Source: a virus (Duplodnaviria > Heunggongvirae > Uroviricota > Caudoviricetes). Taken from it: DNA of 64,000 bases. This document shows positions 1-64,000 of the stretch, in pieces. Below the pieces are notes generated by a model. That model was not told the origin of the DNA and made no database searches. It saw nothing but the letters and a program-made list of their open reading frames with translations. The stretch lies in IMG/VR virus record IMGVR_UViG_2681813318_000003; one strand, written 5' to 3'. The stretch's first letter is position 1. The number at the start of each line of letters is the position of its first letter. The translations under genes and the position numbers were made by a program.

Positions 1-322
1 ACCCCATGCGAATAAGAGTGTTTATTGCGGCTTTGGTAGACTCTGATTCGACGCTGACTTTTCGAAACTCTTGAACCTCTTTCGCCAACTTGTATGTAAT
101 TGTGCAGGGGACGATTGCAGCCCAGCCTTTCTCATGACTGTTAATGACCATCTGGATGTGACCATCCAGAATAGGTTGATTAGGCATGTTATTGAAAACG
201 TCTGCCTGTTTTTGAATGTGAAGAAAAAGCCTTGCCAGCGCCATTTGCTCACTACGAGACAAGGGATTATCAAGAGGACTTTTTGCAAAAGCTGCTATAC
301 GCTGTGCATCAATGCCAAACAT
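1..322 (-). CDS. hypothetical protein, partial (C-terminus beyond window start)
   Basis: Minus-strand frame opens at ATG 320-322 (TGATG overlap with the stop of the upstream gene) and runs to position 1 with no stop; track ORFs 22..288 and 71..382 are in other frames. Confidence 0.45.
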   Translation of the reverse strand, partial: MFGIDAQRIAAFAKSPLDNPLSRSEQMALARLFLHIQKQADVFNNMPNQPILDGHIQMVINSHEKGWAAIVPCTITYKLAKEVQEFRKVSVESESTKAAINTLIRMG

Positions 323-1026
323 CAGCGCACCTCACCATCTTTATGGCTGGAGTTAACTTCCGCCATTAAATGTCTGACGTAATCGACAAGAGAGCCATCT
401 GGTGGAATCTGGCATTCCTCAACTAACTGGAAGTAGATATCCGCTGCATTACGTGTATTACTACCCGCGCATATTCTTTCTTCCCGAAGTGCATGAAGCT
501 CGTTGATCAAACGGTCACACTCTCCGTTACGCTGATCCACAACGGCCTCAAGCTCTGCGACGCGTTCACCTGGCGTCTTACCTTCTTTGCGTTGGATGGT
601 AACGACGAAATCGCCAATTGCAGGGACGTTGTAATCCAGCTCAAGGTAGTTTTTGGCACCGCTGCGGACGAACTCACCCGCGAACATGGTGGCGAACATC
701 GCAGAGGCCACTTCGCCGTTGAAAAGTGACTCCAGATCTAACGGAGTCCCGGCAGCAAGAGCCTCTTTTGCTGTATCCATTGCATCCATGAACCGATCAA
801 ACTCACTAGCGCGCTTTTCCAGGTCTTTCCATTGCTCGCTCCAACGTTTGGCAACGAAGTCTATGAATGTTTTCGCGGATTCATCAAAATCCCCCTCAAA
901 CTTAACGATGCCTTTATCAATAATGATCTGGCCTACCGCATCCTCTGCATAACCTTTCAATGTAAACTTGAAAGGAAAATCAGAATGGCCTGTGACGTTA
1001 AAATGCTCTAACTGGAGGTTGTTCAT
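322..1026 (-). CDS. hypothetical protein
   Basis: 234-aa ORF; start preceded by the conserved AAGGAAAACAC-like leader seen at many genes in this window. Confidence 0.6.
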   Translation of the reverse strand: MNNLQLEHFNVTGHSDFPFKFTLKGYAEDAVGQIIIDKGIVKFEGDFDESAKTFIDFVAKRWSEQWKDLEKRASEFDRFMDAMDTAKEALAAGTPLDLESLFNGEVASAMFATMFAGEFVRSGAKNYLELDYNVPAIGDFVVTIQRKEGKTPGERVAELEAVVDQRNGECDRLINELHALREERICAGSNTRNAADIYFQLVEECQIPPDGSLVDYVRHLMAEVNSSHKDGEVR

Positions 1027-1087
1027 GTGTTTTTCTCTTATCGTTTAGTTATTACATTCTTACACAAATTAAGTAAGTATTTACCTA

Positions 1088-2773
1088 TCATTTAACGCAT
1101 TTGAAAACGTATACGCTGACTGTGATCCCTGTGTCTTCAAACTCGTTGGTAAACGACTTCCCTCTGGCATAAACGTAATTATCCATCGTCATCCAGTCCA
1201 GTATTGGCGCAGTGCCCGGCAATACTGCTACAAGACGCCCGCCGACTTTCAGATGCCCCAGCGCAGCCAGCGTGTGCTCTCTATGACGACCAAGCGAGTA
1301 CGGCGGGTTCATAACGATTTTGTCGAACTGATAACCTGCGTTGTCCTCAGACCACTTTATGAAGTCGCAGCAAATCGTGTTCGTATACCCTTTTCCACGC
1401 AGGATATCAGCGAAGAGAGGTGCGATTTCTATGCAGGTAACATCTTCCAGATCGGCGTTAATATAGGCCAGAAGATCCCCACGTCCGGCTTGAGGCTCCA
1501 ACAGCTTCTCACCAGGCTTCAATTCAGTGGCTCTGGCAACGTACTCAGCAATCAAGCGTGGGGTAGGGTAGAACTGGTGTGATTTTGTATCCGGTATTAA
1601 ACCGGTAGCCACAATCGTATTTAGCGTATGGCCGATCTCATACGGGAACTGCCAGTGCTTTTTCTCCTGCACGCCGCCAATGAAGCTCAGTGTGCGCTCA
1701 AGCTCTTCCACCTGCGACTTCTGGAGAGCTGAATCAGAGAAGTACCATACGCCTTTGTCTTTGCTCAATCGCCCGTCACGAAGCGCAGTGCGAACCGGCA
1801 TGGAGATCGTCTTCTGGATTAACCCGAACTGCTTTGGTGCCCGTGTTTTTGGCGCAGTTCGGCATGGCGCGGGAATTGCAGCAGGCATACTGTAAGCCAG
1901 CACCTCATTCAACTTCCAGGCCACGTCAGGATGTATTTCAAAGTGAACGTTGCCGTTCTTGAACATCTTCACGCGCATCAGATTTCCATCGACGTTCATC
2001 CAGTCACCGGTCTGGCAGTCGTTTGCCCGATACGCAGCTGATAGCACCTCAGCAGTGCGGTTGATGGTAATAAATTCTTTGTGCGCGAAGAAATGAAGCA
2101 AGACACGCAGATCGTCGATGTAGTCCTCTTTGCGATAGTTCACGCTAACGCTGTCCCGCCAGAAATCAGAAATGCAGTCAGCGATTATCAGACGCTCGCT
2201 GAAACCGTTTGTCTTATTTGTCTTGTGCGCAGGACTCAGCGCCTTAAACAAGCCATACACGCGCTCAGAGAGATATTTGTGCCTGTCATTCAGCAAATTA
2301 AGCATCGTGGGTATGACCGTTTCTGCTTTGAACTCCGGTACACCAACGAACTCTTTAACCTTCATCTGGTAGCCGGTTCTGTCAGTTTTGATGACTTCCT
2401 GTTTGCCCTCTATAAACTGCTCGCGCCACTCATCTCGACGGGAAGCTGGCATGATCAGCAAAACGTTAGTCATATCCGTGACCTTCCTCCAGTACTCGGC
2501 CCAAATATTCTGTTTCACCCATTCCAGATCGACTTTATCCAACCAACCTCGATTTAAACGCGAGCGATCTTCATCTGGTCGATGGTTTAGTCGCAGCAGG
2601 CGATTAATCATGTTGTGGCGTTCGTCGCCATAAACGAAGTCGTGTACCTGATACATGAAGGCGATCTCTTTCTCGCACTCGGCCACGATTTCGTGGATGA
2701 CATTCATTTCCTGACGATAGTCGATAGCCGTGTTTGAGCTGGCATCGTCGATGATGGAAAGGGCTGTATTCAT
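1088..2773 (-). CDS. putative N6-adenine methyltransferase domain protein with ~350-aa N-terminal extension
   Basis: C-terminal third carries FYPTP, LEPQAGRGDLL (SAM-binding motif I-like) and NPPY (motif IV); N-terminal part has no motif I recognise. Confidence 0.55.
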   Translation of the reverse strand: MNTALSIIDDASSNTAIDYRQEMNVIHEIVAECEKEIAFMYQVHDFVYGDERHNMINRLLRLNHRPDEDRSRLNRGWLDKVDLEWVKQNIWAEYWRKVTDMTNVLLIMPASRRDEWREQFIEGKQEVIKTDRTGYQMKVKEFVGVPEFKAETVIPTMLNLLNDRHKYLSERVYGLFKALSPAHKTNKTNGFSERLIIADCISDFWRDSVSVNYRKEDYIDDLRVLLHFFAHKEFITINRTAEVLSAAYRANDCQTGDWMNVDGNLMRVKMFKNGNVHFEIHPDVAWKLNEVLAYSMPAAIPAPCRTAPKTRAPKQFGLIQKTISMPVRTALRDGRLSKDKGVWYFSDSALQKSQVEELERTLSFIGGVQEKKHWQFPYEIGHTLNTIVATGLIPDTKSHQFYPTPRLIAEYVARATELKPGEKLLEPQAGRGDLLAYINADLEDVTCIEIAPLFADILRGKGYTNTICCDFIKWSEDNAGYQFDKIVMNPPYSLGRHREHTLAALGHLKVGGRLVAVLPGTAPILDWMTMDNYVYARGKSFTNEFEDTGITVSVYVFKCVK

Positions 2774-2881
2774 AATTACACCATTAAATAATTTGTTTTC
2801 TTATTGGTGTAATTATCGCAAACTTGAAAAGGCATAAAAGCTGCATTCATAGGCGTTACAGCAGATTTAAGGCGTAAAAAT

Positions 2882-2897
2882 GGGGGCTTTCGCCCCC
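2882..2897 (-). terminator. hairpin GGGGGC-TTTC-GCCCCC followed by a U-run on the minus strand
   Basis: Perfect 6-bp GC stem; minus-strand read continues ATTTTTAC; sits between the stop of 2921..3484 and the start of 1088..2773. Confidence 0.5.
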
Positions 2898-2920
2898 TGT
2901 CGACTTGTGCGGTATTAGAA

Positions 2921-3484
2921 TTATGCGTATTGCGTTTTGTGCGGTTGCTTATTCAAGTCGTGGCGATGCGTAAGCTCCCGCATCATGTCTTCAAGCCGAC
3001 TTTTCGTATCATCAAGCTGGTCGGCCATTGCTCCCAAAAGCTGGCGAACGGCCATTGGATCGTCACTGTTTAGTGATGGCATTTTATATCCCGCTTTAGA
3101 AGACATAAGATTGATTGCAGACATCAACATCGTTAGAGAAGACTTAAGTCCGGCAATTTCACGATCTTTGCTGGCAATAATCGTCTCACTATTGTTACCG
3201 TCATGGGTTCCTTGAGTCTCGCTCACCATATCCAAAGTCGCCTGCAACTTATTAGCGCGCTCTTTTTCAGCAAGATAATGAACACCGAAATGGTGTGCCA
3301 AAGCTACAACCTGAGTTGGCTCTTCAAAGGTGGAATTAAAATTAAGTACTGTAAACAGTCTCTCAAATATAGAAACGTCTTCTGTTCCCCGAACAATGCC
3401 TAACATTTTGACAAGTTCATTAGCATCCATTTCTTCGAATAGGGCGTTTTGTTCATCAGCTATTGCTTTGCATTTCTCGCACAT
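2921..3484 (-). CDS. hypothetical protein
   Basis: 187-aa ORF; conserved leader and AAACAAGTTGTTT palindrome upstream. Confidence 0.55.
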   Translation of the reverse strand: MCEKCKAIADEQNALFEEMDANELVKMLGIVRGTEDVSIFERLFTVLNFNSTFEEPTQVVALAHHFGVHYLAEKERANKLQATLDMVSETQGTHDGNNSETIIASKDREIAGLKSSLTMLMSAINLMSSKAGYKMPSLNSDDPMAVRQLLGAMADQLDDTKSRLEDMMRELTHRHDLNKQPHKTQYA

Positions 3485-3781
3485 GTGTTTTCCTTAATGC
3501 TTAAACAAGTTGTTTTCTAATTGGATTTATTGTGATGTGGCATAAAAGGGGAGCAAGCTAAACGTAAAGGTGCAAACTCTCTATTTCGGTCAACGAAACA
3601 CAAGGGCCATTTGGCCCTTGTCATTAACACGTTGCTTTACGGACTAGCGGATAAGCGAAGTAGATCGCCAGGCCAATGAGGACGCCATCAGAAATGACAG
3701 ACATCATCTTTCCCGTAAAATCCACCAACACCGCCATCACCAGAAGAGCAATGACGGTCACAAGCCGGAATCTCTCAAGCA

Positions 3782-4207
3782 TTAGAGATAAGCATCCAGT
3801 GACAACTGAAGCGCCTGGGCTATCTTTTTCAGCGCCTGCTCTTCTTGTTCTCCAATACCGTCTTGGTCGGCAATATCAAGGCACAGACACAGAACATCGA
3901 CCGCCTCTGGAGTACCCGCAATATCAGACAGCTCACGAATAGCCTGTGCATTAGCAGAACGAGGGGACGCTTCGTAACGAGCACGGATATTGGCGCTCAT
4001 TTGGGCAATTTCACCAGCAAACGGAGAAAACGCAGGCAGAGCTGCAATTGTCTTCTCAAGAATGGCAATTTCTTTTGCGTCACATGTGCCGTCGGCATAG
4101 GAGATCATGTACGCGCCCCACACGGTGGCCTCAACCGCATCACGGTTCTCCATTTTTTTGACTTCAATAACAGCTTTACGAGTTTTCTTTTTGAAGAAAC
4201 CTAACAT
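3782..4207 (-). CDS. TerB-like domain protein
   Basis: 141 aa; residue pattern around a conserved DG resembles the tellurite-resistance TerB fold, recalled from memory. Confidence 0.45.
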   Translation of the reverse strand: MLGFFKKKTRKAVIEVKKMENRDAVEATVWGAYMISYADGTCDAKEIAILEKTIAALPAFSPFAGEIAQMSANIRARYEASPRSANAQAIRELSDIAGTPEAVDVLCLCLDIADQDGIGEQEEQALKKIAQALQLSLDAYL

Positions 4208-4300
4208 GTGTTTTCCTTTTATTATTTGTCAGAACAAGTTGTTTTCTAGTTTCATAAATTGCTTGCGCAAAGATGGTCAATGCATATGCACTAACAACCG

Positions 4301-4489
4301 TCAGAAATAACCAAGTACCGAACCAACTGGAAAAACAAAAATCCCAACTACACGAGCCAAGGTCATGCCAGCCTGAAACTGGAGATCACCAGAGCAAACA
4401 AGTTTTATAATGTTCGATACCCAACCGGCGGCCATGAGGGCCAGAATTGCCAGCCAAATTTTTCCAAAGTGATTTGAAAACCAGTTCAT
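4301..4489 (-). CDS. small membrane protein
   Basis: 62 aa with two hydrophobic segments. Confidence 0.4.
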   Translation of the reverse strand: MNWFSNHFGKIWLAILALMAAGWVSNIIKLVCSGDLQFQAGMTLARVVGIFVFPVGSVLGYF

Positions 4490-4498
4490 ACAACCGCC

Positions 4499-4993
4499 TT
4501 AGTCACAACATGATCCTGAGTAACTGGATGAACTTGAGGTATCGCATCCACCGTCATCCCATCCAGAGTGACAGGACGCTCTACTGGAGTGGTGGTAATT
4601 GTCGTCGACGGAGGTGTGGTGATGGATGAATCCGGCATCAAAAGGCTCTGGCCGGCTGGAACAGCTACCGTCGCCAGTGAAACTATAATGAGAACGTAGG
4701 CCATTGGTTTCAGCCTCTTTCTTTGAAAATTTTCCATTCGAACTGTCCTTGTTGTTTTTCTCCTTCACTAAAGGCCGTGCATTTTTCGCTTGGTGTGAAG
4801 AACCAGAGGTAACAATCGCCCCCACGTTCGCAACAACTGACGCTTGCTTATCTAAACGTTCATTCAGCAACCGAACGGTAGTCTCCAGTTCATCAAGACG
4901 TGACAGAACACGACCGCTAAATAATTCGGCCAAAATTTGACGTAGTGAACGAGGACGTTTAGTTGCAGAAGTGAAATAGGTTTGACGTGCCAT
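4499..4993 (-). CDS. hypothetical protein; 3' half overlaps an alternative frame (4486..4737) that encodes a signal or TM segment
   Basis: N-terminal ~80 aa look protein-like; C-terminal part is low complexity while the other frame encodes MAYVLIIVSLATVAV followed by a Thr/Pro-rich tail. Confidence 0.35.
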   Translation of the reverse strand: MARQTYFTSATKRPRSLRQILAELFSGRVLSRLDELETTVRLLNERLDKQASVVANVGAIVTSGSSHQAKNARPLVKEKNNKDSSNGKFSKKEAETNGLRSHYSFTGDGSCSSRPEPFDAGFIHHHTSVDDNYHHSSRASCHSGWDDGGCDTSSSSSYSGSCCD

Positions 4994-5138
4994 GTGGACT
5001 CCATCCAGTGTCAGAAAGAGTTGCGGCTGGCGATTGCCAGCCGCCTTTCTCGTTCCATCCTGGAACTGTGTCTTACCGACACATTGTCATCCTGACGCCG
5101 ATAAGATACATGATTTAATATGATAGGTAAACACTTAC

Positions 5139-5732
5139 TTACCACTTGTTGTAAATAAAACCAATGTCTTTCTTGTGAGGCGTATCGGCTGCGGAAAAAG
5201 CTGCGATCTTCGCGAGTCGATCACATATTTCATTTTCACGATGCCCGGCGTGACCTTTAACCCACTTCCAGCGAACATTATGTCGACTTGCGGCCTCATC
5301 CAGACGTTTCCACAGATCAACATTCTTTACCGGTTTTTTATCAGAAGTCATCCATCCATTACGTTTCCACCATTTCATCCACTGTGTCATGCCGTTTTTC
5401 AGATACTGGCTATCAGAGTACAAAATAACGTTGCATGGATATTTCAAACGCTCCAGCCCGATAAGTGCGCCCATCATCTCCATGCGGTTATTGGTGGTGC
5501 TATGAAAACCATCTGAGAACTCGCGTTCCTCACCACGATACTGGAGAACGATACCGTAACCGCCCGGGCCACCCGGATTTTTAAGGCAAGAGCCATCACT
5601 AAAGATTTTCACGGTTTTGAGCTGGGGATTGAACTCTACGACAGGCGTTGTGGGATTGGTGCGGGGAGAATTTTTGTTTTTGTCTTTTTTGCGAGTTTTT
5701 GCTTGCGATCGGGCTGGTGTCTTCGTCGTCAT
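5139..5732 (-). CDS. rnhA: ribonuclease H
   Basis: RNase HI-like C-terminal region (FSDGSC...GYG..., ...VKGHAGH.ENE.CD.LA); start moved to ATG 5730-5732, preceded by AGGAG. Confidence 0.85.
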
Positions 5733-6316
5733 ATAAACTCCTGAATCAATCGCCGCGCCGATTTTTTTTCCTCGCGCGTGCGCACACGCGTGCGTGTTAA
5801 TAATTATTAAAATAAACAAATTACTTCCCAGAACAGGTTTTTATAAACCTGAACTGAACGAACGAAGTGAGTGAAGTTCACCTCGAACGAAGTGAGAGGT
5901 TGTCTTTTCAGGTAATACTCTCCCAGGGAGGTGAGTATAAAATTCCTCACCAACCTGGTCGTTTCATAACCTGAAAAGCTATGGTCTAAGTCTACTGCCA
6001 GCTTAGACTTGGGAAGTTATGGATGACAGCACCCCAGAACCGAGATCTTCCCACACTTTATGAAGGGGAGTACTGGATTCAACCTCTCGAAACACCCCAG
6101 ACTCGACAATCATAAAGTGACCCTTGTCTCTGCTCACTTTGGTTCCCCCTTCCCCGACACCTATACGGCACCGGTTCTACGCTGGTAGTGAGCTTTTTTA
6201 AACCTGACGCCAGTGACGCTTACCCCCACCCATCAGGTCGAGCCTCCAGTCTACGACTGGAAACTATCATATCTTAGCACTTACAATTCACTTTATGAAT
6301 AGTTTGTACTTATCTA

Positions 6317-6547
6317 TCATTGTGATTGATTATTTTCTCGACCATGTAGTTGAACATTCAAGGCAAACACCTCATTGATCAACTCACCTAAAAGCTGTTC
6401 AACAAGTTCGCGATGCTCGCCAAGATGCAAGCACTTAATTGCCCACTCGTACAAGTTGAAAGCCTGCTCACGATCTTTCATCATTTCACGAGCCTGGGCC
6501 AGAAAATCGCTCTCTACGAGCGCAACGACATTAGTCGGGTATGACAT
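6317..6547 (-). CDS. hypothetical protein
   Basis: Start moved to ATG 6545-6547, preceded by AAGGAAAC. Confidence 0.45.
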   Translation of the reverse strand: MSYPTNVVALVESDFLAQAREMMKDREQAFNLYEWAIKCLHLGEHRELVEQLLGELINEVFALNVQLHGRENNQSQ

Positions 6548-6652
6548 GTTGGTTTCCTTAAAGTGGTTCATAAAATCGATTTTAAAGCGTCTGGGAAGGG
6601 GTTCTAGTGGATTCTGTAGTGATGTTCAGGTCTGGAGTCTCTGATACAAAAC

Positions 6653-6711
6653 AGCCTGCTTCCGTATATTAATAATTAATATGTAGTTATTTATATATAC
6701 AGAAGCAGGCT
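6653..6711. repeat. inverted-repeat element (17-bp arms AGCCTGCTTCCGTATAT, AT-rich spacer), copy 1 of 2
   Basis: Near-identical element at 54331..54384; flanking GTTCTAGTGG-like sequence is also shared. Confidence 0.6.
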
Positions 6712-6732
6712 AATTACAGACGCCAGAACAAA

Positions 6733-7326
6733 CTAAGCAGCCTTCTTTGATGGTCTTTTTTTCCTGATCACATTCGCAGGATCATACCCTCCCAGACTTT
6801 TCATGACGTCCAAAGGGATCTTGCTTATAGAGTGCCCAGCGTCCTGACAGAATCCTCGAAAAACAACGAGCATACTGCCACCGGGGTTGATGTTTACTTC
6901 TACCTGACCCAAATTGACGTCAGGCTCGACAAACGCTACGCGGCCACCAGACAGAATAATCGTCTCATTCGCACACTCTGTTGCACGCTCATACCACTTT
7001 GTATCGAGGGATTGAGGAATTAGCATCACTGTTGTAACTCCGCGAGCCTGCTCACGTATAGCCGCATCAATCCAGGGGGAGATTTTGGAGTAGGGTGGAT
7101 TGAGGAAGGCAATTGTACCTGGCTGTCCCCATTCAGATTTCAAAGCATCACGCTCAACGCCTATGAAAATAGGCAGCTTTGCGTTGTCCTTGTTGCAGGC
7201 AACGTCAACATCAAATGTCACTCCAAGATAACGTTGAATGGCAGAAAACAGCCAATCAGGTGTTCTCCAGAGGTCACGAAGAGAGTTGTCGCGCTTTCGC
7301 TGTTTGATTTTTTCGGCTGCAATCAT
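6733..7326 (-). CDS. phage-type DNA N6-adenine methyltransferase (Dam-like)
   Basis: 197 aa with N-terminal WRTP and central NPPY motifs typical of the small phage Dam family. Confidence 0.75.
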   Translation of the reverse strand: MIAAEKIKQRKRDNSLRDLWRTPDWLFSAIQRYLGVTFDVDVACNKDNAKLPIFIGVERDALKSEWGQPGTIAFLNPPYSKISPWIDAAIREQARGVTTVMLIPQSLDTKWYERATECANETIILSGGRVAFVEPDVNLGQVEVNINPGGSMLVVFRGFCQDAGHSISKIPLDVMKSLGGYDPANVIRKKRPSKKAA

Positions 7327-7336
7327 CTTCTTTCTC

Positions 7337-7357
7337 GATAGGTAAGTGATTACCTAT
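7337..7357. promoter_or_regulatory. palindromic motif GATAGGTAAGTGATTACCTAT, 10 nt upstream of the Dam-like gene start
   Basis: Member of the recurrent GGTAAG..CTTACC palindrome family. Confidence 0.5.
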
Positions 7358-7509
7358 TTTTGCATTTGATTTTATGTCTGGCAATCAAATAAAACGCGCC
7401 AGAAATGCAAACGAGAAGCTCTCTGGCGCGTTTTTGTGGTGCTGGGTATGTGATTGGCTTACCCAGCACTATAAAGCTCTCTATGGGCTTTATTTTCAGT
7501 AGGGGGACG

Positions 7510-8319
7510 TCATCCAATAGTGTACTCCGCTACAAACTTCTTAACGATCGGTGATTCTTCGTTCAATGTTAGATTTCCACCGTCTCTAACGGCAATTCCT
7601 GTCGCTGGAAATACAGCCATCATTTGCCCAGCCTGAGTTGACGCAGTGTTAAGCGGATACGGTTTTTCTGGATTGCTCATTAAAGCAATCTTAATACTAT
7701 TACTTGTAGCCTTCTTTTCTGTGAGAAGGTGTCTCATGGAAATTACCGTGTAAACACTAATATCTGGACCTCCGCTAAACCAATTAAGAAGGTTTAATAT
7801 CTTATCCTTTGCTTTGACAGGCGCGTTTTCGTAAGTGTCTAAGAAAATATCTTTTTCTAAGCCTGCTTTATTGAAAAACAAATCATCTTTATCACTTAAA
7901 GTAAAACGAGGACCTCTTGCAGTACGAGCTTTTTTATTTGTATTGCTATCATTTGACTGTTGAACTTTTAATTCATCATTAACCTCAACACACTCTTCAA
8001 CCTCAATAAACCCCAATTGTTCTGGCTCGTTTTCGGCAGATTCAACACTTTCAGCCTTAATTACGTTTATAGGCTCATGAGCTAACTCCAACTCATTTAA
8101 AGCGGAGCTGAAATCACCTGCTTTTTCTTCATTGAACAGTTCTTCGGCAACATCATCAGAACTCATGGCTACGCCAGCATCGAGGCCGAGAAGCAGATCG
8201 TCAATATCATCAGTATTTTCAACCTGTGCAGCTTTTTTTACTGGTTCATCAAGTGATTGCAACATGGCTGTCAGCTCATCCAGATCATCATTTGTCATTA
8301 CATTTTCAACCGAACTCAT
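7510..8319 (-). CDS. hypothetical protein with strongly acidic N-terminal region
   Basis: 269 aa; first ~110 aa are dominated by Asp/Glu; AGGAG upstream of the start. Confidence 0.55.
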   Translation of the reverse strand: MSSVENVMTNDDLDELTAMLQSLDEPVKKAAQVENTDDIDDLLLGLDAGVAMSSDDVAEELFNEEKAGDFSSALNELELAHEPINVIKAESVESAENEPEQLGFIEVEECVEVNDELKVQQSNDSNTNKKARTARGPRFTLSDKDDLFFNKAGLEKDIFLDTYENAPVKAKDKILNLLNWFSGGPDISVYTVISMRHLLTEKKATSNSIKIALMSNPEKPYPLNTASTQAGQMMAVFPATGIAVRDGGNLTLNEESPIVKKFVAEYTIG

Positions 8320-8479
8320 GTAAGTCTCCTTCTGTTTAGTTGCATTTGCGTTTCGATGGCTACATTTTGACTAAACCTATCAGGCGGAAAAGTATTAAAT
8401 ACAGGCAGGAAATGATTGAAAGGCGACTGTTCTTTAAAAGAAAGCCTGCTTCAAACTCTCTTTAAAGCAGGCTTTTGTT

Positions 8480-9037
8480 TTACACAATTTCAGAGGGTAA
8501 TTTAAAAAATCCGTATTTATTACGTGCCTTAAAGAAGCATTGCATCATTAAGTTTGTGTCATATAAGGCACTATGTGCTTTGGCATGATCGTATATAAAG
8601 CCAAGAGAGAAGGCCAATTCTTCAAGGCGAGGACGTTTACCGTCTTCTGTGGCCCACAATCCCGATAACATAGTATCTATAACAGGAACTTCTGGCAGTC
8701 TTACTCCATACCCTGAAAACTCGTGTCGAATAAATGGTATATCAAACGCTTCGCCGTTATGAGCAATCCACGCACTACATGCCCCCATATAAGCGCCAAT
8801 TTCGCTGGCATGATTTGACAACAAAGGTTCAGCTGCGAGCTGTTCTAATGAAATGCCATGAACGGCTTGAGCTTTCGGATCTATGTTTCTGCGAGGGTTA
8901 AAACGCATCTCCAGACTATCAATATGTCTCTGTGTCTCCAGTTCATAGCGGGTAATTGCGATTTCAATAATTTTATGACCAGCAAGGAAATCCAGTCCCG
9001 TAGACTCGATATCGATGCCTGCAACAATCGTTGTCAT
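8480..9037 (-). CDS. DnaQ-like 3'-5' exonuclease (DEDDh family)
   Basis: Motifs DIESTGL, HNGEAFDIPF and HSALYD. Confidence 0.8.
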   Translation of the reverse strand: MTTIVAGIDIESTGLDFLAGHKIIEIAITRYELETQRHIDSLEMRFNPRRNIDPKAQAVHGISLEQLAAEPLLSNHASEIGAYMGACSAWIAHNGEAFDIPFIRHEFSGYGVRLPEVPVIDTMLSGLWATEDGKRPRLEELAFSLGFIYDHAKAHSALYDTNLMMQCFFKARNKYGFFKLPSEIV

Positions 9038-9046
9038 CAGAACTCC

Positions 9047-9466
9047 TTACAACTTCTTAGCGCCCTTAAGTAGGGCGCTACGTACAAATTGAGCCGCTTT
9101 TTTCAAAGTTTCTTCACTGGTTTCACAGACAATCGGATCTTTCCACTTACCTGACGCAGTGTTGAGAATATTGATTTGGTTGCTATCCAGACAAATAGAG
9201 ATATAAAGCACCGTGCCACCAGCCAGCATCAAATGCATAGGAAACAGAGGCTTTTTACTGTCTTCACTGAACTGAGACATGGCGATGTTAATGGCTTCAC
9301 CTACTTGTGCGCCAACAAGCCCCTGCGCAGTTTCGAATATGGCACGAATAGCCAGACGAGCCTCTCGATCGCTCATAAGCGACCGGGAATGTTCGTCCGC
9401 TACACGAATCAAAGCCTCTGTTGTTTTCCGATCCAGTTCATCTTCAAGCAACATTTCACTAAACAT
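9047..9466 (-). CDS. hypothetical protein
   Basis: 139-aa ORF in operon context. Confidence 0.5.
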   Translation of the reverse strand: MFSEMLLEDELDRKTTEALIRVADEHSRSLMSDREARLAIRAIFETAQGLVGAQVGEAINIAMSQFSEDSKKPLFPMHLMLAGGTVLYISICLDSNQINILNTASGKWKDPIVCETSEETLKKAAQFVRSALLKGAKKL

Positions 9467-9527
9467 TTTTTATCCTTAACCCATTTTGAGAGTTTTATTG
9501 TCGCAATGTCGAAGAGGCGAACAATTT

Positions 9528-10172
9528 CTAATGAACGGTTACTCGGCCACAGAACCGGTTTTCTATCTTTTCTACAGCGTTATCTAGCATTCTCATCACT
9601 GATCTGGCTCTTGCTTCAACCGTGCGATATCGGTTGGAAACGACGAAGGTTTGCAGATCTCCCCTTTGCGGATGCAGGTGAATTTTTGTCAGTTCCCCGC
9701 ACATCAACGCATCAATACGAGCGACATACAGACGGTCTAATGATGCTCGTTGTGATCGCAAGTAATCTCGCTCTGAGAGAGCGACTCCCGGGCGTAAGCC
9801 AGCAATGGCGTTAAAGTTTGAAATAGCAGTTTTGTGGCAAAACTTTTCGATATCGAGGGCTAACTCAATACATCGATCTTCATTGGTATGGCCGACCAAA
9901 TCCAACGTGTAGGCCATAACATCAGCAGGTGTGCGATCGATAACAAAGCCTTCAACACCACGCGTAAGTAGCTCTATATGCTTTGCTATTTCCATTTGAA
10001 TCTGAAGCCGCTCATATAGAGGCATAGACTCACCTACTCGAACACCGAGGCGGCTCATCAAACTTCCGACACCAGCATCCACGTAAGGGATTCCGTAATG
10101 TTTGTCGATATATTTAGCCAGGGTTGTTTTCCCACTGCCCTGAGCACCAGTGATCCCAATCCGGTAATCCAT
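9528..10172 (-). CDS. P-loop nucleotide kinase, possibly dNMP kinase
   Basis: Walker A GAQGSGKTT at the N-terminus; sits within the nucleotide-metabolism cluster. Confidence 0.55.
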   Translation of the reverse strand: MDYRIGITGAQGSGKTTLAKYIDKHYGIPYVDAGVGSLMSRLGVRVGESMPLYERLQIQMEIAKHIELLTRGVEGFVIDRTPADVMAYTLDLVGHTNEDRCIELALDIEKFCHKTAISNFNAIAGLRPGVALSERDYLRSQRASLDRLYVARIDALMCGELTKIHLHPQRGDLQTFVVSNRYRTVEARARSVMRMLDNAVEKIENRFCGRVTVH

Positions 10173-10648
10173 TACGACCTTCTGTATACGATCTGCGAAA
10201 AGCCAGGCTCTTCCTCGCTGGCTCGTTGGGTATAAGCTGTTTCAACAGGCACAAAGCCTAAGTTACGCATCATGCTTGCCGGGAAGAATGCATCGGCGTT
10301 TGGTACATCAACGCCGATGTGGGAGAGCCAAATCTCTTCAACATGCGGCATGAATAGCGAGTAAATTTGTTCCCCGCCAATCACCCACACAGGCTCTGGT
10401 AATCGCAACACATCATCCACACCAGCAGGGTAGAATCCATTTGGTACAAAGCCATGAGAGCGCGTCAAAACGAGGTTATGACGCTCTGGAAGAGGGCGTT
10501 TGAGACTTTCCATCGTTTTACGCCCCATAACAACAGTGGCGTTTTTGGTGAGTCTCTTAAATAGCTTCAGATCGGTAGAACAACGCCAGGGCAGTTCGTT
10601 CGCTATGCCGATCTCATAGTTACGGCCAACAGCAGCTATCATCTTCAT
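10172..10648 (-). CDS. folA: dihydrofolate reductase
   Basis: MIAAVGRNYEIG...LPW N-terminal signature and GG..Y C-terminal signature of DHFR. Confidence 0.85.
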   Translation of the reverse strand: MKMIAAVGRNYEIGIANELPWRCSTDLKLFKRLTKNATVVMGRKTMESLKRPLPERHNLVLTRSHGFVPNGFYPAGVDDVLRLPEPVWVIGGEQIYSLFMPHVEEIWLSHIGVDVPNADAFFPASMMRNLGFVPVETAYTQRASEEEPGFSQIVYRRS

Positions 10649-11058
10649 TTGCTCACCTCATAGATGACCGGTCTATGATGAGAGTCAGCTAAAGCGGCAC
10701 GGAGTCGAGGATCGTGCACCAGCGCAGCGATAAGCAGATCGCCTTTATGCTCCGCTAATGTGCGCTTAATATGCTTCTCATAACTGGTGCCATTCGGTAC
10801 GAGATGAAGCCAGTCGTAATCAACGCCAAAATCTTTCAGCCATCGTTTAGTGGGCGCTTCAAGAGTTTCAGAGCGGCTACTGATAAGCACCACTTCAGCC
10901 CCTGAGCGAGCAAAACCACGCAACATACGGCTGGTGGGGAAAATGAGTTCATCACCGGCAATGAGCTGGCCTGCATCCGCGTCAGATACAGATTTACGAT
11001 GACTGGTATTTGCCAGCACACCTTCAATTTCGCATAAGACATACATACCTCTTGCCAT
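10645..11058 (-). CDS. hypothetical protein, possibly HAD-like with a non-canonical motif I
   Basis: YVLCEIEGVLANT resembles the DMDGVLADF motif of 5'-nucleotidases but with Cys-Glu in place of Asp-Asp; start moved to ATG 11056-11058, just after the thymidylate synthase stop. Confidence 0.4.
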   Translation of the reverse strand: MARGMYVLCEIEGVLANTSHRKSVSDADAGQLIAGDELIFPTSRMLRGFARSGAEVVLISSRSETLEAPTKRWLKDFGVDYDWLHLVPNGTSYEKHIKRTLAEHKGDLLIAALVHDPRLRAALADSHHRPVIYEVSK

Positions 11059-11059
11059 A

Positions 11060-12190
11060 TCACACCGCCACTGGAACCTTGATCCACGGTAGAGGGTCAT
11101 AGCCAAGAATTAAAACCTCGTCCCATTTGAAATCATCCAACTCTGACCATTCATGAGGGAAAATAACGACCGGATCTGAATGCTCTGGAGCCTGTCGTTT
11201 CATTAGCTCACACACACCTTCCATTTGGTTGTTGTACAAATGCACGTCAAAGCCAAAATGTACAAATGCACCGGCCATGTGACCCGTAATCTTCGCGAGA
11301 AAATGAGTGAGAATGCCATAGCCAGCAATATTGAATGGCATACCAACAAAAGTGTCTACGCTACGCTGTACGAGGCAGGAGTTGAGGATGCGTTTGGGGA
11401 TTCCAAGTTCATCCAGTTCAGCTTCAGTAACACTGCCGTCCATCTCCAGATCGTATAGCATCTTGGTGTAGATAGACTCATAACCGAGGCGACTGTGTTG
11501 AAGACCAATGTCAGTTGCCATCGTTAAACGGGTTTCAAAATCAAGCTCACGACTCCACAAAGAGAAGACAAAGTGGCAAGGTGGCAGTTTCATATCCTCA
11601 AGCTCGCCTACGTTCCATGCGTTAAGCATGATACGACGATCGGTGGGGTTCGTGCGCAGTGTATCGACAATACGCTGTAGCTGATCGATTTCACGGGACA
11701 GCACTACGCGATCTTCACTGATACCCAGGTATCCCTCGACTTTGTACCCGCGTTCACGGAAAGTATCGATCTTGCTCAGATATTCACTATGGCTCACGAT
11801 GCGGGTATCTTCCCATCGACGCCACTGCTTACCGTAAACCGGCCCCAAATCGCCATTCTCATCGGCCCATGCATCCCAAATCTTAACGCCGTTATCCTTG
11901 AGAAATTGGATGTTGCCCGTGCCTTTCAGATACCACTCAAGTTCGACAAGCAGTGGCTTAAGATTTACCGCCTTTCCAGAAATAAGCGGCACAGTCCCAC
12001 CAGTAAGCATGTAGTAAGAGGGAACGTAGCAGGTGCTTAAAGTACCAGTGCCTGTGCGATCATCAGCCTGCACGCCGCTTTTAAGCACCGTCTCAATAAC
12101 TTTTGCATACGATGCGTTTGTTACCTGACCGTTCGTATGCTCACGATTCAAAAGGAGTGACACAAAAACCTCACAAAGATAAGTAACCAC
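11060..12190 (-). CDS. thyA: thymidylate synthase
   Basis: DRTGTGT, WADENGDLGPVYGKQWR and active-site LPPCH motifs; longer than bacterial ThyA, with insertions. Confidence 0.85.
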   Translation of the reverse strand: MVTYLCEVFVSLLLNREHTNGQVTNASYAKVIETVLKSGVQADDRTGTGTLSTCYVPSYYMLTGGTVPLISGKAVNLKPLLVELEWYLKGTGNIQFLKDNGVKIWDAWADENGDLGPVYGKQWRRWEDTRIVSHSEYLSKIDTFRERGYKVEGYLGISEDRVVLSREIDQLQRIVDTLRTNPTDRRIMLNAWNVGELEDMKLPPCHFVFSLWSRELDFETRLTMATDIGLQHSRLGYESIYTKMLYDLEMDGSVTEAELDELGIPKRILNSCLVQRSVDTFVGMPFNIAGYGILTHFLAKITGHMAGAFVHFGFDVHLYNNQMEGVCELMKRQAPEHSDPVVIFPHEWSELDDFKWDEVLILGYDPLPWIKVPVAV

Positions 12191-12247
12191 TTATTCCTTA
12201 AGTGAGTTTACATTTATTGAGGGAACAAGGCCAGATAGATAAAAAAA

Positions 12248-12266
12248 TGGTGGCCATAGGCCACCA
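12248..12266 (-). terminator. hairpin TGGTGGCC-ATA-GGCCACCA with a flanking U-run
   Basis: Minus-strand read has the hairpin followed by TTTTTTT; downstream of the 12335 stop. Confidence 0.55.
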
Positions 12267-12334
12267 AAAACGAATAGTTGTTTCAGAAATTTAACGCGCC
12301 AACGCAATATACACAGATAGATAACTACCTACAA

Positions 12335-13204
12335 TTATTTTTTGATCATTCCGTACATTGCTGAGGCTTTAGCTTGCTCAACAAAGGAGGATAAATCGAC
12401 ATCACTATAGGTTGGAGACTTCAGAATCTTTCCATCGGAAATTCGAAAACCGATCATCTTATCGGTGCCATCAGCATGGCGAAATCCCAGGTCAGAAGAG
12501 TCGTATTTGCAGTTGGCCACAGCATGGCGACGCTCTTCGGCATCTGCAGGCCATAATTTTGTCATGTTGGACCGATGAATTTCGCCAACCAGCTCGACGA
12601 CATTGATACCGAGGAAATCAGCCAGTCGATAGGTCATCATGCACGCCACATAGATTTTGTTCATTACACGGCGCAGTTCCTGAATCAGCTCAGAATCCTT
12701 AACAGTCTTGTTCTCAAGTTTATCTGCCAGCTCTTCGAGCATACATGACGCCTCACGAGCTTCCTGAAATGGCATTGCCATATCATCGAAAACAGTGTTA
12801 CCAGGCACAAAAATTGTCTGCATAAAGCGATCAATGCTCTGTTCCTGCGTGTAATAGGTCATGCCGGTAGAAATACCACCTTTGATGGCGACCATCGTAC
12901 CAACACCAACGTATAAAAAGTCGGCCATTGCATCCAGCAGTTGCTCAATATCCCCATTCATTGCGGCTGGAATACCTTCCACTACAGCTTCTTCATGAAT
13001 CAGGCTTGCACGGAGACGAAGCAGCTCTGGTGTCGGCATAACGCGTCTCGGATGCTGGAAGAGTTCATGAAACTGATCGACCATCTTGTAAATACTTTCA
13101 GTAGCTACACCATGACCTTCATGCAACTCATATGGTTCTGGCTTAAATCCAATGAGTCGATCGGTGGCAAGTTTCAGGTGGTCAGTCAGTTTGGTAAAGT
13201 TCAT
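12335..13204 (-). CDS. hypothetical protein, possibly an all-alpha NTP pyrophosphohydrolase (MazG/HisE-like)
   Basis: Two regions with EE..E and E...D acidic patterns on predicted helices; weak. Confidence 0.4.
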   Translation of the reverse strand: MNFTKLTDHLKLATDRLIGFKPEPYELHEGHGVATESIYKMVDQFHELFQHPRRVMPTPELLRLRASLIHEEAVVEGIPAAMNGDIEQLLDAMADFLYVGVGTMVAIKGGISTGMTYYTQEQSIDRFMQTIFVPGNTVFDDMAMPFQEAREASCMLEELADKLENKTVKDSELIQELRRVMNKIYVACMMTYRLADFLGINVVELVGEIHRSNMTKLWPADAEERRHAVANCKYDSSDLGFRHADGTDKMIGFRISDGKILKSPTYSDVDLSSFVEQAKASAMYGMIKK

Positions 13205-13281
13205 GCTAGTTTTGTTCCTTCTTAATTCTTGTGATCCATTGTGGCCCAGCGTTGCCAGGCCACATAATGCTTTGTATCGGT

Positions 13282-14424
13282 TTACAGGTCTGCAAACTGG
13301 CTTAGAGAAGCCTTATCCACGGTAGAATCGATCTGACCTACCAGATATGTGCTTTGCTCTGCCTCTTGTGGTGCAATTTGCAGTGTGTCGGTTAACAACC
13401 ACTTGTTCATCCAGACCAGCGGATCTGTGGTAACTTCTGGAAATAAAGCCTTCAGGCCAAGACGATTCATAGCCAGATTGGTGCGGTATTTTACATAGGT
13501 CTTCAGAATATCCGCGTTTAAACCAATCATCGAACCGTCTTTGAAGAGATAGTCTGCCCAGTTCATTTCTTGTTCGGCGACTGATTTCATGGTGTCGTAA
13601 ATGACGTTTTCTTCATCAGCAGCAATCTCTTTCCACAATAAACCTTCGCGACCGGTACGCATGAAGCGGATCATGCGTTCAGTTCCTTCGCAATGCAGAG
13701 CTTCATCACGGGCAATAAAGCGCATAATTTTGGTGTTGCCCTCAAGCAACTTCCGTTCGCCAAAGGCAAACGTACATGCAAAACTTACATAGAAACGGAT
13801 CGCCTCAAGCGCATTAATGGACACCAACGTGCGGAAAAGCTGACGGTGCAAAGGGTATGGCTCCCAGCCATATTCATTTACGTACAGACGTTCAAACTCT
13901 TTCTCACCTAACGACTGGCGCTCGCAGGTCATCCCATAAAGCCTGTCATATTCAGCAGAGATACTGATCGCTCGGTTGATGATTTCTTCATCCGTAACAA
14001 TACCGTTAAAAACAATGCTCGGATCGTCCACCATGCCACGAATAATGTGGGTGTAGCTGCGGCTATGGATAGTCTCAGAGAAAGACCATGTTTCAACCCA
14101 CGTTTCCAGTTCAGGAATAGAGATAAGCGGCAGCAGCGTTGCATTTGGGCTACGTCCCTGAACTGAATCGAGTAACGTTTGATAACGGAGATTGCTCAGA
14201 AAAATGTGACGTTCGTGGTCCCGCAGCTTCGTGTTGAAGTCGATACGATCGCTCGAAATATCAACTTCTTCCGGCCGCCAGAAGAAAGACAATTGACGTT
14301 CAATCAACTTTTCAAAATCACGGTATTTTTGCTGATCGTAACGTGCCACGTTGACAGATTGTCCGAGGAACATAGGCTCTTTGGTTGCATCATTAGCACC
14401 CAAACGGAACGTTGAATATGACAT
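13282..14424 (-). CDS. nrdB: ribonucleotide reductase class Ia beta subunit
   Basis: Long stretches match enterobacterial NrdB as I recall it (for example [37 protein letters not shown]). Confidence 0.95.
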
Positions 14425-14528
14425 GTGTTTTCCTTTTGCTTATTGATGTGTTTAAACAAGTTGTTATCTTATTTGTTTAAACAAGGTTTACAAATCAAAG
14501 AGAAGGTGGGGATATCCCCCACCATATG

Positions 14529-16844
14529 TCAGATTTTGCAGGCTCCGTCGCACTCATCTTCTGGCTCGACGGCTACAGCTTGCGTCAGTGGATTCTGCGG
14601 TTCGTCGTCATCACGCTTTCCTGCCCCATCTCTGGTGTTGTGGTAGTAAAGCGTTTTAACTCCCATCTTGTAGGCGAGAAGCAAATCTGACAGTAGCGTC
14701 ATCATTGGGACTTTATCGCCTTCAAAGCGAGAAGGGTCATAGTTGGTATTGGCTGAAATAGCCTGGTCAAAGAACTTCTGGATGATCGCCACCTTTGTCA
14801 GATAGCCGCGGTTGTCCGGCATATCCCACAGGTATTCATACTGTTCCTTCAGTTTTTCAAACTCAGGCACGACCATCTTAACGATGCCGTCCTTAGAAGA
14901 TTTCACCGACACCGGGCCACGAGGCGGTTCGATGCCGTTGGTGGAATTAGTGATCTGGCTGGAAGTCTCGCATGGCATTTGTGCCGTCAGTGTGGAGTTG
15001 CGAAGGCCGTATTTTGCAATACGTTCACGCAGTTCTTCCCACGGCATCTTTAACTCAAAGTTGGTTTCGCCACTTTCGTCTAATGAAGAACGGTAATGGT
15101 CGATCGGCAACTGACCAATTGCGTACTTGGTCTGCTCAAACCAGTCACACTCACCTTTTGCTTCAGCAAGTCGGCAGCTGGCATCAAGAAGGTAATACTG
15201 GATAGCTTCGAACGTTTCATGCACCAGTTTATTGCCAGCGGTATCAGAATAACGAACGCCATTCTTTGCCAGGTAATAAGCAAAGTTGGTTACACCAATT
15301 CCCAAGCTACGACGAGCTTTGGCAGGCACTGCGGCTGCCTCCATCGGATAGTCTTGATAATCCAGTAACGAATCCAGTGCAGCAACGGCATAGAACGCCA
15401 CCTCTTTAAGAGACTCCAGTGAACGGATGGCTCCGAGGTTAAAAGCGGATAAAGTGCATAGCGCGATCTCACCGTTCGGGTCGTCGGTAAATGCCAGTGG
15501 ACGAGTGGGTAGAGTGATCTCCATGCACAGGTTTGACTGGCGGACAGGTGCAAGAGCAGGAATGAAAGCGCCATGCTCATTAATATGATCGACGTTCGCA
15601 ATATAAATTCGGCCCGTGGACGCTCGTTCCTGCATCAGAGATGAGAACAGCTCAATGGCAGACACTGACTTCTTGCGAATTGAATCATCGGCTTCGTATT
15701 TATGGTACAGCTTTTCAAACAGATCCTGGTCTGTGAAGAAGGCTTCGTACATATCAGGCACATCATGCGGGCTGAACAGAGTGATGTTCTCGCTTCTGAC
15801 GAGTCGACGGTACATTAGACGGTTACTCATGACGCCGTAATCAAGATGGCGAACGCGGTTTTCATCAATACCACGGTTATTTTTCACCACCAGCAGACTT
15901 TCAACTTCAAGATGCCAGATCGGGTAAAACGCTGTTGCTGCGCCACCACGAACACCACCTTGCGAACAAGATTTAACAGCCGTCTGGAAATGCTTCAGGA
16001 ATGGAATAACTCCGGTATGGGTGGCTTCACCATTGCGGATCTCGCTGCCCAGCGCACGGATACGGCCAAAACCAATACCAATTCCAGCACGACGTGAAAC
16101 GTAGTCGATAATTGCGGCTGAAGCTGCACTAATCCCTTTCAGACTATCGCCAGACTCAATCAGCACACAACTGGAGAACTGACGGGTTGGAGTACGGACG
16201 CCGGCCATGATTGGTGTGGGCAGAGACAGTTTGAACGTACTTGTAACGTCATAGAAACCTTTGACCATCTCCATACGTGTTTTACCAGCGCAGTCGTCTT
16301 CCCAATTCTGGAACAGACACATGCCTACCAGCATATAGATATGTTGCGGCCCCTCATGAATCTCACCAGTAACACGGTTTTGAACGAGGTATTTGCTTTG
16401 CAACTGCACCGTAGCTGCATAGCCAAAAAGATCGTCACGTTTCGGCTTAATGTAATTGCCGAGTTCTTCGATCTCTTCAAACGAATAATGTGTCAGCAAA
16501 TCCTTGTCATAAACGCCCTTGTTAACGTTCTTGACAATGTGTTGGTAGAAGTTCGGATAGTCGTAACGACCGAAGGCATCTTTGCGGATTTTAAAAATGT
16601 TCAGGCGGGCAGCCACCTGTGAGTAATTTGGTGCTTCTGGTGAGATCAAATCAGCGGCAGATTTAACCAAAGCCTCATGCAACTGGCTGGTGGTAATCCC
16701 ATCAAAAATGCTGGCCGCAGCTCCCATTGCTACAGCGGATGCGCTTACACCACGAATGCCTTCTACGCCATACATTACGACGCGGTTGTATTTTTCTTCG
16801 GATAACGGCTCTGTTTGGCCGTTACGTTTTACGATGCTTATCAT
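14529..16844 (-). CDS. nrdA: ribonucleotide reductase class Ia alpha subunit
   Basis: 771 aa, class Ia NrdA-like throughout; directly upstream of nrdB. Confidence 0.95.
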   Translation of the reverse strand: MISIVKRNGQTEPLSEEKYNRVVMYGVEGIRGVSASAVAMGAAASIFDGITTSQLHEALVKSAADLISPEAPNYSQVAARLNIFKIRKDAFGRYDYPNFYQHIVKNVNKGVYDKDLLTHYSFEEIEELGNYIKPKRDDLFGYAATVQLQSKYLVQNRVTGEIHEGPQHIYMLVGMCLFQNWEDDCAGKTRMEMVKGFYDVTSTFKLSLPTPIMAGVRTPTRQFSSCVLIESGDSLKGISAASAAIIDYVSRRAGIGIGFGRIRALGSEIRNGEATHTGVIPFLKHFQTAVKSCSQGGVRGGAATAFYPIWHLEVESLLVVKNNRGIDENRVRHLDYGVMSNRLMYRRLVRSENITLFSPHDVPDMYEAFFTDQDLFEKLYHKYEADDSIRKKSVSAIELFSSLMQERASTGRIYIANVDHINEHGAFIPALAPVRQSNLCMEITLPTRPLAFTDDPNGEIALCTLSAFNLGAIRSLESLKEVAFYAVAALDSLLDYQDYPMEAAAVPAKARRSLGIGVTNFAYYLAKNGVRYSDTAGNKLVHETFEAIQYYLLDASCRLAEAKGECDWFEQTKYAIGQLPIDHYRSSLDESGETNFELKMPWEELRERIAKYGLRNSTLTAQMPCETSSQITNSTNGIEPPRGPVSVKSSKDGIVKMVVPEFEKLKEQYEYLWDMPDNRGYLTKVAIIQKFFDQAISANTNYDPSRFEGDKVPMMTLLSDLLLAYKMGVKTLYYHNTRDGAGKRDDDEPQNPLTQAVAVEPEDECDGACKI

Positions 16845-16861
16845 GTATCACCAAATAAAGA

Positions 16862-16883
16862 GGGCCACTAAATATAGTGGCCC
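16862..16883 (-). terminator. hairpin GGGCCACTA-AATA-TAGTGGCCC between the RuvC-like gene and nrdA
   Basis: 9-bp stem; minus-strand downstream sequence is TCTTTATTTGG. Confidence 0.45.
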
Positions 16884-16917
16884 ATGTTAATAGATAAGCA
16901 CTTACCTATCAACGAGA

Positions 16918-17487
16918 TCAAATGAGAGACTTGAGAACATCGCGCACCTGGCGAAACTGATCTGTTTGCATACCGGTATGGATGGCAGCCACCGCATCAG
17001 CCAAATGTTCGTTTTTGTTCACGAGAACATCCTGTCCAGATTGCTTACGACGCAGCCACGGTGCTTTAGGGTGTTTTTTCGTAGCCCACTGGATAATCTC
17101 TTCTTTCGATGTAGTAAGTTTATTGCCGACAAAATGCTTGATTTCGTTTGGAGTAACCTGGATCAATGGCTTATCCACACACGCAAGTACACCGATACAA
17201 ATACCGTAAGACGTCTGCGAACGAGAGTTTTGGCTCCCAACCGGTAGCTCACAAAAAACCATATTTGCCTTATCAATGATTGGCTTCGCAACACGCCATA
17301 TTTCACTGGCTCGGCGCAGATCGTCACTGTTCACACGAACGGTCTTTTTGTTACTCCCCGCTTTAGTCTCAACAAGAGTAAGGCCGTGAATCTCAAGTTC
17401 GTCCGTCTCAAGGTCTAAAGTGCCCACAGCAAGCCCAAAGTTGCTCATTGAGGGATCAACACCAACTACGCTGATTTTTTTACTCAT
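16918..17487 (-). CDS. RuvC-like Holliday junction resolvase
   Basis: VVGVDPS N-terminal motif and EHLADAVAAIHTG C-terminal motif. Confidence 0.6.
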   Translation of the reverse strand: MSKKISVVGVDPSMSNFGLAVGTLDLETDELEIHGLTLVETKAGSNKKTVRVNSDDLRRASEIWRVAKPIIDKANMVFCELPVGSQNSRSQTSYGICIGVLACVDKPLIQVTPNEIKHFVGNKLTTSKEEIIQWATKKHPKAPWLRRKQSGQDVLVNKNEHLADAVAAIHTGMQTDQFRQVRDVLKSLI

Positions 17488-17496
17488 ATAGTCTCC

Positions 17497-18240
17497 TTAC
17501 CATGTTCCCCATATAGGGTTTTCCAATAATCTCGCCTCCAACGAATTGGCTACTATTGCCGTTTGCAACGTTGGTTGGGGATAGTTTGCAAAGTCTGAAT
17601 ACTCATTTTCCTGCGTGACACGTTTATCTGCGGCATGTTTAACACCACTTGCTATGAAATGACGCATGATGCCCAACAGCCTCCGACTGTCTGCACTATC
17701 GTTTGCTAAAACATGAGGGAGCTGAAGTTCGATTTCTACCATTTCTCCATACTTACCAACAAACTGTAGTTTGTCCGCACTGTACTTTTTATCCCTCCTT
17801 TGGATAAGGAAACCAGTAAAAGCATCACCTGGCGATGCCAAACTATCCGCCCGCTTATTGGCAAGTCGAATAAGGTTCGTGAAAGCCATACAGAGATGCG
17901 CATCCATTGCCCCAAAGAACCCTTCGCTATTAATGTTAAGATCTTCAGTTTCATGGGTTGCGATAAACCCAGGTCCGACGTTGGGAAGATATCCCCCCTC
18001 AACAAAAGGATTAATCAAGATCGGCGCAATACATCCAGACGGCAGTGATTCCAAACTTTGCATCAATGGTGTCTCGGATATTAGACCAAGCAACGGGGCG
18101 AATTGTGCTTTGTCAATATTATTGCTGCCCCACAGAATACGTGGAGCCGCACTATTGGAAGTATGCCCATTGATCAGTTTTATCGACTGCATCACTGCAA
18201 ACACCTGCAAAAACTGCGAGCGGCTTAATTTAAACGACAT
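17497..18240 (-). CDS. hypothetical protein
   Basis: 247-aa ORF; its start overlaps the upstream stop by 11 nt. Confidence 0.5.
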   Translation of the reverse strand: MSFKLSRSQFLQVFAVMQSIKLINGHTSNSAAPRILWGSNNIDKAQFAPLLGLISETPLMQSLESLPSGCIAPILINPFVEGGYLPNVGPGFIATHETEDLNINSEGFFGAMDAHLCMAFTNLIRLANKRADSLASPGDAFTGFLIQRRDKKYSADKLQFVGKYGEMVEIELQLPHVLANDSADSRRLLGIMRHFIASGVKHAADKRVTQENEYSDFANYPQPTLQTAIVANSLEARLLENPIWGTW

Positions 18241-20146
18241 AGCTGCGCCCCTCTTTAACTTCCAGCGTAATAGTTTCGCGGAACCATGACTTCATCTCTT
18301 TATGGGAGATAATCAGCACAGTGCCCCGTTCGCGAGCTTTGGACTCCAGAATACCCATGAGGCGTTCAAGACCGGCTGTATCGAGTGCATCGTCAATTTC
18401 GTCGCCGATAAACAAATCGATGTTTTTACTCGCCCGGTTACTAACCAGATCCTGCAATGCCAAAGAACACGCAATGCGAACCTTCCGCTTCTCACCACCA
18501 GAGAGGGTCTGGAACGACTTACTTGAACCTTTCTTCTGCACACTAATGTTGAATTTGTCGCGATACTCACCTTTTTTAGTGACATCCATCGTCGACCACT
18601 CAGCAGTAATATTCCCGTCAGACAACGTATTGAGATACTCGGCTGTGCGTGTATTCAGGAAAGGCGTAACAGACGTCAAAATATGAGAACGCACCCCGGC
18701 AGGAGAGTAGACCTGACGAGCTTTTTCCAATAGCAACGTTTGTTCCTGAATAGCCTTCAACTCATCTTTTAAGGACTTGAAGGTAGACTTACTGGATACC
18801 AGGTTATCTTCGTGTCTGGCGATAAGAGCAATAAACGGATTAATCTCTTTTGATATACGATCGACCTCAGTACGAGCACGAGTAACAAGAGACTCAATAG
18901 CAACAACCTCCTTCTCACGATGACGCAAAGATGAGAGTTGTTTAGTAAGTTCTTCAATCCGGGCAATGATAGCCGTTACATCAGGTGTCGTTTTAACAAG
19001 GGCAGACTCAATGCTTAACGCCTTCTCAAGATTCGTTTTGTGTTTAGCCATTGCCTCTGCAAGTGTCTTCGCCTGACCAATTTCCTGACGTGCTTGTTCA
19101 ATGAAATTCTCCTTCACCGTTGATAGATCTTTTTCGCAGTAGGCTTTGCCACAAGTAGGGCATGGTGATCCTACTTTAGTACCAACCTCTTCTGCTTTGG
19201 TCTTAAAATTGCGCGCGCGGCTCATTGCATCAGCCTGACTATTTTCTGTAGCTTTGATGCTTGCCCGAATATCAGTTATCGCTCCACGCACTTTGAGCAA
19301 CTTGGCGTCATGTTCTTCTTTTGAGGCTAACTTTTTGCGCTCACTTTCGATTGCCTTCTCGGTATCACAGATCTGTTCGGGAAGAGTGCGGATCTCAAGT
19401 TCAACTTCTGTTAACTCAACTTCGGCACTTGCCAGCCCAGCCAGGGCATCGTCATAACGTTTAGAACGCTCTTGTTCCCATGATTCAGAGGAGGCTTTCG
19501 CGGACTCAATTTCTGACTGTGTTGCCTCAATGGTCGAGATTGTCGACTCCAATTTGGTTTTAACCACGTCCATACGTGCGGCAGCTGCGTTAGCTCGTTC
19601 ACGAGCAATAGCGTAGGCGCGTGTCAGTCTGTCAACGCCAGCGGCTTCTTCTACGATGGTTTTGAGGTTTTTGTCGGACATTCCAGGTAGATCTGGCATA
19701 GCTTCTTGGCTTGCATAGATGGAAGCCATGAAAACCTCTTTAGATGCACCGATCAGACGTTCGACGAACTCTTGCGTCAGCGCATCTTTGCCTTTCGTCA
19801 TATCGCCGTCTTCACCACGAACGATAAGCCGATTTTTGAACTCTTTGTGTTTACGGTGACGAATGATCGCATATCTCTTGCCTTCATCCTCGATGGTTAC
19901 TGCAACACGACAGTTCTTTTCATGGTCGGTAGACAACACATCGTCCCCCTTCACACCATGAGCTGTTTCACCATAAAGACACCACATCAGGCTATTCATT
20001 AGAGTTGACTTTCCAGAGCCATTACTTGATGCGGAACTATCATCACTATTAACGCCCTGAATTAACACTAAACCACGCTGATCTAACTCGACCTCCGCGC
20101 TGGCGATAGCCATAAAATTCTCAACCTGGAGTTTTAAAAACTTCAT
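18230..20146 (-). CDS. sbcC: SbcC/Rad50-like recombination ATPase
   Basis: Walker A GSGKST, long coiled-coil middle with a CPTCGK zinc hook, signature LSGGEKRKV and D-loop GDEIDDALD. Confidence 0.85.
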   Translation of the reverse strand: MKFLKLQVENFMAIASAEVELDQRGLVLIQGVNSDDSSASSNGSGKSTLMNSLMWCLYGETAHGVKGDDVLSTDHEKNCRVAVTIEDEGKRYAIIRHRKHKEFKNRLIVRGEDGDMTKGKDALTQEFVERLIGASKEVFMASIYASQEAMPDLPGMSDKNLKTIVEEAAGVDRLTRAYAIARERANAAAARMDVVKTKLESTISTIEATQSEIESAKASSESWEQERSKRYDDALAGLASAEVELTEVELEIRTLPEQICDTEKAIESERKKLASKEEHDAKLLKVRGAITDIRASIKATENSQADAMSRARNFKTKAEEVGTKVGSPCPTCGKAYCEKDLSTVKENFIEQARQEIGQAKTLAEAMAKHKTNLEKALSIESALVKTTPDVTAIIARIEELTKQLSSLRHREKEVVAIESLVTRARTEVDRISKEINPFIALIARHEDNLVSSKSTFKSLKDELKAIQEQTLLLEKARQVYSPAGVRSHILTSVTPFLNTRTAEYLNTLSDGNITAEWSTMDVTKKGEYRDKFNISVQKKGSSKSFQTLSGGEKRKVRIACSLALQDLVSNRASKNIDLFIGDEIDDALDTAGLERLMGILESKARERGTVLIISHKEMKSWFRETITLEVKEGRSYVV

Positions 20147-20375
20147 ATAACACCTTTGATACCGTGTGTTAGCTTTTGACCTTCTTTCAATCTGAACTCC
20201 GTATGCGCCGGGAAGGATCTGCGCCTCAATACGCCTTTTCTGGTTAACCTTCCAAGATAAAACGCTACGGGATTTCCTTGTGGCGGGTAGGGCTTGTGAA
20301 ACATCACCGTCTGGCCTCGTTCAAGTCTTTTCATCGTGATGGCAAAGTCTCGAAAGCTCCCATAACGACTTTGCC

Positions 20376-21461
20376 TCACACAGCCTCCGAACTCTCCGCT
20401 TCGGTGAGGATTTCCTGACACAAAATATCCAACTTGCTCAGATCAAATCCGCCGTCAGTATCGTGGACAATCTTGCAATAAGCAGATACCGACTCTCCCA
20501 GGCTATCGATTTTGCTGGTTTCCGTTGTGCTTGCTGTCCCTTCCATCATTGATGACTTACGGATGAAGTTGCACACAACACCTTTTGCACCCATTGTTTT
20601 GAGGATGTTCTGGTACTTAATGCCTTCTTCGTCGTTCTCGATTACGGCGCGGAAACGCACGTAGTTGCCGCGAATTTGGTCATCAGCAACATAATCTTCC
20701 AGGTTAATGAATTTAGGCGCACTGGTTTCGTAGTGACTGAAACTGCCGTCCGGGTTTACGATCATGTAACCAGCCAGAGATCCAACATCTCCCCAATTTT
20801 GATGGGTCAGTGCACCGACACTGATAACTCCAGGAATGACCTCTTTGTGGTTGTGGTAATGCCCACTAAGCACGAGACGAAAGCCGATATCCTTTAACTC
20901 CTGCGCATCGATACCGACGTCAGGCATTGTTGGAATGGCTTTGTTAATGGATGTATGGATAACAACATCATGATTATCACCTTCTACGCTCTTACGTAAT
21001 GCTTTCAGATCGCTGATAAGCTCTGCATGATTGTTACGCCAGCTAATCAGGTGGACAGTCACATCACCAATTTTTATTGAGTGTGGGCGCTTGCCACATA
21101 CGATTACCACGCCGATAGAACTCAGCGATGCTGCTGCGTTGGCGCTATATACTGAATCGTTGGTTTCAAGATCGTGATTACCGGCCAGCATTACTACTGT
21201 CAGATCAAGCTCGTTGATAATCCACTTGTACGTTTCAGTTACGTAATGCAAAACAGAAGGGGACACAGTTCCTCGGACGTGAAATGTATCACCGGCAACC
21301 AACATGTACTTACAACCGGCCTTCTTCATGGCGATGGCTGCTTCTTTCGTTGCTTCCAACTGTATTTCAAGTCTGGAGTTAAGCCCCTCAGCGTTCGTCG
21401 TGGAGAACGCATCCCATTTGTGGTAGTGGCAGTCAGAAATGACGCCGTATGGCAAAGTCAT
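20376..21461 (-). CDS. sbcD: SbcD/Mre11-like nuclease (calcineurin-like phosphoesterase)
   Basis: DCHYH, GDTFH, GNHD and GHYH motifs; start moved to ATG 21459-21461 with the conserved leader. Confidence 0.85.
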   Translation of the reverse strand: MTLPYGVISDCHYHKWDAFSTTNAEGLNSRLEIQLEATKEAAIAMKKAGCKYMLVAGDTFHVRGTVSPSVLHYVTETYKWIINELDLTVVMLAGNHDLETNDSVYSANAAASLSSIGVVIVCGKRPHSIKIGDVTVHLISWRNNHAELISDLKALRKSVEGDNHDVVIHTSINKAIPTMPDVGIDAQELKDIGFRLVLSGHYHNHKEVIPGVISVGALTHQNWGDVGSLAGYMIVNPDGSFSHYETSAPKFINLEDYVADDQIRGNYVRFRAVIENDEEGIKYQNILKTMGAKGVVCNFIRKSSMMEGTASTTETSKIDSLGESVSAYCKIVHDTDGGFDLSKLDILCQEILTEAESSEAV

Positions 21462-21782
21462 GTGTTTTTCCTTTGTGGTTATTTGATACAAATCTTAAGC
21501 TTGCTCGAGAGGTGAGCAACCAAGACAGCACGGCACAGAAGAACATCAACAGGCATAGTATTACAAAATAAATAGGTAAGTGAATACCTACCAAAATTGT
21601 TGAATGGATTGCTTACAAGGCGGCTAGAGTTTCATTGAAGTGCTTAGATGTATATGGTAGGCAAAAGTCTCATCGTTACATATGAATGAACTATCTCATG
21701 GGTCATGTATCATTTGATATTTTTATTATCAACAATTACTGTATAAGAGGAATTTTCCAAATTGAAAAAGGATTGATTATCA

Positions 21783-22040
21783 ATGGCTATTGATGAAAGA
21801 AATATTGTTGTTGGTGGATTGTACAAGACCCATACGAATCAAGAACGGGTCGTTCTAGAAATAAAAGATGATGAAGTGAAATACGCTCCTCGAGGTGGAA
21901 ATGTAGAAAATAAATTTGACCATATGCAAAAAGCCAAATTGATCACATTTGCAGGAGCATGTTCAGAAAAAATTAAAGATTTACCCTCCGATGAATTTAA
22001 TAAAATTCGACAACTATTTGTGGATAGAAAACTTATTTAA
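21783..22040 (+). CDS. hypothetical protein
   Basis: 85-aa ORF in an AT-rich island; AAAGGA upstream; terminator downstream. Confidence 0.4.
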   Translation: MAIDERNIVVGGLYKTHTNQERVVLEIKDDEVKYAPRGGNVENKFDHMQKAKLITFAGACSEKIKDLPSDEFNKIRQLFVDRKLI

Positions 22041-22131
22041 ATAGTTGTATTAGTTTTGAGGGTTTGTCTCTTAAAGGATTACCATTACTTGGATGAGTAA
22101 ATTTTAAACAGGAAAAGTTCTAAAAGCCAAT

Positions 22132-22161
22132 GAGCGCCTATGTAACGAGCGCTCTTTTTTT
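22132..22161 (+). terminator. rho-independent terminator
   Basis: GAGCGC...GCGCTC stem followed by TTTTTTT. Confidence 0.7.
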
Positions 22162-22187
22162 GTTTGTGGATGGGCCTACTAAACCAT

Positions 22188-22841
22188 TTAAATCGTGTCG
22201 GAGGGCTTTTTACGCGCGTTACGCGCTGCGTTTATGCTTATGACGCCAGCTTTTGGACGTGGGTCAACAAGGTTAAGCTCTTCTTCACTGTGGTATTCGA
22301 GGTCGAACTCACGTTTTACATGTCTGATGTAGATTGCGGTGAGCAGGCTATCTTTGGTTAGGAAGTGTCCGTAGGATTTGCGGATCACTTCTTCTACCTT
22401 CTCGATTTTCTCACCCCCCATACAGAGATGATTAAACCGGCTGTGTTTTCGCAACATTTCGTCTACTGGACCTGAGTAAACCTTGTCTACTTTCCCAAAA
22501 CGGATGATTTTCCCTGTGTCTGCGGATACAAGGCAAATCAGCTTGTCTGGTGATAAACGATCTCGCCACGTCACACCTGAACGGAGTGTGTTGAAGTAGG
22601 GGGCATCCAATCCGATGATCGGTTTACGAAATGCGAGCAATGGAACGTACCTGATGCAACTGTTTAAATGAAAATTCACACCAGCCTTATCAAGTTTAAT
22701 TCTGGTTTCGTAGATCGGGCACTTCGCCGCTATACCGCAGATGTCACAAAGCAACTTCTGCTTATTCAGGTTGGAATTTGATTCGATAGTGTAGGAGCCG
22801 TCTTCAAGACGACGAACCCAGCGCGTGCGTTTTAGATCCAT
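22188..22841 (-). CDS. hypothetical protein
   Basis: 217-aa ORF, no motif recognised. Confidence 0.45.
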   Translation of the reverse strand: MDLKRTRWVRRLEDGSYTIESNSNLNKQKLLCDICGIAAKCPIYETRIKLDKAGVNFHLNSCIRYVPLLAFRKPIIGLDAPYFNTLRSGVTWRDRLSPDKLICLVSADTGKIIRFGKVDKVYSGPVDEMLRKHSRFNHLCMGGEKIEKVEEVIRKSYGHFLTKDSLLTAIYIRHVKREFDLEYHSEEELNLVDPRPKAGVISINAARNARKKPSDTI

Positions 22842-22919
22842 ATGTCATTTTTCTGTGATTGTTAGCCGAGGCAACGATAACCCACCAGGTGCGCCGAAGG
22901 TAGTAAATGCCTGTTTTAA

Positions 22920-23000
22920 TTATTCACATATCCACAGGATAGATCCTAATAAAGAGATCCATAGATAGATCCTTGTATAGATCAAATAAGATCCCCGATC
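22920..23000. promoter_or_regulatory. origin-like region: two DnaA-box-like 9-mers and six clustered GATC sites
   Basis: TTATTCACA (22920-22928) and ATATCCACA (22928-22936); GATC at 22942, 22956, 22968, 22980, 22990 and 22997. Confidence 0.7.
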
Positions 23001-23041
23001 GCTGTAAGCCGCGCCACGACTGGTCTGAAGCCATGTTCATG

Positions 23042-23142
23042 TATGCTACCAGCGGTAATTGATAGTCTGTCAACGGTTCGCCGTATGCTGCCAACTGTTT
23101 TTGGTATGCTGCCAGCGGCAAATCAAGTATGCTGTCAGCGGT
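23042..23142. repeat. five iterons (TATGCTRYCAGCGGT-like) upstream of repA
   Basis: Copies start at 23042, 23064, 23084, 23105 and 23128, spaced 20-23 bp. Confidence 0.8.
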
Positions 23143-23162
23143 TGAATGACAAAGGTGTCCAC

Positions 23163-24257
23163 ATGTCCACAAAAAATAAAAAAGGTAAAAATAACAAAGA
23201 AGTAGAAGATAATCTCGACAACTTTGAAGAAGGTTCCCTTGAATTGTACACAGGGGAACTTGTCCCTAATAGCAACAATACAGTCCAACCAATTGCGTTG
23301 ATGCGGCTGGGGTTGTTCGTGCCCACGCTCAAGGGGACAAAATACAGCAAGCGTAACAAGCCAAATGAGATCGATGCTTCAAAGGAGCTTGTTCAGCTCG
23401 AAGTAGCCCGTTCTGAAGGTTATTCCGATATCAAGATAACCGGTCCTCGTCTCGACATGGATCATGATTTCAAAACGTGGGTGGGCGTTGTGCGTTCGCT
23501 GGCAGAATACGGCGAACCTAACGGTCGTGTCGAGTTAAGCATCACGAAATTTGCGAAGTTTTGTGGCTATCCATCGTCACAGATCCGCAAAACACTCCGC
23601 GACCGGCTTACAAACAGTCTTTTGAAGATCATGCGTACAACTCTGTCTTTTCAGAGAACGTATGAAGAAAAGAACGTCGACGGCTCTAACAAGATCTCGC
23701 TTCTGATGGTGCACCTCATCAATAGCGTGGACTACAACGAGCAGAAAGATACGGTGGTGTTCTATGCAGAACCGAAGCTGGCCGAACTATATCGCTTTGA
23801 CCATAAGGTTCTTTTGCAGTTAAAGGTTATCAATAAGCTACCACGCAAAGAAACAGCACAGGCTCTGTACACCTTCATCGAAAGTCTTCCAACCAAGCCT
23901 GCGCCGGTATCGCTTGCTCGATTACGTGCGCGACTCAATTTGAGTAGCAGGAATGTCAGCTCGCAGAATCAGACTATACGTAACGGCTTAAAAGCTCTCC
24001 AAGATTTGGGCTATCTCGAATACAGCGAGATTAAGCGAGGGCGGTCGATCTATATCCAGATTCACAGCCGCAATCCAAAACTCAAAGTCGCACCGCCAAA
24101 ACCTGAAGACATCGAACCCAAAAAACCAGATGAGAAAGCTGGGGAAATTGATGCCAAACAGAACATTATCAACAAGATAACCGAACTTTCGCAGAATTTG
24201 ACGCCTGAAAATATCAAGATGATTGAGATCCTTTCCAATAGTCTCAAACTGCTTTGA
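23163..24257 (+). CDS. repA: iteron-type plasmid replication initiator
   Basis: Flanked on both sides by iterons; start moved to ATG 23163 (AAAGGTG upstream) because the first 40 codons of the track ORF are iteron DNA. Confidence 0.75.
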   Translation: MSTKNKKGKNNKEVEDNLDNFEEGSLELYTGELVPNSNNTVQPIALMRLGLFVPTLKGTKYSKRNKPNEIDASKELVQLEVARSEGYSDIKITGPRLDMDHDFKTWVGVVRSLAEYGEPNGRVELSITKFAKFCGYPSSQIRKTLRDRLTNSLLKIMRTTLSFQRTYEEKNVDGSNKISLLMVHLINSVDYNEQKDTVVFYAEPKLAELYRFDHKVLLQLKVINKLPRKETAQALYTFIESLPTKPAPVSLARLRARLNLSSRNVSSQNQTIRNGLKALQDLGYLEYSEIKRGRSIYIQIHSRNPKLKVAPPKPEDIEPKKPDEKAGEIDAKQNIINKITELSQNLTPENIKMIEILSNSLKLL

Positions 24258-24374
24258 TATGCTGTCAGCGGTGAAATGTATGCTATCAGCGGCTATTTTT
24301 CTGAAAAGTATGCTGTGAACGGTTAAAGATATGCTACCAGCGGTATAGTGAGATAAACGTATGCTGTGAGCGGT
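24258..24374. repeat. five iterons immediately downstream of the repA stop
   Basis: TATGCT[GA][TC][CG]A[GA]CGG[TC] at 24258, 24279, 24309, 24330 and 24360. Confidence 0.85.
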
Positions 24375-24535
24375 AAATCATCTATCACCACTCAATGCTC
24401 TGGCATACCTCCCCAGTGGTTACTAACCTCGAAGAGTGCATTCCATATAGGTTTGCGCTCACTAACATTCTATTGCCGTTGCGCTGATTGCTTGTAGTGA
24501 AAGGCATTTATTGCCTGCTGCTCCCTGATAGAACG

Positions 24536-24789
24536 TATGCTGTCAGCGGTGTTTTATTGAGGAATTTTTGTTTGGATATGCTATCAGCGGTAATTAATGG
24601 TATATGTCAGACCTTCGTATGCTGCCAGCGGTAATTTTGTTCTGGTTATAACCATACCGGTACACATTATTCATGCAATGTCTTAAGTATGCTGTCAGCG
24701 GTAAAAAATCGAGTAAAGTATGCTGTGAGCGGTGAGATAAACTCTCGATATGCTATCAGCGGTAATTGATTGTGTATGCTGTCAGCGGT
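24536..24789. repeat. seven more iterons (second downstream cluster)
   Basis: Copies at 24536, 24577, 24618, 24688, 24719, 24749 and 24775. Confidence 0.85.
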
Positions 24790-24806
24790 GACGACTATGA
24801 AATATG

Positions 24807-24828
24807 ACTGCGGCACGTGCCGCAGTCA
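24807..24828. other. perfect 22-bp palindrome GACTGCGGCACGTGCCGCAGTC
   Basis: Lies between the iteron array and the convergent gene ending at 24837; possible bidirectional terminator or binding site. Confidence 0.5.
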
Positions 24829-24836
24829 GTTTGCAT

Positions 24837-25049
24837 TTAGTGTATTTTCTTTAACAGACCCCAAAGTGTTCCGGCTTTTGTAGTCAGTTTTCCTGTTTCT
24901 GGATCGTACATACGCCATTCACGCCGCTGGTGGACGATATACCCATCTTCACGTTCCAGACGCTCAAGAATGCCAGGCTGCTTGAAACCCTTAGCACGCC
25001 AGTAGCCGCTTGTTTTCTCGATTTCCAGACCTGCCAGTGTTAATGCCAT
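24837..25049 (-). CDS. hypothetical protein
   Basis: 70-aa ORF. Confidence 0.4.
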   Translation of the reverse strand: MALTLAGLEIEKTSGYWRAKGFKQPGILERLEREDGYIVHQRREWRMYDPETGKLTTKAGTLWGLLKKIH

Positions 25050-25384
25050 TATCCAACCTCCTTGCAGTCATCGAAAAGGTAGCTTTGCTGAGAAGCGTGA
25101 ACGCCATAGAAGCCCTTGTATTTGTTGTATACGAAGTGGTCTTCTCCGACGCCGGTTAATTTGCCATTACGGTTTGTGAGATATGGGGATGACAATACTC
25201 GATCGTCACGCACTACATAGAACTGGTCGCCGCTGTCTACGACCATCGCGCCATATGGTGCTTTTATGACGTCGGTAAAAGCGCCATTCTTAATGTCGGC
25301 TACAGACATTTCACACTGATAAACAGTGGTGTCGGCCACAACGATCGAAGAAAGGAACAACAAAGCGAATGGGATGGCCTTCAT
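25049..25384 (-). CDS. secreted hypothetical protein
   Basis: N-terminal signal-peptide-like MKAIPFALLFLSSIVVA. Confidence 0.5.
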   Translation of the reverse strand: MKAIPFALLFLSSIVVADTTVYQCEMSVADIKNGAFTDVIKAPYGAMVVDSGDQFYVVRDDRVLSSPYLTNRNGKLTGVGEDHFVYNKYKGFYGVHASQQSYLFDDCKEVG

Positions 25385-25599
25385 GCTGCCACCTCTTTGA
25401 TTACATCAAATGCTGAATTAAATACGAGCACGATAGCCAAAGCGTTTATGACTACTTCGTTCACCGGGGAAAATACTTTACGAATGACACCAGTGAAAAT
25501 GCAGTCGATGACAAAAGCTATTGACACGATGAGTAACAAGTATTCAATAAAAATCTTCATGATAGGTAGATACTAACTTATATAAATTTTACTGTAAAC

Positions 25600-25875
25600 T
25601 CACTCAAAAGTGCTGATGCTTAAAATACGCTCAAGATGTGCGGCATCTTCATCACTGATTTGTTGAGTCTCTTCTACGTACCAACAGTTGCCGTTATGCC
25701 AACAAACACCATCATCATCAACCATCACTGAATCAGCGTCATGACCTGTATATTCAACGAGAATGTGCTGGATCAGCGCGTCAGTTTCTTCGTCGTTAAG
25801 GCCATCGGCTTTGACCATAAAAAGCGGAAACACGTCATAGACAGTGCTGGTAACGATTCGAACTAAAACTCTCAT
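25600..25875 (-). CDS. hypothetical protein
   Basis: 91-aa ORF with the conserved leader. Confidence 0.5.
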   Translation of the reverse strand: MRVLVRIVTSTVYDVFPLFMVKADGLNDEETDALIQHILVEYTGHDADSVMVDDDGVCWHNGNCWYVEETQQISDEDAAHLERILSISTFE

Positions 25876-25930
25876 GTGTTTTTCCTTTTGTGGTTAGTGT
25901 TTACTTATTTTGTTAGTTATGAATAGGCGA

Positions 25931-26356
25931 TCAATCTTCTTGTTTAGGGAAAAACTGTTCAATAACTCTGTCAACGGCTGTGTCTATATGGAGTAGATGC
26001 CACACAACCATATCTTTGCTTCCCATGCCTTGTGTGAATATCACGTCATACTTACGCCATGCGCAGTGGAACCAATATGCTGAGTCATCAATTGGTAAAT
26101 CCTCTCCCGCCTCTTTGAAGTATTTCAGCAGCATTGCCTGCTCTGCCGTTGGCGTTGGACCTATTTCCTGAGCGTACATACGGATGAATCGCTGCCAGTC
26201 TGTCTCGTCGGGGGTTGGATCTGGTGGGGTCATTTCTGCGATAGCGTTTCGTAGCTGATGCGCCCAATCAGGTTCAGGAAAGCCTTTTGCTACTTCATCA
26301 TCAATAACATCCAGAGCCACGTTTGCGGCATCGTAGAGTTTCTTAATAGCTGTCAT
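25931..26356 (-). CDS. hypothetical protein
   Basis: 141-aa ORF; AAACAAATTGTTT palindrome 17-29 nt upstream. Confidence 0.5.
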   Translation of the reverse strand: MTAIKKLYDAANVALDVIDDEVAKGFPEPDWAHQLRNAIAEMTPPDPTPDETDWQRFIRMYAQEIGPTPTAEQAMLLKYFKEAGEDLPIDDSAYWFHCAWRKYDVIFTQGMGSKDMVVWHLLHIDTAVDRVIEQFFPKQED

Positions 26357-26412
26357 GTTTTCTTATCCTTTTAAACAAATTGTTTTCTTAATAAGATAAT
26401 TGCGATAAAAAA

Positions 26413-26430
26413 GGCGTCCAACTGGACGCC
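26413..26430 (-). terminator. rho-independent terminator GGCGTCC-AACT-GGACGCC
   Basis: Minus-strand read has the hairpin followed by TTTTTTAT. Confidence 0.7.
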
Positions 26431-26447
26431 TGAACTTTTTAGGGGAG

Positions 26448-27278
26448 TTATTTCACTGTAATGAAAGGAGTGTTAGCCCCTTGAGTCATGTACTGCGGTA
26501 ACTGGCCATTCCATTTATTGATGGCTTCCAGTTCCATAACGTTCGGGTTTTGACGCAGAGCTTCACCGCGCAGACGAATGGCGTCTGCTTCTGCTTGCGC
26601 ACGAGCACGGATAGCATCAGCTTCACCATTAGCCTGTTCACGTAGCATATTCGCCTCAGCTTTACGTTGTTCAACTTCCTGCTGACGTTGCAGAGTACGC
26701 TGGTTAGCCGTTACTTTGGCGTTAATAGATTCAATGACAGTTTTTGGGTAATCAGGCTTTCCAACCCATGACAGGCTCAGTACCTCAATACCAACCGGAG
26801 ACATCTCTTTCTGAATATCTTTCAGTGCGTTGTCCAGCAATTGTGCCTTACCACCGTCGATAAATGAGTCAGTGGTCATACGGCTGGCCAAACGGTTTAG
26901 AGAGTCGGCAATTTTCTGACGCAGATCTGATTCGGTGATATCGTCTACGCCTTTGCGATAGGTCTGGAACACCGTCGTTACCTTGTCACGATTAACCAGA
27001 TACGCAACGCCAATTTTGTGACCAATAGCAGTACCGTCACTCATCTGGAATGTGAACGGCTCGTCGTAGGTCTTCATTTGTTTGAAGGTCGGGAATACGT
27101 AAAGTTCGGTGTTAAGACCTGTCCATTGGCGACCAACGCCAACCACTTCACCAATCCCTTTGTCTTCACCTAATTTGTTTACTTTGATGCCAACGTATCC
27201 AGGCTCCACGCGATCGCAGCCAGTAAGACCCATTGTGCAAATAGCCGCCAGAGCAACTGCAAGTAAACCTTTCTTCAT
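26448..27278 (-). CDS. SPFH (band 7, stomatin/prohibitin-like) domain lipoprotein
   Basis: Lipobox LTGC; SPFH-like core followed by an Ala/Glu/Arg-rich coiled-coil. Confidence 0.7.
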   Translation of the reverse strand: MKKGLLAVALAAICTMGLTGCDRVEPGYVGIKVNKLGEDKGIGEVVGVGRQWTGLNTELYVFPTFKQMKTYDEPFTFQMSDGTAIGHKIGVAYLVNRDKVTTVFQTYRKGVDDITESDLRQKIADSLNRLASRMTTDSFIDGGKAQLLDNALKDIQKEMSPVGIEVLSLSWVGKPDYPKTVIESINAKVTANQRTLQRQQEVEQRKAEANMLREQANGEADAIRARAQAEADAIRLRGEALRQNPNVMELEAINKWNGQLPQYMTQGANTPFITVK

Positions 27279-27281
27279 TAC

Positions 27282-27482
27282 TTATTTCCCCTTTGCTTTG
27301 ATTAATGAGTTGATAAACTTACGACCAGCAATAAGACCGATTACAGGAGCACCAAAACCAACGATAACTCCAAACATGACGGCTAAATCACTCTTGGTAG
27401 AAATCAGCGACGGAACCAGTAAACCGTAGATGAGAGCCACTGAAAGGCCTGTGGCTACTGCCAATAGATAGATTTTGATCAT
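27282..27482 (-). CDS. small membrane protein
   Basis: 66 aa with two TM segments; its stop overlaps the start of the SPFH gene. Confidence 0.55.
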   Translation of the reverse strand: MIKIYLLAVATGLSVALIYGLLVPSLISTKSDLAVMFGVIVGFGAPVIGLIAGRKFINSLIKAKGK

Positions 27483-27511
27483 GTGTTTTCCTATGTGGTT
27501 GTTATGCGAAA

Positions 27512-27540
27512 ATAATAAGTAAGTACTTATATATTTTCAA
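27512..27540 (-). promoter_or_regulatory. sigma70-like promoter TTGAAA-17-TATTAT
   Basis: -35 at 27535-27540 and -10 at 27512-27517 on the minus strand; directly after the terminator, ~25 nt before the 27482 start. Confidence 0.5.
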
Positions 27541-27551
27541 GAGATAAAAAA

Positions 27552-27568
27552 GGCGTCCTGTGGACGCC
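27552..27568 (-). terminator. rho-independent terminator GGCGTCC-TGT-GGACGCC
   Basis: Minus-strand read has the hairpin followed by TTTTTTAT; downstream of the RecA-like stop. Confidence 0.7.
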
Positions 27569-27574
27569 TTGTGT

Positions 27575-28648
27575 TTACTCTTCTACTGACTCGGTGGGGT
27601 TGTCTTTTGCTCTTCGGTCGTCGATTGCCTGCAAAGCCGCAATGATTTCAGCCAGTGGCTTCTCCCGATACATCTCGACGATCTGCGATTTGGTGTATTT
27701 CTTGTCACCAATTTCAACTCGCCCGCTGGCGTTCTTTGGCAGGTATCCTTCTTCCAGCATGTACTCGACGAGCGATTCGATAACGTCGAGGCCACGAGTA
27801 GGATCGAAGTAGAATTTCCAGGTGCATTTGCCATACGGTGGTGCAACTTTGTTTTTGATGCATTCTGCGCCTACGTCCTGGCCGATCTTCTCTTTACCAT
27901 CCTTCATTACCGATGCACCAAGACGGATACGTACAGAAGCGTAGAACTTCGGTGAATCTCCACCTGGCGACGTAGTAGGGTCGCCAAACATTACACCGAT
28001 TTTTGTGCGAACCTGATTCAAGAAGATGATGCAGGCGTTGTATTTGCGTGCCCACAAAGCCAGAGTAGGGAAGTTCGCACTTGTCGCACGAGCCAGTGCC
28101 GTATTGTCGTTCATGTTTAGCTGATCTTTGTCTTTGGCAGTGCCTTCAGCCATCTTTTCGAACTTCTCGGCTTTGGTGTTCGGAACCATAGACGCAAGTG
28201 AGTCAGCCACGATACAGATAGGTGCTGATTCAGGGATAAGCTCTTCATCACGTACCAATTTAAGTATTGTGCCGATCAACTCTACAGAGTCTTCGAAGGT
28301 GTCAGGCTGCTTGTATACCCACTGACCGTCATCCTCATCTGCGTTCAGGCCATTGGCTACAGCCAGGCCAACGTCAAAACTGTTTTCATGATCGAGGAAT
28401 ACCGCCAGACCATCTTGTTTTTGAGCGGAGATCATCGCTGCTGTCGCAAGGAACGTTTTCCCTGCACTTGGAGGACCGAATACTTCGACGATACGACCAC
28501 ATGGGAAGCCGCCATCGTAACGACCGGAAATAGCTTTGTTTAACGGTGGAAAGCCTGTATCAATCCAATGAGTTACTTTCTGAATTTCGTCGTTGCTACC
28601 GATTTTCTTTTTCAGAGCAAGTGCCAGTGCGGATTTTCCTTTTGCCAT
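27575..28648 (-). CDS. RecA-like recombinase
   Basis: GRIVEVFGPPSAGKT (Walker A) and FLNQVRTKIGVMFGDPTTSPGGDSPKFYASVRIRLG closely resemble RecA as I recall it. Confidence 0.85.
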   Translation of the reverse strand: MAKGKSALALALKKKIGSNDEIQKVTHWIDTGFPPLNKAISGRYDGGFPCGRIVEVFGPPSAGKTFLATAAMISAQKQDGLAVFLDHENSFDVGLAVANGLNADEDDGQWVYKQPDTFEDSVELIGTILKLVRDEELIPESAPICIVADSLASMVPNTKAEKFEKMAEGTAKDKDQLNMNDNTALARATSANFPTLALWARKYNACIIFLNQVRTKIGVMFGDPTTSPGGDSPKFYASVRIRLGASVMKDGKEKIGQDVGAECIKNKVAPPYGKCTWKFYFDPTRGLDVIESLVEYMLEEGYLPKNASGRVEIGDKKYTKSQIVEMYREKPLAEIIAALQAIDDRRAKDNPTESVEE

Positions 28649-28650
28649 GA

Positions 28651-28923
28651 TCAGGCTCCTTTTGTTTCGTTGATTCGTTTTAAAGCGGCGGATTCGTCGA
28701 ATACAATCGCATCGTGATTAAGGAGTCTGGATACACGAGCGAGGATTTTTACGACCTGCTCGCTGACTAATCCAAACTCGCGATCTGTCGCTTTCATTCC
28801 GGCAGCGCCCAGAATTGACGGCAGTGCGATGACAGCGTACTCACCGTGATAAAAGACAATCTCTTTTGCCAGTTGGGTGGGGGTGGTTGTAGCGCCATTA
28901 ATAATCGATTTAAGCATTAGCAA
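28651..28923 (-). CDS. hypothetical protein
   Basis: 90-aa ORF between the flap endonuclease and the RecA-like gene. Confidence 0.45.
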   Translation of the reverse strand: MLMLKSIINGATTTPTQLAKEIVFYHGEYAVIALPSILGAAGMKATDREFGLVSEQVVKILARVSRLLNHDAIVFDESAALKRINETKGA

Positions 28924-29861
28924 TACCTTTCGAATGGAAGAACAAACACTTCAAGGTCTTCAAGGAACGAACGGAAATTCAGCTCGTAGCACAGTTGCTC
29001 GAATGCTTTCACGTCACGATTGCCTTTGATTGTTTCGATTTCGGTAGGCGGAAACTTCGTCTCAATCAGGTTCATTAGCGTGATGTTTCTCTTGAACGCT
29101 TCGAGCATTCGACAGCCTGTTTTCTCGTTGAAGGCATTCTTCGCTAGTTTGTTGAAGGCGGTCTTATGGCGTCCTTTGTCAACCACGATTGAGCCGTCGT
29201 TGATGCCGCGTACCATCGTTGCGACACTTCCCCATTCATGCAGCAGCTCTTTCGCACCGCCAGCACCAATGCCACCAACACCGCTAATGTTGTCCGATTT
29301 ATCGCCTTGTAATGCTTTTGCTTCCAAAAATGCGCGAGGAGTAGCGAATCCTGTCAGCTCCGCAAATTGCTCAAAATTAACCTGCTTGTTTTTGGCGTCT
29401 TCGCGCAGGCTTACCCAGCTTACGTTTTCGCGAACTAACTGAAGCCAGTCGCTATCGCCTGTTAACAGATAGATGTGTTCAACGGTTGGCTGCGCTGCCA
29501 TGCGGGATACCAGCAGCCCGGCCAGATCATCCGCTTCTGCATCTTTTGCAATGAGTTGGGTAACTCCAAGCGCGGTCATCATTTTGAGGATGTATGGCTT
29601 CTGGATAGCAAAGCCTTCCTTCATCTTTTTCATATCAGGATCGTCGTCGCGATTTGCTTTGTAGTCCGGGTAAAAGTCGCGACGCTTGTCACTAAATCCA
29701 TCCCAAAGAATCATAGGTCGGGCATGGAGGATGGAGGCATAACGACGGACGTTCTTAACAAAGCCGAAAGCAGCCTGTACTTCCATTTCGCCGTTGTGCA
29801 ATTTGTCAGATTGTTGGTGGTAATAACCCAGGCTATTGCCATCTACGAAGAGATAATTCAC
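28917..29861 (-). CDS. 5'-3' exonuclease / flap endonuclease
   Basis: LFVDGNSLGYY N-terminal motif and GDKSDNISGVGGIGAGGA helix-3-turn-helix; start moved to GTG 29859-29861 (RBS GGAAGG) because a terminator hairpin occupies the track N-terminus. Confidence 0.8.
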   Translation of the reverse strand: MNYLFVDGNSLGYYHQQSDKLHNGEMEVQAAFGFVKNVRRYASILHARPMILWDGFSDKRRDFYPDYKANRDDDPDMKKMKEGFAIQKPYILKMMTALGVTQLIAKDAEADDLAGLLVSRMAAQPTVEHIYLLTGDSDWLQLVRENVSWVSLREDAKNKQVNFEQFAELTGFATPRAFLEAKALQGDKSDNISGVGGIGAGGAKELLHEWGSVATMVRGINDGSIVVDKGRHKTAFNKLAKNAFNEKTGCRMLEAFKRNITLMNLIETKFPPTEIETIKGNRDVKAFEQLCYELNFRSFLEDLEVFVLPFERYC

Positions 29862-29882
29862 CGGTACATTCCTTCCAAAAAG

Positions 29883-29904
29883 TAAGGCGTCCGTAGACGC
29901 CTTA
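29883..29904 (-). terminator. hairpin TAAGGCGTC-CGTA-GACGCCTTA followed by CTTTTTGG
   Basis: Third member of the GGCGTC...GACGCC hairpin family; between the SSB-like gene and the flap endonuclease. Confidence 0.55.
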
Positions 29905-29921
29905 CTGGTCACGTAATGGGA

Positions 29922-30950
29922 TTACAGAGAGTCCAGCTCTCTCAGTAGGTCATCCAGACCTTCATCTTCCGTCGCAGATGCGGTTGCTACAGATGTCGCT
30001 GCGACTGCTTCAGACTCTTTGACTGATACGGCAACGGCAGCGGAACTTGCCTCTGGTTTAAATTCAGTTTCAACGGCACGGAGGATTTCTTCATCAACCA
30101 GACTGGTTGGTTCAGAAGCCGGTGTGTGCGCGGTTGCTACAGCCGTCGCTCCTTCTGTATGACCAGTGACAGAGCCAAATCCAGGTAGTGCCGCAGCCGA
30201 TGTTTTCGCGGTTGAGGAAATTGCTGGTGCAGATGCTGCGGCAGTTGGTGCAGCGATGCCAATCAGACGACCCATAGTGCGAACTGTCGACAGAAGACGA
30301 GTTTCATCAGCCTGATTTGCGTATGCGATCAGATCATGCTGAGTGTTCCAGAATTTATCTTCGATATCGCCTTTGTAGACTTTACGCTTAGGCGAGACGT
30401 CATATTTGGTATCGCGACCAGAGCCAGTACGTTTAATCAGGAATGCGTAGCCTTCCTCTTTGCTCAGTGGATTGCCGATATCATCAGCGATGTCTTCGGT
30501 GATTGCTTTGCAGATATCATCGAATACAGTAGACGGCAGCTCGATTAACTGGCATTTCTCAGCATCTGCGAAATCCTCACGAGCAGAAAGAATGCCGTTG
30601 ACCAGGTAGCGAGGAGTGGCACGCATTTGACCGATGCGTTCTTCCATTGCTTTGTTACCCTTGTGACGAGCGCGACCTTCCATCACCATTTCGCATAGCT
30701 GACAAGCGCGACCGTGAGTATGTTGCTCACAAATATAAGCGTTGGTTGCTTCTTTACCTTCCTCGTTCTGATACTTAACGTAGTGCATACCGAAAGTCTG
30801 GAAGAACTTACCGTTTGGGTCGTCTTTATTCGGGAAGATGCGGATATAGTTGACGCCGTCTTTTAAGCGAGTCAGATCAACGTTGTTACCACGTTTGGCG
30901 GCAATGTCTTCACGAGTTTTGTTAAGCAAATCAAGTAATGTCTTAGACAT
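29922..30950 (-). CDS. putative single-stranded DNA-binding protein
   Basis: Cys/His cluster (CEQHTHGRACQLC), Ala/Ser/Thr-rich linker and acidic tail DEGLDDLLRELDSL; position in the replication module. Confidence 0.5.
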   Translation of the reverse strand: MSKTLLDLLNKTREDIAAKRGNNVDLTRLKDGVNYIRIFPNKDDPNGKFFQTFGMHYVKYQNEEGKEATNAYICEQHTHGRACQLCEMVMEGRARHKGNKAMEERIGQMRATPRYLVNGILSAREDFADAEKCQLIELPSTVFDDICKAITEDIADDIGNPLSKEEGYAFLIKRTGSGRDTKYDVSPKRKVYKGDIEDKFWNTQHDLIAYANQADETRLLSTVRTMGRLIGIAAPTAAASAPAISSTAKTSAAALPGFGSVTGHTEGATAVATAHTPASEPTSLVDEEILRAVETEFKPEASSAAVAVSVKESEAVAATSVATASATEDEGLDDLLRELDSL

Positions 30951-31067
30951 GTGTTTCTCCTTGTTGTGATTTGGCCGATGGCGCTATGCGCGTTGGGCTT
31001 TCGTTCATTCGTGGCTCTTTCGAGCTGTTAAATGATAGATCAGTACTTACTTATTATCTATCAAAAA

Positions 31068-31523
31068 TCAACGGGGAGTAATAAAGCGTTCAGAGCCTAA
31101 TCGCTCTAATTCAACGATGGCCATCTTTGACGCCTGAACGATCATGTCTCGGCGATGCGAAAAGGCGGCGACAGCATGTTTGTATATGTCTGCGATGTGC
31201 CGTGCTTCATCCAACTTCTGCCGTTTAGACAGATACTGTGGGTTTGTTTTAACCTTAGCGTCCAGTACAGATTCGTTGAACTTAATGCCGTTCATACTCA
31301 AGTTCTTACGCTCTGTGTCGTATAGCTTTGCTTCAACAGCTTCAAGGTTAAGTTTTGCTTCTGCGACACTTCTTTCTGCATGGGCGAGTTTTGAGCCATA
31401 TTCCATCAACAGGCGGGGTTGTCTACGCCAGACTTCTTCCAGATTGTCTCGGTCAAACTCGAGATCAGACATTATTTTCTCGTAAATATCGGCGATCATG
31501 CACATTTCCTTATCACTTATCAT
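31068..31523 (-). CDS. hypothetical protein
   Basis: 151-aa helical protein between the polymerase and the SSB-like gene. Confidence 0.5.
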   Translation of the reverse strand: MISDKEMCMIADIYEKIMSDLEFDRDNLEEVWRRQPRLLMEYGSKLAHAERSVAEAKLNLEAVEAKLYDTERKNLSMNGIKFNESVLDAKVKTNPQYLSKRQKLDEARHIADIYKHAVAAFSHRRDMIVQASKMAIVELERLGSERFITPR

Positions 31524-31626
31524 TTTGTATTGATTATATCATTGTAATGATGAGGCAATGAGCTTGAAGATAGGGGGGGGTGAGGGGATAAGGGAAAACA
31601 TGGCCTTTATGGCCATGTTTATTGGA

Positions 31627-34600
31627 TCACGTCTTAATAGTTTCTGCTACGTCGGCTAATATCGCTTCTAGTCGTTCTCCCTCTTCAGGTCTGAAGTAAA
31701 GAATGTTGGGGTTAAACCCGTAAAAGACAGTAACGTCAAGGTCTGGAAGATACTCCTTCCTGCCGACCAAATCGGATGGCTTGTTTTTGTTGTTAAACAA
31801 TGCCGTTGCCCGGCTGCCACACGTCAGCACATAGGTCGGACGCACCAGATTGATCTCTTCACGTATAAAGTCGGTGAACTGGCCGATCTCGTCTTTGGTG
31901 TAGTCTTTTTCTTTGTCTTTAACCTTCTTGCAAACGCCTGTGACATAGAGATCGCCCATTCGTAAATCTCCAGCCGTCAATAGCTTGGCCTTAAAGTCGT
32001 CGTATCCGTTCTCCATAAAGTAACCGGTTCGAGCATCATTGCCGTTCGCATTGTCCAGAATGATCATGATTTTCGGCTTAATACCAATGCTGGGGCGGAT
32101 TAGTTCATCACCTAAGCCCATTTCAGCCGCCATCCGCGTCATGAGTACGTTAATTTCAGCCGAACGTTTGGGGTTCATCTCAAACGGACGTGAGGCTTTA
32201 ACTGCGTCTATGACAAGATTTCCCATCAATTCAGCCTGGTCGCGTAGGCGCTCTGGAGCAGTTGCTGGCAGACTACCTGGCTCGATGGATGCAAACGCCC
32301 CTACTTTTTGCAGCGATTCGCGCACTCGACTATTACAGGCACGTTTCTCGACAGCTTCTTCGAATTGCGCCAGTGACTCGAATTTGCCGCCAACTTTTTC
32401 TCGCGCTCTCATGATGGCTTGGCAGCCATTCTCAGAACACCCCTTCACAGCAGAGAATGGCGCATACAGCACCTGGCTGCCATCTTCAAGCGTGCGGATC
32501 TCGATTCGGTTAGATGACACGTTAACGTCTGGTGGCAATACGCGAATGCCATAGGTCAGCGCATCTTTAACCAGCCCCTGGTGTTTATCTTCGCCAAGAA
32601 TAGTGAGAGCAGCAGCGAAAAACTCTGCGGGATAATGAGTTTTCAACCACATAGATTGATAACTGATTAAGGAGTAAGCAACAGAGTGTGATTTGTTGAA
32701 CTGGTAGGCACCATTTTTTTCGAATGCGGTCCAGATCTCCTTCGCTTTCATCTCTGATAGCCCTGGATGTGACGCTGTAACGCGTACTGCGTTTATAGGT
32801 AGTTTTGCGCCGTGCTCAAGTGCCTCTTCGACAGTTTTCAGAGTTCCGTCTTCGCATTTAAAATGTTCCGCACGGTGAATGCGCTGTGTAGTGCCATCTT
32901 CCAGCTCAACGTCTATCCAGCCAGCTTGAGCCTGAACGATGAACTTCTCGCCCATGCTCTTCATTTTTTCCATGTTCTTCTTACCGATTGCGGAACGCAC
33001 AGCGTCAGCTTCAGCCATTGTGAAGCCGGCAAGCAATCGAGTCGCGTTCATCGTCTGTTCCTGATAGAGAATCACGCCATTTGTTTCCGCGGTAAGTTCA
33101 TCAAGAACGGGGTGTAATGATTCCGGCGTCATAAAGCCTTTGGCGACAGAAACATAGTCATCCAACATGCCTGATTGAATTGGCCCTGGCCGGAAGAGCG
33201 CAGTCGTAGCGACGACCGTTTTAAAGCTCATTGGCTCAATTCCACCACCTAAATCTTTAAGCAGCTTGCGCATTGGGCCTGATTCAAGCTGGAAAACACC
33301 TTGAGTATACCCAGCAGCAAAACCATCCAGCACCTTGCGATCTTCAAGAGAAATGGCATCAAGATTGATATCTTCACCTGTGTTCTCTTTTATGTAGCGT
33401 TTTGCACTATCGAGCAAATCGAGAGTTGCCAGGCCAAGCACGTCCAGCTTAATTAGGCCCATAGCCTCGCAGTAACGCTTGTCAAATGCGATACAACGCG
33501 CGTCACCACGGCGCTCAACCGGTGTACGTTCTGTCAGAGGAACACCTGCTACGATCATCCCTGCCGCATGTCTACCAAAGCCACGCATAAGGCTTTGTAA
33601 CTTGCAGGCTGCATTGAATGCATCAGGATATTTTGTTGCGTATTTGTCGAGACTTGCCAGTTGTTCGCGCAGCTCTTCCAATGGAAGGCTATCATCCTCG
33701 ACGTTCTTCAGTTCTTTTGATACCGCCATATCTGCGGACTCCACACCATAAATACGAGCGGTATCACGTAGTGCAGAGGCTGCGCCCAGGTAGGTGAAGT
33801 TCGGAATGCCTGCAACGTAATCTTCGCCGTAGCGTTCATTCAGATACTCGATCACTTCATGGCGACGTGCCTGGCTGAAGTCCAAATCCGCATCCGGCAA
33901 GTCGAGACGCTCAGGGTTGATGAAACGTTCAAACAGAAGACCGTGACGGATTGGGTCGACGTTGGTTATGCCTATGCACCATGCCACCAGAGATCCAGCG
34001 GAGGAACCACGACCAGGCCCGACAGGAATGCCAGTTTCACGGCTGTGATTCATCAGATCGCGTACCATCAGGAAGTAACCACAAAATCCCAGGCGAGTCA
34101 GCGTGTCCATTTCGTACTTTAGCCGCTCAACATAAACCCTGTTCTCAGAAGCAGGTGGTGTGTAGCCAAACTCTTTTGTGGTAAGACGTTTACGCAGCCC
34201 TGCAACAGCCAGTTTCATAAGCGTTGCAGGCTCGTCGTCTGCCATCTTTGGCAGTGCTGGCGGCAATTCATGCCAGCGCCATGTGCAGGCATCGATAATG
34301 GTATCCTGCGTTGTTGAGGCCATTGCAGCTGTTACCGGCACATCCATGCGAACGGAGAAGGCTTTAAGCGCCTCAAGGAGATGGCGGCGACCATTGACGG
34401 CGTTATCTCGCTGGTGGGGGATACGCAGACGATGCGGCTGGTCGATTTTGATGTTGTTCGTAACCATGTGCGCAATGTCTTTAATGTCTGCATCGTCGAT
34501 CGATTCGTAATAAGCGGGATAGAACGCCACTGGCTCTATTTTCAATGCGCTGGCGACTTTCATCGCCCGGACGTTAATCTGGTCGTAGAATGGGGTAGGG

Positions 34601-35145
34601 TGCGGATAAACCACACTATAGAAGTTGTCTTTTCCACCCGCTGTAATCAGTGTGCTTATGATTTTTGCAAAATCGTTGCGTTGGAACACGCTACCGATGT
34701 CGGAAGTAAGCAGGATGATGTTGCCTTTGGCATATGTAGAAACCAACTGTTCGAGCGAGAGACGCGGTACAAAGTAGAACTGTTCTCGTGTGTTGGCCGC
34801 CGTCATTAGTTCGCAGATGTCGCGATATCCTTTCTCATTTTTAATTAGAGCGGTAAACGAGTAGTTACGTCCTCGCTCTAATGATTCCATACATCCCTTA
34901 GATTCTTTAGCAAGTTTAGCCCGGTGCTCGTATGTGGGATCATCAACGATATTTAGTTTCACACCACAAATAACCGCCATGTCGTCACCAGCGGCACGTT
35001 GTAGTGGAATAACACTCGCAATATTCATGCTATCTGCTGAAATTACAGCGGTGTAGCCAGCTTCTCTGGCAATCTTCACCGCGTTTTCTGCTTTTAAAGC
35101 CGACTCCCCAAGTGAGAAGTCAGTTCGAACCATCAGTGCCTTCAT
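31627..35145 (-). CDS. dnaE: DNA polymerase III alpha subunit-like (DnaE family)
   Basis: 1172 aa with the DnaE signature GFCGYFLMV...GPGRGSSAGSLVAWCIGIT...LLFERFINPER. Confidence 0.9.
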   Translation of the reverse strand: MKALMVRTDFSLGESALKAENAVKIAREAGYTAVISADSMNIASVIPLQRAAGDDMAVICGVKLNIVDDPTYEHRAKLAKESKGCMESLERGRNYSFTALIKNEKGYRDICELMTAANTREQFYFVPRLSLEQLVSTYAKGNIILLTSDIGSVFQRNDFAKIISTLITAGGKDNFYSVVYPHPTPFYDQINVRAMKVASALKIEPVAFYPAYYESIDDADIKDIAHMVTNNIKIDQPHRLRIPHQRDNAVNGRRHLLEALKAFSVRMDVPVTAAMASTTQDTIIDACTWRWHELPPALPKMADDEPATLMKLAVAGLRKRLTTKEFGYTPPASENRVYVERLKYEMDTLTRLGFCGYFLMVRDLMNHSRETGIPVGPGRGSSAGSLVAWCIGITNVDPIRHGLLFERFINPERLDLPDADLDFSQARRHEVIEYLNERYGEDYVAGIPNFTYLGAASALRDTARIYGVESADMAVSKELKNVEDDSLPLEELREQLASLDKYATKYPDAFNAACKLQSLMRGFGRHAAGMIVAGVPLTERTPVERRGDARCIAFDKRYCEAMGLIKLDVLGLATLDLLDSAKRYIKENTGEDINLDAISLEDRKVLDGFAAGYTQGVFQLESGPMRKLLKDLGGGIEPMSFKTVVATTALFRPGPIQSGMLDDYVSVAKGFMTPESLHPVLDELTAETNGVILYQEQTMNATRLLAGFTMAEADAVRSAIGKKNMEKMKSMGEKFIVQAQAGWIDVELEDGTTQRIHRAEHFKCEDGTLKTVEEALEHGAKLPINAVRVTASHPGLSEMKAKEIWTAFEKNGAYQFNKSHSVAYSLISYQSMWLKTHYPAEFFAAALTILGEDKHQGLVKDALTYGIRVLPPDVNVSSNRIEIRTLEDGSQVLYAPFSAVKGCSENGCQAIMRAREKVGGKFESLAQFEEAVEKRACNSRVRESLQKVGAFASIEPGSLPATAPERLRDQAELMGNLVIDAVKASRPFEMNPKRSAEINVLMTRMAAEMGLGDELIRPSIGIKPKIMIILDNANGNDARTGYFMENGYDDFKAKLLTAGDLRMGDLYVTGVCKKVKDKEKDYTKDEIGQFTDFIREEINLVRPTYVLTCGSRATALFNNKNKPSDLVGRKEYLPDLDVTVFYGFNPNILYFRPEEGERLEAILADVAETIKT

Positions 35146-35330
35146 GTGTTTTTACCTTTCTGGTTTTTTTTGATTTTGTCATTTGGGAAGCCTACGAACT
35201 TCCCATGCATCGAAATCGCAACTTCTTTTGCTGATTGGTGACAATCAGGCTTGTCTGGACACACCAGACAAGCCTTACCAGTTTCAGAAGCAGCGATAAG
35301 AGAGCCGAAACATCCTTTACGCACGATCAA
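35142..35330 (-). CDS. small Cys-rich protein
   Basis: 62 aa with C..C and CP..PDC; translationally coupled between the CobS-like gene and dnaE. Confidence 0.35.
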   Translation of the reverse strand: MIVRKGCFGSLIAASETGKACLVCPDKPDCHQSAKEVAISMHGKFVGFPNDKIKKNQKGKNT

Positions 35331-36562
35331 CCAAATATTTTTTGAACAACTTCACGAGCCGCTTGTGCAGAAGCTGAAGGGAGTTTGTTAATGAAAGAAC
35401 GCTCAATACCTGTCACAAAGTCGCCTCGCATCATTCCAATCTTGGCCGACAACAAAAGTTCACGAGGGCCAATTGGCTGACTGATAAGGTGTTCTTCGTA
35501 TCCATCGCGAACGATACCGGCAAACTTAACCATCTTTTCTGCGTATTCATCCACGATACCGGCATTTATCAACATGTTGATCTCTGCCTCTTTGCTCATG
35601 TATTTCACATTCGAAACGATGCCAAAACGCGAAAAGTTCGCGGCGTTCTGGATGTTTGTACCCTGGTACAAGCCGGTTTCATCACCAGATCCGTTCGTGT
35701 TGCCAGTGCCAATGAAAGCAAACCGTTCATGCGGAGTAATGCGACGCCATTCTGGAGTTGCCTCTTTGATGACCAACGCTTCACCTTCCAGCACTGGCTG
35801 ATACACGCCAAGAATTTGTGGAAACGCAAAGTCGTATTCATCCGCGAGGTAAACCCAGCCATGCTTCATTGCGAGCGCAAGCAAGCCAGGTTCGAAATAC
35901 GTAGAGCCATCACGCGCCAGAATTTGCCCCGTAACATGTGCCTCTTCCATTGATGCTGTATGTTGGGCACGGATCAACGGACGATTGAGCAAAGCACATA
36001 GCTGTGTAGGCAATGACGATTTGCCTGTTCCTGCATGACCCCACAAATAGCCAGGTATGCCAAGTTCAAGCATCATGAAAATATCTTTGATCAGTTCGAA
36101 GTCGCCATATACGTAGCCTTTCTTCACTTCGGGAACGAACTCTGGATACGGCGTATTGACGTTGACGCTAACCATGAGCGGCGTCCCACGTTTTGTTCCG
36201 AGTTCTTCCACCGTTACGTTTAGCAGTTCGTGAGCTGCGACCAGATCTGTCTTGTACTCAACTGTGCCTGTGTAGCCAGGGCTACTGGTCAAGCCAGAAG
36301 ATTTGGCCATTTCGCTTTTTTGCTCGGCACGTTTAGCTTGAATTGCATCAAGTGCCTTTTTCGATAGCGTTGGTTCATCTGGAAACTGCGTTGTGTACAT
36401 TTTCAGTACGGTGTCAGGATCGGCATCTTTTACTGACTCAGGAATGCCCTCGCAATTACCATTGGCTACATGGGACTTAAAATAGTGAAATGATTTGCCG
36501 CACCACTTGCAAACAAGGTAATCAGAAGGATTTTTTTCATTTTGCAGTGCAGTAGTCGTCAT
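35327..36562 (-). CDS. CobS/MoxR-like AAA+ ATPase with N-terminal zinc ribbon
   Basis: CKWCGK...C N-terminus, Walker A GHAGTGKSS, Walker B VYLADEYD. Confidence 0.75.
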   Translation of the reverse strand: MTTTALQNEKNPSDYLVCKWCGKSFHYFKSHVANGNCEGIPESVKDADPDTVLKMYTTQFPDEPTLSKKALDAIQAKRAEQKSEMAKSSGLTSSPGYTGTVEYKTDLVAAHELLNVTVEELGTKRGTPLMVSVNVNTPYPEFVPEVKKGYVYGDFELIKDIFMMLELGIPGYLWGHAGTGKSSLPTQLCALLNRPLIRAQHTASMEEAHVTGQILARDGSTYFEPGLLALAMKHGWVYLADEYDFAFPQILGVYQPVLEGEALVIKEATPEWRRITPHERFAFIGTGNTNGSGDETGLYQGTNIQNAANFSRFGIVSNVKYMSKEAEINMLINAGIVDEYAEKMVKFAGIVRDGYEEHLISQPIGPRELLLSAKIGMMRGDFVTGIERSFINKLPSASAQAAREVVQKIFG

Positions 36563-36657
36563 GCGTTTTTCCTTTGTTCTCTAATGAGCGTTCAACTTCT
36601 TATATAAATATATCATCATCTATCGTAAGTGGTTACTTATCGTTAAGGCTGTTTTGT

Positions 36658-38766
36658 TCACTTTAAAATGATACGAGATAGTTCAGTAACTACAGATGAA
36701 CCAAGACTATCAACGCTCGTTACCAGGGCATGATTTGAGTAAAATCTCTCCGGTGCGTCAGTCATGATGCCAATTGCCATCAAATCAATATCAGTCTGCG
36801 TTTCAATTTGCTTCGCAACTGAACGCAAATGAGCGTCAAAACCTCTCCCAACAGCCCACGGCGCGCCATCACTCAGAACAAGCATGATCTTCCTGTCCTC
36901 CAAGCGACCGGAAAATAACGATGCAAGGCTGGCTATGCTTTCACCATCCACGTTATTAAGAAGTGGGAATGTGTAGCCTACGCACCCCATACGTGAGCGA
37001 ACTTCGCGAGAATTTACCTTTTCATTCCAATTTTTGATGATAGGTAGCATTAAAGATTCAAAGCGAGAGAACTCATACTTGACAGCCTTAAGTTCTCCTG
37101 CCGCCATATGACTACCAAATGTAGTGAAGCCGGTGATAATGTTGGGAACATTTATTCGATCAAGGGCATCTGCGATGGTATATGCACTTGCAAGAGCCAA
37201 TTGTATCGTTATACCACTCATTGAACCTGATAAATCAATCACTTGTTGAACACAGGCGTTAACGGCTTTAGATTCTTCTTTTTTACGAAACACGCGATCA
37301 TCATTCATTGCTAATCTGTAGATACTAGAACCATGAATGCGCCCCCGACGCTGGCCCGGTATAAACTGAACTCTGTTTCTGCTTGCTATTGCTCGCTCCA
37401 GGTCTTTTGCCAGCGTCGACGAAACACCTGACGAAAGATGCTTTTCAATATATTTGTCGAAGAGCTGGTTGCCTTCAGGAACGATGCGATAGCGGCTGAT
37501 TGGATATCCTCCTAAATCAATATCGGAGAATGTTTTAATAAGCCGTTTGATATGGGCTTCTGCCTGATCAATCGAGCCGATGAAGTCGTATGAGCGATTG
37601 TATGGCCTGTATTCGCTTTTCGAGCTTTCTGTTAACTCGCTTTTAATCGTTTCGGATAGAGCATCTTCTGTCATGCCTCCGACTTCATCTTCTATGCTAT
37701 CCAGCTCCTCTAAAGCCTCTTCCAGACTCATTTTTGACGGAGTTGGAATATCTGAAGAGCCGTCTTCTGTCGTTTTTCTTTTTTCGTGGTCAGCGATAAA
37801 TGATTCTGACACCGCGTTATCAGAAGCATCAGAATCTGATACCTCTTTATCATTTTCTGTATCATCGAATATTGTTTCTGATGATTCAGAATTATCTGAA
37901 TCATCACTGTCGTTATTATCATGTTTGTGCTTACTGTGTGATTCTGATTTGATAGATTTGTGATTATCTAACGCTGAGGGTGTCTCATGATCTTCGTTGT
38001 CTTCATTGTTTTCTCCAGAGGCATCCGTCTGGTCAGCGTCTGAAGGATCGGAAGTTTTTCCCGGAGCTGACTCCTTACCTTTGCTTTCACTTTCAGTGTC
38101 TTTGAGGATCTTAGCTATGGTCGCAGCCACCTTTACACAATCCTCGGTGCAAGACATGTTACGCACGGCCACATCGATACCATGTTCTTTTAATAATGAA
38201 ATTGGTTTCTCAATGACAGGCCAATATTCATCCATGAAATCTACGAACGGTGCTTGGCCATCCCAGGCTCTTACAACCGGACAGAGAAAGAAGTTTAGAA
38301 AAAGCGCGCGCTGATCTTTGCCACAATAAGCAATAGCCTCTGAAGCCTTTGGTTTAAAGACTTTTTCGATTATAAGGCGCTGAGTTGCCATCAGATTACG
38401 TCTTGTTCCGTTAAAGACCTGACCCATTTTTCGCTCGATGAACACGTCTTCTAAGGCATTCCATAGCGACCAGGAAGGAACGCGTCCTTTTTCTCTCATT
38501 TTGTTGGACACACGAATATCGGTAAACAAAATGTGAGCAACCTCATGATCGAGAAATCCGCGCACAGCATTCATCAATGCCGGTGTTGCGTTATCCGGGA
38601 TTGATGGGATGTTTACGAGAATTGGCTCTCCATCATCGTTATAGCGTACATAAGCGTCGTCCCCTCGTTCTGCAACAGGGATGTTTTTACCTGAAAGGAG
38701 AGCGACTACTCGTTTTACACTGTCACGGAAGTCCTGAACCTCTTTGATAGAACGTTTTTTAGACAT
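36658..38766 (-). CDS. von Willebrand factor A domain protein (CobT-like)
   Basis: C-terminal VWA with MIDAS DLSGSMSG; long Asp/Ser/Glu-rich central linker; immediately upstream of the CobS-like gene. Confidence 0.75.
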   Translation of the reverse strand: MSKKRSIKEVQDFRDSVKRVVALLSGKNIPVAERGDDAYVRYNDDGEPILVNIPSIPDNATPALMNAVRGFLDHEVAHILFTDIRVSNKMREKGRVPSWSLWNALEDVFIERKMGQVFNGTRRNLMATQRLIIEKVFKPKASEAIAYCGKDQRALFLNFFLCPVVRAWDGQAPFVDFMDEYWPVIEKPISLLKEHGIDVAVRNMSCTEDCVKVAATIAKILKDTESESKGKESAPGKTSDPSDADQTDASGENNEDNEDHETPSALDNHKSIKSESHSKHKHDNNDSDDSDNSESSETIFDDTENDKEVSDSDASDNAVSESFIADHEKRKTTEDGSSDIPTPSKMSLEEALEELDSIEDEVGGMTEDALSETIKSELTESSKSEYRPYNRSYDFIGSIDQAEAHIKRLIKTFSDIDLGGYPISRYRIVPEGNQLFDKYIEKHLSSGVSSTLAKDLERAIASRNRVQFIPGQRRGRIHGSSIYRLAMNDDRVFRKKEESKAVNACVQQVIDLSGSMSGITIQLALASAYTIADALDRINVPNIITGFTTFGSHMAAGELKAVKYEFSRFESLMLPIIKNWNEKVNSREVRSRMGCVGYTFPLLNNVDGESIASLASLFSGRLEDRKIMLVLSDGAPWAVGRGFDAHLRSVAKQIETQTDIDLMAIGIMTDAPERFYSNHALVTSVDSLGSSVVTELSRIILK

Positions 38767-38864
38767 GGCTAATCCTTTGTTATGAAAACAAATTATTTAC
38801 TAGTGTGTTTAATGTAGCACTGCGCGAACAGGGAACTAAGCCATTCGCGCAGGGAGAAGAGGGG

Positions 38865-39077
38865 TTAACAGATTCTGACGGCTAAAGACCCGGAGCCGGT
38901 ATTGAGAAGCGTGAAGCGTTTGTTGTTAAGTTCGAATATAAAGCCAGTTGTGTCATTCACACCAACCTGAATCTGCTCATTCGGTAGATCGGTGAGGATG
39001 TCAGCTACACACTCATCAGCTAATTTCTGTACGTGTCCGATCTCAAGAGCGATTAGGCTGGAAATAGTGGTGTTCAT
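38865..39077 (-). CDS. hypothetical protein
   Basis: 70-aa ORF, divergent from the HTH gene. Confidence 0.4.
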   Translation of the reverse strand: MNTTISSLIALEIGHVQKLADECVADILTDLPNEQIQVGVNDTTGFIFELNNKRFTLLNTGSGSLAVRIC

Positions 39078-39283
39078 TCAATCAATCCATTCTAACTTAT
39101 ACTATGGTAAGGAATACTACTAAAATTTGTATCAATACTGAATACATTCATATCATATGCAAGTTAATTTTCTTACCTATTTTGGGCTAGTTTTTCTCCG
39201 TGCAATGGCCTTTAACCGGTCTTTTAAGTGCCTATCGAAAAAAATGATAATAGCTTTACAACCCTAACCTTTGATGTAATATC

Positions 39284-39297
39284 GGTAAGCACTTACC
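39284..39297. promoter_or_regulatory. perfect palindrome GGTAAGCACTTACC (candidate operator)
   Basis: 32 nt upstream of the HTH regulator ATG; same family recurs at more than 12 gene junctions. Confidence 0.5.
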
Positions 39298-47601: not shown

Positions 47602-48080
47602 TGTTGTTTTGCCTCCATATGTTGATCGATTTGCTCATGTGTTTCTTTTGTTGTTTCTTCAAGCAACGCCGCATACACGTCAGTGATCGCTGTTTGTGAT
47701 GTGGCGCTCTTCTTAACCATGCTATTAATCGTTACACTGTCACGTTTTCGTTTTATAGTTCTGGCTTGTTTATTCCGTTCTTCAACCTCCTTAATGAGTG
47801 CGGTCATATCTTCGAAATACAGAGATTCTCCTTTACGAATCTCTTCAACCATCATTTTTAACGCCTTGCATTTGCCTGCTTTGATAGCGGTTGCGCACGA
47901 CTGGAATGAAGTTCGAGGAAGACGGTTTTCTTTGAAGGCAAGAATGGTGTGCTGGCAAACGGAGTAGCTGCAATATGCCGACTCACCGTTTATCTTTACT
48001 TCCTCACAACGAAGTGAATAACCATTATTTCCTGAAATAGAGGGGATTTTTGACAAATCAGCTTTCACAACCACCGCCAC
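47598..48080 (-). CDS. hypothetical protein
   Basis: 160-aa ORF with a GTG start per the track. Confidence 0.45.
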   Translation of the reverse strand: MAVVVKADLSKIPSISGNNGYSLRCEEVKINGESAYCSYSVCQHTILAFKENRLPRTSFQSCATAIKAGKCKALKMMVEEIRKGESLYFEDMTALIKEVEERNKQARTIKRKRDSVTINSMVKKSATSQTAITDVYAALLEETTKETHEQIDQHMEAKQQ

Positions 48081-48135
48081 AAATAATCTTGTACCTACCT
48101 ATCATTCTTTGCGTAAAAAACGACACACTGAGAGA

Positions 48136-48918
48136 TTACCAACTTCCCCAGCTAATCATCTTGCGCTGATTGCTTTCTAAGCGATAGGGGGCAAGAAGCT
48201 CTGTGACATGATTGGTGGCGTATGATTTGGCCTCTTGCTCTATCATCGGTAATTCGTTAGCAATCCTGACCATCTTCCCAGCAAATTCCGCCATTACGCC
48301 ATCACACGCCTTACCCGCATCAACAATGATATGCACAAGATCCAACTGGCTTTTGCACATGTCCCAAAGAGTCGAATATTCGCTCTCCCTGATTAGGTTT
48401 ACAGCATCATTAGCCCCTTTATTAATCAAAACCTCCAACAGATTTGTCGGGGTGACGAAATCGGCTTTCAGAGACAATGTTGGTTCAGCTTTTACCGACA
48501 GCAAGTAATCTTCAAAGTTTTGCTTGTCTTCCAGCAAAGCTAAACTACGCATAGCTCGAATTGATTCTCGAATAACGGCTTCAATATGTTCGTCACCTGG
48601 AGGACAGATAATGGTATCTGTATAGATGACTCTGCCATCAAACCACGCCCCAACCTGCACTTTTAGAGTTCGTAAGTTTTCTTTGCGTACAAAAACAACT
48701 AATGCAGAACGTCGTGCATGTGCAGGTTCGCCCCATACGCACAACTTAACCTTCAGATAAGGTAGCCCCGGTAGAGGGATCTCGACCAAACGAGTGGCGA
48801 TATGATCCATTGCCGTATTGACGGCTTTTTCAATGATGTCTAGCCGATTGCTCTCGCTGATTTCTAAACCAGTTTTATCAATGATGTTGCAGGCTAATCT
48901 CTTAATTTCTTCTTTCAT
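48136..48918 (-). CDS. hypothetical protein
   Basis: 260-aa ORF; AGGAG RBS. Confidence 0.55.
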   Translation of the reverse strand: MKEEIKRLACNIIDKTGLEISESNRLDIIEKAVNTAMDHIATRLVEIPLPGLPYLKVKLCVWGEPAHARRSALVVFVRKENLRTLKVQVGAWFDGRVIYTDTIICPPGDEHIEAVIRESIRAMRSLALLEDKQNFEDYLLSVKAEPTLSLKADFVTPTNLLEVLINKGANDAVNLIRESEYSTLWDMCKSQLDLVHIIVDAGKACDGVMAEFAGKMVRIANELPMIEQEAKSYATNHVTELLAPYRLESNQRKMISWGSW

Positions 48919-49043
48919 ACCAACTCCTAGCTAACGGATGAAAGTATTCTTACAAAAACTTAAGTATGTATCTACTTATAATTTTAGGTGCAATAGTTCC
49001 CTATACGAGGATGCCGGGCTTATAGTCTGCCCGGCATTCACCA

Positions 49044-49457
49044 TTAATGAGCTACAGCCTCACTGTTGCACATCTTTCTGTAGACCTGCTTATAACGCTG
49101 TAAGTCATGAGGATCATTAGGTGCCAACGACTTCGATAGGATTTTGTATACCACCCCTTTCGAAAACATGCCCTTTGGCTTCATTTCGAGTTCAACAACA
49201 TATGAGTGATAGCCCACGTATGCACCAAAGCCATTTTTGGCGTTCAATTCTCCGCACACAAAGCCTGTCACACTTCCATCGTCATGATCAGTCCTGACAA
49301 ACTTATCTTTCCTAAACATCACCGACGTGGGATCTTTCATATCATCCGCAATTGCTTGTTGGCCCAGAGCAATAGCCTTCTCGTCTGTAGGCTTACACCC
49401 CACTAAAGCAAACAAAGACAATAAAGCTCCTGTTAAAATCAGCTTATTTTTGCTCAT
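49044..49457 (-). CDS. lipoprotein of unknown function
   Basis: Signal peptide with lipobox LVGC; 137 aa. Confidence 0.6.
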   Translation of the reverse strand: MSKNKLILTGALLSLFALVGCKPTDEKAIALGQQAIADDMKDPTSVMFRKDKFVRTDHDDGSVTGFVCGELNAKNGFGAYVGYHSYVVELEMKPKGMFSKGVVYKILSKSLAPNDPHDLQRYKQVYRKMCNSEAVAH

Positions 49458-49689
49458 GTTGGCTTCCCTTTATTTATATTTATTGCAGGTATTAGTTAAT
49501 CAAAACACGAGCAGTGCCACAATAATTAAATGGCGTACTATTTCTTATGGTTATTAGTTTCCCGGTAACTTTACCGACCATAAACTAAATCAACAAAGCT
49601 GACATATTAACTAAATTTAAGTACCCTTTTCGCACACTTGACGCTTGCCGCGTCTAAACTGTTCATCCTATATCAACAGAACAAAAAAT

Positions 49690-50835
49690 ATGAAATACAT
49701 AAAATCTTCATCGTTGCTGGCATTAACTTTGCTTTTTAGCTCTGGATTCGTTAACGCAGACAATAAACAAACGCTGATAGAAGCCGCTAACGCAGGGAAT
49801 ACCGCAGCACAAAGTGAGTTAGGGACAAATTATTTTGATGGTATCAATGGTTTTGATAAGGATGTAGTTGAGGCCAAGAAGTGGATTGATCTAGCTGCAG
49901 AAAAGGGAGATAAAGTAGCATATTATGCACTTGGAGTTATGTACACATTTGGCGAGGGTGTAGATAAAGACCTAAATAAAGCTGTTGAGTACTACAAACT
50001 TGCGGGGGACGCTCGTGAAGGTAGAGCCTACAACAATCTTGGTGCTATTTATCAAAAGGGGATGCTTGGTAAAGTAGATCATGCACTCGCCATTAAATAC
50101 TTCAAACTAGCCTCTGATGCCGGGTATGTTAAAGCAACTTCAGTTCTTGGGGCGTATTACCAATATGGTGAAGGCGTTCAAAAGAATTATAAAAAGGCTT
50201 TTGCTTATTACAAAAAAGCGGCGGATCAAGGTAGTTCAGATGGTATGTTCGCATTAGGCACCTTATACGATGATGGTTTAGGTGTTAAACGAAACGATGC
50301 CGAAGCAATTAAGTGGTATAAAAAAGCTGCTGAACTCGGAAACGTCGATGCCATGACAAATCTTGGCATTATGTATGAGAATGGCGAGGGTGTTAAAAAG
50401 GATTATAAAAAAGCAGCCGATTTTTATCAGGCCGCTTGCGATAAAGGAGATAAAAGCGGCTGTAAATACATTGCAGAACTGAAAGAAAGCGGCAAATATC
50501 GAGCGCCGGCTTCCAAAGCCAAAACAAAATCCGCCACCCAGCGACTTATTGCTAAATCCATTGATAAGGGCGTTAACGCTACATTTACCTGGCAGGGTGA
50601 TGATGCTACCTTCACCGCTAATGATGGCAAAGTTGACTGCACCTTCCTGAAGGATTTTTCAGAGAAAGGAGGCAATCTGGCTACCTCGTTTGTTTGCACC
50701 GATAACGTTCAAATCATCCTGAAGCAATTCAGAGATACCAAAAATGCCTACCTCGCGGTAATGACTGACAACTTCAATACTGAAGTTAAATCATTTTCGG
50801 TCAATGTGTATGTGACTAATACTGGTTCAAACTAA
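49690..50835 (+). CDS. secreted Sel1-like repeat protein
   Basis: Signal peptide MKYIKSSSLLALTLLFSSGFVNA followed by ~7 Sel1-type repeats (A..W..KAA..G........LG.MY..G.GV..D); start moved to ATG 49690. Confidence 0.7.
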   Translation: MKYIKSSSLLALTLLFSSGFVNADNKQTLIEAANAGNTAAQSELGTNYFDGINGFDKDVVEAKKWIDLAAEKGDKVAYYALGVMYTFGEGVDKDLNKAVEYYKLAGDAREGRAYNNLGAIYQKGMLGKVDHALAIKYFKLASDAGYVKATSVLGAYYQYGEGVQKNYKKAFAYYKKAADQGSSDGMFALGTLYDDGLGVKRNDAEAIKWYKKAAELGNVDAMTNLGIMYENGEGVKKDYKKAADFYQAACDKGDKSGCKYIAELKESGKYRAPASKAKTKSATQRLIAKSIDKGVNATFTWQGDDATFTANDGKVDCTFLKDFSEKGGNLATSFVCTDNVQIILKQFRDTKNAYLAVMTDNFNTEVKSFSVNVYVTNTGSN

Positions 50836-52008
50836 TGCAGCTATGCCTTTTACCTTGCTTAAAAGTTCAAGCTGTCGTGAGTAAGGTTTTGCGCAATAGT
50901 AGGCTTTGATAATCTGCCCCGGGGTCGCATCGCCGGGGTCTAGTCCTTCCTCGCCCAAACATGCAATTTTCACATTAAGACCGATACTGGTCAGTCGCCT
51001 GGCTGCGGCCATAGTGTTTCGTATAGCTTGCTTTTCACTATCCCACATCATGATCACATTACGTAATCCACGCGTCTTGAGCGTCAGGAACGCGCCTAAC
51101 TGATCTTCTGCATCCTGAGTGGTGTTGCCAGATAGATGCATCCCGAACGTTCCTATTGGTTCCACATAATCACGTAATGTTTCTTCGTCAAAAATAGCTC
51201 GTTTGACCCCCATAACATCGAACGCCCCCTCACAGACAACTACAGTCTGTTTGCCGACTGCATTATGGCCGTTGTAGAGAAACTTACCTGAAGCTGGAAG
51301 CTGCATAGGAAAGAGGTAGCGGCGTTCTGCTGTACCGGTAATGTCTCGTCCCTGAAATGTCTTCATTACCCCATCCAGATCGTAAACCGGTATCAGTATT
51401 CGCATATCGAATATCTGTCCTTTAACCTGATCTGTATACGGATCTACATAGGCGTGCTTGCCTTCGACGCAGTATCGTAGGTCAAAATACTTTGCCATTT
51501 CAGGCGATATGTTTCGTTCAACCAGATAGTCTGGAAGACGGCCATCTATAGGAAGTTCGTAATGACGAGGGAGTGCAAGTGGTCCCTCTAACTCGACTGT
51601 GCTTGCAAGCACTATCTCTTCTTTCTTTGGTGCCCACCCCTGGGAAAGAAGAGCGTTCTGCACATATTCCTCGAACTGTCGTCGTGATTTACCGCTGTAG
51701 TGCTTGAGGAAGACCAGCTTATTGAACTGAATCTCTTCGGGATGATCACCAGCGAAGCATTTGCCGACGCCACTGGTCAGATTGAAATATACCTTCCAGT
51801 TGGAGCTGCCGCATACCGGACATTCCTTGATATTCACTTCACGACCGCGAGCACTCACGCCTCCACGTCGATAAACGATACCTTCAGTGTCCAACCATTG
51901 TTCAAAATCTAATTCGGTAATTAGCTCTTTCAGCTCGCTCACGATAATTCCACTTTTAACAGGCAATATTGTGACCAACCTAAATGTTGATATAACATAA
52001 AGGCTCAT
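50827..52008 (-). CDS. DnaG-like DNA primase
   Basis: Zinc finger CPVCGSS...C..DH and TOPRIM (VVVCEGAFDVMG, MWDSE); start moved to ATG 52006-52008 with the conserved leader. Confidence 0.75.
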   Translation of the reverse strand: MSLYVISTFRLVTILPVKSGIIVSELKELITELDFEQWLDTEGIVYRRGGVSARGREVNIKECPVCGSSNWKVYFNLTSGVGKCFAGDHPEEIQFNKLVFLKHYSGKSRRQFEEYVQNALLSQGWAPKKEEIVLASTVELEGPLALPRHYELPIDGRLPDYLVERNISPEMAKYFDLRYCVEGKHAYVDPYTDQVKGQIFDMRILIPVYDLDGVMKTFQGRDITGTAERRYLFPMQLPASGKFLYNGHNAVGKQTVVVCEGAFDVMGVKRAIFDEETLRDYVEPIGTFGMHLSGNTTQDAEDQLGAFLTLKTRGLRNVIMMWDSEKQAIRNTMAAARRLTSIGLNVKIACLGEEGLDPGDATPGQIIKAYYCAKPYSRQLELLSKVKGIAALV

Positions 52009-52089
52009 GTGTTTTTCTTTTGTGGTTTGGCAAAAGAAAAGTTGTTTCACCAATGAATCAAGCGTGGAGGTGTTCTCCACGCTTATTTT

Positions 52090-53430
52090 TTAGGTAACGT
52101 CTAAGATCCGCTCAATGAAGCGCATTTGTTCGAGGTTTTGTTTAACACGAATGCTGATCCCTCCCTGCTGGTTACGTGAACCAGCAAAGTAGAGACGAGC
52201 CTCTCCTTTCGCTTCTTCTTCTTCGGTTTTGTTGATCGTTATTACCAGGTCAGCAATACGTACTTTTTCGATGTTGTCGGCGGCGTGCATCATTGTGGCA
52301 ACTTCTGACGCGCCACCTTCACGGTTTGTCTGCGATGCCGTGATTCCAGCAACGTTATGTTTGTCATAAAGAGCACGTAAATCGGTGTAGATACTACGAA
52401 TGTTGGCGCGATCATCACGAAGGTCATAACTGGCACGCATCAAATCTGCGTAGTCGACAACAAGCATGTCAGGCACCATGCCATTGGCTTTCATACTGTT
52501 AAGCATACGGTCCAGATCTGCCGGTGACATACTTCCTGACGGACGCTCAACCACCCACAAACTACCAATCCCCTTCGTGGCTCCCAACTCTGCCAACTTA
52601 CGATGAACCTCATCGCGCCGTTCCACCAGCTTGGACATTTCTGTCTCCGACAATCTTGCATCAAAACGGTCGGATAAAATGGTGGTGTGAACCTCCAGCG
52701 AAAGATACAGAACATTGTAGCCAGCAAGCGTTGCATTTATGGAAAATTCACCCATTGCGGTCGATTTACCGGATTTAGCGAACCCCATGAAGAGCACCAT
52801 TTCACGCTTCGCCCAGCCTTTTTGGTACAGCAACCTATCGAGCAGAGGGAGTCCAGTTGTAATGCTGTTTGGCACATACTCCTCTGAAGCCTCATATTCA
52901 CGCGCTTTCAATCGCTCACTTGCGGAGGTGTAGTAGTCATAGATTCCGGTCGCTTCGTTCGATCCAATCTGCTGAACCTTGGCCATGATTGCCATCGCCC
53001 CCTGAAAGTCGCCTTTCTCTTTCAGTTCAGCAGCCTTAATCAGAGCATCATCAAACGCTACACTTTTTGCGAAGGTTGATACCTGGTCAACCATGTACGA
53101 GGTATCGGACAATTTTTCTGCAAGAATGCGCTTAAACGCAGCAACAACATCGGCGAATAGTTCCTCACGGATAGTCTTATCGCGTTTCGCACGCTTAAGC
53201 ATATCCAGAATTGCAGATGAAGAGGGCGCGCTCTTGTACATACGGTAATAGCCCGAAACCATATTAACCAATATGGCATTGGCCGCATTGGCAAATTGGC
53301 TAGGCACAACCAGATCTCCCGCACGAGTAAGAAACTCGTGATCACGACAAAAATATGCCGTCAGTCTGTTCTGGAAATCTTCATCAAACTCTTCGGACAG
53401 CCCGCGTCCTGTATGGCAAAGTTCTGTCAT
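52090..53430 (-). CDS. DnaB-like replicative helicase
   Basis: RecA-fold C-terminal domain with Walker A GFAKSGKST and Walker B LVVDYADL. Confidence 0.75.
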   Translation of the reverse strand: MTELCHTGRGLSEEFDEDFQNRLTAYFCRDHEFLTRAGDLVVPSQFANAANAILVNMVSGYYRMYKSAPSSSAILDMLKRAKRDKTIREELFADVVAAFKRILAEKLSDTSYMVDQVSTFAKSVAFDDALIKAAELKEKGDFQGAMAIMAKVQQIGSNEATGIYDYYTSASERLKAREYEASEEYVPNSITTGLPLLDRLLYQKGWAKREMVLFMGFAKSGKSTAMGEFSINATLAGYNVLYLSLEVHTTILSDRFDARLSETEMSKLVERRDEVHRKLAELGATKGIGSLWVVERPSGSMSPADLDRMLNSMKANGMVPDMLVVDYADLMRASYDLRDDRANIRSIYTDLRALYDKHNVAGITASQTNREGGASEVATMMHAADNIEKVRIADLVITINKTEEEEAKGEARLYFAGSRNQQGGISIRVKQNLEQMRFIERILDVT

Positions 53431-53473
53431 GTGCTTTCCTTTGTTTTTTAAACAAATTGTTTTCTAGTATTAG

Positions 53474-54223
53474 TTAATTAGATAGGGGATCAATAAACCG
53501 CCGTGCTTCTTCCAGTTCTTCTGGAAAGTGGGCGGAAATAAGGCGCTCTGGAACGATTTCCATTAGCCAGATAGCGGAGAAAATTGCGCGTATGCGCTTG
53601 CTGCGAGGGATGGTGCGCAAACGCTCCAGAATCCACTCAAAATAGCTTTCCTGAATCGGGTTGAACTGCATGTCTCCCATATGCTTAAAGCTAACAAGAG
53701 AGTCATCCAGACGGGTTGTTGCGCGTCTGGCTAATTTCTCTTCGAATATCTCAACCAGCTCTGGCTGCCACAAATGCTGTGGGCGCGGCAGCTTGTCCCA
53801 CAGCCGTCGTGCAGCTGCGGAAAGAACGGTGGAGATAAAGTAGTCGTATGAGCAGCAATAGCGGTCAGCAAACTGGCGTGCTTTCCATAGAGACGTTTTA
53901 TTGGCAGTCGACAACTCCTGATAAGGCAGGCGTTTTAACCCGGTGGTGAACGGAGCTGTTTCAAAGTGTTCGCGACCGTGCGTCAGCATGATATTTGAGT
54001 ACTGACGTTTGTATGCCTCCGTAAACAGACAGGTGGCCATAAGAGGATGCATGTCTCGGTAATCAAACCACTTCGTCTCGAAGAGTTCAGCCTCGTCTTT
54101 ACAGCGCGACAAACCAATGTTTTCAGCGACCCACTTGTCCATAACAGCGGTATTCCACTCTGTCATGAAGTCGTACTGGTCGTTGTCGATGGTATCGAAA
54201 AAGATTTGGCTCATGTGGCTCAC
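53474..54223 (-). CDS. hypothetical protein (first gene of the helicase-primase operon)
   Basis: 249-aa ORF. Confidence 0.5.
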   Translation of the reverse strand: MSHMSQIFFDTIDNDQYDFMTEWNTAVMDKWVAENIGLSRCKDEAELFETKWFDYRDMHPLMATCLFTEAYKRQYSNIMLTHGREHFETAPFTTGLKRLPYQELSTANKTSLWKARQFADRYCCSYDYFISTVLSAAARRLWDKLPRPQHLWQPELVEIFEEKLARRATTRLDDSLVSFKHMGDMQFNPIQESYFEWILERLRTIPRSKRIRAIFSAIWLMEIVPERLISAHFPEELEEARRFIDPLSN

Positions 54224-54330
54224 CTGGTAGGTAGTTACTTACTTATCACAATGGACGGATGATAGCGACTGGTGTCAGTTTTTGGAAGTGAAAACGGAAG
54301 GGAGTTGTTCTGGTGGTGTCTTTTAAAAGA

Positions 54331-54384
54331 CCTGCTTCCGTATATATTTAATAAGTTACTTATTATTTATATACAGAAACAGGC
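54331..54384. repeat. inverted-repeat element, copy 2 of 2 (paralogue of 6653..6711)
   Basis: CCTGCTTCCGTATAT...ATATACAGAAACAGG with a similar AT-rich spacer and similar upstream flank. Confidence 0.6.
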
Positions 54385-54488
54385 TCCTAATGGATACCAA
54401 GAACAACATAATTTGACTCCAACTCCAGATGCTATGTCATTGACAGATTTATCAAGGGAGATCATGTTAGAATTAGTGTTTTAGCCTC

Positions 54489-55562
54489 GTGGATATTGTC
54501 ACCATGCGCATGAATAGACTTCCAGGATATGGCCTTCCCGAACTGGCTTTTTGGCCTCAGCCTAAATATGAACGGAATAAATGGTCGATGTTCTGTCTGA
54601 AACTCCGTAATGATGGAACCCTTGCTTGGTATCGGCGATATGTTGATCGTGGTATGCCAAACCACGCTGTTGATGACGACTACGATAACTATCCTGAAGC
54701 AAGAAAAGCGGCATTAGAGCTGAATAAAAACGTGAGCTTTGACATTGAAAAACTTCCTCTATCTATGTTTCAAAAGAAGTCATTGCGTTTGAAAGTTGAC
54801 AAAGCACTCAAAGCCAAATCACGTCTCATGGATGAAGAGTATATAATGCTCAACGAAGCAATTAAGGCACACGCCAACGATCCGCGAGTGACATTAAATG
54901 AGTTAATAATTAACCCAGATTACGAAACTTTGCGTCAACCCCTTTTTGACGTGCTAAGCGAGATGCCTTACTTACATTTTGTTTTTCTTCCCAAATTCCA
55001 AGTTTCACTTCAACTCGTTGCTCCTAACACTTGGGAATGTTCATATAACAACAAAGCTAAGACAGCGAAGATCTGCTACCAAGAACGCATAGCCAGAGGT
55101 TTTGGTTTATCAGGTGCTGCACATTGGGGAAAAACAAAAGCGACTATTCGCTCAATGCTGCTGCCGCGTGCTAACCGGTTACTGCAACTCGCCAGCGTAA
55201 AAAGAATGCTGGATGAAGCTCTCAGGAATGGGCAAAAGGTACTGGTTGTTGGCAACTTTGTTTTCTGGTTTGAGGACAAAAATCAGGTAGGTTGGAGTGT
55301 TAAAGTTGCTAGCGAAAGCGAAACCACCTCAAGAGGCAATACGCTCTGGAAAGAAGGAACTATCATTTCAAAAAATCACGGTCGAATTGTCGTGCTGCCG
55401 TATACAAAAGAAAACGGTAAACATGTAAAAGGTTATACCAAGAATGCCCCTAACGACGGCAATGCAATTCCGAGACATAAGGATGAGTATGTTGAGTTGC
55501 CCTTTGAAATTTTGGATGGTGACTTGATGTTCAGTCTGTTCGGTGAGCTTAACTACGAATAG
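54489..55562 (+). CDS. hypothetical protein
   Basis: 357-aa plus-strand ORF between the replication operon and the par genes. Confidence 0.5.
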   Translation: MDIVTMRMNRLPGYGLPELAFWPQPKYERNKWSMFCLKLRNDGTLAWYRRYVDRGMPNHAVDDDYDNYPEARKAALELNKNVSFDIEKLPLSMFQKKSLRLKVDKALKAKSRLMDEEYIMLNEAIKAHANDPRVTLNELIINPDYETLRQPLFDVLSEMPYLHFVFLPKFQVSLQLVAPNTWECSYNNKAKTAKICYQERIARGFGLSGAAHWGKTKATIRSMLLPRANRLLQLASVKRMLDEALRNGQKVLVVGNFVFWFEDKNQVGWSVKVASESETTSRGNTLWKEGTIISKNHGRIVVLPYTKENGKHVKGYTKNAPNDGNAIPRHKDEYVELPFEILDGDLMFSLFGELNYE

Positions 55563-55622
55563 CTTTCATAGAACGAAATATTTCTAAGGCTGTCCAATGC
55601 AGACCAGCCTTAGAGATTTATA

Positions 55623-55982
55623 TCAACCTTTCTTCATTAACTCGCGTTTAATTTCATCGGTACGCATCGTGACATCGGCAGCAGTGATCGCCTCGTTAAG
55701 CTTCACGATGTCCTCGATTTCCTGCGGTGACTTCTCTGCCAGATGGAAAATGGCTGCTCGAATCACGTCAGAACGAGTGAACTTCTCGAAGCGAGGGATG
55801 AACTTCATCATCTCCAGCAGTTCGAAGTATTCGTCTTCCAGTGACATTGTGCGGCTTTTAATTTTCTCTTTGCCACGAGTCGGGCGTCCCTGTGGTCTGA
55901 CTGGTTGGCGCAAAGGAGTTGTGTTCTTAGCCGGTGCATCAGGCTCTTTGCGCTTTGCTAGGTCACCCATTTTCATGGACAT
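55623..55982 (-). CDS. putative partition protein (small ParB/ParG-like partner of ParA)
   Basis: 119-aa basic/acidic protein immediately downstream of parA; assignment by position only. Confidence 0.45.
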   Translation of the reverse strand: MSMKMGDLAKRKEPDAPAKNTTPLRQPVRPQGRPTRGKEKIKSRTMSLEDEYFELLEMMKFIPRFEKFTRSDVIRAAIFHLAEKSPQEIEDIVKLNEAITAADVTMRTDEIKRELMKKG

Positions 55983-56650
55983 TATTCTTCTTCCTCCAGA
56001 CTCAACAGATAATCTACAAATTCTTCAAACTCGGCTTCCGCCTTTTTGTCGCGCTCGCTACCGGTCATTTCAAAGATAGAACGACCAGACTCTTCCGCAT
56101 CATCATAGACGTTGCGGTTATATAGATTGACTGGCGCAGACTCGATGCCAAACGTCTCAACAATCTCTTTAGCCGCCAGAATGCGAGACACTTGTGATGG
56201 CAAAGCCGGGCACTGGTTCATGACCGCGCGGACCTTCACTTTATCGTTTACATTACGAACATTGTCGATAATAGGATCAATGTCACGCAGAGATTTCAAA
56301 TCACGACGCTTAGGACGAAGCGGGATAATGATAACGTCGGCCATCAGCATCGCTTGTCGCTGAATTTCGGAGTCAAAGCCACCAGCATCTACCACTACAA
56401 ACTCAGCTCTACCCTGAAGCGATTTTAGGTGCTTAATGATGTCATCCTGAACGTATGCAAAAGGAATCAGCTCAAGGTCTTCGTTCTGTCGACGGTCTTC
56501 ACACCAGCTTGTTGTCGTGCGCTGAATATCTATATCAGTGATATAAACCTTCTTCTTCTTTTTGACTTTCAGGCAAACGGCAATTTGCTGGGCAACGGTG
56601 GATTTGCCAGGCCCGCCCTTTGTGCCGCCAACCACAAAGATCTTGGTCAT
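55982..56650 (-). CDS. parA: ParA-family partition ATPase
   Basis: Deviant Walker A GGTKGGPGKST; 222 aa. Confidence 0.85.
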   Translation of the reverse strand: MTKIFVVGGTKGGPGKSTVAQQIAVCLKVKKKKKVYITDIDIQRTTTSWCEDRRQNEDLELIPFAYVQDDIIKHLKSLQGRAEFVVVDAGGFDSEIQRQAMLMADVIIIPLRPKRRDLKSLRDIDPIIDNVRNVNDKVKVRAVMNQCPALPSQVSRILAAKEIVETFGIESAPVNLYNRNVYDDAEESGRSIFEMTGSERDKKAEAEFEEFVDYLLSLEEEE

Positions 56651-56775
56651 TGGAGAGTTCCCTTTGCGTATATAATTATCGTCTGAAACAACTTGTTTTC
56701 TTATATGTGATATAGCCTAAATGCCTACGGCTGCGGTGTAAAGGTTTAATGATAGGTACATAGGTGGGCTTAATA

Positions 56776-56797
56776 ACAAAAAACCCGCCGTAGCGGG
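56776..56797 (-). terminator. rho-independent terminator CCCGC-CGTA-GCGGG
   Basis: Minus-strand read has the hairpin followed by TTTTTTGTT, directly after the 56799 stop. Confidence 0.7.
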
Positions 56798-56798
56798 T

Positions 56799-57572
56799 TT
56801 ATTGATTCATAGATCGTTTACTCAGAATGTTCACTATATGAGTACAAGCACCTGGGGTGAGATTGATTTTATTAGTCCCCCACTCTTCACGTCTTCGCAT
56901 CTGGCCTCCGTCAGACTTACCGATATCCCACGGAATAAAACCACTTACGCCACAGGCATCCTCACCCAATTCCTCTATAAAATTTTCGTTCTTCGTATCG
57001 TAAATTTCGACCAGTCCATGTTTGCGCATACTCACAGCCCAAAGAGTTGCGCCTTTTATCGTCTGTAACGTATCGCAAACCAAGTATTGATACTTATCTA
57101 CGAGATAAAGGTAAGCAAAACTTGCGATGCCTAATCCCATATAATCAGCATGAGTAAAAACCCCTCTAATCTGCTTGGCGCTGACTTTTACTCCAGATTT
57201 ATCCTTGATTGGAAACTCGCAGTAGGCCACGCGGAAGACTGTTTGGACTGGCTGCCCCACATGCAACTTGTAGGATTCAATTTCTGCTCCTATCTCAAGA
57301 GGTGTGTAACCAGCACGTTTGAGTCGCTTAACTTCCTGCTCTTGGTAATCAGGATCACATGACTCAAGACACTCGCCAACAATACAGCGTTCATAGGCCG
57401 AATCAACAAGCTCGTATTCGGTAAATCGAATTAGATCGAAACCTCGGGAGATAAAATAGAACTCACCGAGAGCGATAATTCTCGTCGCTCTCGGCATTTC
57501 AGACAAGACCTTGCTGTAGTCTTCTATTTCAGGGATTAATCTGTTCGCCTGACCAATTAGAGATGGTGCCAT
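56799..57572 (-). CDS. hypothetical protein, possibly acetyltransferase-like
   Basis: 257 aa; HADYMGLGIASFAY resembles a GNAT motif A; weak. Confidence 0.45.
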   Translation of the reverse strand: MAPSLIGQANRLIPEIEDYSKVLSEMPRATRIIALGEFYFISRGFDLIRFTEYELVDSAYERCIVGECLESCDPDYQEQEVKRLKRAGYTPLEIGAEIESYKLHVGQPVQTVFRVAYCEFPIKDKSGVKVSAKQIRGVFTHADYMGLGIASFAYLYLVDKYQYLVCDTLQTIKGATLWAVSMRKHGLVEIYDTKNENFIEELGEDACGVSGFIPWDIGKSDGGQMRRREEWGTNKINLTPGACTHIVNILSKRSMNQ

Positions 57573-57976
57573 GAAGTATTCTGTGCCGTTGATGGTTCCA
57601 TATCATCGATTTTACAGAATTTCTTCATAAAAGACTCTACAACTTGTTTGATTCGTGAAGAAATATCACGATCTAAACACTTCAAGTCAGGATATTGTTC
57701 AGCAACATCTAAAACAAAAGAGGTTCGTTTACCGTTAGCGACAACCTCGGCCAACGGTTTAACCAGTGACGTAGAATTAGAGACCTTTTCGGCACGCGCC
57801 ACATCGCTCTTAAAAGTGACGATGAAGTGCTGGCGGTTAGCTGATTCACGGCACAACATACGTCGCACTTCTACTGCGTCTTCACTGTTGTGAATACGCA
57901 TAGGAAAGCTGTCGATAACCGCAGTATTGGTGCGGATCGTCTGCATAGAACGCGTATTGTCATGATAATTTAGCAT
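57557..57976 (-). CDS. hypothetical protein
   Basis: 139 aa; overlaps the downstream gene by 16 nt. Confidence 0.45.
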   Translation of the reverse strand: MLNYHDNTRSMQTIRTNTAVIDSFPMRIHNSEDAVEVRRMLCRESANRQHFIVTFKSDVARAEKVSNSTSLVKPLAEVVANGKRTSFVLDVAEQYPDLKCLDRDISSRIKQVVESFMKKFCKIDDMEPSTAQNTSWHHL

Positions 57977-58185
57977 ATATCCACCTTAGCCGTTAACACA
58001 AGTGTCATTGCGGCACCCCTCTCGGGGTTGAAGGCTACGAGAATGCGTAGCCTGTATGTGCCCACTTACGTGGATGCCTAATAAATCTACATCAAATTAC
58101 TAAATGATTCAACATGAGCTTGAGTGAACAGGCGTGTATATGAGTGAAGATGCCATCTTTAGGATAAAAGGTAAACTGAGATCAA

Positions 58186-58431
58186 TCATCGACTCAGTTC
58201 AGGTGCCCCCCACTCACACAGCCTTTCACCTATCGTATTGTGGATAAGCAACTGTCGCTCCGTTTCCTCAGTCATAAAATCCTCTCTACTCACATAGATA
58301 GGATTTGCAGCATCGCAGAATAGCACGCCTGGAGCCTGCGTCTTAATCACGCACCCATTTATCAAACAGCTCGCGATGAACACCAGAGGCATCTTTTTGC
58401 CGCACTTCATTAACCGTTTCATTTTTGACAT
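58186..58431 (-). CDS. putative outer-membrane spanin-like lipoprotein (Rz1-like), start uncertain
   Basis: Alternate-frame ORF starting inside the Rz-like gene and extending past it; lipobox-like FIASC. Confidence 0.35.
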   Translation of the reverse strand: MSKMKRLMKCGKKMPLVFIASCLINGCVIKTQAPGVLFCDAANPIYVSREDFMTEETERQLLIHNTIGERLCEWGAPELSR

Positions 58432-58594
58432 CCACTGTGCTTTGAAGTCGTTTTCTGTCTTCCTGTTTTGCCTTCTCTTCCATTGCTCGTCGCGCCGCAT
58501 TCCCGCCCATCGTGTAAGCGCCGACCAGAACGAAAAGAACGGCAGCCAGCGTAATCAAAGCAACTTTTAGCTTTGTCATCAGGCTGCCTAGCAT
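58343..58594 (-). CDS. putative inner-membrane spanin-like protein (Rz-like)
   Basis: N-terminal TM followed by a charged helical domain; overlapped by the lipoprotein ORF. Confidence 0.4.
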   Translation of the reverse strand: MLGSLMTKLKVALITLAAVLFVLVGAYTMGGNAARRAMEEKAKQEDRKRLQSTVDVKNETVNEVRQKDASGVHRELFDKWVRD

Positions 58595-58595
58595 A

Positions 58596-59315
58596 TTAGA
58601 CCATCCCTTTCTGGTGTTTTCTTACCTGCGACCAGGCAATGAATCCTGCCACAACAATAGTGGCAATACCGAAGATGATGCGTACTGTATCCCCGCTAGA
58701 GATATGACCTTGTGCTTTATCCATAGCAGCGGAAACCTGTGGCATAACATCGGCCAGCTGTGCCAGACCAATACCTGCTGTAACAGTTGCGCCTGCGGTT
58801 TCTTTAGTTACAGGAACAGCCTTCACGGTTTTCACCGGCTTAACGACGCCAGCTCGACGCAGACCTTCCTCAATAACTTCTGCCGCATACCAGGTGTTCA
58901 GCGTTTTTAGCGGACCTCGCCCATTCTCATGGCGAATGATTGCCTCAACCAAAGGTCGAAGGATGTCGTAATCATGCAGATCGATGATCATGTCTGCGGT
59001 TACACCAACGGCTTTAGACACCTCATTAATGTAGGCGTCAGTGTTGTTTTCATTCGGCGGTGCCCAACGTTCAATAACTTCACGAATGGTATCGATACTT
59101 GAGCCGTCTTTTGCGCGACGTTTGTCGTGGTAGGTAATTAGAGTCACCGCCAGCGCACGAATCCCCCAAACAGGGTCTTTAAACGTGCAAAAGCGCGGTT
59201 CGTCTGGATTCGCAACCAGACCTTGCCACGGTGATCCTTTATCAAGATTACCGGGGTTATTATTACGAATGCCTCTCGGAGTCTTCATCCTTGATCTCCT
59301 GTTATTGCAGTCCAT
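58596..59315 (-). CDS. hypothetical lysis-associated protein (candidate cell-wall hydrolase with C-terminal TM anchor)
   Basis: 239 aa; N-terminal soluble domain (GIRNNNPGNL...), Lys/Val/Thr linker and C-terminal TM; sits between a holin-like and spanin-like genes. Confidence 0.3.
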   Translation of the reverse strand: MDCNNRRSRMKTPRGIRNNNPGNLDKGSPWQGLVANPDEPRFCTFKDPVWGIRALAVTLITYHDKRRAKDGSSIDTIREVIERWAPPNENNTDAYINEVSKAVGVTADMIIDLHDYDILRPLVEAIIRHENGRGPLKTLNTWYAAEVIEEGLRRAGVVKPVKTVKAVPVTKETAGATVTAGIGLAQLADVMPQVSAAMDKAQGHISSGDTVRIIFGIATIVVAGFIAWSQVRKHQKGMV

Positions 59316-59637
59316 TTTTTACGCCATACGCGGCTAACCCCAAAAGCAGTGCAGTAATAATGAACGACGTTATTTTAGAAACAATGCCGCCAAAGAACCC
59401 ACTGGAGATGGAATCTAACCGGTTAAGGAGTTTGTCCAGATTGGAGTGTTGAATACTATGTTGCGCCGGGGTCATATCACCAAAGTAGGTTTTCAGCTGA
59501 TCATTGACCTCCTGGCCAATTTCTTCACGTAGCTCTTTGCCTAATTTGCCAACAACCTCCCGAGCAACGATCGCGGCAATACGCTCAACTTGCTCTGTTG
59601 TAACGCCCGCCATCTCGTTCGACATATTTTCCTCCAT
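59302..59637 (-). CDS. small membrane protein (holin-like candidate)
   Basis: 111 aa with a C-terminal TM (ITSFIITALLLGLAAYGV). Confidence 0.35.
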   Translation of the reverse strand: MEENMSNEMAGVTTEQVERIAAIVAREVVGKLGKELREEIGQEVNDQLKTYFGDMTPAQHSIQHSNLDKLLNRLDSISSGFFGGIVSKITSFIITALLLGLAAYGVKNGLQ

Positions 59638-59706
59638 GAAAAGTCAAATCGGGATGGCGGATTTATATCACATTTCACCCTTTTGTTGTAGGTGTGTGCT
59701 TACCTA

Positions 59707-59937
59707 TCATTCAGCATTGCAACGGACTGATGAGAAAGCACCTACTCCAACCCATCGCCAGTTATAGATGCTACCCGCTTTGTATAAGGTATAGTCGTTC
59801 ACTTTTTTAACAGCATATATGGGTATGACTGTCTCCTGTCCACCAATGCTAGCCTCACCATAACATATAGGTGTCGGCAATTTCTGGCAGCCAGTAAGAG
59901 AGAGAACAACAGCTATTGTTAGAAATAATCTTTTCAT
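59707..59937 (-). CDS. small lipoprotein
   Basis: Lipobox LSLTGC; 76-aa precursor; directly downstream of the tail-fibre genes. Confidence 0.6.
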   Translation of the reverse strand: MKRLFLTIAVVLSLTGCQKLPTPICYGEASIGGQETVIPIYAVKKVNDYTLYKAGSIYNWRWVGVGAFSSVRCNAE

Positions 59938-59947
59938 CGTTTACTCA

Positions 59948-60556
59948 TCAGTTATACAGATTTCTATTTATTACCGGTACTCTGCCATTTACACTAAAAC
60001 TATGGCCGCCATTAAGTTGGTTTACGAATATAGAGCTAACAGTATTTCCATATGCCGCATATCCATAAACCATTGTCATGGCCCCGCCCGGTACTGGAAC
60101 CGCGAACACATTTGCATATGTTGGGATTATCGCTGGCGGGTAATCAAAAACATGCCCTCCAGAACTGTTCCACTCCGTATTATTAAGAAAGGTAAATGAA
60201 AGTGGGATATTTGCCGTATTATAGATTTCCTCCCCTTGTGCATTGAAAAAACTCATGCCCCAAGTTTCTTTTTTGGCTATACCTTTCGAAAATACGTATA
60301 TCGTGGCACTAGAGTCGCTACCCTGACCTCCGAAACTGTAAATCACCTGGTTGTTACGCACTATTCTGTTGGCTATTAATGAAACAGCTTTCGAATAGGC
60401 AACAAAAATCATCGGTGAACGATCTGGAGATATTTGGGTGTTAAACTCTGTCCCGCCAGACAAAGAAACAACCTGCTTTCTCTGAAAAACGATAGGAGAC
60501 AAAGAAGGAGACATCCAGACCTTCCCGTCAGATCGATATATCTTGCTTCCGTACAT
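59948..60556 (-). CDS. hypothetical protein (tail-fibre-associated)
   Basis: 202-aa ORF, Gly/Ser/Asn-rich. Confidence 0.5.
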   Translation of the reverse strand: MYGSKIYRSDGKVWMSPSLSPIVFQRKQVVSLSGGTEFNTQISPDRSPMIFVAYSKAVSLIANRIVRNNQVIYSFGGQGSDSSATIYVFSKGIAKKETWGMSFFNAQGEEIYNTANIPLSFTFLNNTEWNSSGGHVFDYPPAIIPTYANVFAVPVPGGAMTMVYGYAAYGNTVSSIFVNQLNGGHSFSVNGRVPVINRNLYN

Positions 60557-60810
60557 TATTTTTGAAAAACCAATATGTTTAAATTGCCACTAGCTCCAGA
60601 CCATGAAATGGTATTTCCAGAAACCGTAAGACTTGTGTATTTCCCATTGGTTACGTCCATTATGTAATAGTCGATTCCCAATCCCGCCTCAACCTCATAT
60701 GTTCTACTTCCAGAACCAGAGGGAGTAAAATAATCGAGGTAATAAACAGGGGCCAACGCATCGACCATCTCCTGTCTTGATGGCGACCATACCTGTGCAC
60801 CATAGCTCAT
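60556..60810 (-). CDS. hypothetical protein (tail-fibre-associated)
   Basis: 84-aa ORF translationally coupled to the next gene. Confidence 0.45.
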   Translation of the reverse strand: MSYGAQVWSPSRQEMVDALAPVYYLDYFTPSGSGSRTYEVEAGLGIDYYIMDVTNGKYTSLTVSGNTISWSGASGNLNILVFQK

Positions 60811-60870
60811 AAATATATCCTTATACTTTTAAGCAGGGGCTGGTTTAGTTCCAGCCCCGATTGAAGTTGT

Positions 60871-63800
60871 TTATTCTTTAGGTGAATTTAACTTCGTTTC
60901 AAGCTCCTCAACCCTTTTGGTCAATTGCTGAATATGATGAATGAGTGGTACAACCAAACGCTCATACATCACCCCTTCAGCGACCATACCATTTGAGGAA
61001 ATATCTTCTGGAGAATCATTATTTGTTGGTTCACGCCAATGGACATATTGCGGGGCAATCTCACCTACCTCTTCAGCAATAAGGCCGTAATACCCCCAAT
61101 CCTTTCGGTCACCTCGACAAATTGAACGATACCAAACAGGTCTTAATGACAAAAGTTCATCAGCATATCGATCTTGTAATGTTTCAATATCCTTTTTATA
61201 GCGCCTTGAAGATGTTGAACGCCAAACTGTATTGATACCTGGGTTTGGATCAATGTACATATTGGCACCGCTAGTAGTTGTGCCAATATCCCATATAGCA
61301 AACCCTCCACTACCGCCTGATTTGACAACCAGTGTTTCAGCAATAATATCCAGGTTGCCACTATAGCCTGTCAGTGATGATCTGCTTGCATAGGAACTTA
61401 GAAGGTTTGTTACCTCTGTTTTCGTGTAAGCATTAAGGTTAGCCGCAGTCAAAGTAATATCGGCAGAGCCATCAAACGCCACACCAGCAATTTTCCTTGC
61501 TGTCTGCAATTTTGTGGCTGTTGCGGCATTACCAGTAGTATTCTGATTACCGGTTGTATTCACACCAGGGATTGAATCCTTAGCAGTATATACCTGCGCC
61601 CACGCTGACCATGCCGCATCTGTGGTATCTCTTCGTGAGCGAATGAAAACTGGCGCATGTGCACCGCTCGTACCACTCCAGCCAATAAGCAACTCGCCCT
61701 CACCAGCAGCACTCGCACCTTTCATGTGCAATACGTTGCCATACGTGGTCGGATAGCTATTGTTGTACGCCTCGTACATTTGAATGCCAGCAGTGCCTTG
61801 AGTAGAGCCGCTTAATGCCGTAACTCGGCCACGAGATACCAGTGTATTAATGTTGATATCGCCTGAGCCATCAAACTTAACACCATTGATGTTTCTCGCT
61901 GTTTGCAACTTCGTAGCTGTTGAAGCATTACCGTTCAAACTACCATTTACGCCACCAGTCACATTTAGTCCATTACCAATTGATACCGCACCGCTGGTAT
62001 TATTAATTGTAATAGGTCGCAAACCGTTCCATGAACCTAATGTGTCTCCTGATGCTGTTAGCATGAAATATGTGTTCGATCCATCATTACGGATAAAGAA
62101 CCCAAAGCTACCGTAAGCAATGCGGAAACCATTTGCATATTTTGAAATGATCTCACCAGAAGACGTTAATCCGCCAGTTAACGCTCCTCCAGATAGTGGT
62201 AAAGCTCCGACATCAGCCGCAGTAGGCTTGTTTTTAGTGTTATACGCTCTGCGCCATCCTGGTGAATAGCTCGTCCCGTTAAATACATAGATAAACTCCG
62301 CATTAGTGAGAGCACCAGAGACACTCGTCGTTGTGGCCGTTGTTATACGGATCGTATAATTGTTTGAGCTACTACCGTTATTAAATACCTCTATAACAGC
62401 TCCTGCTAATGGAATAACGCCACAACCAGTTTCACTATTTGGTATGGTTGCACTATTGGCATAGGCCCACGCACATCGAGCAATCCATGACTTTGTGTTA
62501 AATGCTCCATTATTTTGCAATAACGTCACTAACTGTGCTGTTGTTATTGCTCCGCCATTACTTCCTGTAGTTAACCAACCAGTAGGAGATGCCGGGCAAC
62601 CTATATTTGCTGGCGACAAGGAAATATTTGCCGAGCCGTCAAACGACACCCCATTGATAGTACGCGCAGTCTGCAACTTCGTAGCAGTAGCCGCGTTGCC
62701 CGTTGTATTCTGATTACCAGTCGTATTAACACCTGGCAAATTAATATTCGCAGTACCATCAAAGCTCACGCCGCCGATAGTTCTTGCCGTCTGAAGTTTT
62801 GTAGCAGTTGCAGCATTACCAGTGGTGTTCTGATTACCCGTAGTATTTACACCTGGAAGGTTGATATTTGCAGAACCGTCGAAACCAACTCCACCGATAG
62901 ATCTTGCCGTCTGCAATTTCGTTGCTGTACTTGCATTACCATTTAATGTTCCGGTGATCCCACCAGTAACAGACAACGGACCTGAAACTGTTCCTCCGGT
63001 TGTTGGCAGTGCTCCAATATCTAACGGCGTCGGTTTCTGATGTGTGCTATACATCGTATAAACAACACCATCGGTAACGCTGGAAGGCTTACTAGCTGAA
63101 TATGTTGGCGATGTATAAATAGAAACTGTCGCATTTGCAGTACAATCCCAATGGATATTTACACGAGTCGCATAATTGCCAATCTCAACGTAAATATCAT
63201 ATGTATCGCCGGATGTGTTGATCCAGGCGAAATTCGTTAATCCGACAGCTGTACGCTTCCACAAAGCACCTGTAATCCCTTTGGGGTTTCCATTGCCTGC
63301 TCGTAGAACCAGTTCTGAAATGCCTGCCTGATGTGGGGAGCCGACGTTGTAACCAGCGCCACCAATCAATGCGATGTAAACGATGGAACTCGCTTGTGGC
63401 ATTGTAACAGTAGCCAGTTTGAACCACCCGGCCCCGCCAGAGAAAGACATCGTTATTGAATTTAAAGTACCAATATCTTTCGGCGTTAATGTGATATCCG
63501 CAGTCAGTGCTTTCCCGTTAATTTTTCGGTTAGATGGCACCCTGCTGTTCGCATTGTCATTGACTACTTTAACTGCTTTTGGCGTTGCGGCCAGCGATTC
63601 ACTGGTGCTGTCGACAGCACTGCTAAGTTTCACAACACCTTTAGTTGTAAGGCTTGCGTCTTCCATCGCAACTGCACCGGCAATCTCTTCAGCACGATCA
63701 GCAGCAGCTTCCGCACGGGTCGCAGCGGATTCAGCAGCAGTTTTGCTCTGAGATGCTGCCGTCGCACTGCCTGCCGCCTCTGTTGCTTTCGTGGATGCCG

Positions 63801-64000
63801 TCGTGGCGCTGCCCTTCGCTGCTGACGCCTGTCTGGTCGCCTCATCTTTTGAAGCAGACGCAGATGATGCCGATGACGCTGCCGAACTGGCGGATGATGC
63901 GGCTGCCGTTTTTGAGGATTCTGCACGGGTTTCCGACGCTTTCGCGTTCGTTTCGGATGTCTTCGCTGCGGAAGCAGACCTCGCTGCTGCGCTGGCCTGT
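60871..64000 (-). CDS. tail fibre protein with C-terminal intramolecular chaperone (peptidase S74-like) domain; partial, N-terminus beyond window end
   Basis: Frame stays open upstream of the track ATG at 63666 through an Ala/Ser-rich region to position 64000; internal ~40-aa repeats (GNAATATKLQTAR...FDGSANI); C-terminal ...SSRRYKKDIETL... chaperone-like domain. Confidence 0.8.
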   Translation of the reverse strand, partial: QASAAARSASAAKTSETNAKASETRAESSKTAAASSASSAASSASSASASKDEATRQASAAKGSATTASTKATEAAGSATAASQSKTAAESAATRAEAAADRAEEIAGAVAMEDASLTTKGVVKLSSAVDSTSESLAATPKAVKVVNDNANSRVPSNRKINGKALTADITLTPKDIGTLNSITMSFSGGAGWFKLATVTMPQASSIVYIALIGGAGYNVGSPHQAGISELVLRAGNGNPKGITGALWKRTAVGLTNFAWINTSGDTYDIYVEIGNYATRVNIHWDCTANATVSIYTSPTYSASKPSSVTDGVVYTMYSTHQKPTPLDIGALPTTGGTVSGPLSVTGGITGTLNGNASTATKLQTARSIGGVGFDGSANINLPGVNTTGNQNTTGNAATATKLQTARTIGGVSFDGTANINLPGVNTTGNQNTTGNAATATKLQTARTINGVSFDGSANISLSPANIGCPASPTGWLTTGSNGGAITTAQLVTLLQNNGAFNTKSWIARCAWAYANSATIPNSETGCGVIPLAGAVIEVFNNGSSSNNYTIRITTATTTSVSGALTNAEFIYVFNGTSYSPGWRRAYNTKNKPTAADVGALPLSGGALTGGLTSSGEIISKYANGFRIAYGSFGFFIRNDGSNTYFMLTASGDTLGSWNGLRPITINNTSGAVSIGNGLNVTGGVNGSLNGNASTATKLQTARNINGVKFDGSGDININTLVSRGRVTALSGSTQGTAGIQMYEAYNNSYPTTYGNVLHMKGASAAGEGELLIGWSGTSGAHAPVFIRSRRDTTDAAWSAWAQVYTAKDSIPGVNTTGNQNTTGNAATATKLQTARKIAGVAFDGSADITLTAANLNAYTKTEVTNLLSSYASRSSLTGYSGNLDIIAETLVVKSGGSGGFAIWDIGTTTSGANMYIDPNPGINTVWRSTSSRRYKKDIETLQDRYADELLSLRPVWYRSICRGDRKDWGYYGLIAEEVGEIAPQYVHWREPTNNDSPEDISSNGMVAEGVMYERLVVPLIHHIQQLTKRVEELETKLNSPKE

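Follow-up and report, generated by a model that had tools for sequence, protein, structure and literature searches.

The large RNAs GOLLD, ROOL, OLE and raiA are the described systems closest to the locus presented here: like it, they are several hundred nucleotides long, adopt a multi-domain fold that is supported by covariation, belong to mobile elements, are conserved above the level of their neighbouring genes and are orphans with respect to function. A further point of reference is provided by the PeSLs, terminator-promoter cassettes of T4-like phages whose stem-loops have been shown to terminate transcription (Arbiol et al. 2010, PMC2839356; Comeau et al. 2014, PMC4122927). Published PeSL stems are of the G-run/C-run or A3-4G3/C3T3-4 type, and the 13-nt hairpin cap reported below is undescribed in these two papers (PMC2839356, PMC4122927). 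Clinical Escherichia, Klebsiella, Salmonella and Enterobacter commonly harbour phage-plasmids of the SSU5 type, and for phage-plasmids in general surveys have documented the carriage of resistance genes (PMC9600943). In the literature we found no description of a non-coding RNA (ncRNA) in either SSU5 or pHCM2.

Here we analyse a gap between two protein genes in a 64-kb stretch of viral DNA (referred to throughout as the window). A preliminary description made from the letters alone had pointed to an ORF-free region at 5820-6316 with direct repeats and hairpins, which might encode a structured RNA or hold a regulatory site. We find that the element in this gap is very probably an RNA gene. It represents a new family of large structured ncRNA that was previously unannotated and has an analogue in a sister lineage.

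Genomic setting and conservation

The window shares 98-99% identity with Escherichia phage PhiR41_1 and with phage Cyrano (pLF82), and its positions 5600-6600 share 81-85% with Salmonella phage SSU5 and with Klebsiella phage-plasmids; judged by these identities, it is therefore to be classed as an SSU5-type phage-plasmid. The gap sits in a long minus-strand run of nucleotide-metabolism and replication genes, in the order nrdA, nrdB, NTP pyrophosphohydrolase, thyA, DHFR, AAA ATPase, 3'-5' exonuclease, Dam-type methylase, orf76, gap and rnhA, and the nrdAB/thyA/DHFR/exonuclease cluster around rnhA is T4-like. It is bordered on one side by orf76 (6317-6547, minus strand), which encodes a 76-aa protein, and on the other by the RNase HI gene rnhA (5139-5732, minus strand). 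The absence of ORFs holds for the entire space between them (5733-6316), where none exceeds 48 aa. NCBI PGAP annotates nothing in the gap, and the Cyrano record OV696614.1 carries a 44-aa ORF, CYRAN_81, inside the element. The outer limits proposed earlier were slightly off, in that the functional unit extends from about 6299 (the promoter -35) to about 5806 (the U-rich 3' end).

Searches of the flanking proteins with Pfam, PHROGs and PADLOC gave RNase H and Dam as the sole assignments, and no RNA-binding protein partner was found among these proteins. The orf76 product is acidic and has no family annotation in the same three collections; its relatives form only 52 clusters, all of them from enterobacterial phage-plasmids. 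A search of genome contigs with RNase HI returned only chromosomal rnhA genes. PADLOC-type defence and toxin models matched no neighbour except for a weak Csn2 hit (E 0.002), which belongs to a distant 187-aa ORF at 2921-3484 and is evidently spurious. The gene set downstream of the gap varies between lineages, and in SSU5 it includes an antirepressor gene on the same strand as the RNA. An IncFIB-type replicon is carried elsewhere on these plasmids.

In PLSDB the element was detected in 687 plasmids, and 12 phage records carry it as well; most identities lie at 80-95%. Its PLSDB hosts are Klebsiella, Escherichia, Enterobacter, Salmonella, Citrobacter, Cronobacter and Shigella, and all but ten of the plasmids (677/687) are non-mobilisable. 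In the same plasmid population orf76 with the methylase flank is 60-80% identical in 545 of 732 records, and rnhA lies in that range in 355 of 676. A column profile of 61 unique sequences revealed a near-invariant core at 5852-6246, and in pairwise comparisons with three divergent relatives the identical fraction was 0.85-0.96 in this core versus 0.5-0.8 in the coding flanks. Far from being absent or poorly conserved in related genomes, the region surpasses its flanking genes in conservation and is the best-conserved sequence of its neighbourhood in SSU5-type phage-plasmids, and the element is specific to those of enterobacteria. Being non-coding and evolving more slowly than the genes around it, it is therefore under direct selection.

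Because the close relatives left many helices invariant, divergent homologues were sought via orf76. In every lineage with orf76 at 56-79% identity the corresponding gap contains the RNA in diverged form (nhmmer E-values 2e-151 to 4e-4). In a Buttiauxella plasmid (L444) the window-type RNA is kept and rnhA is absent, the downstream gene being a helicase gene on the opposite strand. Since both this RNA and a second RNA family described below are retained in lineages that lack rnhA, the RNA would not be simply an rnhA leader, and it appears to accompany orf76 and the slot rather than RNase HI.

Promoter and ends of the transcription unit

On the minus strand, a -35-like hexamer TTCATA (6294-6299) is separated by a 17-nt spacer from an extended -10, TGcTAAGAT (6271-6279), which is conserved in the unique homologues. 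A TTNANN hexamer at the 17-nt spacing occurs in 58 of the 61 unique homologues, TANNAT is found in all 61, its distance from the CTCGACCTG anchor being fixed at 26-29 nt, and the upstream TG of the extended -10 is present in 58, the bases surrounding these elements being only about 70% conserved. In a simple promoter scan the -10 element scores 8/12, which is below that scan's listing. By its sequence and its conservation, this arrangement identifies a sigma-70 promoter of the element's own with an extended -10, and transcription would start at about 6264-6267, directly at the hairpin that we call P0.

At the opposite end, an invariant UCUGGG followed by a U-rich tract (5806-5833, minus strand) marks where the RNA probably ends or is terminated. 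In most lineages 9-12 of the 16 nt that follow GGGAAGUAA are U, and only 5-7 in the Klebsiella lineage. This U-rich tail is separated from the last stem; the putative terminator is atypical, and weak in the Klebsiella lineage, and a simple intrinsic-terminator scan found none at the RNA 3' end. The conserved RNA block stops upstream of the rnhA 5' region (5733-5805, minus strand), which lies outside the RNA core and holds an AT-rich stretch, an A8 run, a Shine-Dalgarno sequence and a conserved alternating purine-pyrimidine tract, CACGCACGCGTGTGCGCACGCGCG.

A conserved RNA fold on the minus strand

Compared with dinucleotide shuffles the region folds with z = -5.0 on the plus strand and z = -5.8 on the minus strand, and 0 of 100 shuffles were as good. 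When an alignment of 52 close relatives (A1) was folded by RNAalifold, the minus strand gave 128 predicted pairs with 99.7% of cells paired and 8 pairs with double changes. Many G-U pairs are invariant in this alignment, and one single pair appears as GU in 22, GC in 18 and AU in 12 sequences. G-U pairs become A-C mismatches on the plus strand; the RNA is therefore the minus strand, in gene sense.

A further alignment (A4) comprised 14 sequences including the divergent homologues, and was set against 500 shuffles and against slid alignments on five measures. The observed fraction of paired cells was 96.1% (shuffled 85.4%, slid 30-50%), compensatory double changes were found at 44 of 79 pairs (shuffled 19.3 +/- 2.6, slid 8-18), and the covariation score was 0.39 (shuffled 0.195, slid 0.06-0.11). 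In total 112 cells carry compensatory changes, and on none of the five measures did any of the 500 shuffles match the observed value. Helices that are invariant in A1 do covary in A4, namely helices 6, 7 and 9, which correspond to the A1 arms H7, H10 and H12. The element thus has an evolutionarily conserved RNA fold: structure prediction with covariation from homologues, which had been put forward as a check, beats all 500 shuffles, and the suspicion of a structured RNA is further borne out by G-U pairs and G-C/G-U/A-U transitions that are workable on the minus strand alone, by the conserved promoter and by an RNA-seq signal in a 97%-identical relative.

All parts of the fold are given here in minus-strand order. 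The 5' terminal hairpin P0 (6242-6264) recurs at the same position in 8 of 8 lineage representatives with entirely different stems, and its window copy contains U-G pairs. It is followed by H1 (6201-6239), a long G-rich hairpin that leads into an A6 linker; this helix covaries in A4, where 8 of its 14 pairs are compensatory, and it also contains invariant G-U pairs. Domain 2 (6132-6193) is made up of helices H2-H4, an invariant ACCAGCG and an invariant G-rich tract, GGGGAAGGGGGAACC. Covariation is seen in both H2 and H3, where one pair occurs as GC, as GU and as AU. In the RNAalifold fold of A4 the ACCAG pairs with the invariant UCUGG of the 3' end (helix 142-145/550-553); this ACCAG/CUGG closing helix is a predicted pairing whose two sides are both invariant, so that no covariation signal is possible. 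Domain 3 (5894-6130) is a multi-arm core with arms H7-9, H10-11, H12 and H13-14, near-invariant in close relatives and with covarying helices in the divergent homologues (A4 helices 6-11). Within it lie a spurious 44-aa ORF (6003-6137) and the GGTGAG...CTCACC hairpin (5930-5951), whose arms are indeed present at 5930-5935 and 5946-5951. Beyond the core come two adjacent hairpins capped by the 13-nt CUCACUUCGUUCG (5854-5900) and a terminal hairpin, CAGGUUU-AUAA-AAACCUG (5834-5852). The latter is the 7-bp CAGGTTT/AAACCTG palindrome seen earlier (5834-5840 and 5846-5852), and elsewhere its stem is kept with altered sequence, as CAGGGG/CCCCUG or as CAGGGA/UUCCUUG with a G-U pair. A GAAGGGGG/UCCCCUUC pseudoknot is a possible candidate within the RNA, and the invariant unpaired tracts GGGGAAGGGGGAACC, ACCAGCG and UCUGGG suggest tertiary contacts or a bound partner.

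The capped hairpins also account for the tandem repeat of the preliminary description, which was right as to the repeat itself: an exact 13-mer, CGAACGAAGTGAG, occurs twice on the plus strand (5859-5871 and 5884-5896), and this direct repeat forms the two caps in the RNA. The copies are close together and not strictly tandem, lying 25 nt apart from start to start. The window contains no other exact copy, and with up to two mismatches allowed there are 3 matches versus 1.3 expected. All of the features named in that description fall in the 3' third of the RNA; its strand, its true extent and the nature of the repeat as a hairpin-cap pair had not been identified.

A scan of the whole window with Rfam 15 (4227 covariance models) at the gathering threshold returned only three tRNAs at 44.6-44.9 kb. 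When 5650-6750 was scanned permissively, all hits were at chance level and far below threshold, none of them over the core, and Rfam scans of the divergent homologues, the second family and the motif-bearing loci produced no relevant match. When the element was compared with the remaining window sequence by short-match BLAST, only chance-level 10-15-mers appeared.

The 13-nt hairpin cap is a widespread module

In the RNA sense each copy of the 13-mer, CUCACUUCGUUCG, tips a hairpin. The same two-hairpin module was found in unrelated viral (phage) contigs, with up to 26 identical nucleotides and with closing stems that covary (CCUC/GAGG, CAUC/GAUG, AACAAC/GUUGUU, CUGGUC/GACCAG and GUCCAC/GUGGAC). 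In T4-like phages it adjoins uvsY and uvsW, and in Enterobacter phage EC-W2, Yersinia phage JC221 and an IMG/VR contig (L177) the module is followed by a U-rich stretch and a near-consensus TTGAC-N17-TATAAT promoter. In a metagenome scan, loci with two copies of the 13-mer number at least 120; their sources are soils and sediments, hot springs, sea water and the gut. Among the matches listed, the copies are nearly always intergenic and nearly all co-oriented within a locus, and 31% of their flanks offer at least four contiguous pairs versus 3% for shuffled partners; among the same matches the orientation of the cap relative to neighbouring genes is mixed, and no protein family recurs beside it. 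Degenerate neighbour caps show covariation between positions 4 and 10, from A-U to G-C or C-G.

We regard the cap as a structural module, probably a terminator or 3'-end stabiliser, and in our view it is not key to the function of the large RNA. In two homologues (L439 and L437) the first cap is the G-C variant and the second is replaced by ordinary hairpins, one of them with a C(UUCG)G tetraloop, and this replacement points to a role at the RNA level and on this strand. Wobble counts favour the CUCAC strand only modestly (23 versus 13), and the other strand, or DNA, may also have a role. The complementary (plus) strand of the cap reads CGA-RCGNAG-YGAG, which presumably could form tandem G-A pairs and a GNA triloop in the manner of the very stable d(GCGAAGC) mini-hairpin.

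Two further interpretations of short motifs were discarded or downgraded. The sequence CACUUCGUUCG equals part of the anticodon arm of E. coli tRNA-Pro(CGG), and mimicry of this tRNA was considered; the covariation of the motif (positions 4-10) implies a pairing unlike that of tRNA. Arrays of an 11-mer in several contigs (L164, L171, L208 and others) were considered as decoy arrays and then given less weight, as a single chance match to the 11-mer is enough for a tandem repeat to show them and L171 looks coding. The hairpin arrays of the 13-mer in metagenomes are more convincing than these 11-mer arrays.

A second RNA in the same slot

The Klebsiella plasmid pKSB1_7G.2 has the same gene order as the window, with orf76 and rnhA that are 49% and 51% identical to their window counterparts and a gap of 652 nt between them. 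No homology of the two RNA families was found by profile search or by shared k-mers. This gap is 84-100% conserved in 30 Klebsiella plasmids and folds with z = -6.5, and in an alignment of only five sequences 15 of 142 pairs are compensatory, on the gene-sense strand. The second RNA starts with a promoter-like sequence and a covarying 5' hairpin, and is kept without rnhA in several members (L388, L427-429 and L431).

A wider proposal, which we regard as possible and rather doubtful, is that large phage-plasmid RNAs in a fixed post-orf76 slot form a new class founded by the window RNA, and that the cap is, separately, an undescribed cross-phylum motif. At least two sequence-unrelated RNAs of similar size and organisation would then fill the slot, and life as a plasmid prophage would require each of them; such an RNA could, for instance, be the core of a ribonucleoprotein governing plasmid copy number, immunity or the takeover of the host. 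The cap, CUCRCUNCGYUCG, would be an RNA/DNA motif of phage terminator-promoter junctions and of environmental tandem hairpin arrays.

Expression in E. coli LF82

Published RNA-seq of E. coli LF82, the host of phage-plasmid Cyrano, was re-analysed by Misson et al. 2023 (PMC9928086), and the Cyrano copy of the element is 97% identical to that of the window. CYRAN_81, inside the element, is listed there as an expressed 'moron' at 12 times the prophage background, with an fpkm of 117 versus 9.5 for CYRAN_80 (orf76) and 8.4 for CYRAN_82 (rnhA), these counts being possibly not strand-specific, although both strands are plotted in the paper (PMC9928086). Over five conditions its log2 level ranges from 6.8 to 10.35 and exceeds that of either neighbour by 3.2-5.5 units (PMC9928086). 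Overall, the signal of the element in the published LF82 data is 12-40 times that of either neighbour. Both the pattern and the level of CYRAN_81 match those of the putative repressor CYRAN_45, and its expression peaks at 6 h in macrophages, a condition in which the authors found Cyrano to be uninduced (PMC9928086). From these levels and from a macrophage peak without induction it follows that there is a discrete, abundant transcript in the dormant state. Bulk RNA-seq signal may include rare induced cells, and the macrophage data speak against this. The idea of an RNA had been made to depend on a discrete transcript, and one is detected at the 97%-identical Cyrano locus. CYRAN_43, at 723 times background in the LF82 data, was set aside, being absent from the window and not a tRNA locus.

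Possible functions of the RNA

The reading that we prefer, and hold tentatively, is that the minus strand from about 6299 to about 5806 is a stand-alone ncRNA gene of about 450 nt whose product acts in trans in the plasmid state. From a protective 5' hairpin the RNA continues through a long hairpin and a small junction domain into a multi-arm core; the two capped hairpins, the terminal hairpin and the U-rich tail complete it. The 3' hairpin module would serve as terminator and 3'-end stabiliser, built on the plan of the terminator-promoter cassettes found in T4-like phages. In the plasmid (dormant) state the RNA might then work as a protein scaffold or decoy, or as a regulator, although the certainty attached to this role is low. 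A trans role is suggested by the expression pattern, by the independence from the downstream gene and by selection over the full length, including the invariant unpaired tracts, and we would prefer it to an RNase HI leader or a DNA site.

The same position would also suit a cis-acting leader or attenuator of the rnhA operon, which would sense a signal or a protein and control read-through at the 3' hairpins. The RNA lies directly upstream of rnhA on the same strand, ends in a weak and atypical terminator and is far more abundant than the downstream gene, as is usual in attenuation; in SSU5, moreover, the antirepressor gene is downstream and co-oriented. A leader is nevertheless unlikely: the RNA persists without rnhA in the Buttiauxella plasmid, where the next gene is on the other strand, the second-family RNA also does so in L388, L427-429 and L431, the genes downstream differ by lineage, and Rfam contains no riboswitch or leader family that matches. 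The presence of RNase HI next door, within a T4-like nucleotide-metabolism and replication cluster, could alternatively hint at a replication element, in which an RNA-DNA hybrid would be processed by that enzyme into a primer and the AT-rich stretch would unwind. Invariant G-runs in the RNA are followed by just such an AT-rich region, and in T4-like phages the same hairpin module stands beside uvsY/uvsW, which is where the T4 origin oriF is located. We nonetheless consider this quite improbable, given that the cumulative GC skew has no switch at the site, that no iterons or DnaA boxes are seen there, that the IncFIB-type replicon is elsewhere on the plasmids and that the RNA persists in rnhA-less lineages. 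Its expression, furthermore, peaks when the phage is not replicating lytically, and full-length selection on the fold, G-U pairs included, exceeds the needs of a primer. Both the leader and the replication readings are weakened by the rnhA-less lineages, by the missing GC-skew switch and by the expression data.

Two remaining explanations dispense with a functional RNA or with its structure. A purely DNA-level site (for packaging, a recombination hotspot, an operator cluster or a cruciform) could draw on the plus-strand cap and its presumed d(GCGAAGC)-type mini-hairpin. The terminator-promoter cassettes of T4-like phages are likewise recombination sites (PMC2839356). Such a site is very unlikely here, because the opposite strand, or a cruciform, would have A-C mismatches in place of dozens of G-U pairs and at the steps from GC through GU to AU; it is also at odds with the conserved promoter, the detected transcript and the homologues in which the second cap is swapped for an RNA-type C(UUCG)G hairpin. 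That the locus is a small protein gene, namely the 44-aa CYRAN_81 ORF (6003-6137, minus strand, GTG start), is scarcely credible. The ORF has an annotation in OV696614.1 and appears among the expressed 'morons', yet NCBI PGAP does not call it, and 1-2-nt indels or stops break its frame in four lineages (frameshifts in L114 and L136, stops in L148 and L149) despite high conservation of the nucleotides. Substitutions within it lack codon periodicity and fall in helices as compensatory pairs. The DNA-site and small-protein explanations are thus contradicted by the G-U covariation and the broken frame.

Comparison with known systems

An RNA gene at this locus has been mis-annotated in one strain as a 44-aa 'moron' protein. 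The strong constraint on this 450-nt RNA and its expression in dormancy make it a good candidate for a role in maintenance or host control, and one that is invisible to protein annotation. The work also provides a family alignment ready for Rfam, a second analogous RNA, and a widespread hairpin-cap motif for studies of terminators and RNA structure.

Of the systems with which the window RNA may be compared, type III toxin-antitoxin loci differ in having a tandem array of identical repeats of about 36 nt ahead of a gene for an endoribonuclease toxin, whereas here there are only two 13-nt copies, 25 nt apart, and no neighbour matches a toxin model. The C4 RNA of P1 and the CI RNA of P4 are closer in context, as RNAs of plasmid-prophage lysogeny that lie upstream of, and co-oriented with, genes that include an antirepressor in some relatives. 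However, C4 is about 77 nt long and has its own Rfam family, which gave no match here; the window RNA is six times larger, and no complementary target boxes for it were found in the 64-kb window. The c4-icd-ant arrangement of P1 and riboswitch leaders serve as the models for a cis-acting leader. ColE1 RNA II and T4 oriF resemble the locus in having a promoter-driven, structured and G-rich transcript of about 450-550 nt, a link to RNase H and an AT-rich stretch that follows. In contrast to RNA II, no antisense partner of the RNA I type was recognised for the window RNA, which has no Rfam RNAI match and no skew switch; it differs from both in that it persists without rnhA, is expressed in the dormant state and occurs on plasmids with a separate IncFIB replicon.

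With the PeSLs the likeness is one of layout. The modules of EC-W2, JC221 and L177 display the PeSL order of stem-loop, AT-rich sequence and near-consensus sigma-70 promoter, and the 3' end of the window RNA together with the upstream region of rnhA shares the hairpins and the AT-rich stretch; no consensus promoter was recognised between the hairpins and rnhA in the window. Unlike in a PeSL, the module is here a mere tail of a much larger RNA. It is in this larger RNA that the resemblance to GOLLD, ROOL, OLE and raiA noted at the outset lies. From these the window RNA is set apart by having no sequence or structure match to them in Rfam 15, by its confinement to enterobacterial SSU5-type phage-plasmids and by its recognisable sigma-70 promoter.

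A second RNA family in the same slot

The slot that follows orf76, the 76-aa protein gene, is occupied in another Klebsiella lineage by a strongly structured and conserved RNA of approximately 500 nt that is unrelated in sequence to the window RNA. This second-family RNA follows the orf76 homologue in Klebsiella plasmid pKSB1_7G.2 (CP110724.1; L386:2340-2991) and is carried by 29 further Klebsiella plasmids, as well as by the IMG/VR loci L425-L434. Its fold z-score is -6.5, and 15 compensatory pairs were found among 5 sequences. The RNA is still present in some members from which rnhA is absent.

Where rnhA is found in the window (5139-5732), the encoded RNase HI carries a Lys/Arg-rich N-terminal extension of approximately 40 residues, lying outside the Pfam RNase_H match (residues 40-178), that may serve as a nucleic-acid-binding tail. 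The region upstream of this gene contains, at approximately 5765-5800, a 24-nt strictly alternating pyrimidine/purine tract, CACGCACGCGTGTGCGCACGCGCG on the minus strand, with an A8 run 3' of it. The tract is prone to Z-DNA formation and is kept across lineages; the AT-rich stretch preceding it is not conserved.

Distribution of the 13-nt hairpin cap

The cap CUCRCUNCGYUCG, two copies of which tip hairpins near the 3' end of the window RNA, is covered by no Rfam family and was found widely across environments (metagenome contigs L261-L380; further loci L177, L201, L223, L224 and L298). It often occurs in tandem hairpin arrays, whose stems vary and whose orientation is uniform within each locus, and in two loci (L292; L268/L301/L321) it adjoins the ends of tRNA genes. 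In T4-like phages (EC-W2, L382:2480-2655; JC221, L383:2500-2665) inverted cap pairs bound an AT-rich core beside uvsY, with consensus promoters facing outward.

Other loci

Four tRNA genes (Ser-TGA, Thr-TGT, Tyr-GTA and Asn-GTT) lie on the minus strand at 44199-44852 of the window, all called by ARAGORN and three of them also by Rfam. In phage Cyrano the LF82 data place expression of CYRAN_43, an annotated hypothetical protein adjoining the integrase (OV696614.1 40268-40822; L385), at 723 times the prophage background. No tRNA lies within this locus. CYRAN_43 is absent from the window, where other sequence takes its place and the region from 40944 to 42241 differs.

Palindromes and their possible roles

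Upstream of orf76 (6626-6732) we observed a long near-perfect AT-rich palindrome (AGCCTGCTTC...GAAGCAGGCT), which may be a bidirectional terminator or operator; its sole matches, to microRNA families, were judged spurious.

A 14-bp palindrome, GGTAAGTACTTACC, is repeated through the window, with 13 copies at up to 3 mismatches (1072, 5126, 7341, 16893, 21575, 27518, 30799, 31038, 39284, 45608, 54226/54230 and 59691) versus 1.5 expected, a count matched by none of 100 shuffles. A degenerate copy lies at approximately 6296-6312. In relatives the palindrome directly follows the orf76 stop, immediately 5' of the -35 element of the window-RNA promoter, and similar copies occur upstream of the second-family RNA. 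It looks like either a genome-wide operator of a phage regulator or a weak terminator; the operator reading finds a likeness in P1, whose C1 operators are also scattered.

Follow-up and report, generated by a model that had tools for sequence, protein, structure and literature searches.

Introduction

The usual intrinsic terminator has a stem of 5–14 bp and a loop of 3–8 nt. The stoperators of mycobacteriophage L5, the C1 operators of P1, the KorB sites of RK2 and IR1-4 of N15 are dispersed sites of another kind, 13–17 bp in length, each recognized by a known protein; N15 has four of them, and most of the systems from about a dozen to several dozen. The PeSL elements (promoter-early plus stem-loop) of T4-type phages were reportedly described by Arbiol, Comeau and Krisch in 2010 as "mobile regulatory cassettes". 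The elements analyzed here resemble each of these systems in part.

Phage-plasmids of the SSU5/pHCM2/pMT1 type, frequent in E. coli, Klebsiella, Salmonella and Yersinia, bring with them cargo for resistance and toxin-antitoxin functions; their plasmid and cargo genes are expressed, and lytic genes amounting to about 100 kb are kept silent. A trio of long hairpins at the boundaries of their modules offers concrete, testable cis-elements by which this insulation might be achieved. Most likely, the trio is a previously undescribed but fairly ordinary kind of regulatory signal; in the searched literature on SSU5, pHCM2 and phage-plasmids, the SSU5 genome note aside, we found no description of these elements.

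Genomic context and the two elements of the window

The closest match to the window, that is, the whole stretch of 64,000 nt that was analyzed, is Escherichia phage Cyrano (pLF82), with 97–98.5% identity in both element regions by megablast; Salmonella phage SSU5 and several Klebsiella phage-plasmids match it at ~77–80%. The window thus represents a phage-plasmid of the SSU5/pHCM2 type. Since almost all genes of the window are located on the minus strand, this strand is regarded below as the sense one.

The initial annotation had reported a pair of paralogous inverted-repeat elements, and this pair, designated A and B (Table 1), is borne out by its arms, by searches with mismatches, by profile searches and by folding. 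The arms of A (6653-6669 and 6695-6711) are 17 nt long, 94% complementary and separated by a 25-nt AT-only spacer, itself partly self-complementary, while those of B (54331-54356 and 54358-54383) are 26 nt long, 85% complementary and have 1 nt between them. The left arm CCTGCTTCCGTATAT, 15 nt, is identical in A and B. A search for the arm with up to two mismatches returned five matches in the window, four of them being the arms of A and B; with up to three mismatches there were seven matches against 1.26 expected, a number reached in none of 100 shuffles. A profile built from 67 unique family members recognized only A and B in the 64 kb (E = 3e-27 and 2e-25). Both elements fold far better than shuffled sequences on either strand (z = -6.2 to -8.9), the sense-strand values being -6.2 for A and -8.9 for B, and their flanks are partly alike and partly self-complementary (TTCTGG..GTCT / AGAC..CCAGAA). 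A and B are real paralogous AT-rich palindromes of ~55 bp with GC-rich bases.

As to the neighboring genes, the stop codon of the Dam methylase gene (6733-6735) is located 22 nt before hairpin A, in the same orientation. The initial annotation placed each element 40–100 nt upstream of a minus-strand gene start; the distances to the start codons in fact amount to ~106 nt for A and ~117 nt for B, the latter counted from the real ATG (54214), near which there is also a GTG at 54223. On the other side of B, parA and its small partner gene (55623..56650, minus strand) constitute a lysogenically expressed operon, the transcripts of which run towards B. The 119-aa product of the partner gene is annotated in Cyrano as a RelE/ParE toxin and gave no Pfam or PDB match here; its position suggests a possible role as the centromere-binding partner of the small ParA. 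Searches of three neighboring small proteins against PDB sequences yielded no matches. A perfect 12-bp palindrome, AAAATCGATTTT, was noticed at 6572-6583, ~25 nt ahead of the start of the small gene that follows A, and the alignment shows the block around it to be conserved in SSU5 and the Klebsiella relatives.

Table 1. Coordinates of elements A and B, their parts and the adjacent genes in the window
Feature	Position	Strand	Description
Element A core	6653..6711	-	59-nt hairpin/palindrome; plus-strand arms AGCCTGCTTCCGTATAT / ATATACAGAAGCAGGCT
U-run after hairpin A	6646..6652	-	directly 3' of the stem; minus strand GUUUUGU
Outer arm of A	6630..6645	-	GTCTGGAGTCTCTGAT on plus strand; partly complementary to 6713-6728
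Partner outer arm of A	6713..6728	-	ATTACAGACGCCAGAA on plus strand; from the fold
Dam-type adenine methyltransferase gene	6733..7326	-	Pfam PF05869, E = 1.7e-37; Cyrano annotation
First gene past A	6317..6547	-	76 aa, phrog_5343; start 106 nt beyond the hairpin
Element B core	54331..54383	-	53-nt near-perfect palindrome
Tail after hairpin B	54320..54330	-	minus strand UCUUUUAAAAG; U-run at ~54325-54328
Outer arm of B	54305..54318	-	TTGTTCTGGTGGTG on plus strand; complementary to 54392-54406
Partner outer arm of B	54392..54406	-	GGATACCAAGAACAA on plus strand; in the variable cargo-side flank
First gene past B	53474..54214	-	246 aa, phrog_2500; heads the DnaB-like helicase / primase replication module
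Variable cargo slot bounded by B	54385..55622		here, plus-strand ORF 54489-55562, phrog_22329
Small partner gene of parA	55623-55982	-	119 aa
parA	55982-56650	-	lysogenically expressed together with its partner gene

Copy number and distribution

Further copies, the search for which had been proposed as a check of the initial annotation, do exist: there is a third one per genome, and hundreds occur in relatives. A half-site search of Cyrano beyond the region of the window revealed the third copy, C, which spans the artificial ends of the linear record and starts 25 nt past the stop of a small gene, with the small terminase gene following at ~115 nt. In the other 46 kb of Cyrano, the profile recognized C only which, together with A and B of the window, gives three copies per genome. 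All three have a single orientation relative to the genes, and their spacing around the circle is ~31, 47 and 30 kb. In Cyrano, 22–25 nt separate each of the three cores from the preceding stop codon, and over 100 nt separate it from the following start.

The pattern CCTGNNTNNGTATA-N15-40-TATACNNANNCAGG matched at least 120 stretches of IMG/VR, every one of which is a true family member. The same pattern was run over one genome per species (185,579 species), where members were confined to SSU5-like contigs and the remaining matches were unrelated palindromes. Two Kluyvera genomes contain three copies each, in one case all on a single contig of ~109 kb; the other members come from Buttiauxella, from Yersinia pestis pMT1 and from two contigs of one MAG. 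The flanks divide all members into three syntenic classes: class A follows the methylase gene, class B precedes the phrog_2500-helicase-primase module, and class C precedes terS. Neither the IMG/VR scan nor that of the species genomes revealed any chromosomal or non-syntenic copy.

Anatomy of the sense-strand hairpins

In the RNA read from the genes' own strand, the base of the stem is GC-rich (AGCCUGC/GCAGGCU) and its upper part consists of A-U pairs only. The predicted folding energy of A with 10-nt flanks is nearly the same for the two strands (-27.8 kcal/mol for the minus-strand RNA and -27.0 for the plus-strand one). As for B with its flanks, the minus-strand RNA (-31.7 kcal/mol) is 9.5 kcal/mol more stable than the plus-strand RNA (-22.2), because both arm mismatches are U.G pairs in the former.

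The stem is followed by a run of U residues. The T-run after A is preserved in nearly all class-A orthologues (CTTTTTAAGA, CTGTTTTGTA, CTTTTCCTTG, TTTTTTGTAG and others), and at least seven class-A flank variants have this run in common, the remaining flank having diverged. Among the 15 unique tail variants of class B, 12 contain TCTTTT and three have other T-rich or non-T tails. On average, the first 10 nt past the stem contain 5.5 (A) and 5.4 (B) T residues on the sense strand vs. 3.2 and 4.1, respectively, on the antisense one. The tract itself is short, with four U only in A and B, and in class C of the SSU5 core group neither strand shows a U-run.

Outside the core there is a second, outer pair of arms. 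Since the outer arm of A lies beyond the U-run, its pairing in RNA is possible only in read-through transcripts. This pairing is significant for the B variant of the window (L039_B; z = -2.1, p = 0.02) and not significant for the E. coli-type A (L031_A, the flanks of which are identical to those of the window; z = -1.0); it is strong in A of SSU5 and Klebsiella and in all copies of C (GTCTGGGAG / CTCCCAGAC). In total, flank-to-flank pairing is significant in all 13 variants of C, in 9 of 17 variants of A and in 4 of 19 variants of B. Considered as a general promoter motif, CTCCCAGAC is not enriched in the window (11 matches vs. 9.4 expected).

Long inverted repeats also occur elsewhere in the window: three of them (44119-44196, 45119-45240 and 45312-45400) surround a cluster of three tRNA genes (44609-44852), and two of the three share arms of the form CACA(A/G)CGTTGAG.

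Conservation of the core

On the sense strand, the arm mismatches of 36 representatives comprise 23 U.G and 8 C.A; the excess of U.G could result from a C-to-T mutation bias on the non-template strand. An instructive case is element B of Klebsiella phage p4727, in which the DNA symmetry is lost at 5 of 14 arm positions while the sense-RNA pairing is retained by means of four wobbles and is followed by a tail of five U. Across the variants, comparison of sense and antisense stability showed no uniform strand bias, the antisense RNA of class A being slightly more stable in 13 cases of 18. RNAalifold and counting of covariations revealed almost no covariation and one clear compensatory pair; because the arms are nearly invariant, covariation is uninformative on the structure, for or against.

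When the terS-linked C loci were picked by synteny, 73 of 74 still fitted the strict pattern, and in these loci the arm positions fixed by the pattern were unchanged, only positions 6, 8 and 9 being variable. The whole core of C, including most of its AT-rich part, is more conserved than the synonymous sites of the neighboring genes. The least conserved core position is the apex nucleotide of the loop, which alone varies freely. C is also the best conserved and most extended palindrome of the three (~110–130 bp). In one lineage A, B and C all possess the same unusual centre (TTAAATAATAAAT...), which indicates gene conversion. A long stem as such slows down single-site change, and gene conversion homogenizes the copies. 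So slow an evolution of the core is more than termination alone requires, and selection on the hairpin beyond termination, or a specific binding factor, may also be involved.

Element B and the cargo slot

The cargo gene of the window (phrog_22329, 357 aa) is shared with Klebsiella phage-plasmids, with ~79% DNA identity. The nearest E. coli relatives lack it and have unrelated genes in its place, and the genes that fill the slot in Cyrano and PhiR41_1 are likewise unrelated. The arm of B that faces the cargo is exactly where homology among the relatives stops. On this side, B adjoins at least 14 different sequences in public contigs, as against two variants on the other side, and is therefore the fixed edge of an accessory-gene hotspot. 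It divides the expressed parA/cargo unit from the replication genes and, as such an edge, would be useful for annotation and for the engineering of insertion sites. As B borders a cassette-like slot, an attC-like nature was also considered and rejected: inspection by eye found no R'/R'' GTTRRRY boxes, and there is no integrase context.

Transcription across the elements

Per-gene RNA-seq values (FPKM) are available for ten samples of lysogens of Cyrano, the 98%-identical relative (PMC9928086, S1 Table). In these lysogens parA, CYRAN_29 and the cargo gene CYRAN_30 have log2 FPKM of 5.2–10.8, and CYRAN_31, the phrog_2500 orthologue, stays at background (2.3–4.2) in 10 samples of 10 (PMC9928086). 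CYRAN_31 is on the same strand as CYRAN_30, 193 nt downstream, and the gap between them holds only B. Judged from the per-gene values, the drop of RNA across B in Cyrano reaches ~200-fold (~8- to 230-fold depending on the sample; e.g., from 10.42 to 2.56). Thus, in the plasmid-prophage state, transcription or stable RNA ends at or near B. In the same per-gene data the drop across C is ~2–4-fold, and the values around A are uninformative, both of its neighbors being at background.

Probable terminator or insulator hairpins at module boundaries

On balance, we consider it probable that A and B are intrinsic terminator or insulator hairpins, each of which closes one transcription unit at a module boundary. 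The mechanism could be as follows. RNA polymerase arriving from the upstream unit (the Dam methylase gene and the genes before it in the case of A, the lysogenically expressed parA operon and whatever cargo fills the slot in the case of B) would transcribe the GC-clamped AT-rich hairpin of 17–26 bp and UUUU and release the transcript. The next module would be kept silent in the plasmid-prophage state; past A this would concern the small gene and the RNase H region, and past B the phrog_2500-helicase-primase replication module. The likeness of the three copies could be kept by the constraint of the long stem along with occasional gene conversion, and the conserved core of B might double as a fixed homologous edge for swaps of accessory genes. 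The drop at B probably reflects intrinsic termination, A probably behaves in the same way, and the junctions at B may point to its role in recombination.

The position and polarity of the copies, co-oriented with the almost unidirectional genome, support the terminator reading, as does the variability of the loop apex, expected of a hairpin. Both A and B form a stable GC-containing hairpin. Their dimensions are, however, not those of typical terminators, since the stems of 17–26 bp have internal mismatches and an A-U-only upper part; neither element was called by a simple consensus terminator scan, the model of which is too narrow for such stems. The overlong stem, the shortness of the four-U tract and the existence of the U-less C speak against termination. 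It should also be noted that no co-oriented stop codon precedes B in this window, the cargo gene before it being antisense-oriented.

More distant relatives provide a further argument. In plasmids of K. michiganensis and K. oxytoca, whose TerS proteins are 59–65% identical, the C site is occupied by a degenerate copy (GCCTGATTCTGTATG...) followed by T8 or T5-T6. K. michiganensis has short canonical GC hairpins with T-runs after the methylase gene and before the phrog_2500 gene; at these A and B sites the canonical hairpins are adjoined by half-element remnants, the relative being a decayed mosaic plasmid. At the B site of K. oxytoca, a canonical GC-hairpin/T-run terminator serves the cargo gene and is followed by a degenerate palindrome devoid of a U-run. 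The occurrence of ordinary terminators in these relatives indicates that the places of A, B and C are terminator positions in the wider family.

Several other terminator-like structures were noticed. A canonical bidirectional hairpin at 8436-8480 (AAAGCCTGCTTCAAA / TTTAAAGCAGGCTTT), with T-runs on both strands, is located between the exonuclease gene and the next gene, and the base of its stem, AGCCTGCTT/AAGCAGGCT, is the same as in A and B. An ordinary short terminator is present on the minus strand at 56777-56804 (ACCCGC-tacg-GCGGGT followed by TTTTTTG), just before the parA promoter region, so the genome uses standard terminators too. Directly before the start codon of terS in Cyrano (L007, positions 98-127; also L209 and L212), there is a conserved hairpin, AGAGCGC-atggac-GCGCTCT, followed by GTGTGTTTT; even the Acinetobacter relatives retain this hairpin, which may serve as a regulated terminator within the late-operon leader.

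Alternative explanations

We think it unlikely that the elements act primarily as DNA-level palindromes bound by a protein of the phage-plasmid or of the host, possibly on a cruciform or a bent AT-rich centre, whether as a roadblock (stoperator-like), an operator or a dispersed centromere/structuring site, such as the sopC-like repeats of N15. Conservation of the primary sequence rather than covariation, as in the 73 of 74 C loci, the absence of a U-run in C and the spread of the three copies round the circle would all suit protein binding. The genome encodes ParA, a ParB-family protein and several DNA-binding proteins, and a bound roadblock could likewise produce the drop across B. On the other hand, the half-sites are non-palindromic themselves, with their centres ~40 bp apart, and the U-run is conserved on one side only. 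In p4727, moreover, the DNA palindrome has decayed while the pairing of the sense RNA and the U-tail were kept, and the distant relatives have ordinary terminators at these places. The obvious dispersed operator of this genome is a different motif, AAACAANTTGTTT.

This motif is a 13-bp palindrome with eight matches in the window at up to one mismatch vs. 0.49 expected (2786-2798, 3503-3515, 4232-4244, 14454-14466, 26373-26385, 38786-38798, 53450-53462 and 56686-56698). All eight are intergenic and lie 13–36 nt upstream of minus-strand starts, those of parA and the helicase gene included. In the part of Cyrano outside the window there are nine matches vs. 0.17 expected, plus two between C and terS. 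From its sequence distribution, AAACAANTTGTTT looks like the dispersed operator of a global regulator, and a stoperator-like role in this genome fits it better than the hairpins.

Similarly doubtful, in our opinion, is a dedicated sequence-specific switch, in which a putative factor of the phage-plasmid would recognize the 55-nt core. Such a factor might be an RNA-binding antiterminator, a processing factor or a cruciform-binding protein; the boundaries, closed in the plasmid-prophage state, would be opened or processed in lytic growth, and the U-less extended C before terS would act as the gate to the late/packaging operon.

It is rather improbable that the main role of the hairpins lies in processing or stability of RNA, i.e., that they are RNase III sites or protective 3' hairpins setting the half-lives of mRNA between the modules. 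The predicted duplex, at least 20 bp with an A-U-rich upper stem, has the length that RNase III would need, the outer arms pair only in read-through RNA (significantly in 13 variants of C and in 9 of 17 of A), and C has the hairpin without a U-run. However, the outer pairing is absent from most B variants (significant in 4 of 19) and weak in A of the window, and termination is the simpler explanation of both the drop across B and the conserved U-run. The two readings can coexist, processing by RNase III being compatible with the terminator function.

A function of the DNA hairpin or cruciform in replication or packaging, such as a priming/helicase-loading signal, a secondary origin or a relative of pac, with C as the master copy, seems very improbable. 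It is suggested by the position of B directly upstream of the helicase/primase module and of C directly upstream of terS, by the AT-only centre between GC clamps, and by the linear records of SSU5 (JQ965645) and Cyrano (OV696614), both of which are opened in the loop of C, at nearly the same nucleotide, ~133 nt upstream of terS. Yet TerL belongs to the Terminase_6N/Terminase_3 type, suggesting headful packaging without fixed cos ends, and many IMG/VR contigs end 60–140 nt from a copy, as would be expected of assembly breaks at a three-copy repeat; hence the opening of the records in C is probably artefactual. Other contigs continue across C without interruption, A and B are distant from terS, and additional internal sites for terminase or origin function would harm the genome. 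The GC skew is monotonic, with no switch at A or B, and is uninformative about origins. The one-sided U-run would also be left unexplained. As for the record of Klebsiella phage p4727, its start was considered as a physical end and discarded, having been chosen by its authors at a start codon.

The general suggestion of the initial annotation that A and B are duplicated cis-regulatory modules near the adjacent genes stands, but its three specific proposals (a miniature mobile element, a small RNA gene or a duplicated promoter-operator), with which the terminal inverted repeats, the presence of several copies and the intergenic position upstream of genes would agree, are hardly credible: the same three syntenic sites are occupied in every lineage without presence/absence polymorphism, none of the 185,579 species genomes has a copy outside SSU5-like phage-plasmids, and the flanks of A and B contain no direct repeat or target-site duplication, so that, chromosomal and non-syntenic copies being absent too, mobility is unsupported; Rfam at gathering thresholds recognized only three tRNAs in the window and no family at the elements, which have no promoter of their own, A beginning as close as 22 nt past a stop codon; and the consensus promoter scan gave nothing at B and, at A, one weak 9/12 match on the plus strand, antisense to the genes and within chance numbers, the distance between the half-site centres being likewise at odds with an operator.

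Comparison with known systems

If the hairpins are terminators only, they are an addition at the level of annotation; a more specific regulatory mechanism might, however, lie behind their unusual length, their conservation and the absence of a U-run from the copy before terS.

Like ERIC/IRU and other MITE-like palindromes of Enterobacteria, the elements are imperfect, intergenic and transcribed, reach ~100–130 bp and fold as RNA; unlike them, they have fixed syntenic sites, no chromosomal copies and no signs of mobility, and there is no sequence relationship between the two groups. With stoperators, operators and centromere sites they share a dispersed, oriented, intergenic and sequence-conserved arrangement and, probably, the task of keeping lytic modules silent, but they are long hairpins with a U-run and only three in number.

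The lambda tI/sib region and the RNase III sites of T7 are similar in that a terminator hairpin can be extended past its U-run into a long duplex with an internal loop, and in the repetition of such structures in the intergenic gaps along an extended polycistronic phage genome. In our case not all variants have the outer pairing (always in C, partly in A, rarely in B), and cleavage is only hypothetical here.

The PeSL cassettes are likewise repeated conserved intergenic stem-loops that flank a hyperplastic region and whose homology allows swaps of accessory genes. In contrast to them, no promoter was detected in the hairpin cassette, the copies are only three and occupy fixed places, and recombination at the hairpin is deduced here from the junctions.

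With the intrinsic (Rho-independent) terminators of Enterobacteria and their phages the elements share a GC-rich stem base followed by a U-run, a location ~22–25 nt past a stop codon, and a sharp fall of downstream RNA in the close relative. What sets the elements apart is the AT-topped stem of 17–26 bp, the tract of four U, the three near-identical paralogues maintained across genera, and the fact that C has lost the U-run and kept the hairpin.

Follow-up and report, generated by a model that had tools for sequence, protein, structure and literature searches.

A phage-type Dam-like methyltransferase gene and a P1-type, GATC-rich origin on an SSU5-like phage-plasmid: probably two independent modules

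The window analyzed here is a stretch of 64,000 nucleotides from a virus of the Caudoviricetes (IMG/VR record IMGVR_UViG_2681813318_000003). On its minus strand an open reading frame at 6733..7326 starts with ATG and encodes a protein of 197 amino acids, which an earlier note on this DNA had taken for a phage-type Dam-like enzyme carried by the element itself. Profile searches confirm that description. The PF05869 'Dam' profile, which represents the T1/VT2 'Dam' family, matches residues 13–173 with an E-value of 1.7e-37 and 129.1 bits (cut-off 28.1), the NCBIfam equivalog model TIGR01712 (phage_N6A_met) is passed with 112.5 bits at a cut-off of 97.05, and phrog_111 is matched with an E-value of 7.8e-65. 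Residues 76–79 form the catalytic NPPY of motif IV, (D/N)PPY. In an alignment with T1 Dam, the VT2-type Dam and M.Phi93DAM this motif is invariant, as are W20, T22 and P23 of an N-terminal W-x-T-P element, D41 of a D-x-D element, N48 and C-terminal residues. The protein is deposited at 100% identity as WP_033803590, a 'phage N-6-adenine-methyltransferase' (NZ_CP027369), and its orthologue in Escherichia phage Cyrano, CYRAN_79, is 99% identical. A search of the PDB sequences with the methylase gave no match up to an E-value of 1. A text search of the literature for PF05869 returned generic uses only, and nothing relevant was found on the SSU5/pHCM2 methylase or its methylome.

The neighboring genes encode small hypothetical proteins, an RNase H and a DnaQ-like exonuclease. 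No nuclease of the restriction–modification type is annotated or was detected beside the methylase gene, and the enzyme is best described as an orphan N6-adenine DNA methyltransferase without an adjoining cognate restriction endonuclease, a designation that is not absolute as two of the neighbors are without family assignment. A second putative amino-methyltransferase is encoded at 1088–2773. Just upstream of the methylase gene lies a promoter-like site (7384–7356), in a scan for promoters and terminators that as a whole did not exceed the shuffled expectation (4 found versus 5.0 ± 2.8 in shuffles). Three GATC sites within 55 bp at the 3′ end of the gene (6766–6817) were rejected as a meaningful cluster; they are at chance level, because random placements usually give 3–4 sites per 60 bp.

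The target of the enzyme can be predicted from its characterized relatives. T1 Dam methylates GATC. The Stx-phage enzyme M.EcoVT2Dam is likewise a GATC methylase (PMC6602927), and GATC methylation by the lactococcal M.Phi93DAM was shown with SMRT sequencing and, once the gene had been cloned in a dam− host, with DpnI/DpnII digests (PMC4190342). Because these three family members all methylate GATC, it is the most likely target of the window enzyme and the parsimonious prediction. All of these proteins are small, orphan members of PF05869. T1 Dam, M.EcoVT2Dam and the window enzyme are encoded among phage early or replication genes, whereas the Phi93 enzyme lies among packaging genes, and the window enzyme differs from the other three in having a 25-residue basic C-terminal tail and an N-terminus of its own. 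The family as a whole is carried by 1,986 phage records, which include lambdoid Stx phages, lactococcal 936-type phages and T1-like phages.

The window enzyme could instead recognize a sequence other than GATC, or have relaxed specificity, and act as an anti-restriction shield for phage DNA that is unrelated to the origin. Its identity to the characterized GATC enzymes is a mere 39% (VT2-type), 30% (M.Phi93DAM) and 25% (T1 Dam, gene ST20 of the T1 record), a distance at which specificity is unpredictable, and the specificity of methyltransferases is able to change at identities well above 25–39% (PMC6602927). GATC methylation would moreover be of little added use in a Dam-positive host, and the second putative amino-methyltransferase would fit an element that invests in DNA modification. 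We nevertheless regard a different or relaxed target as unlikely, since GATC specificity was found in 3 of 3 retrieved characterized members, which come from phages of both Gram-negative and Gram-positive bacteria, and the protein passes TIGR01712. The non-specific adenine methylases Hia5, Hin1523 and Nma1821 were considered as relatives and ruled out: they have FxGxG and DPPY motifs, belong to the D12/alpha Dam lineage and are not PF05869 proteins, so that enzymes of the Hia5 type provide no counter-example to the prediction of GATC.

The surroundings of the gene identify the type of element. The methylase region is 98–98.6% identical to Escherichia phages Cyrano (pLF82, from strain LF82), CMS-2020a and PhiR41_1, and 77% identical to Salmonella phage SSU5. 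The region of the origin and repA is 99–99.4% identical to many plasmids of E. coli (about 110 kb) and E. albertii (62–64 kb), which are typed as 'rep_cluster_488' and non-mobilizable, and the backbone is about 98% identical to that of Cyrano and CMS-2020a. From these matches the window is assigned as the early, replication and maintenance half of a phage-plasmid of the SSU5 supercluster; the structural genes of NZ_CP027369, a complete relative of 109.6 kb, map outside the window. Between 322 and 22841 all gene-candidate open reading frames of at least 120 amino acids lie on the minus strand, and their products include RNase H, the DnaQ-like exonuclease, DHFR, Pnk, ThyX, MazG, NrdAB and SbcCD-like proteins. 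This block, which contains the methylase gene, is a lytic replication and nucleotide-supply module. In the SSU5-supercluster relatives the methylase gene is adjoined by the same genes as in the window.

The replicon is found 15.5 kb from the methylase gene. The left edge of the origin is marked by two tandem DnaA boxes (TTATTCACA and TATCCACA; 22920..22936, plus strand), which line up with the DnaA site annotated in P1 oriR. They are followed by an AT-rich tract (22940..23001) with a GC content of 36%, compared to a window average of 45.5%, which is composed of five 7-bp repeats of the form (T/G/A)AGATC(C/A) and a terminal CGATCG. The tract is homologous to the 'Dam methylation sites 1–5' of P1. 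Its six GATC sites are spaced by 14, 12, 12, 10 and 7 bp, and the tract is presumed to be the Dam-methylated, SeqA-bound opening region. A GC-rich spacer (23002..23036, 60% GC) containing GCCGCGCCACG, again conserved with P1 oriR, separates the tract from an incC-like array of RepA iterons (23037..23145, plus strand). This array is arranged as in P1 incC, with good GTATGCTGCCAGCGG iterons at 23041, 23083, 23104 and 23127 and a degenerate fifth copy around 23062. The right edge is formed by the DnaA-box-like palindrome TGTCCACATGTCCACA (23156..23171), which overlaps the start of repA; in place of the palindrome, a TATCCACA box is found in P1 and in the Klebsiella relatives.

The plasmid initiator gene repA (23163..24257, plus strand) encodes a protein of 364 amino acids when read from the ATG at 23163, while the RefSeq model is longer and starts at 23043. 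The product belongs to the P1 RepA/RepFIB family. It is matched by Pfam Rep3_N and is 43.5% identical to P1/P7 RepA over 76% of the protein (E-value 2e-64). Downstream of repA, at the position of incA in P1, an incA-like control locus (24257..24788, plus strand) contains 12 iterons in direct orientation. Over the window 20 iteron matches were found, compared to 1.2 expected, and 16 of the 20 fall in the intergenic DNA flanking repA. These coordinates provide a precise oriR/incC/repA/incA map for the widespread SSU5-type 'rep_cluster_488' family.

The relationship to P1 was examined in an alignment of 11 origins, comprising the window, three Klebsiella variants, a Salmonella variant, P1, two other P1-like phages, an IncFIB RepFIB replicon, Cyrano and SSU5. 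The tract of the window aligns with that of P1 heptamer by heptamer. None of the 11 origins departs from the first GATCC or the penultimate GATCCC, although their iterons are unrelated in sequence. The match at heptamer level, together with the invariant GATCC columns, leads us to classify 22914–24788 as an iteron replicon of the P1-oriR/RepFIB type. The claim in the earlier note that 22942–23000 is an origin, similar to those that depend on Dam, is borne out by this homology, as the tract occupies the position at which five 'Dam methylation sites' are annotated in P1 oriR. P1 oriR is the textbook example of a Dam-dependent plasmid origin, with control by Dam and SeqA known since the late 1980s, and it is inactive when unmethylated or hemimethylated. 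What Dam methylation and SeqA do at origins of the P1-oriR/RepFIB family was reportedly described by Abeles and Austin in 1987, by Abeles et al. in 1993 and by Gammie and Crosa in 1991, and the first of these studies is said to have established that the P1 origin requires methylation. We infer a similar Dam dependence for the origin in the window.

CMS-2020a and PhiR41_1 share the RepA of the window at 99.5–99.7% identity, whereas Cyrano and SSU5 carry another RepA allele, which is 48% identical and closer to that of RepFIB/pMT1. In the origin tract of the latter two phages only three GATC sites are left, the others being replaced by AGAACCA/AGACCCA. SSU5-like backbones swap replicons of the P1 family, and the integrity of the GATC tract differs among those replicons.

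The clustering of GATC sites at the origin is not due to a high overall frequency. The window contains 267 GATC sites, compared to 250.6 ± 11.7 expected, with a mean density of one per 240 bp. The six sites noted earlier within about 60 bp are indeed present, starting at 22942, 22956, 22968, 22980, 22990 and 22997, which is six in 59 bp, inside the 321-bp intergenic region upstream of repA. This is the sole place in the window with at least four GATC sites per 60 bp. When the 267 sites were placed at random, six or more within 60 bp occurred in 2 of 2000 trials, and a Poisson estimate gives about 0.0014 such clusters per window. In a scan of the complete 109.6-kb relative NZ_CP027369 oriR was again the only GATC cluster. 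Were the methylase to act at a particular locus, the origin, as the only GATC cluster on the element, would be the first place to consider.

The earlier note had suggested such a role as one of two options, the other being a different target. In this reading the methylase would be expressed in the plasmid state and keep the six-GATC origin methylated, and replication would not depend on the host Dam, for example where a host or a condition provides little Dam or none. Both parts are indeed present on one element, the sole GATC cluster of the 109.6-kb relative is oriR, the homologous P1 origin requires methylation, and there is the promoter-like site just upstream of the methylase gene, although as a match it is no better than those in shuffled sequence. 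The transcriptome of a lysogen argues against this proposal. In the plasmid state in LB the orthologue CYRAN_79 has log2(FPKM+5) values of 2.82 and 2.32, where 2.32 is the floor, and its maximum over all LF82 conditions is 4.14; the values of repA (CYRAN_63) are 7.39 and 6.63 in LB and 6.6–8.3 overall (S1 Table, PMC9928086). These data are from Cyrano, in which the methylase is 99% identical to that of the window but the RepA and origin variant are different, and in this relative the gene is silent, or nearly so, during plasmid replication. Dam-type enzymes work at very low copy number. The near-floor RNA level is for that reason strong, but not absolute, evidence.

Comparison of related plasmids shows that the gene and the origin can be separated. 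The E. albertii plasmid p2014C-4015-1 (NZ_CP034165; complete, 63.8 kb) has rep_cluster_488 as its single replicon, with a RepA 100% identical to that of the window and an identical tract in which all six GATC sites are intact. A homologue of the methylase was not found in it by tblastn, and it is without a counterpart of window positions 1–18634. At the level of the origin/repA query, a further six complete E. albertii plasmids of 62 kb are 99.3–99.4% identical. The deletion shows that the methylase is dispensable in these Dam-positive hosts, which is not proof that it never contributes. The converse arrangement is found in SSU5 and Cyrano, which have kept the methylase while three origin heptamers are without GATC. 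The plasmid counts are also discordant, with methylase orthologues in 721 plasmids and the RepA variant of the window in 484. RepFIB-type RepA was counted in 4,137 plasmids (2,505 of them conjugative); this type of origin resides overwhelmingly on plasmids that do not carry the methylase. Yersinia is absent from the listed methylase matches, although Yersinia plasmids carry this type of replicon. The methylase and the origin are therefore not co-inherited: p2014C-4015-1 has the identical origin but not the gene, SSU5 and Cyrano combine the gene with a different or decayed origin, and the counts disagree.

The recorded hosts are all Enterobacterales. Enterobacterales are Dam-positive, and this too argues against a need for self-supplied origin methylation. 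Expression in lysogeny, the E. albertii deletion, the distribution of the two modules, the decay of GATC sites and the gene context all speak against host-independent maintenance of origin methylation by the enzyme, a proposal that we consider very unlikely. The methylase probably has no dedicated function in origin maintenance and belongs to the lytic replication genes.

In view of the above, the explanation that we favor, with a probability of roughly 70%, is that two independent and known modules reside on one element, a P1-type origin served by the host Dam and an orphan Dam-like methylase of the lytic module. An own Dam and a GATC-dense origin would then be paired because a phage with a methylase of a type common in phages also has a P1-type plasmid replicon. 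In the plasmid state DnaA would bind the tandem boxes and RepA the incC iterons. Adenine methylation would be needed for opening of the AT-rich tract with its six GATC sites, and the hemimethylated tract would be sequestered by SeqA, while the 12 incA iterons would throttle copy number. Methylation of the origin would be supplied by the host Dam in this state, as expected because all hosts are Dam-positive Enterobacterales. The methylase gene would be silent in the plasmid state and presumably expressed upon induction. Its product, which is probably GATC-specific, would likely methylate new phage DNA, which is made in a burst too large for the scarce host Dam to keep up with.

A variant of this explanation adds a specific link to the origin and is compatible with it. 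A methylase that acts only in the lytic cycle would also yield packaged genomes that are fully methylated at GATC, so that oriR would be competent as soon as the DNA circularizes in a new cell, and establishment of the plasmid-prophage would be faster. The inactivity of the homologous P1 origin in the unmethylated or hemimethylated form is in agreement with this, as are the position of oriR as the single GATC cluster of the element and the conservation of the methylase in 721 SSU5-like plasmids. P1, the second classic phage-plasmid with this kind of origin, independently encodes a GATC methylase that is under repressor control and comes from an unrelated family, a situation that can be read as convergence. 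If establishment were primed in this way, it would represent a functional link between phage and plasmid lifestyles that has arisen convergently in P1, with Dmt, and in SSU5-like phage-plasmids, with the PF05869 enzyme. On the other hand, the methylase family is common in phages without a plasmid stage, such as those of the T1-like, Stx and 936 types, and the presence of the enzyme can thus be accounted for without any role at the origin; moreover, the Dam of the recipient cell could methylate incoming DNA within minutes. Furthermore, the accepted phage function of GATC methylation in P1 is cleavage at pac, not activation of oriR (PMC4190342). We consider this variant doubtful, though less so than a shift in target specificity. 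A P1-pac-like GATC cluster that could gate packaging by methylation was searched for in NZ_CP027369; the scan gave oriR alone and none near the terminase genes, so a P1-style methylation-gated pac site is not evident.

Returning to the preferred explanation of two independent modules, the closest known system is P1 itself. Both are phage-plasmids with an adenine methylase of their own, and the order of elements in P1 oriR is the same as in the window: tandem DnaA boxes, GATC heptamers, the GCCGCGCCACG spacer, iterons, repA and control iterons. The P1 record is annotated in this order as DnaA site, 'Dam methylation sites 5-1', incC iterons with PrepA, repA and incA. The window has six GATC sites and P1 five, with GGTCC as the second P1 heptamer; the iteron is GTATGCTGCCAGCGG in the window and GTGTGCTGGAGGG in P1; and the incA iterons number 12 and nine, respectively. 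The backbone is that of an SSU5-like siphovirus in the window and of a myovirus in P1. The methylases are not homologous, the window enzyme being a protein of 197 residues that matches PF05869 only, whereas P1 Dmt is a 754-residue C5+D12 fusion that matches PF02086 and PF00145. A direct comparison gave no significant similarity (BLASTP E-value 0.12, confined to the region around the PPY motif). The P1 dmt gene, annotated as a GATC methylase gene, is located 2.5 kb from oriR, and its promoter Pdmt bears the C1-controlled operator Odmt, from which it follows that Dmt is repressor-controlled.

Other iteron origins resemble that of the window without an accompanying enzyme. RepFIB (REPI, of IncF plasmids) and Vibrio cholerae ori2 also combine a DnaA box with a run of GATC sites, and methylation controls their initiation; ori2 strictly requires Dam (PMC6090056). 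RepFIB has five GATC heptamers in the 11-origin alignment. In ori2 the GATC sites lie inside the iterons, whereas in the window they form a separate tract. Both systems depend on the host Dam alone and have no methylase of their own. With a methylase that sits among the lytic genes and probably has no dedicated task at the origin, the finding is an ordinary one, with little significance beyond annotation, as the region is 98–99% identical to deposited phage-plasmids in which the methylase is already annotated. The combination that had been flagged is also already known from the paradigm phage-plasmid, since P1 has both a Dam-dependent oriR and its own GATC methylase. The origin of the window is a clear homologue of P1 oriR, and the same pairing occurs in P1 with an analogous but non-homologous enzyme.

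The minus strand of the window probably encodes two DNA methyltransferases. On the same strand as the Dam-like methylase gene (6733-7326), 4 kb from it, lies a gene at 1088-2773 whose 561-residue product carries a DUF4942 domain (E 1.7e-20). Both RefSeq and the Cyrano record, where it is CYRAN_90, label this product only as 'DUF4942 domain-containing protein'. The C-terminal part of this protein resembles class-I SAM methyltransferases, with LLEPQAGRGDL as motif I and IVMNPPYS as motif IV, and M.TaqI is a weak PDB match for the same region (E 0.099). The gene at 1088-2773 is probably the element's second gene for an amino-(N6A/N4C) DNA methyltransferase, in addition to the Dam-like one.

Two genes downstream of the methylase, a 44-aa open reading frame on the minus strand (6003-6137) is the counterpart of CYRAN_81, which is among the lysogeny-expressed genes of Misson et al. 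at 12-fold over local background, with a normalised count of 117 versus 6 for the methylase. It is a small lysogeny-expressed gene in a block that is otherwise silent.

Both RefSeq and GenBank place the start of RepA at the ATG at 23043, giving a protein of 404 aa. The ATG at 23163 (364 aa) is the more plausible start, since with the upstream codon all the incC-type iterons would be contained in the coding region, the part that resembles P1 RepA starts some 30 residues past the ATG at 23163, and an AAAGG motif lies 8 nt upstream of that codon.

The complete 63.8-kb E. albertii plasmid p2014C-4015-1 (NZ_CP034165; loci L009 and L010) is a decayed derivative of the phage-plasmid in the window. 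It has kept the replicon, some replisome genes (dnaB-like, primase, ligase and dnaE) and toxin-antitoxin genes, it is missing the stretch corresponding to window 1-18634, and it carries the IS elements ISEc20 and IS911 together with hdeAB. No capsid, tail or terminase products are listed for it in the PLSDB gene table, which is incomplete. Six more E. albertii plasmids, of 62 kb each, match the replicon region at 99.3-99.4%.

In this derivative plasmid an HNH endonuclease gene adjoins dnaE. The complete relative NZ_CP027369 has about 1.27 kb extra (88959-90229), without a counterpart at the window junction 28453-28457, and this stretch falls within a coding sequence whose annotated product is a LAGLIDADG family homing endonuclease. 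Homing elements seem to be gained and lost in the replication genes of this phage-plasmid family. Megablast gave no match longer than 800 bp to NZ_CP027369 for window 40946-44585, 48856-50851, 54384-55622, 56760-58207 and 59673-64000, although the two are otherwise 95-98% identical; these stretches presumably represent mosaic parts or variable cargo.

Around the methylase the window and Cyrano share about 98.6% identity, whereas their RepA proteins are only 48% identical. P1-family replicons are swapped between SSU5-like backbones. The origin at window 22914-23034 was compared with positions 1141-1261 of the origin loci of Cyrano (L004) and SSU5 (L005). The Cyrano/SSU5 origin has AGAACCA/AGACCCA where three GATC heptamers have decayed, which suggests that this allele would be less methylation-dependent.

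Follow-up and report, generated by a model that had tools for sequence, protein, structure and literature searches.

A winged-helix protein (predicted fold) with an acidic N-terminal half, encoded in the replication and nucleotide-metabolism block of SSU5-like phage-plasmids

The open reading frame at positions 7510-8319 (minus strand) of a 64,000-nt phage sequence, hereafter the window, is best explained as the gene for a protein that SSU5-like phage-plasmids use in the lytic cycle, as part of their replication and nucleotide-metabolism module. Its product of 269 amino acids combines a highly acidic N-terminal half with a C-terminal domain predicted to form a winged helix, and we tentatively read it as a DNA-anchored protein whose polyanionic arm would engage partner proteins that bind nucleic acids. 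The original prediction, a DNA mimic of the Ocr and ArdA type that blocks restriction enzymes, had been drawn from the acidic half; the C-terminal half with its winged helix was missed.

Gene, transcription unit, and genomic neighborhood

The reading frame opens with an ATG at 8319 and closes with a stop codon at 7510-7512; a mild AT-rich dip is seen at the gene region. Judged by its nucleotide sequence, the window is an SSU5-like phage-plasmid, being 98.7% identical to Escherichia phage Cyrano and ~77% identical to Salmonella phage SSU5. Cyrano itself is an SSU5-like phage-plasmid of E. coli LF82. The orthologs in these two phages, CYRAN_78 and SSU5_087, are both labeled "hypothetical protein," and two PHROG profiles of unknown function match the product, PHROG 5235 over residues 1-269 (E 6.8e-148) and PHROG 3932 over residues 169-265 (E 3.7e-15). 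The full-length match to PHROG 5235, together with 55 homologs in which the C-terminal half is strongly conserved, indicates that this is a real gene. It is carried by 204 of 5,426 complete E. coli genomes, where 205 of the 207 matched places lie on plasmids, and by 742 plasmids in PLSDB, most of which come from Klebsiella, Escherichia, Enterobacter, and Salmonella; of these 742, 731 are non-mobilizable. Every listed E. coli or PLSDB record annotates it as hypothetical. The gene and its surrounding signals are the following:

8436..8480, minus strand: intrinsic terminator closing the dnaQ-like gene, formed by a hairpin and a U-run, and separating the acidic-protein gene from the operon upstream (dG -21.3 kcal/mol, z -4.6)
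8374..8382, minus strand: TGATAGGTT, which may serve as the extended -10 element in a promoter specific to this gene; it is one half of a 20-bp palindrome, the other half being absent
8326..8331, minus strand: Shine-Dalgarno sequence AAGGAG, 6 nt 5' of the ATG, read straight from the sequence
7510..8319, minus strand: complete gene (269 aa plus stop), ortholog of CYRAN_78 and SSU5_087 and member of PHROG 5235
7383..7434, minus strand: hairpin followed by a U-run 3' of the acidic-protein gene, its own intrinsic terminator (dG -26.2 kcal/mol, z -5.1)

The gene order runs from thymidylate synthase through DHFR, an AAA_28 kinase-like protein, a ~140-aa protein, and a DnaQ-like exonuclease to the acidic-protein gene. 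The block from AAA_28 through DnaQ to the acidic-protein gene is kept on one strand in SSU5, Cyrano, Pseudomonas phage nickie, Stenotrophomonas phage BUCTxx99, Rhizobium phage RHEph10, and four metagenomic contigs, with 0 to ~10 unrelated small ORFs between dnaQ and the acidic-protein gene across lineages. The DnaQ-like exonuclease, which the original prediction also placed nearby, is found upstream and on the same strand in 83 of the 85 loci recovered by tblastn. The proposed cluster with two methyltransferases holds for one of them: the Dam-like methyltransferase (PF05869; 6733-7326) adjoins the acidic-protein gene, but the second, a DUF4942 protein at 1088-2773, is 4.7 kb away. The Dam-like gene is located immediately downstream in all SSU5-like genomes and in this group only. 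Judged by this synteny, the gene is a core gene of a deeply conserved nucleotide-metabolism and replication block and not part of an accessory island, and the suggestion of an anti-restriction island is therefore not upheld.

The dnaQ, acidic-protein, and dam genes each close with a hairpin and U-run (dG -21 to -28 kcal/mol, z -4.6 to -6.5); these stable terminators on both sides indicate that the acidic-protein gene is its own transcription unit. No promoter for the gene passed a consensus promoter scan. Published RNA-seq data for the LF82 lysogen show only background expression of CYRAN_78 (10.7), identical to that of dnaQ (10.7), while the repressor CYRAN_45 reaches 95.8 (PMC9928086, S1 table). 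This silence in the lysogen indicates a gene of the lytic cycle and not of the plasmid state; constitutive expression in the plasmid state, conceivable for a gene that would have a promoter of its own and lacks the palindrome, is contradicted by the same background-level signal (PMC9928086). A replication origin by analogy to lambda O was also rejected, as neither iterons nor repeat arrays were seen within the gene or near it.

Acidic N-terminal half and predicted winged helix

The two halves of the protein differ strongly in charge, and their predicted structure, taken from two AlphaFold2 models (the first built from 22 sequences, the second from 65) that agree on the C-terminal half, divides the gene as follows:

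7945..8319, minus strand: acidic N-terminal half, residues 1-125 (28% Asp/Glu, 4% Lys/Arg, pI 4.05)
8080..8292, minus strand: helical acidic subregion with predicted helices 10-31, 36-50, 54-62, and 70-80 (AlphaFold2 models)
8227..8292, minus strand: amphipathic acidic N-terminal helix, residues 10-31, starting NDDLDELTAMLQSLDE and carrying a short motif found family-wide
7939..8079, minus strand: disordered, indel-rich acidic linker, residues 81-127 (pLDDT 30-67 in both models)
7903..7938, minus strand: basic arm NKKARTARGPRF, residues 128-139, preceding the globular domain
7513..7902, minus strand: conserved globular C-terminal domain, residues 140-269 (pLDDT 92-98 in both models)
7564..7755, minus strand: predicted winged helix-turn-helix core, residues 189-252 (H1, strand, H2, H3, two-strand wing)
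7600..7653, minus strand: putative recognition helix NTASTQAGQMMAVFPATG, residues 223-240, with T225, Q229, and Q232 invariant family-wide

Residues 1-110 contain 31 Asp/Glu (28%) and 4 Lys/Arg, giving a net charge of -27, and residues 1-125 contain 35 and 5, respectively; residues 131-269 are neutral to basic (pI 8.8). The lowest net charge of any 110-residue stretch of the protein is -29. No other among the 66 window ORFs with 110 aa or more is as negative; the runners-up are a CobT-like ORF (-28) and then a value of -14. With an assumed background of 12%, the binomial probability of at least 31 acidic residues in 110 is ~4e-6. The original prediction was right to single out this N-terminus, the most acidic stretch in the window, although its description of the region as dominated by Asp/Glu overstates a content of 28%.

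The helix of residues 10-31 is predicted with a pLDDT of about 78, and its hydrophobic moment exceeds that of 99.8% of shuffled sequences. The acidic helices (residues 10-80) rose from a pLDDT of 50-60 with 22 sequences to about 75-78 with 65; given this confidence with the deeper alignment, the models suggest that residues 1-80 may be a small folded domain instead of a flexible arm. Among 18 SSU5-like homologs, pairwise identity is 54% over residues 1-32, 39% over residues 33-80, and 24% over residues 81-135, where indels are many (21% gap mismatches), and reaches 75% over residues 166-269. Close homologs differ in the net charge of this N-terminal part (-6 to -29) as well as in its sequence and length, indicating that a strong polyanion is not strictly required. 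The sequence QLGF (residues 101-104) was considered as a clamp-binding motif and rejected, as it is not conserved among homologs.

In the C-terminal domain, the predicted order of elements is helix 168-181, helix 189-201, a short strand, helix 206-214, and helix 223-240, followed by the wing strands 243-246 and 249-252 and a helix at 257-266. The core together with its flanking helices 168-181 and 257-266 has an ArsR/SmtB-like topology in the predicted model, with the order a1-a2-a3-aR-b-b-a5 of that fold. On the putative recognition helix, T225, Q229, and Q232 share one face, with a spacing of i, i+4, i+7. In alignments of 38-65 diverse members, K169, K173, and N176, on one face of helix 168-181, are invariant or nearly so, Y190 is nearly invariant, and all such residues are polar and at the surface; R132, R138, and F139 of the basic arm are nearly invariant among homologs. 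Winged helices mediate protein-protein contacts as well as binding DNA, and the invariant residues could instead form a protein interface.

The closest folds are all transcription regulators, yet the Foldseek matches are not significant (E>0.1). At the sequence level, neither the protein nor 65 relatives matched the Pfam families HTH_5 and HTH_20 of ArsR/SmtB regulators, and PDB sequences gave no match with the single sequence or with two profiles. The protein had no match in Pfam, NCBIfam, PADLOC, or BFVD, the Pfam result being negative also for the 65 relatives (thresholds E<=0.1 for the protein and E<=0.01 for the relatives), and known anti-phage defense proteins in PADLOC gave no match even at E<=1. 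Residues 140-269 lack cysteine and hold no metal- or ligand-sensing Cys/His site. Given the topology of the model and this lack of a sequence-level relation to structures or families, the predicted fold class is clear, a winged helix-turn-helix, and the family is new at the sequence level. The ArsR/SmtB regulators AntR (6uvu), BigR (3pqj), and CadC (1u2w) share 3-14% identity with the C-terminal domain, which differs from them in having no cysteine or metal-site motif and in bearing a 130-residue acidic extension.

Wider family and comparison with known systems

A profile of the C-terminal domain finds at least 639 cluster representatives among 1.8 billion, 172 of them at E<=1e-10. The domain is C-terminal in nearly every member (proteins of 210-340 aa, with a median of 1 residue after the domain). 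In 134 distant representatives the N-terminal parts cannot be aligned, yet their Asp/Glu content averages 24% and their Lys/Arg content 10%. These 134 relatives contain the short acidic amphipathic motif [DE]-hydrophobic-D-x-hydrophobic-hydrophobic-x-x-hydrophobic-[DE] 16 times as often as shuffled sequences do, mostly within their first 30 residues. It occurs twice in the window protein, as ELTAMLQSLD (residues 15-24) and DIDDLLLGLD (residues 38-47). Such a pattern of enrichment is expected of a partner-binding linear motif; the motif may resemble the CheY-binding peptides FliM-N and CheZ-C and the VP16 activation motif.

Among systems with a related design, acidic segments also occur in the tails of single-stranded DNA-binding proteins (E. 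coli SSB, T7 gp2.5, T4 gp32), where they recruit replisome partners and compete with DNA for the protein's own surface. These are short C-terminal tips on OB-fold binders of single-stranded DNA, whereas the acidic arm described here is N-terminal, 125 residues long, and attached to a winged helix. The delta subunit of RNA polymerase (RpoE) in Firmicutes joins a HARE-HTH winged-helix-like domain to an acidic disordered tail that acts as a nucleic-acid mimic on RNA polymerase. Its family (PF05066) gave no Pfam match, and an hhalign comparison with an approximate delta sequence gave a probability of 0.07%; sigma-70 region 1.1 (PF03979) gave no Pfam match in 65 members.

The only characterized phage protein known to us with such a design is Gp44 of the Bacillus phage SPO1, in which a DNA-binding motif is combined with a flexible acidic DNA-mimic domain that binds the beta/beta' subunits of RNA polymerase, both parts being needed; similarity to Gp44 is confined to Bacillus phages (PMC8208478). 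Compared by description, both proteins join a DNA-binding module, a predicted one in the SSU5-like protein, to a flexible acidic region in one polypeptide. The domain order of Gp44 is the reverse, however, and its DNA-binding motif is Xis-like and 55 aa long, unlike the winged helix of ArsR topology predicted here. Its acidic region reaches 57% Asp/Glu without basic residues, against 28% Asp/Glu in the SSU5-like protein, and Gp44 has a third, C-terminal coil domain and comes from a virulent phage with a Gram-positive host.

Possible functions

It is very unlikely, in our judgment, that the acidic half acts as a B-DNA mimic inhibiting type I restriction-modification enzymes as infection begins. 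The protein shares with T7 Ocr and ArdA its acidity (28% Asp/Glu, against 29% in Ocr, pI ~4), its origin in a phage or mobile element, and a predicted helical structure, here in residues 1-80. The gene belongs to the lytic cycle, as would suit such a mimic; a Dam-like orphan methyltransferase lies directly downstream in all SSU5-like genomes, and one distant relative has an Acb2/Tad1-like counter-defense gene just downstream. However, both Ocr and ArdA fold into compact dimers in which the carboxylates form a fixed array and a DNA-binding domain is lacking, and Ocr stands alone at ~117 aa, less than half the length of the SSU5-like protein, in which a variable and partly disordered acidic part is fused to a conserved winged helix, superfluous for a free decoy. 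Neither the protein nor its 65 relatives match the Pfam families of Ocr (PF08684) or ArdA (PF07275), hhalign of the family alignment against T7 gp0.3 (Ocr) gives a probability of 0.1%, the acidic part has 2.4% aromatic residues against 10.3% in Ocr, and its sequence, length, and net charge are not conserved. There is no DNA mimic among the structural matches listed for the first model. Anti-restriction genes are typically patchy and accessory, whereas this one is a core gene with fixed DnaQ synteny in phages of very different hosts, and its Dam neighbor is absent outside the SSU5-like lineage. A stand-alone mimic of the Ocr and ArdA type thus finds little in its favor, but a polyanionic, nucleic-acid-like role of the N-terminal arm is still plausible, given an Asp/Glu content equal to that of T7 Ocr.

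A sequence-specific regulator, in which the winged helix would read a promoter-proximal site and the acidic arm and its motifs would contact RNA polymerase, seems to us somewhat unlikely; it might be an activator of middle or late genes or a binder of the dispersed palindrome ATAGGTAAGTACTTACCTAT (20 bp). The resemblance of the fold to transcription regulators and the position of the gene as its own unit between two terminators fit such a role, an invariant recognition helix would suit a promoter element conserved across the clade, and a modifier or activator of the host polymerase would be needed, since the annotation of Cyrano includes neither an RNA polymerase nor a sigma factor of the phage. 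All 12 copies of the palindrome in the window are intergenic, one of them 153 bp downstream of the acidic-protein gene, and it occurs also inside the late structural module of Cyrano; the genes of this module are packed tightly into a single operon, which leaves too few promoters for statistics on a late-promoter motif. As a site for this protein, however, the palindrome is unsupported: it is restricted to the SSU5-like group, and the palindromes that recur in other lineages are different ones, while the residues of the recognition helix are invariant. Several other DNA-binding proteins annotated in Cyrano could bind it equally well, the full 20-bp site is not found upstream of the acidic-protein gene, and no cognate DNA site for the protein was found. 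We know of no bacterial activators with long acidic arms. Similarly doubtful is an accessory or organizing factor of the replisome, sitting with its winged helix on DNA or on a replisome protein and contacting with its arm the DnaE/DnaQ polymerase, the helicase, or SSB. The deepest conserved association of the gene is with the DnaQ-like exonuclease and the nucleotide-metabolism genes, its expression tracks that of dnaQ, and the phage encodes DnaE, DnaQ, a DnaB-like helicase, a primase, a ligase, and a gp32-like SSB, with no clamp, clamp loader, or polymerase accessory subunit annotated; the invariant surface residues would suit a conserved partner encoded by the phage. But a single large phage clade may simply have inherited this gene order, dnaQ is separated from the gene by a terminator and by as many as ten unrelated small ORFs, and neither a conserved clamp-binding or SSB-tip-like motif in the protein nor origin-like repeats nearby were found.

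The reading that we favor, a protein anchored on DNA with a polyanionic arm for partners, draws on the basic arm, the invariant polar face, the tethered polyanionic arm, and the conserved terminal peptide motif. Residues ~128-269, comprising the basic arm and the ArsR-like winged helix, would most likely serve as the anchor on DNA, probably as a dimer, with contacts made by the invariant T225/Q229/Q232 face of the recognition helix and by the invariant lysines. The arm of residues 1-127, with its amphipathic acidic helices and disordered linker, would most likely act as a tethered, flexible, nucleic-acid-like bait that binds the basic DNA- or RNA-binding surface of at least one partner protein, which would be either sequestered or recruited on DNA; the arm may also fold back onto the protein's own DNA-binding face as an autoinhibitor. 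A broader version is in our view unlikely: that the protein is a hub common to the clade of large siphophages and phage-plasmids encoding DnaE and DnaQ, where the invariant winged helix would sit on DNA and an array of VP16-like acidic amphipathic motifs, DIDDLLLGLD among them, would capture a conserved bacterial protein, for example RNA polymerase.

SSU5-like phage-plasmids are common in clinical Enterobacteriaceae. Through its C-terminal domain the protein belongs to a set of at least 639 clusters that share a single conserved architecture and have been given no function. Should the protein be an ordinary regulator or a replisome factor, a false anti-restriction annotation would be removed and a new winged-helix family defined. 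If it is indeed a tethered polyanion, it would add to Gp44 a second case, unrelated to the first and much more widespread, of a DNA anchor that carries a flexible nucleic-acid mimic, and would be a tractable entry to the way in which this phage lineage controls host or phage DNA transactions. A clade-wide hub, if real, would represent a phage counterpart of the eukaryote-style combination of an acidic activation domain with a DNA-binding domain, or a DNA-tethered decoy, and with it a mode of host takeover not recognized before.

The conserved block and its variable surroundings

A protein of about 140 amino acids, with no assigned function (PHROG 5373), and an AAA_28 kinase-like protein accompany the DnaQ-like exonuclease in most of the lineages examined; together with this exonuclease and the acidic winged-helix gene they make up a conserved block. 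In the window the two are encoded as follows:

9047-9466, minus strand: PHROG 5373 protein
9528-10172, minus strand: AAA_28 kinase-like protein

In distant relatives the stretch around the family gene (the acidic winged-helix gene) is variable, and other notable genes are found there. In the locus L012 an Acb2/Tad1-like counter-defence gene lies approximately 400 bp downstream of the family gene, and in the locus L095 two HU-like genes are both placed between dnaQ and the family gene (coordinates are those of each locus):

L012 2710-2952, minus strand: Acb2/Tad1-like gene (PF24729)
L095 2124-2700, plus strand: two HU-like genes (Bac_DNA_binding)

Terminator hairpins and a transcribed small ORF

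The dam-like and dnaQ-like genes are each followed by a terminator hairpin, and the two hairpins have the stem sequence AGCCTGCTT/AAGCAGGCT in common. The stem 9-mer occurs five times in the window (0.67 expected), with all five copies confined to 6.6-8.5 kb. A 44-aa ORF, CYRAN_81, lies downstream of the acidic gene at a distance of 1.4 kb and is among the few genes of phage Cyrano that the lysogen transcribes; it reaches 12-fold over the local background, which distinguishes it from all of its neighbours (PMC9928086).

6003-6137, minus strand: CYRAN_81
6653-6711: terminator hairpin after the dam-like gene
8436-8480: terminator hairpin after the dnaQ-like gene

Other ORFs

36658-38766, minus strand: 702-aa ORF
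42682-44019, plus strand: 445-aa ORF whose N-terminal segment is hydrophobic

The 702-aa ORF contains the second most acidic 110-residue stretch of the window (net -28) and, matched by ORF size, appears to be the Cyrano gene annotated as dimethylbenzimidazole phosphoribosyltransferase (CobT-like). The 445-aa ORF adjoins a glutaredoxin gene and may be a strain-specific accessory gene, as Cyrano has no annotated gene of that size at the corresponding place.

A dispersed 20-bp palindrome

Allowing up to four mismatches to the consensus ATA(G/A)GTAAGTACTTAC(C/T)TAT, we counted 12 copies of a 20-bp palindrome in the window, against a chance expectation of about zero:

1069, 5123, 7338, 16890, 21572, 25562, 27515, 31035, 42628, 45601, 54227, 59688: palindrome copies, 20 bp each

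All 12 are intergenic, often with the stop codon of the upstream gene just 0-20 nt away; the copy at 42628 sits in the divergent region upstream of the 445-aa ORF. The palindrome is kept at matching positions in Salmonella phage SSU5 and in every SSU5-like IMG/VR locus examined, including relatives in which the C-terminal domain is 47% identical, and in Cyrano it is also present within the late structural module. Its half-sites do not covary, and this favours a candidate DNA site bound by a protein rather than an RNA hairpin; the palindrome could possibly serve as an operator with dispersed copies, as a promoter element or as a site resembling a centromere.

Follow-up and report, generated by a model that had tools for sequence, protein, structure and literature searches.

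The window, which is the whole 64,000-nucleotide stretch of viral DNA analysed here, contains a close series of short elements between nrdA and nrdB (14422–14523). An intrinsic terminator hairpin, GGTGGGGGATATCCCCACC then TTCTCTTT, follows nrdA at 14505–14523 on the minus strand, just beyond the end coordinate given in the earlier note. According to the terminator scan, its stem has 8 pairs, 6 of them G-C; SSU5 and pJN2-26 retain this stem amid variable surroundings. A candidate sigma-70 promoter of nrdB (14466–14493, minus strand) comprises TTGTAA (14488–14493), a 16-nt spacer, and TAAGAT (14466–14471), and may drive this gene. The Type A element ATAAGATAACAACTTGTTTAAA (14451–14472, minus strand, matrix score 31.5) includes the 13-bp palindrome TAACAACTTGTTT, read from the sequence at 14454–14466, and is the best-conserved intergenic stretch of the four-genome alignment. 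The nrdB ORF (13282–14424) is started by the shared initiation region AAGGAAAACACATG (14422–14435, minus strand), and GGGAAACACATG at this start is kept in SSU5 and pJN2-26. The earlier note had described two tandem palindromes before nrdB, but the second one is TTGTTTAAACAA (14473–14484, minus strand, read directly), which has the half-sites in opposite order and no spacer, and which sits inside the spacer of the candidate promoter. The sequence CCTTGTTTAAAC at this locus is conserved in Cyrano and SSU5, and partly in pJN2-26. A true second AAACAA-N-TTGTTT copy is present at the nrdB locus of the Klebsiella phage pJN2-26.

The window is 99.3% identical to the E. coli phage Cyrano/pLF82, whose genes include lambda-like tail genes as well as RepA and ParA. 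On this sequence evidence it is an SSU5-like siphovirus phage-plasmid and not a T4-like phage, contrary to the T4-like setting first proposed. Of the suggested likeness to T4 cassettes, the composite promoter/terminator motif remains, and the T4-type myovirus genome does not. The relatives compared are Salmonella phage SSU5, Klebsiella pJN2-26, the more distant pCAV1015-111, and Moellerella and Acinetobacter relatives; the genomes sharing the sequence elements differ by about 24–32%. The same helicase is found in about 750 plasmid records from Escherichia, Klebsiella, Enterobacter, and Salmonella. The 52-kb plasmid CP057431 is a deleted SSU5-like element and thus offers no independent context for the par module. 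An Rfam scan of the whole window yields three tRNAs only. Resistance genes can travel on SSU5-like phage-plasmids (PMC9600943), and the literature searched contains no account of how these elements stay silent or turn lytic.

The Type A element has the form A[C/T]AAGAAAACAAnTTGTTTAA and is present in 8 copies in the window, all intergenic and all in gene orientation. The palindrome motif AAACAANTTGTTT, with at most one mismatch, has 8 matches against 0.49 expected, and none of 100 shuffles reaches 8. A position matrix detects 13 strong Type A sites in Cyrano, and about one in shuffles at a far lower threshold. All six palindromes listed in the earlier note are present, and two more were found at 2786 and 38786. 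Scanning IMG/VR with the exact element gave many chance matches in A/T-rich contigs and was uninformative.

All of the copies in the window lie on the minus strand. The element before the DUF4942 gene (2783–2804) has a clear extended -10, TGCGATAAT, at 2812–2820; its right half is lost in Cyrano and intact in SSU5, pJN2-26, and pCAV1015-111. The copy before ORF 2921–3484 (3500–3521) has orthologous sites in relatives, and the copy before the TciA-like gene (4229–4250), with TTGACC-18-TATGAA ahead of it, has orthologues in pJN2-26 and pCAV1015-111. Further copies are found after a terminator and before ORF 25931–26356 (26370–26391), before a CobT-like gene as the variant AAATAATTTGTTT (38783–38804), and before a DnaB-like helicase (53447–53468), where the initiation region is represented by the variant AAAGGAAAGCACATG at 53428–53439. 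The helicase site is also present in pCAV1015-111. The copy before ParA in the partition operon (56683–56704) lacks the shared initiation region; this segment is near-identical in Cyrano, SSU5, and pJN2-26, and the sequence farther upstream is unrelated. In SSU5, pJN2-26, and pCAV1015-111 the element is kept at orthologous sites while the flanking intergenic sequence diverges, and it is absent from the Moellerella and Acinetobacter relatives. Conservation across genomes that are this far diverged makes co-regulation by one factor, as the earlier note had proposed, the natural inference, with candidates only for the factor itself.

The register of the element was examined by aligning 39 Type A sites from three genomes, which contain orthologous triplets and therefore represent an effective sample of about 15. 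The two palindrome half-sites are equally conserved (35–39 of 39 sites per position) and the centre is free, a pattern expected of a dimer on double-stranded DNA. Variants in one half-site are never compensated in the other. An invariant AAG lies 5′ of the palindrome, so that the motif is longer than 13 bp and asymmetric. This AAG has no symmetric partner and is not accounted for by a simple symmetric dimer. In all 39 sites the base 8 nt ahead of the 22-mer is a T, and an A/T-rich, -10-like hexamer ends at this T with no indels between hexamer and palindrome. The earlier note mentions neither the AAG nor this hexamer. The TG of an extended -10 (TGnGATAAT) is present in about half of the 39 sites, no -35 is conserved, and the hexamer is weak at several sites (nrdB, ParA, DnaB). 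Given its spacing from the -10-like hexamer, Type A should cover about +3 to +20 of the predicted transcript. The ribosome-binding site follows at 12–36 nt, depending on the locus, and the distance to the -10 is fixed. Three loci have additional Type A copies with their centres near -38, and at two of these loci the spacing to a +12 copy is 51 bp. These copies lie upstream of the predicted start and so cannot act in the 5′ leader of the downstream unit.

Most Type A units are preceded by intrinsic terminators, and a terminator T-tract is seen at -26 to -20 across the aligned sites. The terminator scan gives hairpins also at 3600–3621 and 2882–2897. In the first 20 kb, 26 terminator-like sites were counted against 18.5 ± 4.5 expected, which is no clear enrichment. 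The terminase leader has a different layout, in which Type A (two copies in Cyrano and SSU5, one in pJN2-26) is followed by a hairpin and T-tract before the start codon. Such an element-then-terminator leader would equally suit an antitermination scheme. On the opposite strand, Type A with a terminator is also found at 85815 in Cyrano, 85599 in SSU5, 21770 in pJN2-26, and 69489 in pCAV1015-111.

The initiation region AAGGAAAACACATG is found at 12 real gene starts in the window with up to 2 mismatches; a further match at 47636 heads just a 19-codon ORF. The near-identical region reported earlier is thus real, and the count of at least 13 genes is reduced to 12. The initiation motif CATGTGTTTTCC, with at most one mismatch, has 9 matches against 0.48 expected, and 0 of 100 shuffles reach 9. 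Its core AACACATG has 11 minus-strand copies and no plus-strand copy in the window. One minus-strand core without Type A lies at 1024–1031, and further minus-strand copies lie at 3482–3489, 4205–4212, 21459–21466, 25873–25880, 27480–27487, 30948–30955, 35143–35150, and 52006–52013. These copies all start ORFs, of 66–1172 aa, and most are kept at orthologous starts in Cyrano, SSU5, and pJN2-26.

The initiation region does not form one cassette with the palindrome; the two are independent of each other. In seven genes the initiation region is present and the palindrome is missing. The palindrome is followed by the initiation region at 3503, 4232, 14454, and 53450, partially at 26373, and not at 56686 (ParA), so this claimed order applies to only some of the listed sites. 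A module that combines terminator, promoter, palindrome, and ribosome-binding region does recur between genes, with the qualification that its elements are separable. A second palindrome, GGTAAGTnCTTACC, marks another promoter class, and the shared initiation region follows that class too. AAGGAAAACACATG is a separate module under its own selection, serving genes behind both promoter classes. It is conserved beyond the needs of a Shine-Dalgarno sequence, and may simply be an optimised ribosome-binding region.

The second palindrome is linked to a CI-like repressor, CYRAN_45, whose own divergent promoter region carries GGTAAGTGCTTACC and not Type A. In pCAV1015-111, the second palindrome becomes TAAGTA-NN-TACTTA together with a 48%-identical CI-like repressor, and Type A is unchanged. 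CYRAN_45 is thus unlikely to bind Type A, as it tracks the second palindrome and both change in pCAV1015-111. SSU5 lacks the integrase-repressor island and the CYRAN_45 gene and yet keeps Type A, which excludes only CYRAN_45 as the binder.

The most likely reading is that about a dozen transcription units share one module and are switched together by one regulator. We assign a probability of roughly 55% to the palindrome being a DNA operator for a repressor encoded by the phage-plasmid. The module would consist of the terminator of the upstream gene, a sigma-70-type promoter, Type A, and the ribosome-binding site with the start codon. The promoter would rely on its -10, often extended, and transcription is predicted to start at an A about 7–8 nt downstream of it. 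A dimeric phage-plasmid regulator would bind the palindrome, centred near +12, and block RNA polymerase at some 13–17 promoters at once. At a few promoters, binding could gain strength from a second copy centred near -38, at a distance of about 51 bp. The replication, nucleotide-metabolism, accessory, and terminase units would in this way be kept silent in the plasmid-prophage state. We infer the transcription starts, the binding by a protein, repression over activation, and the identity of the binder. A generic trait of repressor operators is present, namely a dyad-symmetric site at the predicted start that is repeated at many promoters.

In RNA-seq of the LF82 lysogen, terS, cobT, and CYRAN_58 are at the background floor (PMC9928086, S1 Table). 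dnaB and nrdB are slightly above the floor, and among the Type A units only the par operon is clearly expressed (PMC9928086). The Type A units that are silent in the lysogen have good -10 elements. Silence behind Type A fits repression and is not specific to it.

As the binder we would first suspect the ParG-like protein from the partition operon. It is encoded just after ParA (55623–55982, minus strand), it is expressed in the lysogen, and its own operon carries Type A. Two of its segments, the KSRTxS strand and the RSDV.RAA helix, show no change as far out as Moellerella. The monomer model (pLDDT 67) has a disordered N-terminus, an extended stretch at 42–47, and helices at 48–59 and 70–82, a predicted topology that may fit a ribbon-helix-helix protein, with low confidence. 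A comparison of the protein with Pfam gave no ribbon-helix-helix match. ParG- and omega-type partition proteins usually bind arrays of short repeats and not a single 13-bp palindrome; upstream of ParA only one palindrome is present, and the vicinity of the par operon contains no tandem repeat array.

The second guess is the FljA-family protein CYRAN_114, which is encoded outside the window. The candidates were ranked by their expression, their conservation, and the position of their genes. The small winged-helix-like proteins CYRAN_123 and CYRAN_37 are unlikely lysogenic repressors, as both are at background in lysogens. CYRAN_123 additionally has a 61%-identical homologue in the Moellerella relative, which is without Type A. 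To our knowledge, none of the host factors IHF, PhoP, LexA, NrdR, and Fur or of the LacI family fits the element.

A broader proposal, which would be new for this family, is control in two layers. In it, a ParG-like or FljA-family global silencer would act via Type A at about 15 promoters or leaders, and AAGGAAAACACATG would be a translational operator of the replication genes. This is put forward tentatively, as a speculative possibility. If true, plasmid maintenance, and possibly post-transcriptional control of the flagellar-phase-variation type, would be wired directly to the lytic programme.

The alternative that survives best, although unlikely, is that Type A acts as RNA in the mRNA 5′ leader. 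CYRAN_114 would bind the leader, the initiation region, or both, and either block translation or destabilise the message, in the manner of FljA at the Salmonella fliC leader, and the AAGGAAAACACATG genes would form a translational regulon comparable to the targets of T4 RegA. CYRAN_114 matches the Pfam family Flag1_repress (PF03614, E=1e-80) and has a weak Hfq-like match. It is present in 12 of 12 SSU5-like phage records, including the Klebsiella elements; Klebsiella is non-flagellate, which makes a function within the phage plausible. Lysogens express CYRAN_114 at a moderate level. Type A occupies a place after the predicted start and ahead of the ribosome-binding site, and the fliC operator has the same position. 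Type A and the initiation region have CAAGTTGT and AAGGAAAA-N4-ATG in common with the fliC leader of two Salmonella genomes, but the likeness is an 8-nt core noticed post hoc, with about half of 22 positions matching and several invariant ones missed. GAAAACA is common to Type A and the initiation region, both are missing from the same distant relatives, and the conservation of the initiation region beyond Shine-Dalgarno requirements also favours an RNA-level role.

The perfect two-fold symmetry with a free centre is in contrast a DNA signature, and no usable RNA hairpin forms. The uncompensated half-site variants, the copies upstream of the predicted start, and a ribosome-binding-site distance that varies against a fixed -10 distance argue in the same direction. 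CYRAN_114 is only 39% identical in pCAV1015-111 (75–87% among near-identical genomes), whereas the motif is invariant. An RNA hairpin or riboswitch-like element is rejected, because the hairpin has only 0 to -0.7 kcal/mol and shuffled sequences are as structured as the leaders. In the comparison with Rfam covariance models at the gathering threshold, Type A matches no family.

It is quite unlikely that Type A is a promoter-proximal loading or recognition site, at which a phage antiterminator or lytic activator engages RNA polymerase and reads through the intergenic terminators. The fixed -10 register would suit such a site, as would the position of most units behind intrinsic terminators and the element-then-terminator order in the terminase leader and opposite-strand copies, and the asymmetric AAG extension suggests directionality. 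However, the known factors of the Q type attach ahead of the promoter or inside it and depend on a -10-like pause element, no evident example of which is present here, and N-type systems use RNA hairpins, none of which forms. One-way loading needs no palindrome, the first 20 kb show no clear excess of terminator-like sites, and no Q, N, or other antiterminator homologue is found among the proteins tested.

It is very unlikely that the repeats persist mainly as recombination substrates that shuffle gene modules, irrespective of any protein that binds them, as a mobile regulatory cassette of the T4 PeSL type. Among the small accessory genes, neighbouring units have about 40 bp in common (T-tract, TGCGATAAT, ACACCA, and the element). 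When the window is compared with Cyrano, homology starts again 4 bp ahead of a Type B site, 53 bp ahead of the ParA Type A site, and 28 bp ahead of the DUF4942 one; for Cyrano and SSU5, boundaries lie 0–60 bp from Type A at 29200, 43039, 58608, 82877, 96239, and 97899. The comparison of breakpoints suggested in the earlier note thus finds several homology blocks that resume within 60 bp of a cassette, but in numbers that are roughly what gene starts give: three or four of about 9 junctions for window and Cyrano, and about 6 of 29 for Cyrano and SSU5, against 3–5 expected by a rough count from gene starts. The strictly conserved part is short and has dyad symmetry, which recombination does not need. 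Conservation at the core genes nrdB, dnaB, parA, and terS points to function over mobility, and this reading is in any case compatible with the operator explanation. Finally, the element is not a -35 hexamer (TAGAAA-16-AATAAT, 4248–4221), as other copies have no -10 at that spacing.

SSU5-like phage-plasmids are clinically common and understudied, and the present analysis gives a regulatory map of them and not a new principle. Three handles are gained: an operator-like element that is conserved, precisely defined, and assigned to listed target units; another class of palindrome, covarying with the CI-like repressor; and a uniform initiation region on the replication genes. They can be used for operator mutants, as pull-down baits, and for predicting which genes respond together.

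Several known systems resemble parts of this arrangement. PeSLs are composite promoter-terminator motifs (PMC2839356, PMC4122927). Like the T4 PeSLs, the present module has a stem-loop terminator and an early-type promoter between small genes, and some gene-content differences start at the cassette. In contrast, the phage type is another one, and the core is a dyad downstream of the -10 that is kept at core genes of distant relatives. The initiation region is similar to the T4 RegA targets, where early replication and nucleotide-metabolism genes share a start-codon sequence, but it is far more uniform, and no RegA homologue was noticed. [quoted passage not shown] The resemblance to FljA/fliC lies in a clear FljA-family protein encoded by the phage-plasmid and in what would be a dyad-symmetric target between start and ribosome-binding site. 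The fliC dyad ATCAA-N7-TTGAT can form a stem-loop, whereas Type A cannot, and there is one target in that system and there would be many in this one.

In the phage-plasmid P1, the C1 repressor silences lytic and accessory units through one short operator scattered at many promoters. Both P1 and the present element are plasmid prophages with one dispersed short sequence, an operator in P1 and a probable operator here. The P1 operator is an asymmetric 17-mer, whereas a 13-bp palindrome with a 5′ AAG is found here, and the CI-like repressor tracks the other palindrome. The P1 C1 operator, which we take to be ATTGCTCTAATAAATTT, is unrelated to AAACAAnTTGTTT in this window. KorA/KorB of RK2 and omega of pSM19035 are partition-operon regulators that act through short palindromic or repeated operators at many promoters of one replicon, including their own operon. 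KorB differs in that it is a helix-turn-helix protein of the ParB family and recognises another 13-bp site, and omega in that it binds arrays of 7-bp repeats, compared with the single palindromes here that lie mostly downstream of the predicted start. The overall pattern of KorA/KorB and omega is nevertheless the one proposed here for the ParG-like candidate.

Upstream of nrdB on the minus strand, the nrdA stop and the terminator hairpin GGTGGGGGATATCCCCACC with TTCTCTTT (14505-14523) are followed by the palindrome TTGTTTAAACAA (14473-14484), the Type A element ATAAGATAACAACTTGTTTAAA (14451-14472), and the nrdB initiation region AAGGAAAACACATG (14422-14435). Type A is an intergenic 22-mer around the palindrome AAACAA-N-TTGTTT, and the initiation region is the stretch shared around start codons. 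The first palindrome, taken by the earlier note as a second tandem copy, has its half-sites in the opposite order, and two true Type A copies, 28 bp apart, are present at nrdB in pJN2-26. With at most one mismatch, CATGTGTTTTCC and AAACAANTTGTTT have nine and eight matches in the window (0.48 and 0.49 expected). AAACACATG and AGAAAACAA are its two most frequent strand-specific 9-mers, and all 11 copies of AACACATG are on the minus strand. The initiation region, claimed for at least 13 genes, is recurrent, but 12 copies (up to two mismatches) lie at real gene starts. The idea of a single cassette holds for only four genes, those with both elements; another seven show the initiation region without the palindrome, and ParA shows the palindrome without the initiation region.

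At bases 13000-17000 the window matches Escherichia phage Cyrano (pLF82, OV696614) with 99.3% identity; for Salmonella phage SSU5 and Klebsiella phage pJN2-26 the figure is about 77%. The counterpart of the whole window is Cyrano 23539-85707, in reverse complement and with indels. The minus strand has a long series of replication, recombination, and nucleotide-metabolism genes. Gp32-, UvsY-, and UvsW-like genes are present, but the annotation is that of a siphovirus phage-plasmid with RepA and ParA, not of the T4-like phage first proposed. Five copies of ACCGCTGACAGCATAC lie in the region of about 22900-24300, including a tandem repeat at 23067-23118; related copies occur in pCAV1015-111, and these repeats are probably RepA iterons.

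All eight Type A copies in the window are intergenic, in the same orientation, and have an asymmetric 5′ extension, with the consensus A[C/T]AAGAAAACAAnTTGTTTAA. Scanning all of Cyrano with a position matrix derived from these copies gives 13 sites with scores over 20, among them five in an accessory small-gene region outside the window and two in tandem before the small terminase gene; shuffled genomes give about one match at a threshold of 12. An alignment of 39 sites from Cyrano, SSU5, and pJN2-26 counts orthologues per genome, giving an effective n of about 15. In it the half-sites are equally conserved (35-39/39 per position), the central base is free, and AAG immediately precedes the palindrome in 36-38 sites. 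All 39 sites have a T at exactly 8 nt before the 22-mer; it is the last base of an A/T-rich hexamer, typically GATAAT, which a C-rich ACACCA separates from Type A. About half of the sites have the extended -10 TG, none of the aligned positions forms a conserved -35, and the upstream terminator's G+C arm and T-tract lie at -28 to -20. The usual spacing rule predicts a transcript start at the A in position -1 or 0 and hence a dyad centre near +12. Between Type A and the start codon there are 12 to 36 nt, depending on the site. At three loci an upstream copy lies about 38 bp before the predicted start, overlapping the T-tract of the upstream terminator. The -38 and +12 copies are 51 bp apart at two loci (Cyrano 93111/93159 and pJN2-26 28533/28584), and the upstream and downstream copies are 48 bp apart at SSU5 88316/88364.

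Two further arrangements lie outside the window. The leader of the terminase (late) operon (Cyrano 1-135, SSU5 1-134, pJN2-26 38545-38691) has Type A just before the small terminase gene, as a tandem pair spaced by 25 bp in Cyrano and SSU5 and as a single copy in pJN2-26. A conserved hairpin AGAGCGCAnGGAnGCGCTCT with a T-tract comes directly after Type A, and then the ribosome-binding site, an attenuator-like layout. Opposite in strand to the genes, a conserved run (Cyrano 85815, SSU5 85599, pJN2-26 21770, pCAV1015-111 69489) comprises, in this order, a promoter-like TTATTTTCAC, ATAAGAAAAGG, Type A, and immediately a terminator hairpin. This run could give a transcript of about 55 nt made of Type A and the terminator; read on the gene strand, its palindrome lies near -38 of the next promoter.

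Type A is found at orthologous places in SSU5 (ParA, DnaB, CobT, nrdB, DUF4942, and accessory genes) and also in pJN2-26, and in four-genome alignments it is the longest conserved intergenic block upstream of nrdB, dnaB, and cobT. Type A is also kept in pCAV1015-111 from K. oxytoca, a more distant relative whose helicase is 68% identical, at ParA, DnaB, TciA, DUF4942, terS, and other sites; nine exact copies of GAAAACACATG are kept there too. SSU5-like relatives from Moellerella (Morganellaceae) and Acinetobacter have neither Type A nor the initiation region, which confines both to the Enterobacteriaceae branch of this family. In 50 kb of Moellerella sequence, the highest-scoring Type A-like match that is intergenic and gene-oriented lies upstream of ParA, with the left half alone intact. 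Acinetobacter p5759_1 has a sigma-70-family sigma factor gene (17690-18355) between the CobS-like gene and DNA polymerase III alpha, where enterobacterial members have no gene. Upstream of DUF4942, Type A is intact in the window (2783-2804) and its right half is decayed in Cyrano (82890-82925; TTAAACAAATCACTTCTTAA), where the promoter TGAAATAAT is the same and two extra genes are inserted just upstream; the Cyrano site is a natural operator variant.

Recognition of Type A could occur in RNA or in DNA. As RNA, the palindrome folds at best into a 5-bp A/U stem with a 3-nt loop (0 to -0.7 kcal/mol), full leaders fold no better than shuffles, and Rfam finds only three tRNAs in the window and no match at Type A. 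Half-site variants in the window, SSU5, and pJN2-26 (left C to T, right G to A, and others) are never compensated. The weak fold, these variants, the exact symmetry, the fixed -10 register, and the upstream copies favour the reading of Type A as a predicted double-stranded DNA site for a dimer.

The initiation region, (A)AGGAAAACACATG, often extended to AACCACAAAAGGAAAAACACATG, is found at primase, DNA polymerase III alpha, the gp32-like SSB, SbcD, NrdB, a TciA-like gene, and several small genes. In Cyrano, SSU5, pJN2-26, and pCAV, orthologous starts keep ACACATG though the A-run drifts in length, so the spacer is under selection beyond Shine-Dalgarno needs. It may be either an optimised, unstructured ribosome-loading region or a translational operator. 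At primase (52006-52013) the following ATG opens a 393-codon ORF in the window and Cyrano; the same ATG in SSU5 (35837) and pJN2-26 (77226) opens only 22-23 codons, ending at the annotated primase start, which suggests a coupled leader peptide or a frameshift difference. A further copy, AAAAGAAACACATG (47636-47643), which Cyrano and SSU5 conserve, lies inside the end of the gene preceding DNA ligase; the ORF that it opens is in another frame and has only 19 codons.

Initiation-region genes of the window that lack Type A often have a second palindrome, Type B, upstream (e.g. 1072, 21575, 27518). Type B, (TT)GATA-GGTAAGTACTTACC-TATC(AT), has about 17 copies in Cyrano and a similar number in SSU5 and pJN2-26, in early and structural gene regions. 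It forms the spacer between a -35-like TTGATA and a -10-like TATCAT (e.g. 16912-16884). A perfect copy, (TT)GATA-GGTAAGTnCTTACC-TATC(AT), lies at 39284-39297, and others at 1072, 5126, 7341, 16893, 21575, 27518, 31038, 45608, 54230, and 59691. The dominant repeat of the Acinetobacter relative, TATTAGTAAGCGCTTACTATAAT, is a related palindrome abutting TATAAT.

In RNA-seq of an LF82 lysogen from overnight LB culture (normalised counts, background about 10), the genes that immediately follow Type A promoters show counts at the floor or close to it: terS 7, dnaB 21, cobT 8, CYRAN_58 6, and nrdB 13 (PMC9928086, S1 Table). Many of these promoters have good extended -10 elements. The par operon is the exception, with 50 for ParA and 89 for the next gene (PMC9928086, S1 Table). 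This has the look of a repressed regulon with an autoregulated member, and activator-dependent promoters would look the same. By far the most highly expressed Cyrano gene is CYRAN_43, at about 700 times background (PMC9928086, S1 Table). It encodes a 184-aa protein adjoining the integrase (Cyrano 40268-40822, minus strand, outside the window), with no Pfam match and a 35%-identical homologue in pCAV1015-111.

One candidate binder is the ParG-like protein encoded after ParA (55623-55982, minus strand), for which the Cyrano annotation is "RelE/ParE". The lysogen expresses it, and its own operon has Type A. Plasmid records that carry it number 797 and are roughly those that carry the helicase. 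Its overall identity is down to 53% in pCAV and 28% in Moellerella, and the IKSRTxS.EDE stretch and RSDV.RAA helix are invariant through both. Pfam gives no match; in a single-sequence AlphaFold model (pLDDT 67) the N-terminus is disordered, residues 42-47 are extended, and residues 48-59 and 70-82 form helices, which fits a ribbon-helix-helix protein but is not proof of one.

CYRAN_114 is a clear FljA-family protein (Pfam PF03614, "repressor of phase-1 flagellin", E=1e-80). All SSU5-like phage records have it, even the ones from Klebsiella, which is non-flagellate. The full-length gene (Cyrano 100780-101301, minus strand) lies outside the window and is unusually variable, at 75-87% identity among otherwise near-identical genomes. 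Its expression in lysogens is moderate (PMC9928086, S1 Table), and FljA acts on the fliC leader, according to work cited in PMC2652032. The Salmonella fliC leader has CAAGTTGT and AAGGAAAA-N4-ATG in common with Type A and the initiation region. Because this core is short and was noticed after the fact, CYRAN_114 as a predicted binder is a lead and not a test.

The CI-like CYRAN_45 pairs with the second palindrome and is an unlikely binder of Type A: its divergent promoter region carries one perfect copy of Type B, GGTAAGTGCTTACC, and not Type A, and in pCAV1015-111 TAAGTA-NN-TACTTA replaces GGTAAGTGCTTACC and the repressor is 48% identical while Type A is unchanged. The small winged-helix-like CYRAN_123 and CYRAN_37 are also unlikely: both are silent in the lysogen (PMC9928086, S1 Table), and CYRAN_123 has a 61%-identical homologue in a Moellerella plasmid with no Type A sites within the 50 kb examined.

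The proposed link to gene shuffling is borne out only in that some boundaries lie close to the elements. Where the window is compared with Cyrano, the points at which homology restarts precede a Type B site by 4 bp, the Type A of ParA by 53 bp, and that of DUF4942 by 28 bp. In the comparison of Cyrano with SSU5, six block boundaries fall at a distance of 0-60 bp from a Type A site. Since boundaries are expected at gene starts anyway and Type A heads about one-tenth of genes, they do not support shuffling; they would fit PeSL-type exchange through cassettes (PMC2839356, PMC4122927) but are not evidence for it. No description of promoters, operators, or regulators of SSU5-like elements was found in the literature searched. 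The Type A sites are rated as a well-defined but uncharacterised putative operator regulon of a clinically common phage-plasmid family. Type A is not a sequence member of the P1 C1 dispersed operators or of the plasmid KorA/KorB and omega regulons, but its arrangement works like theirs.
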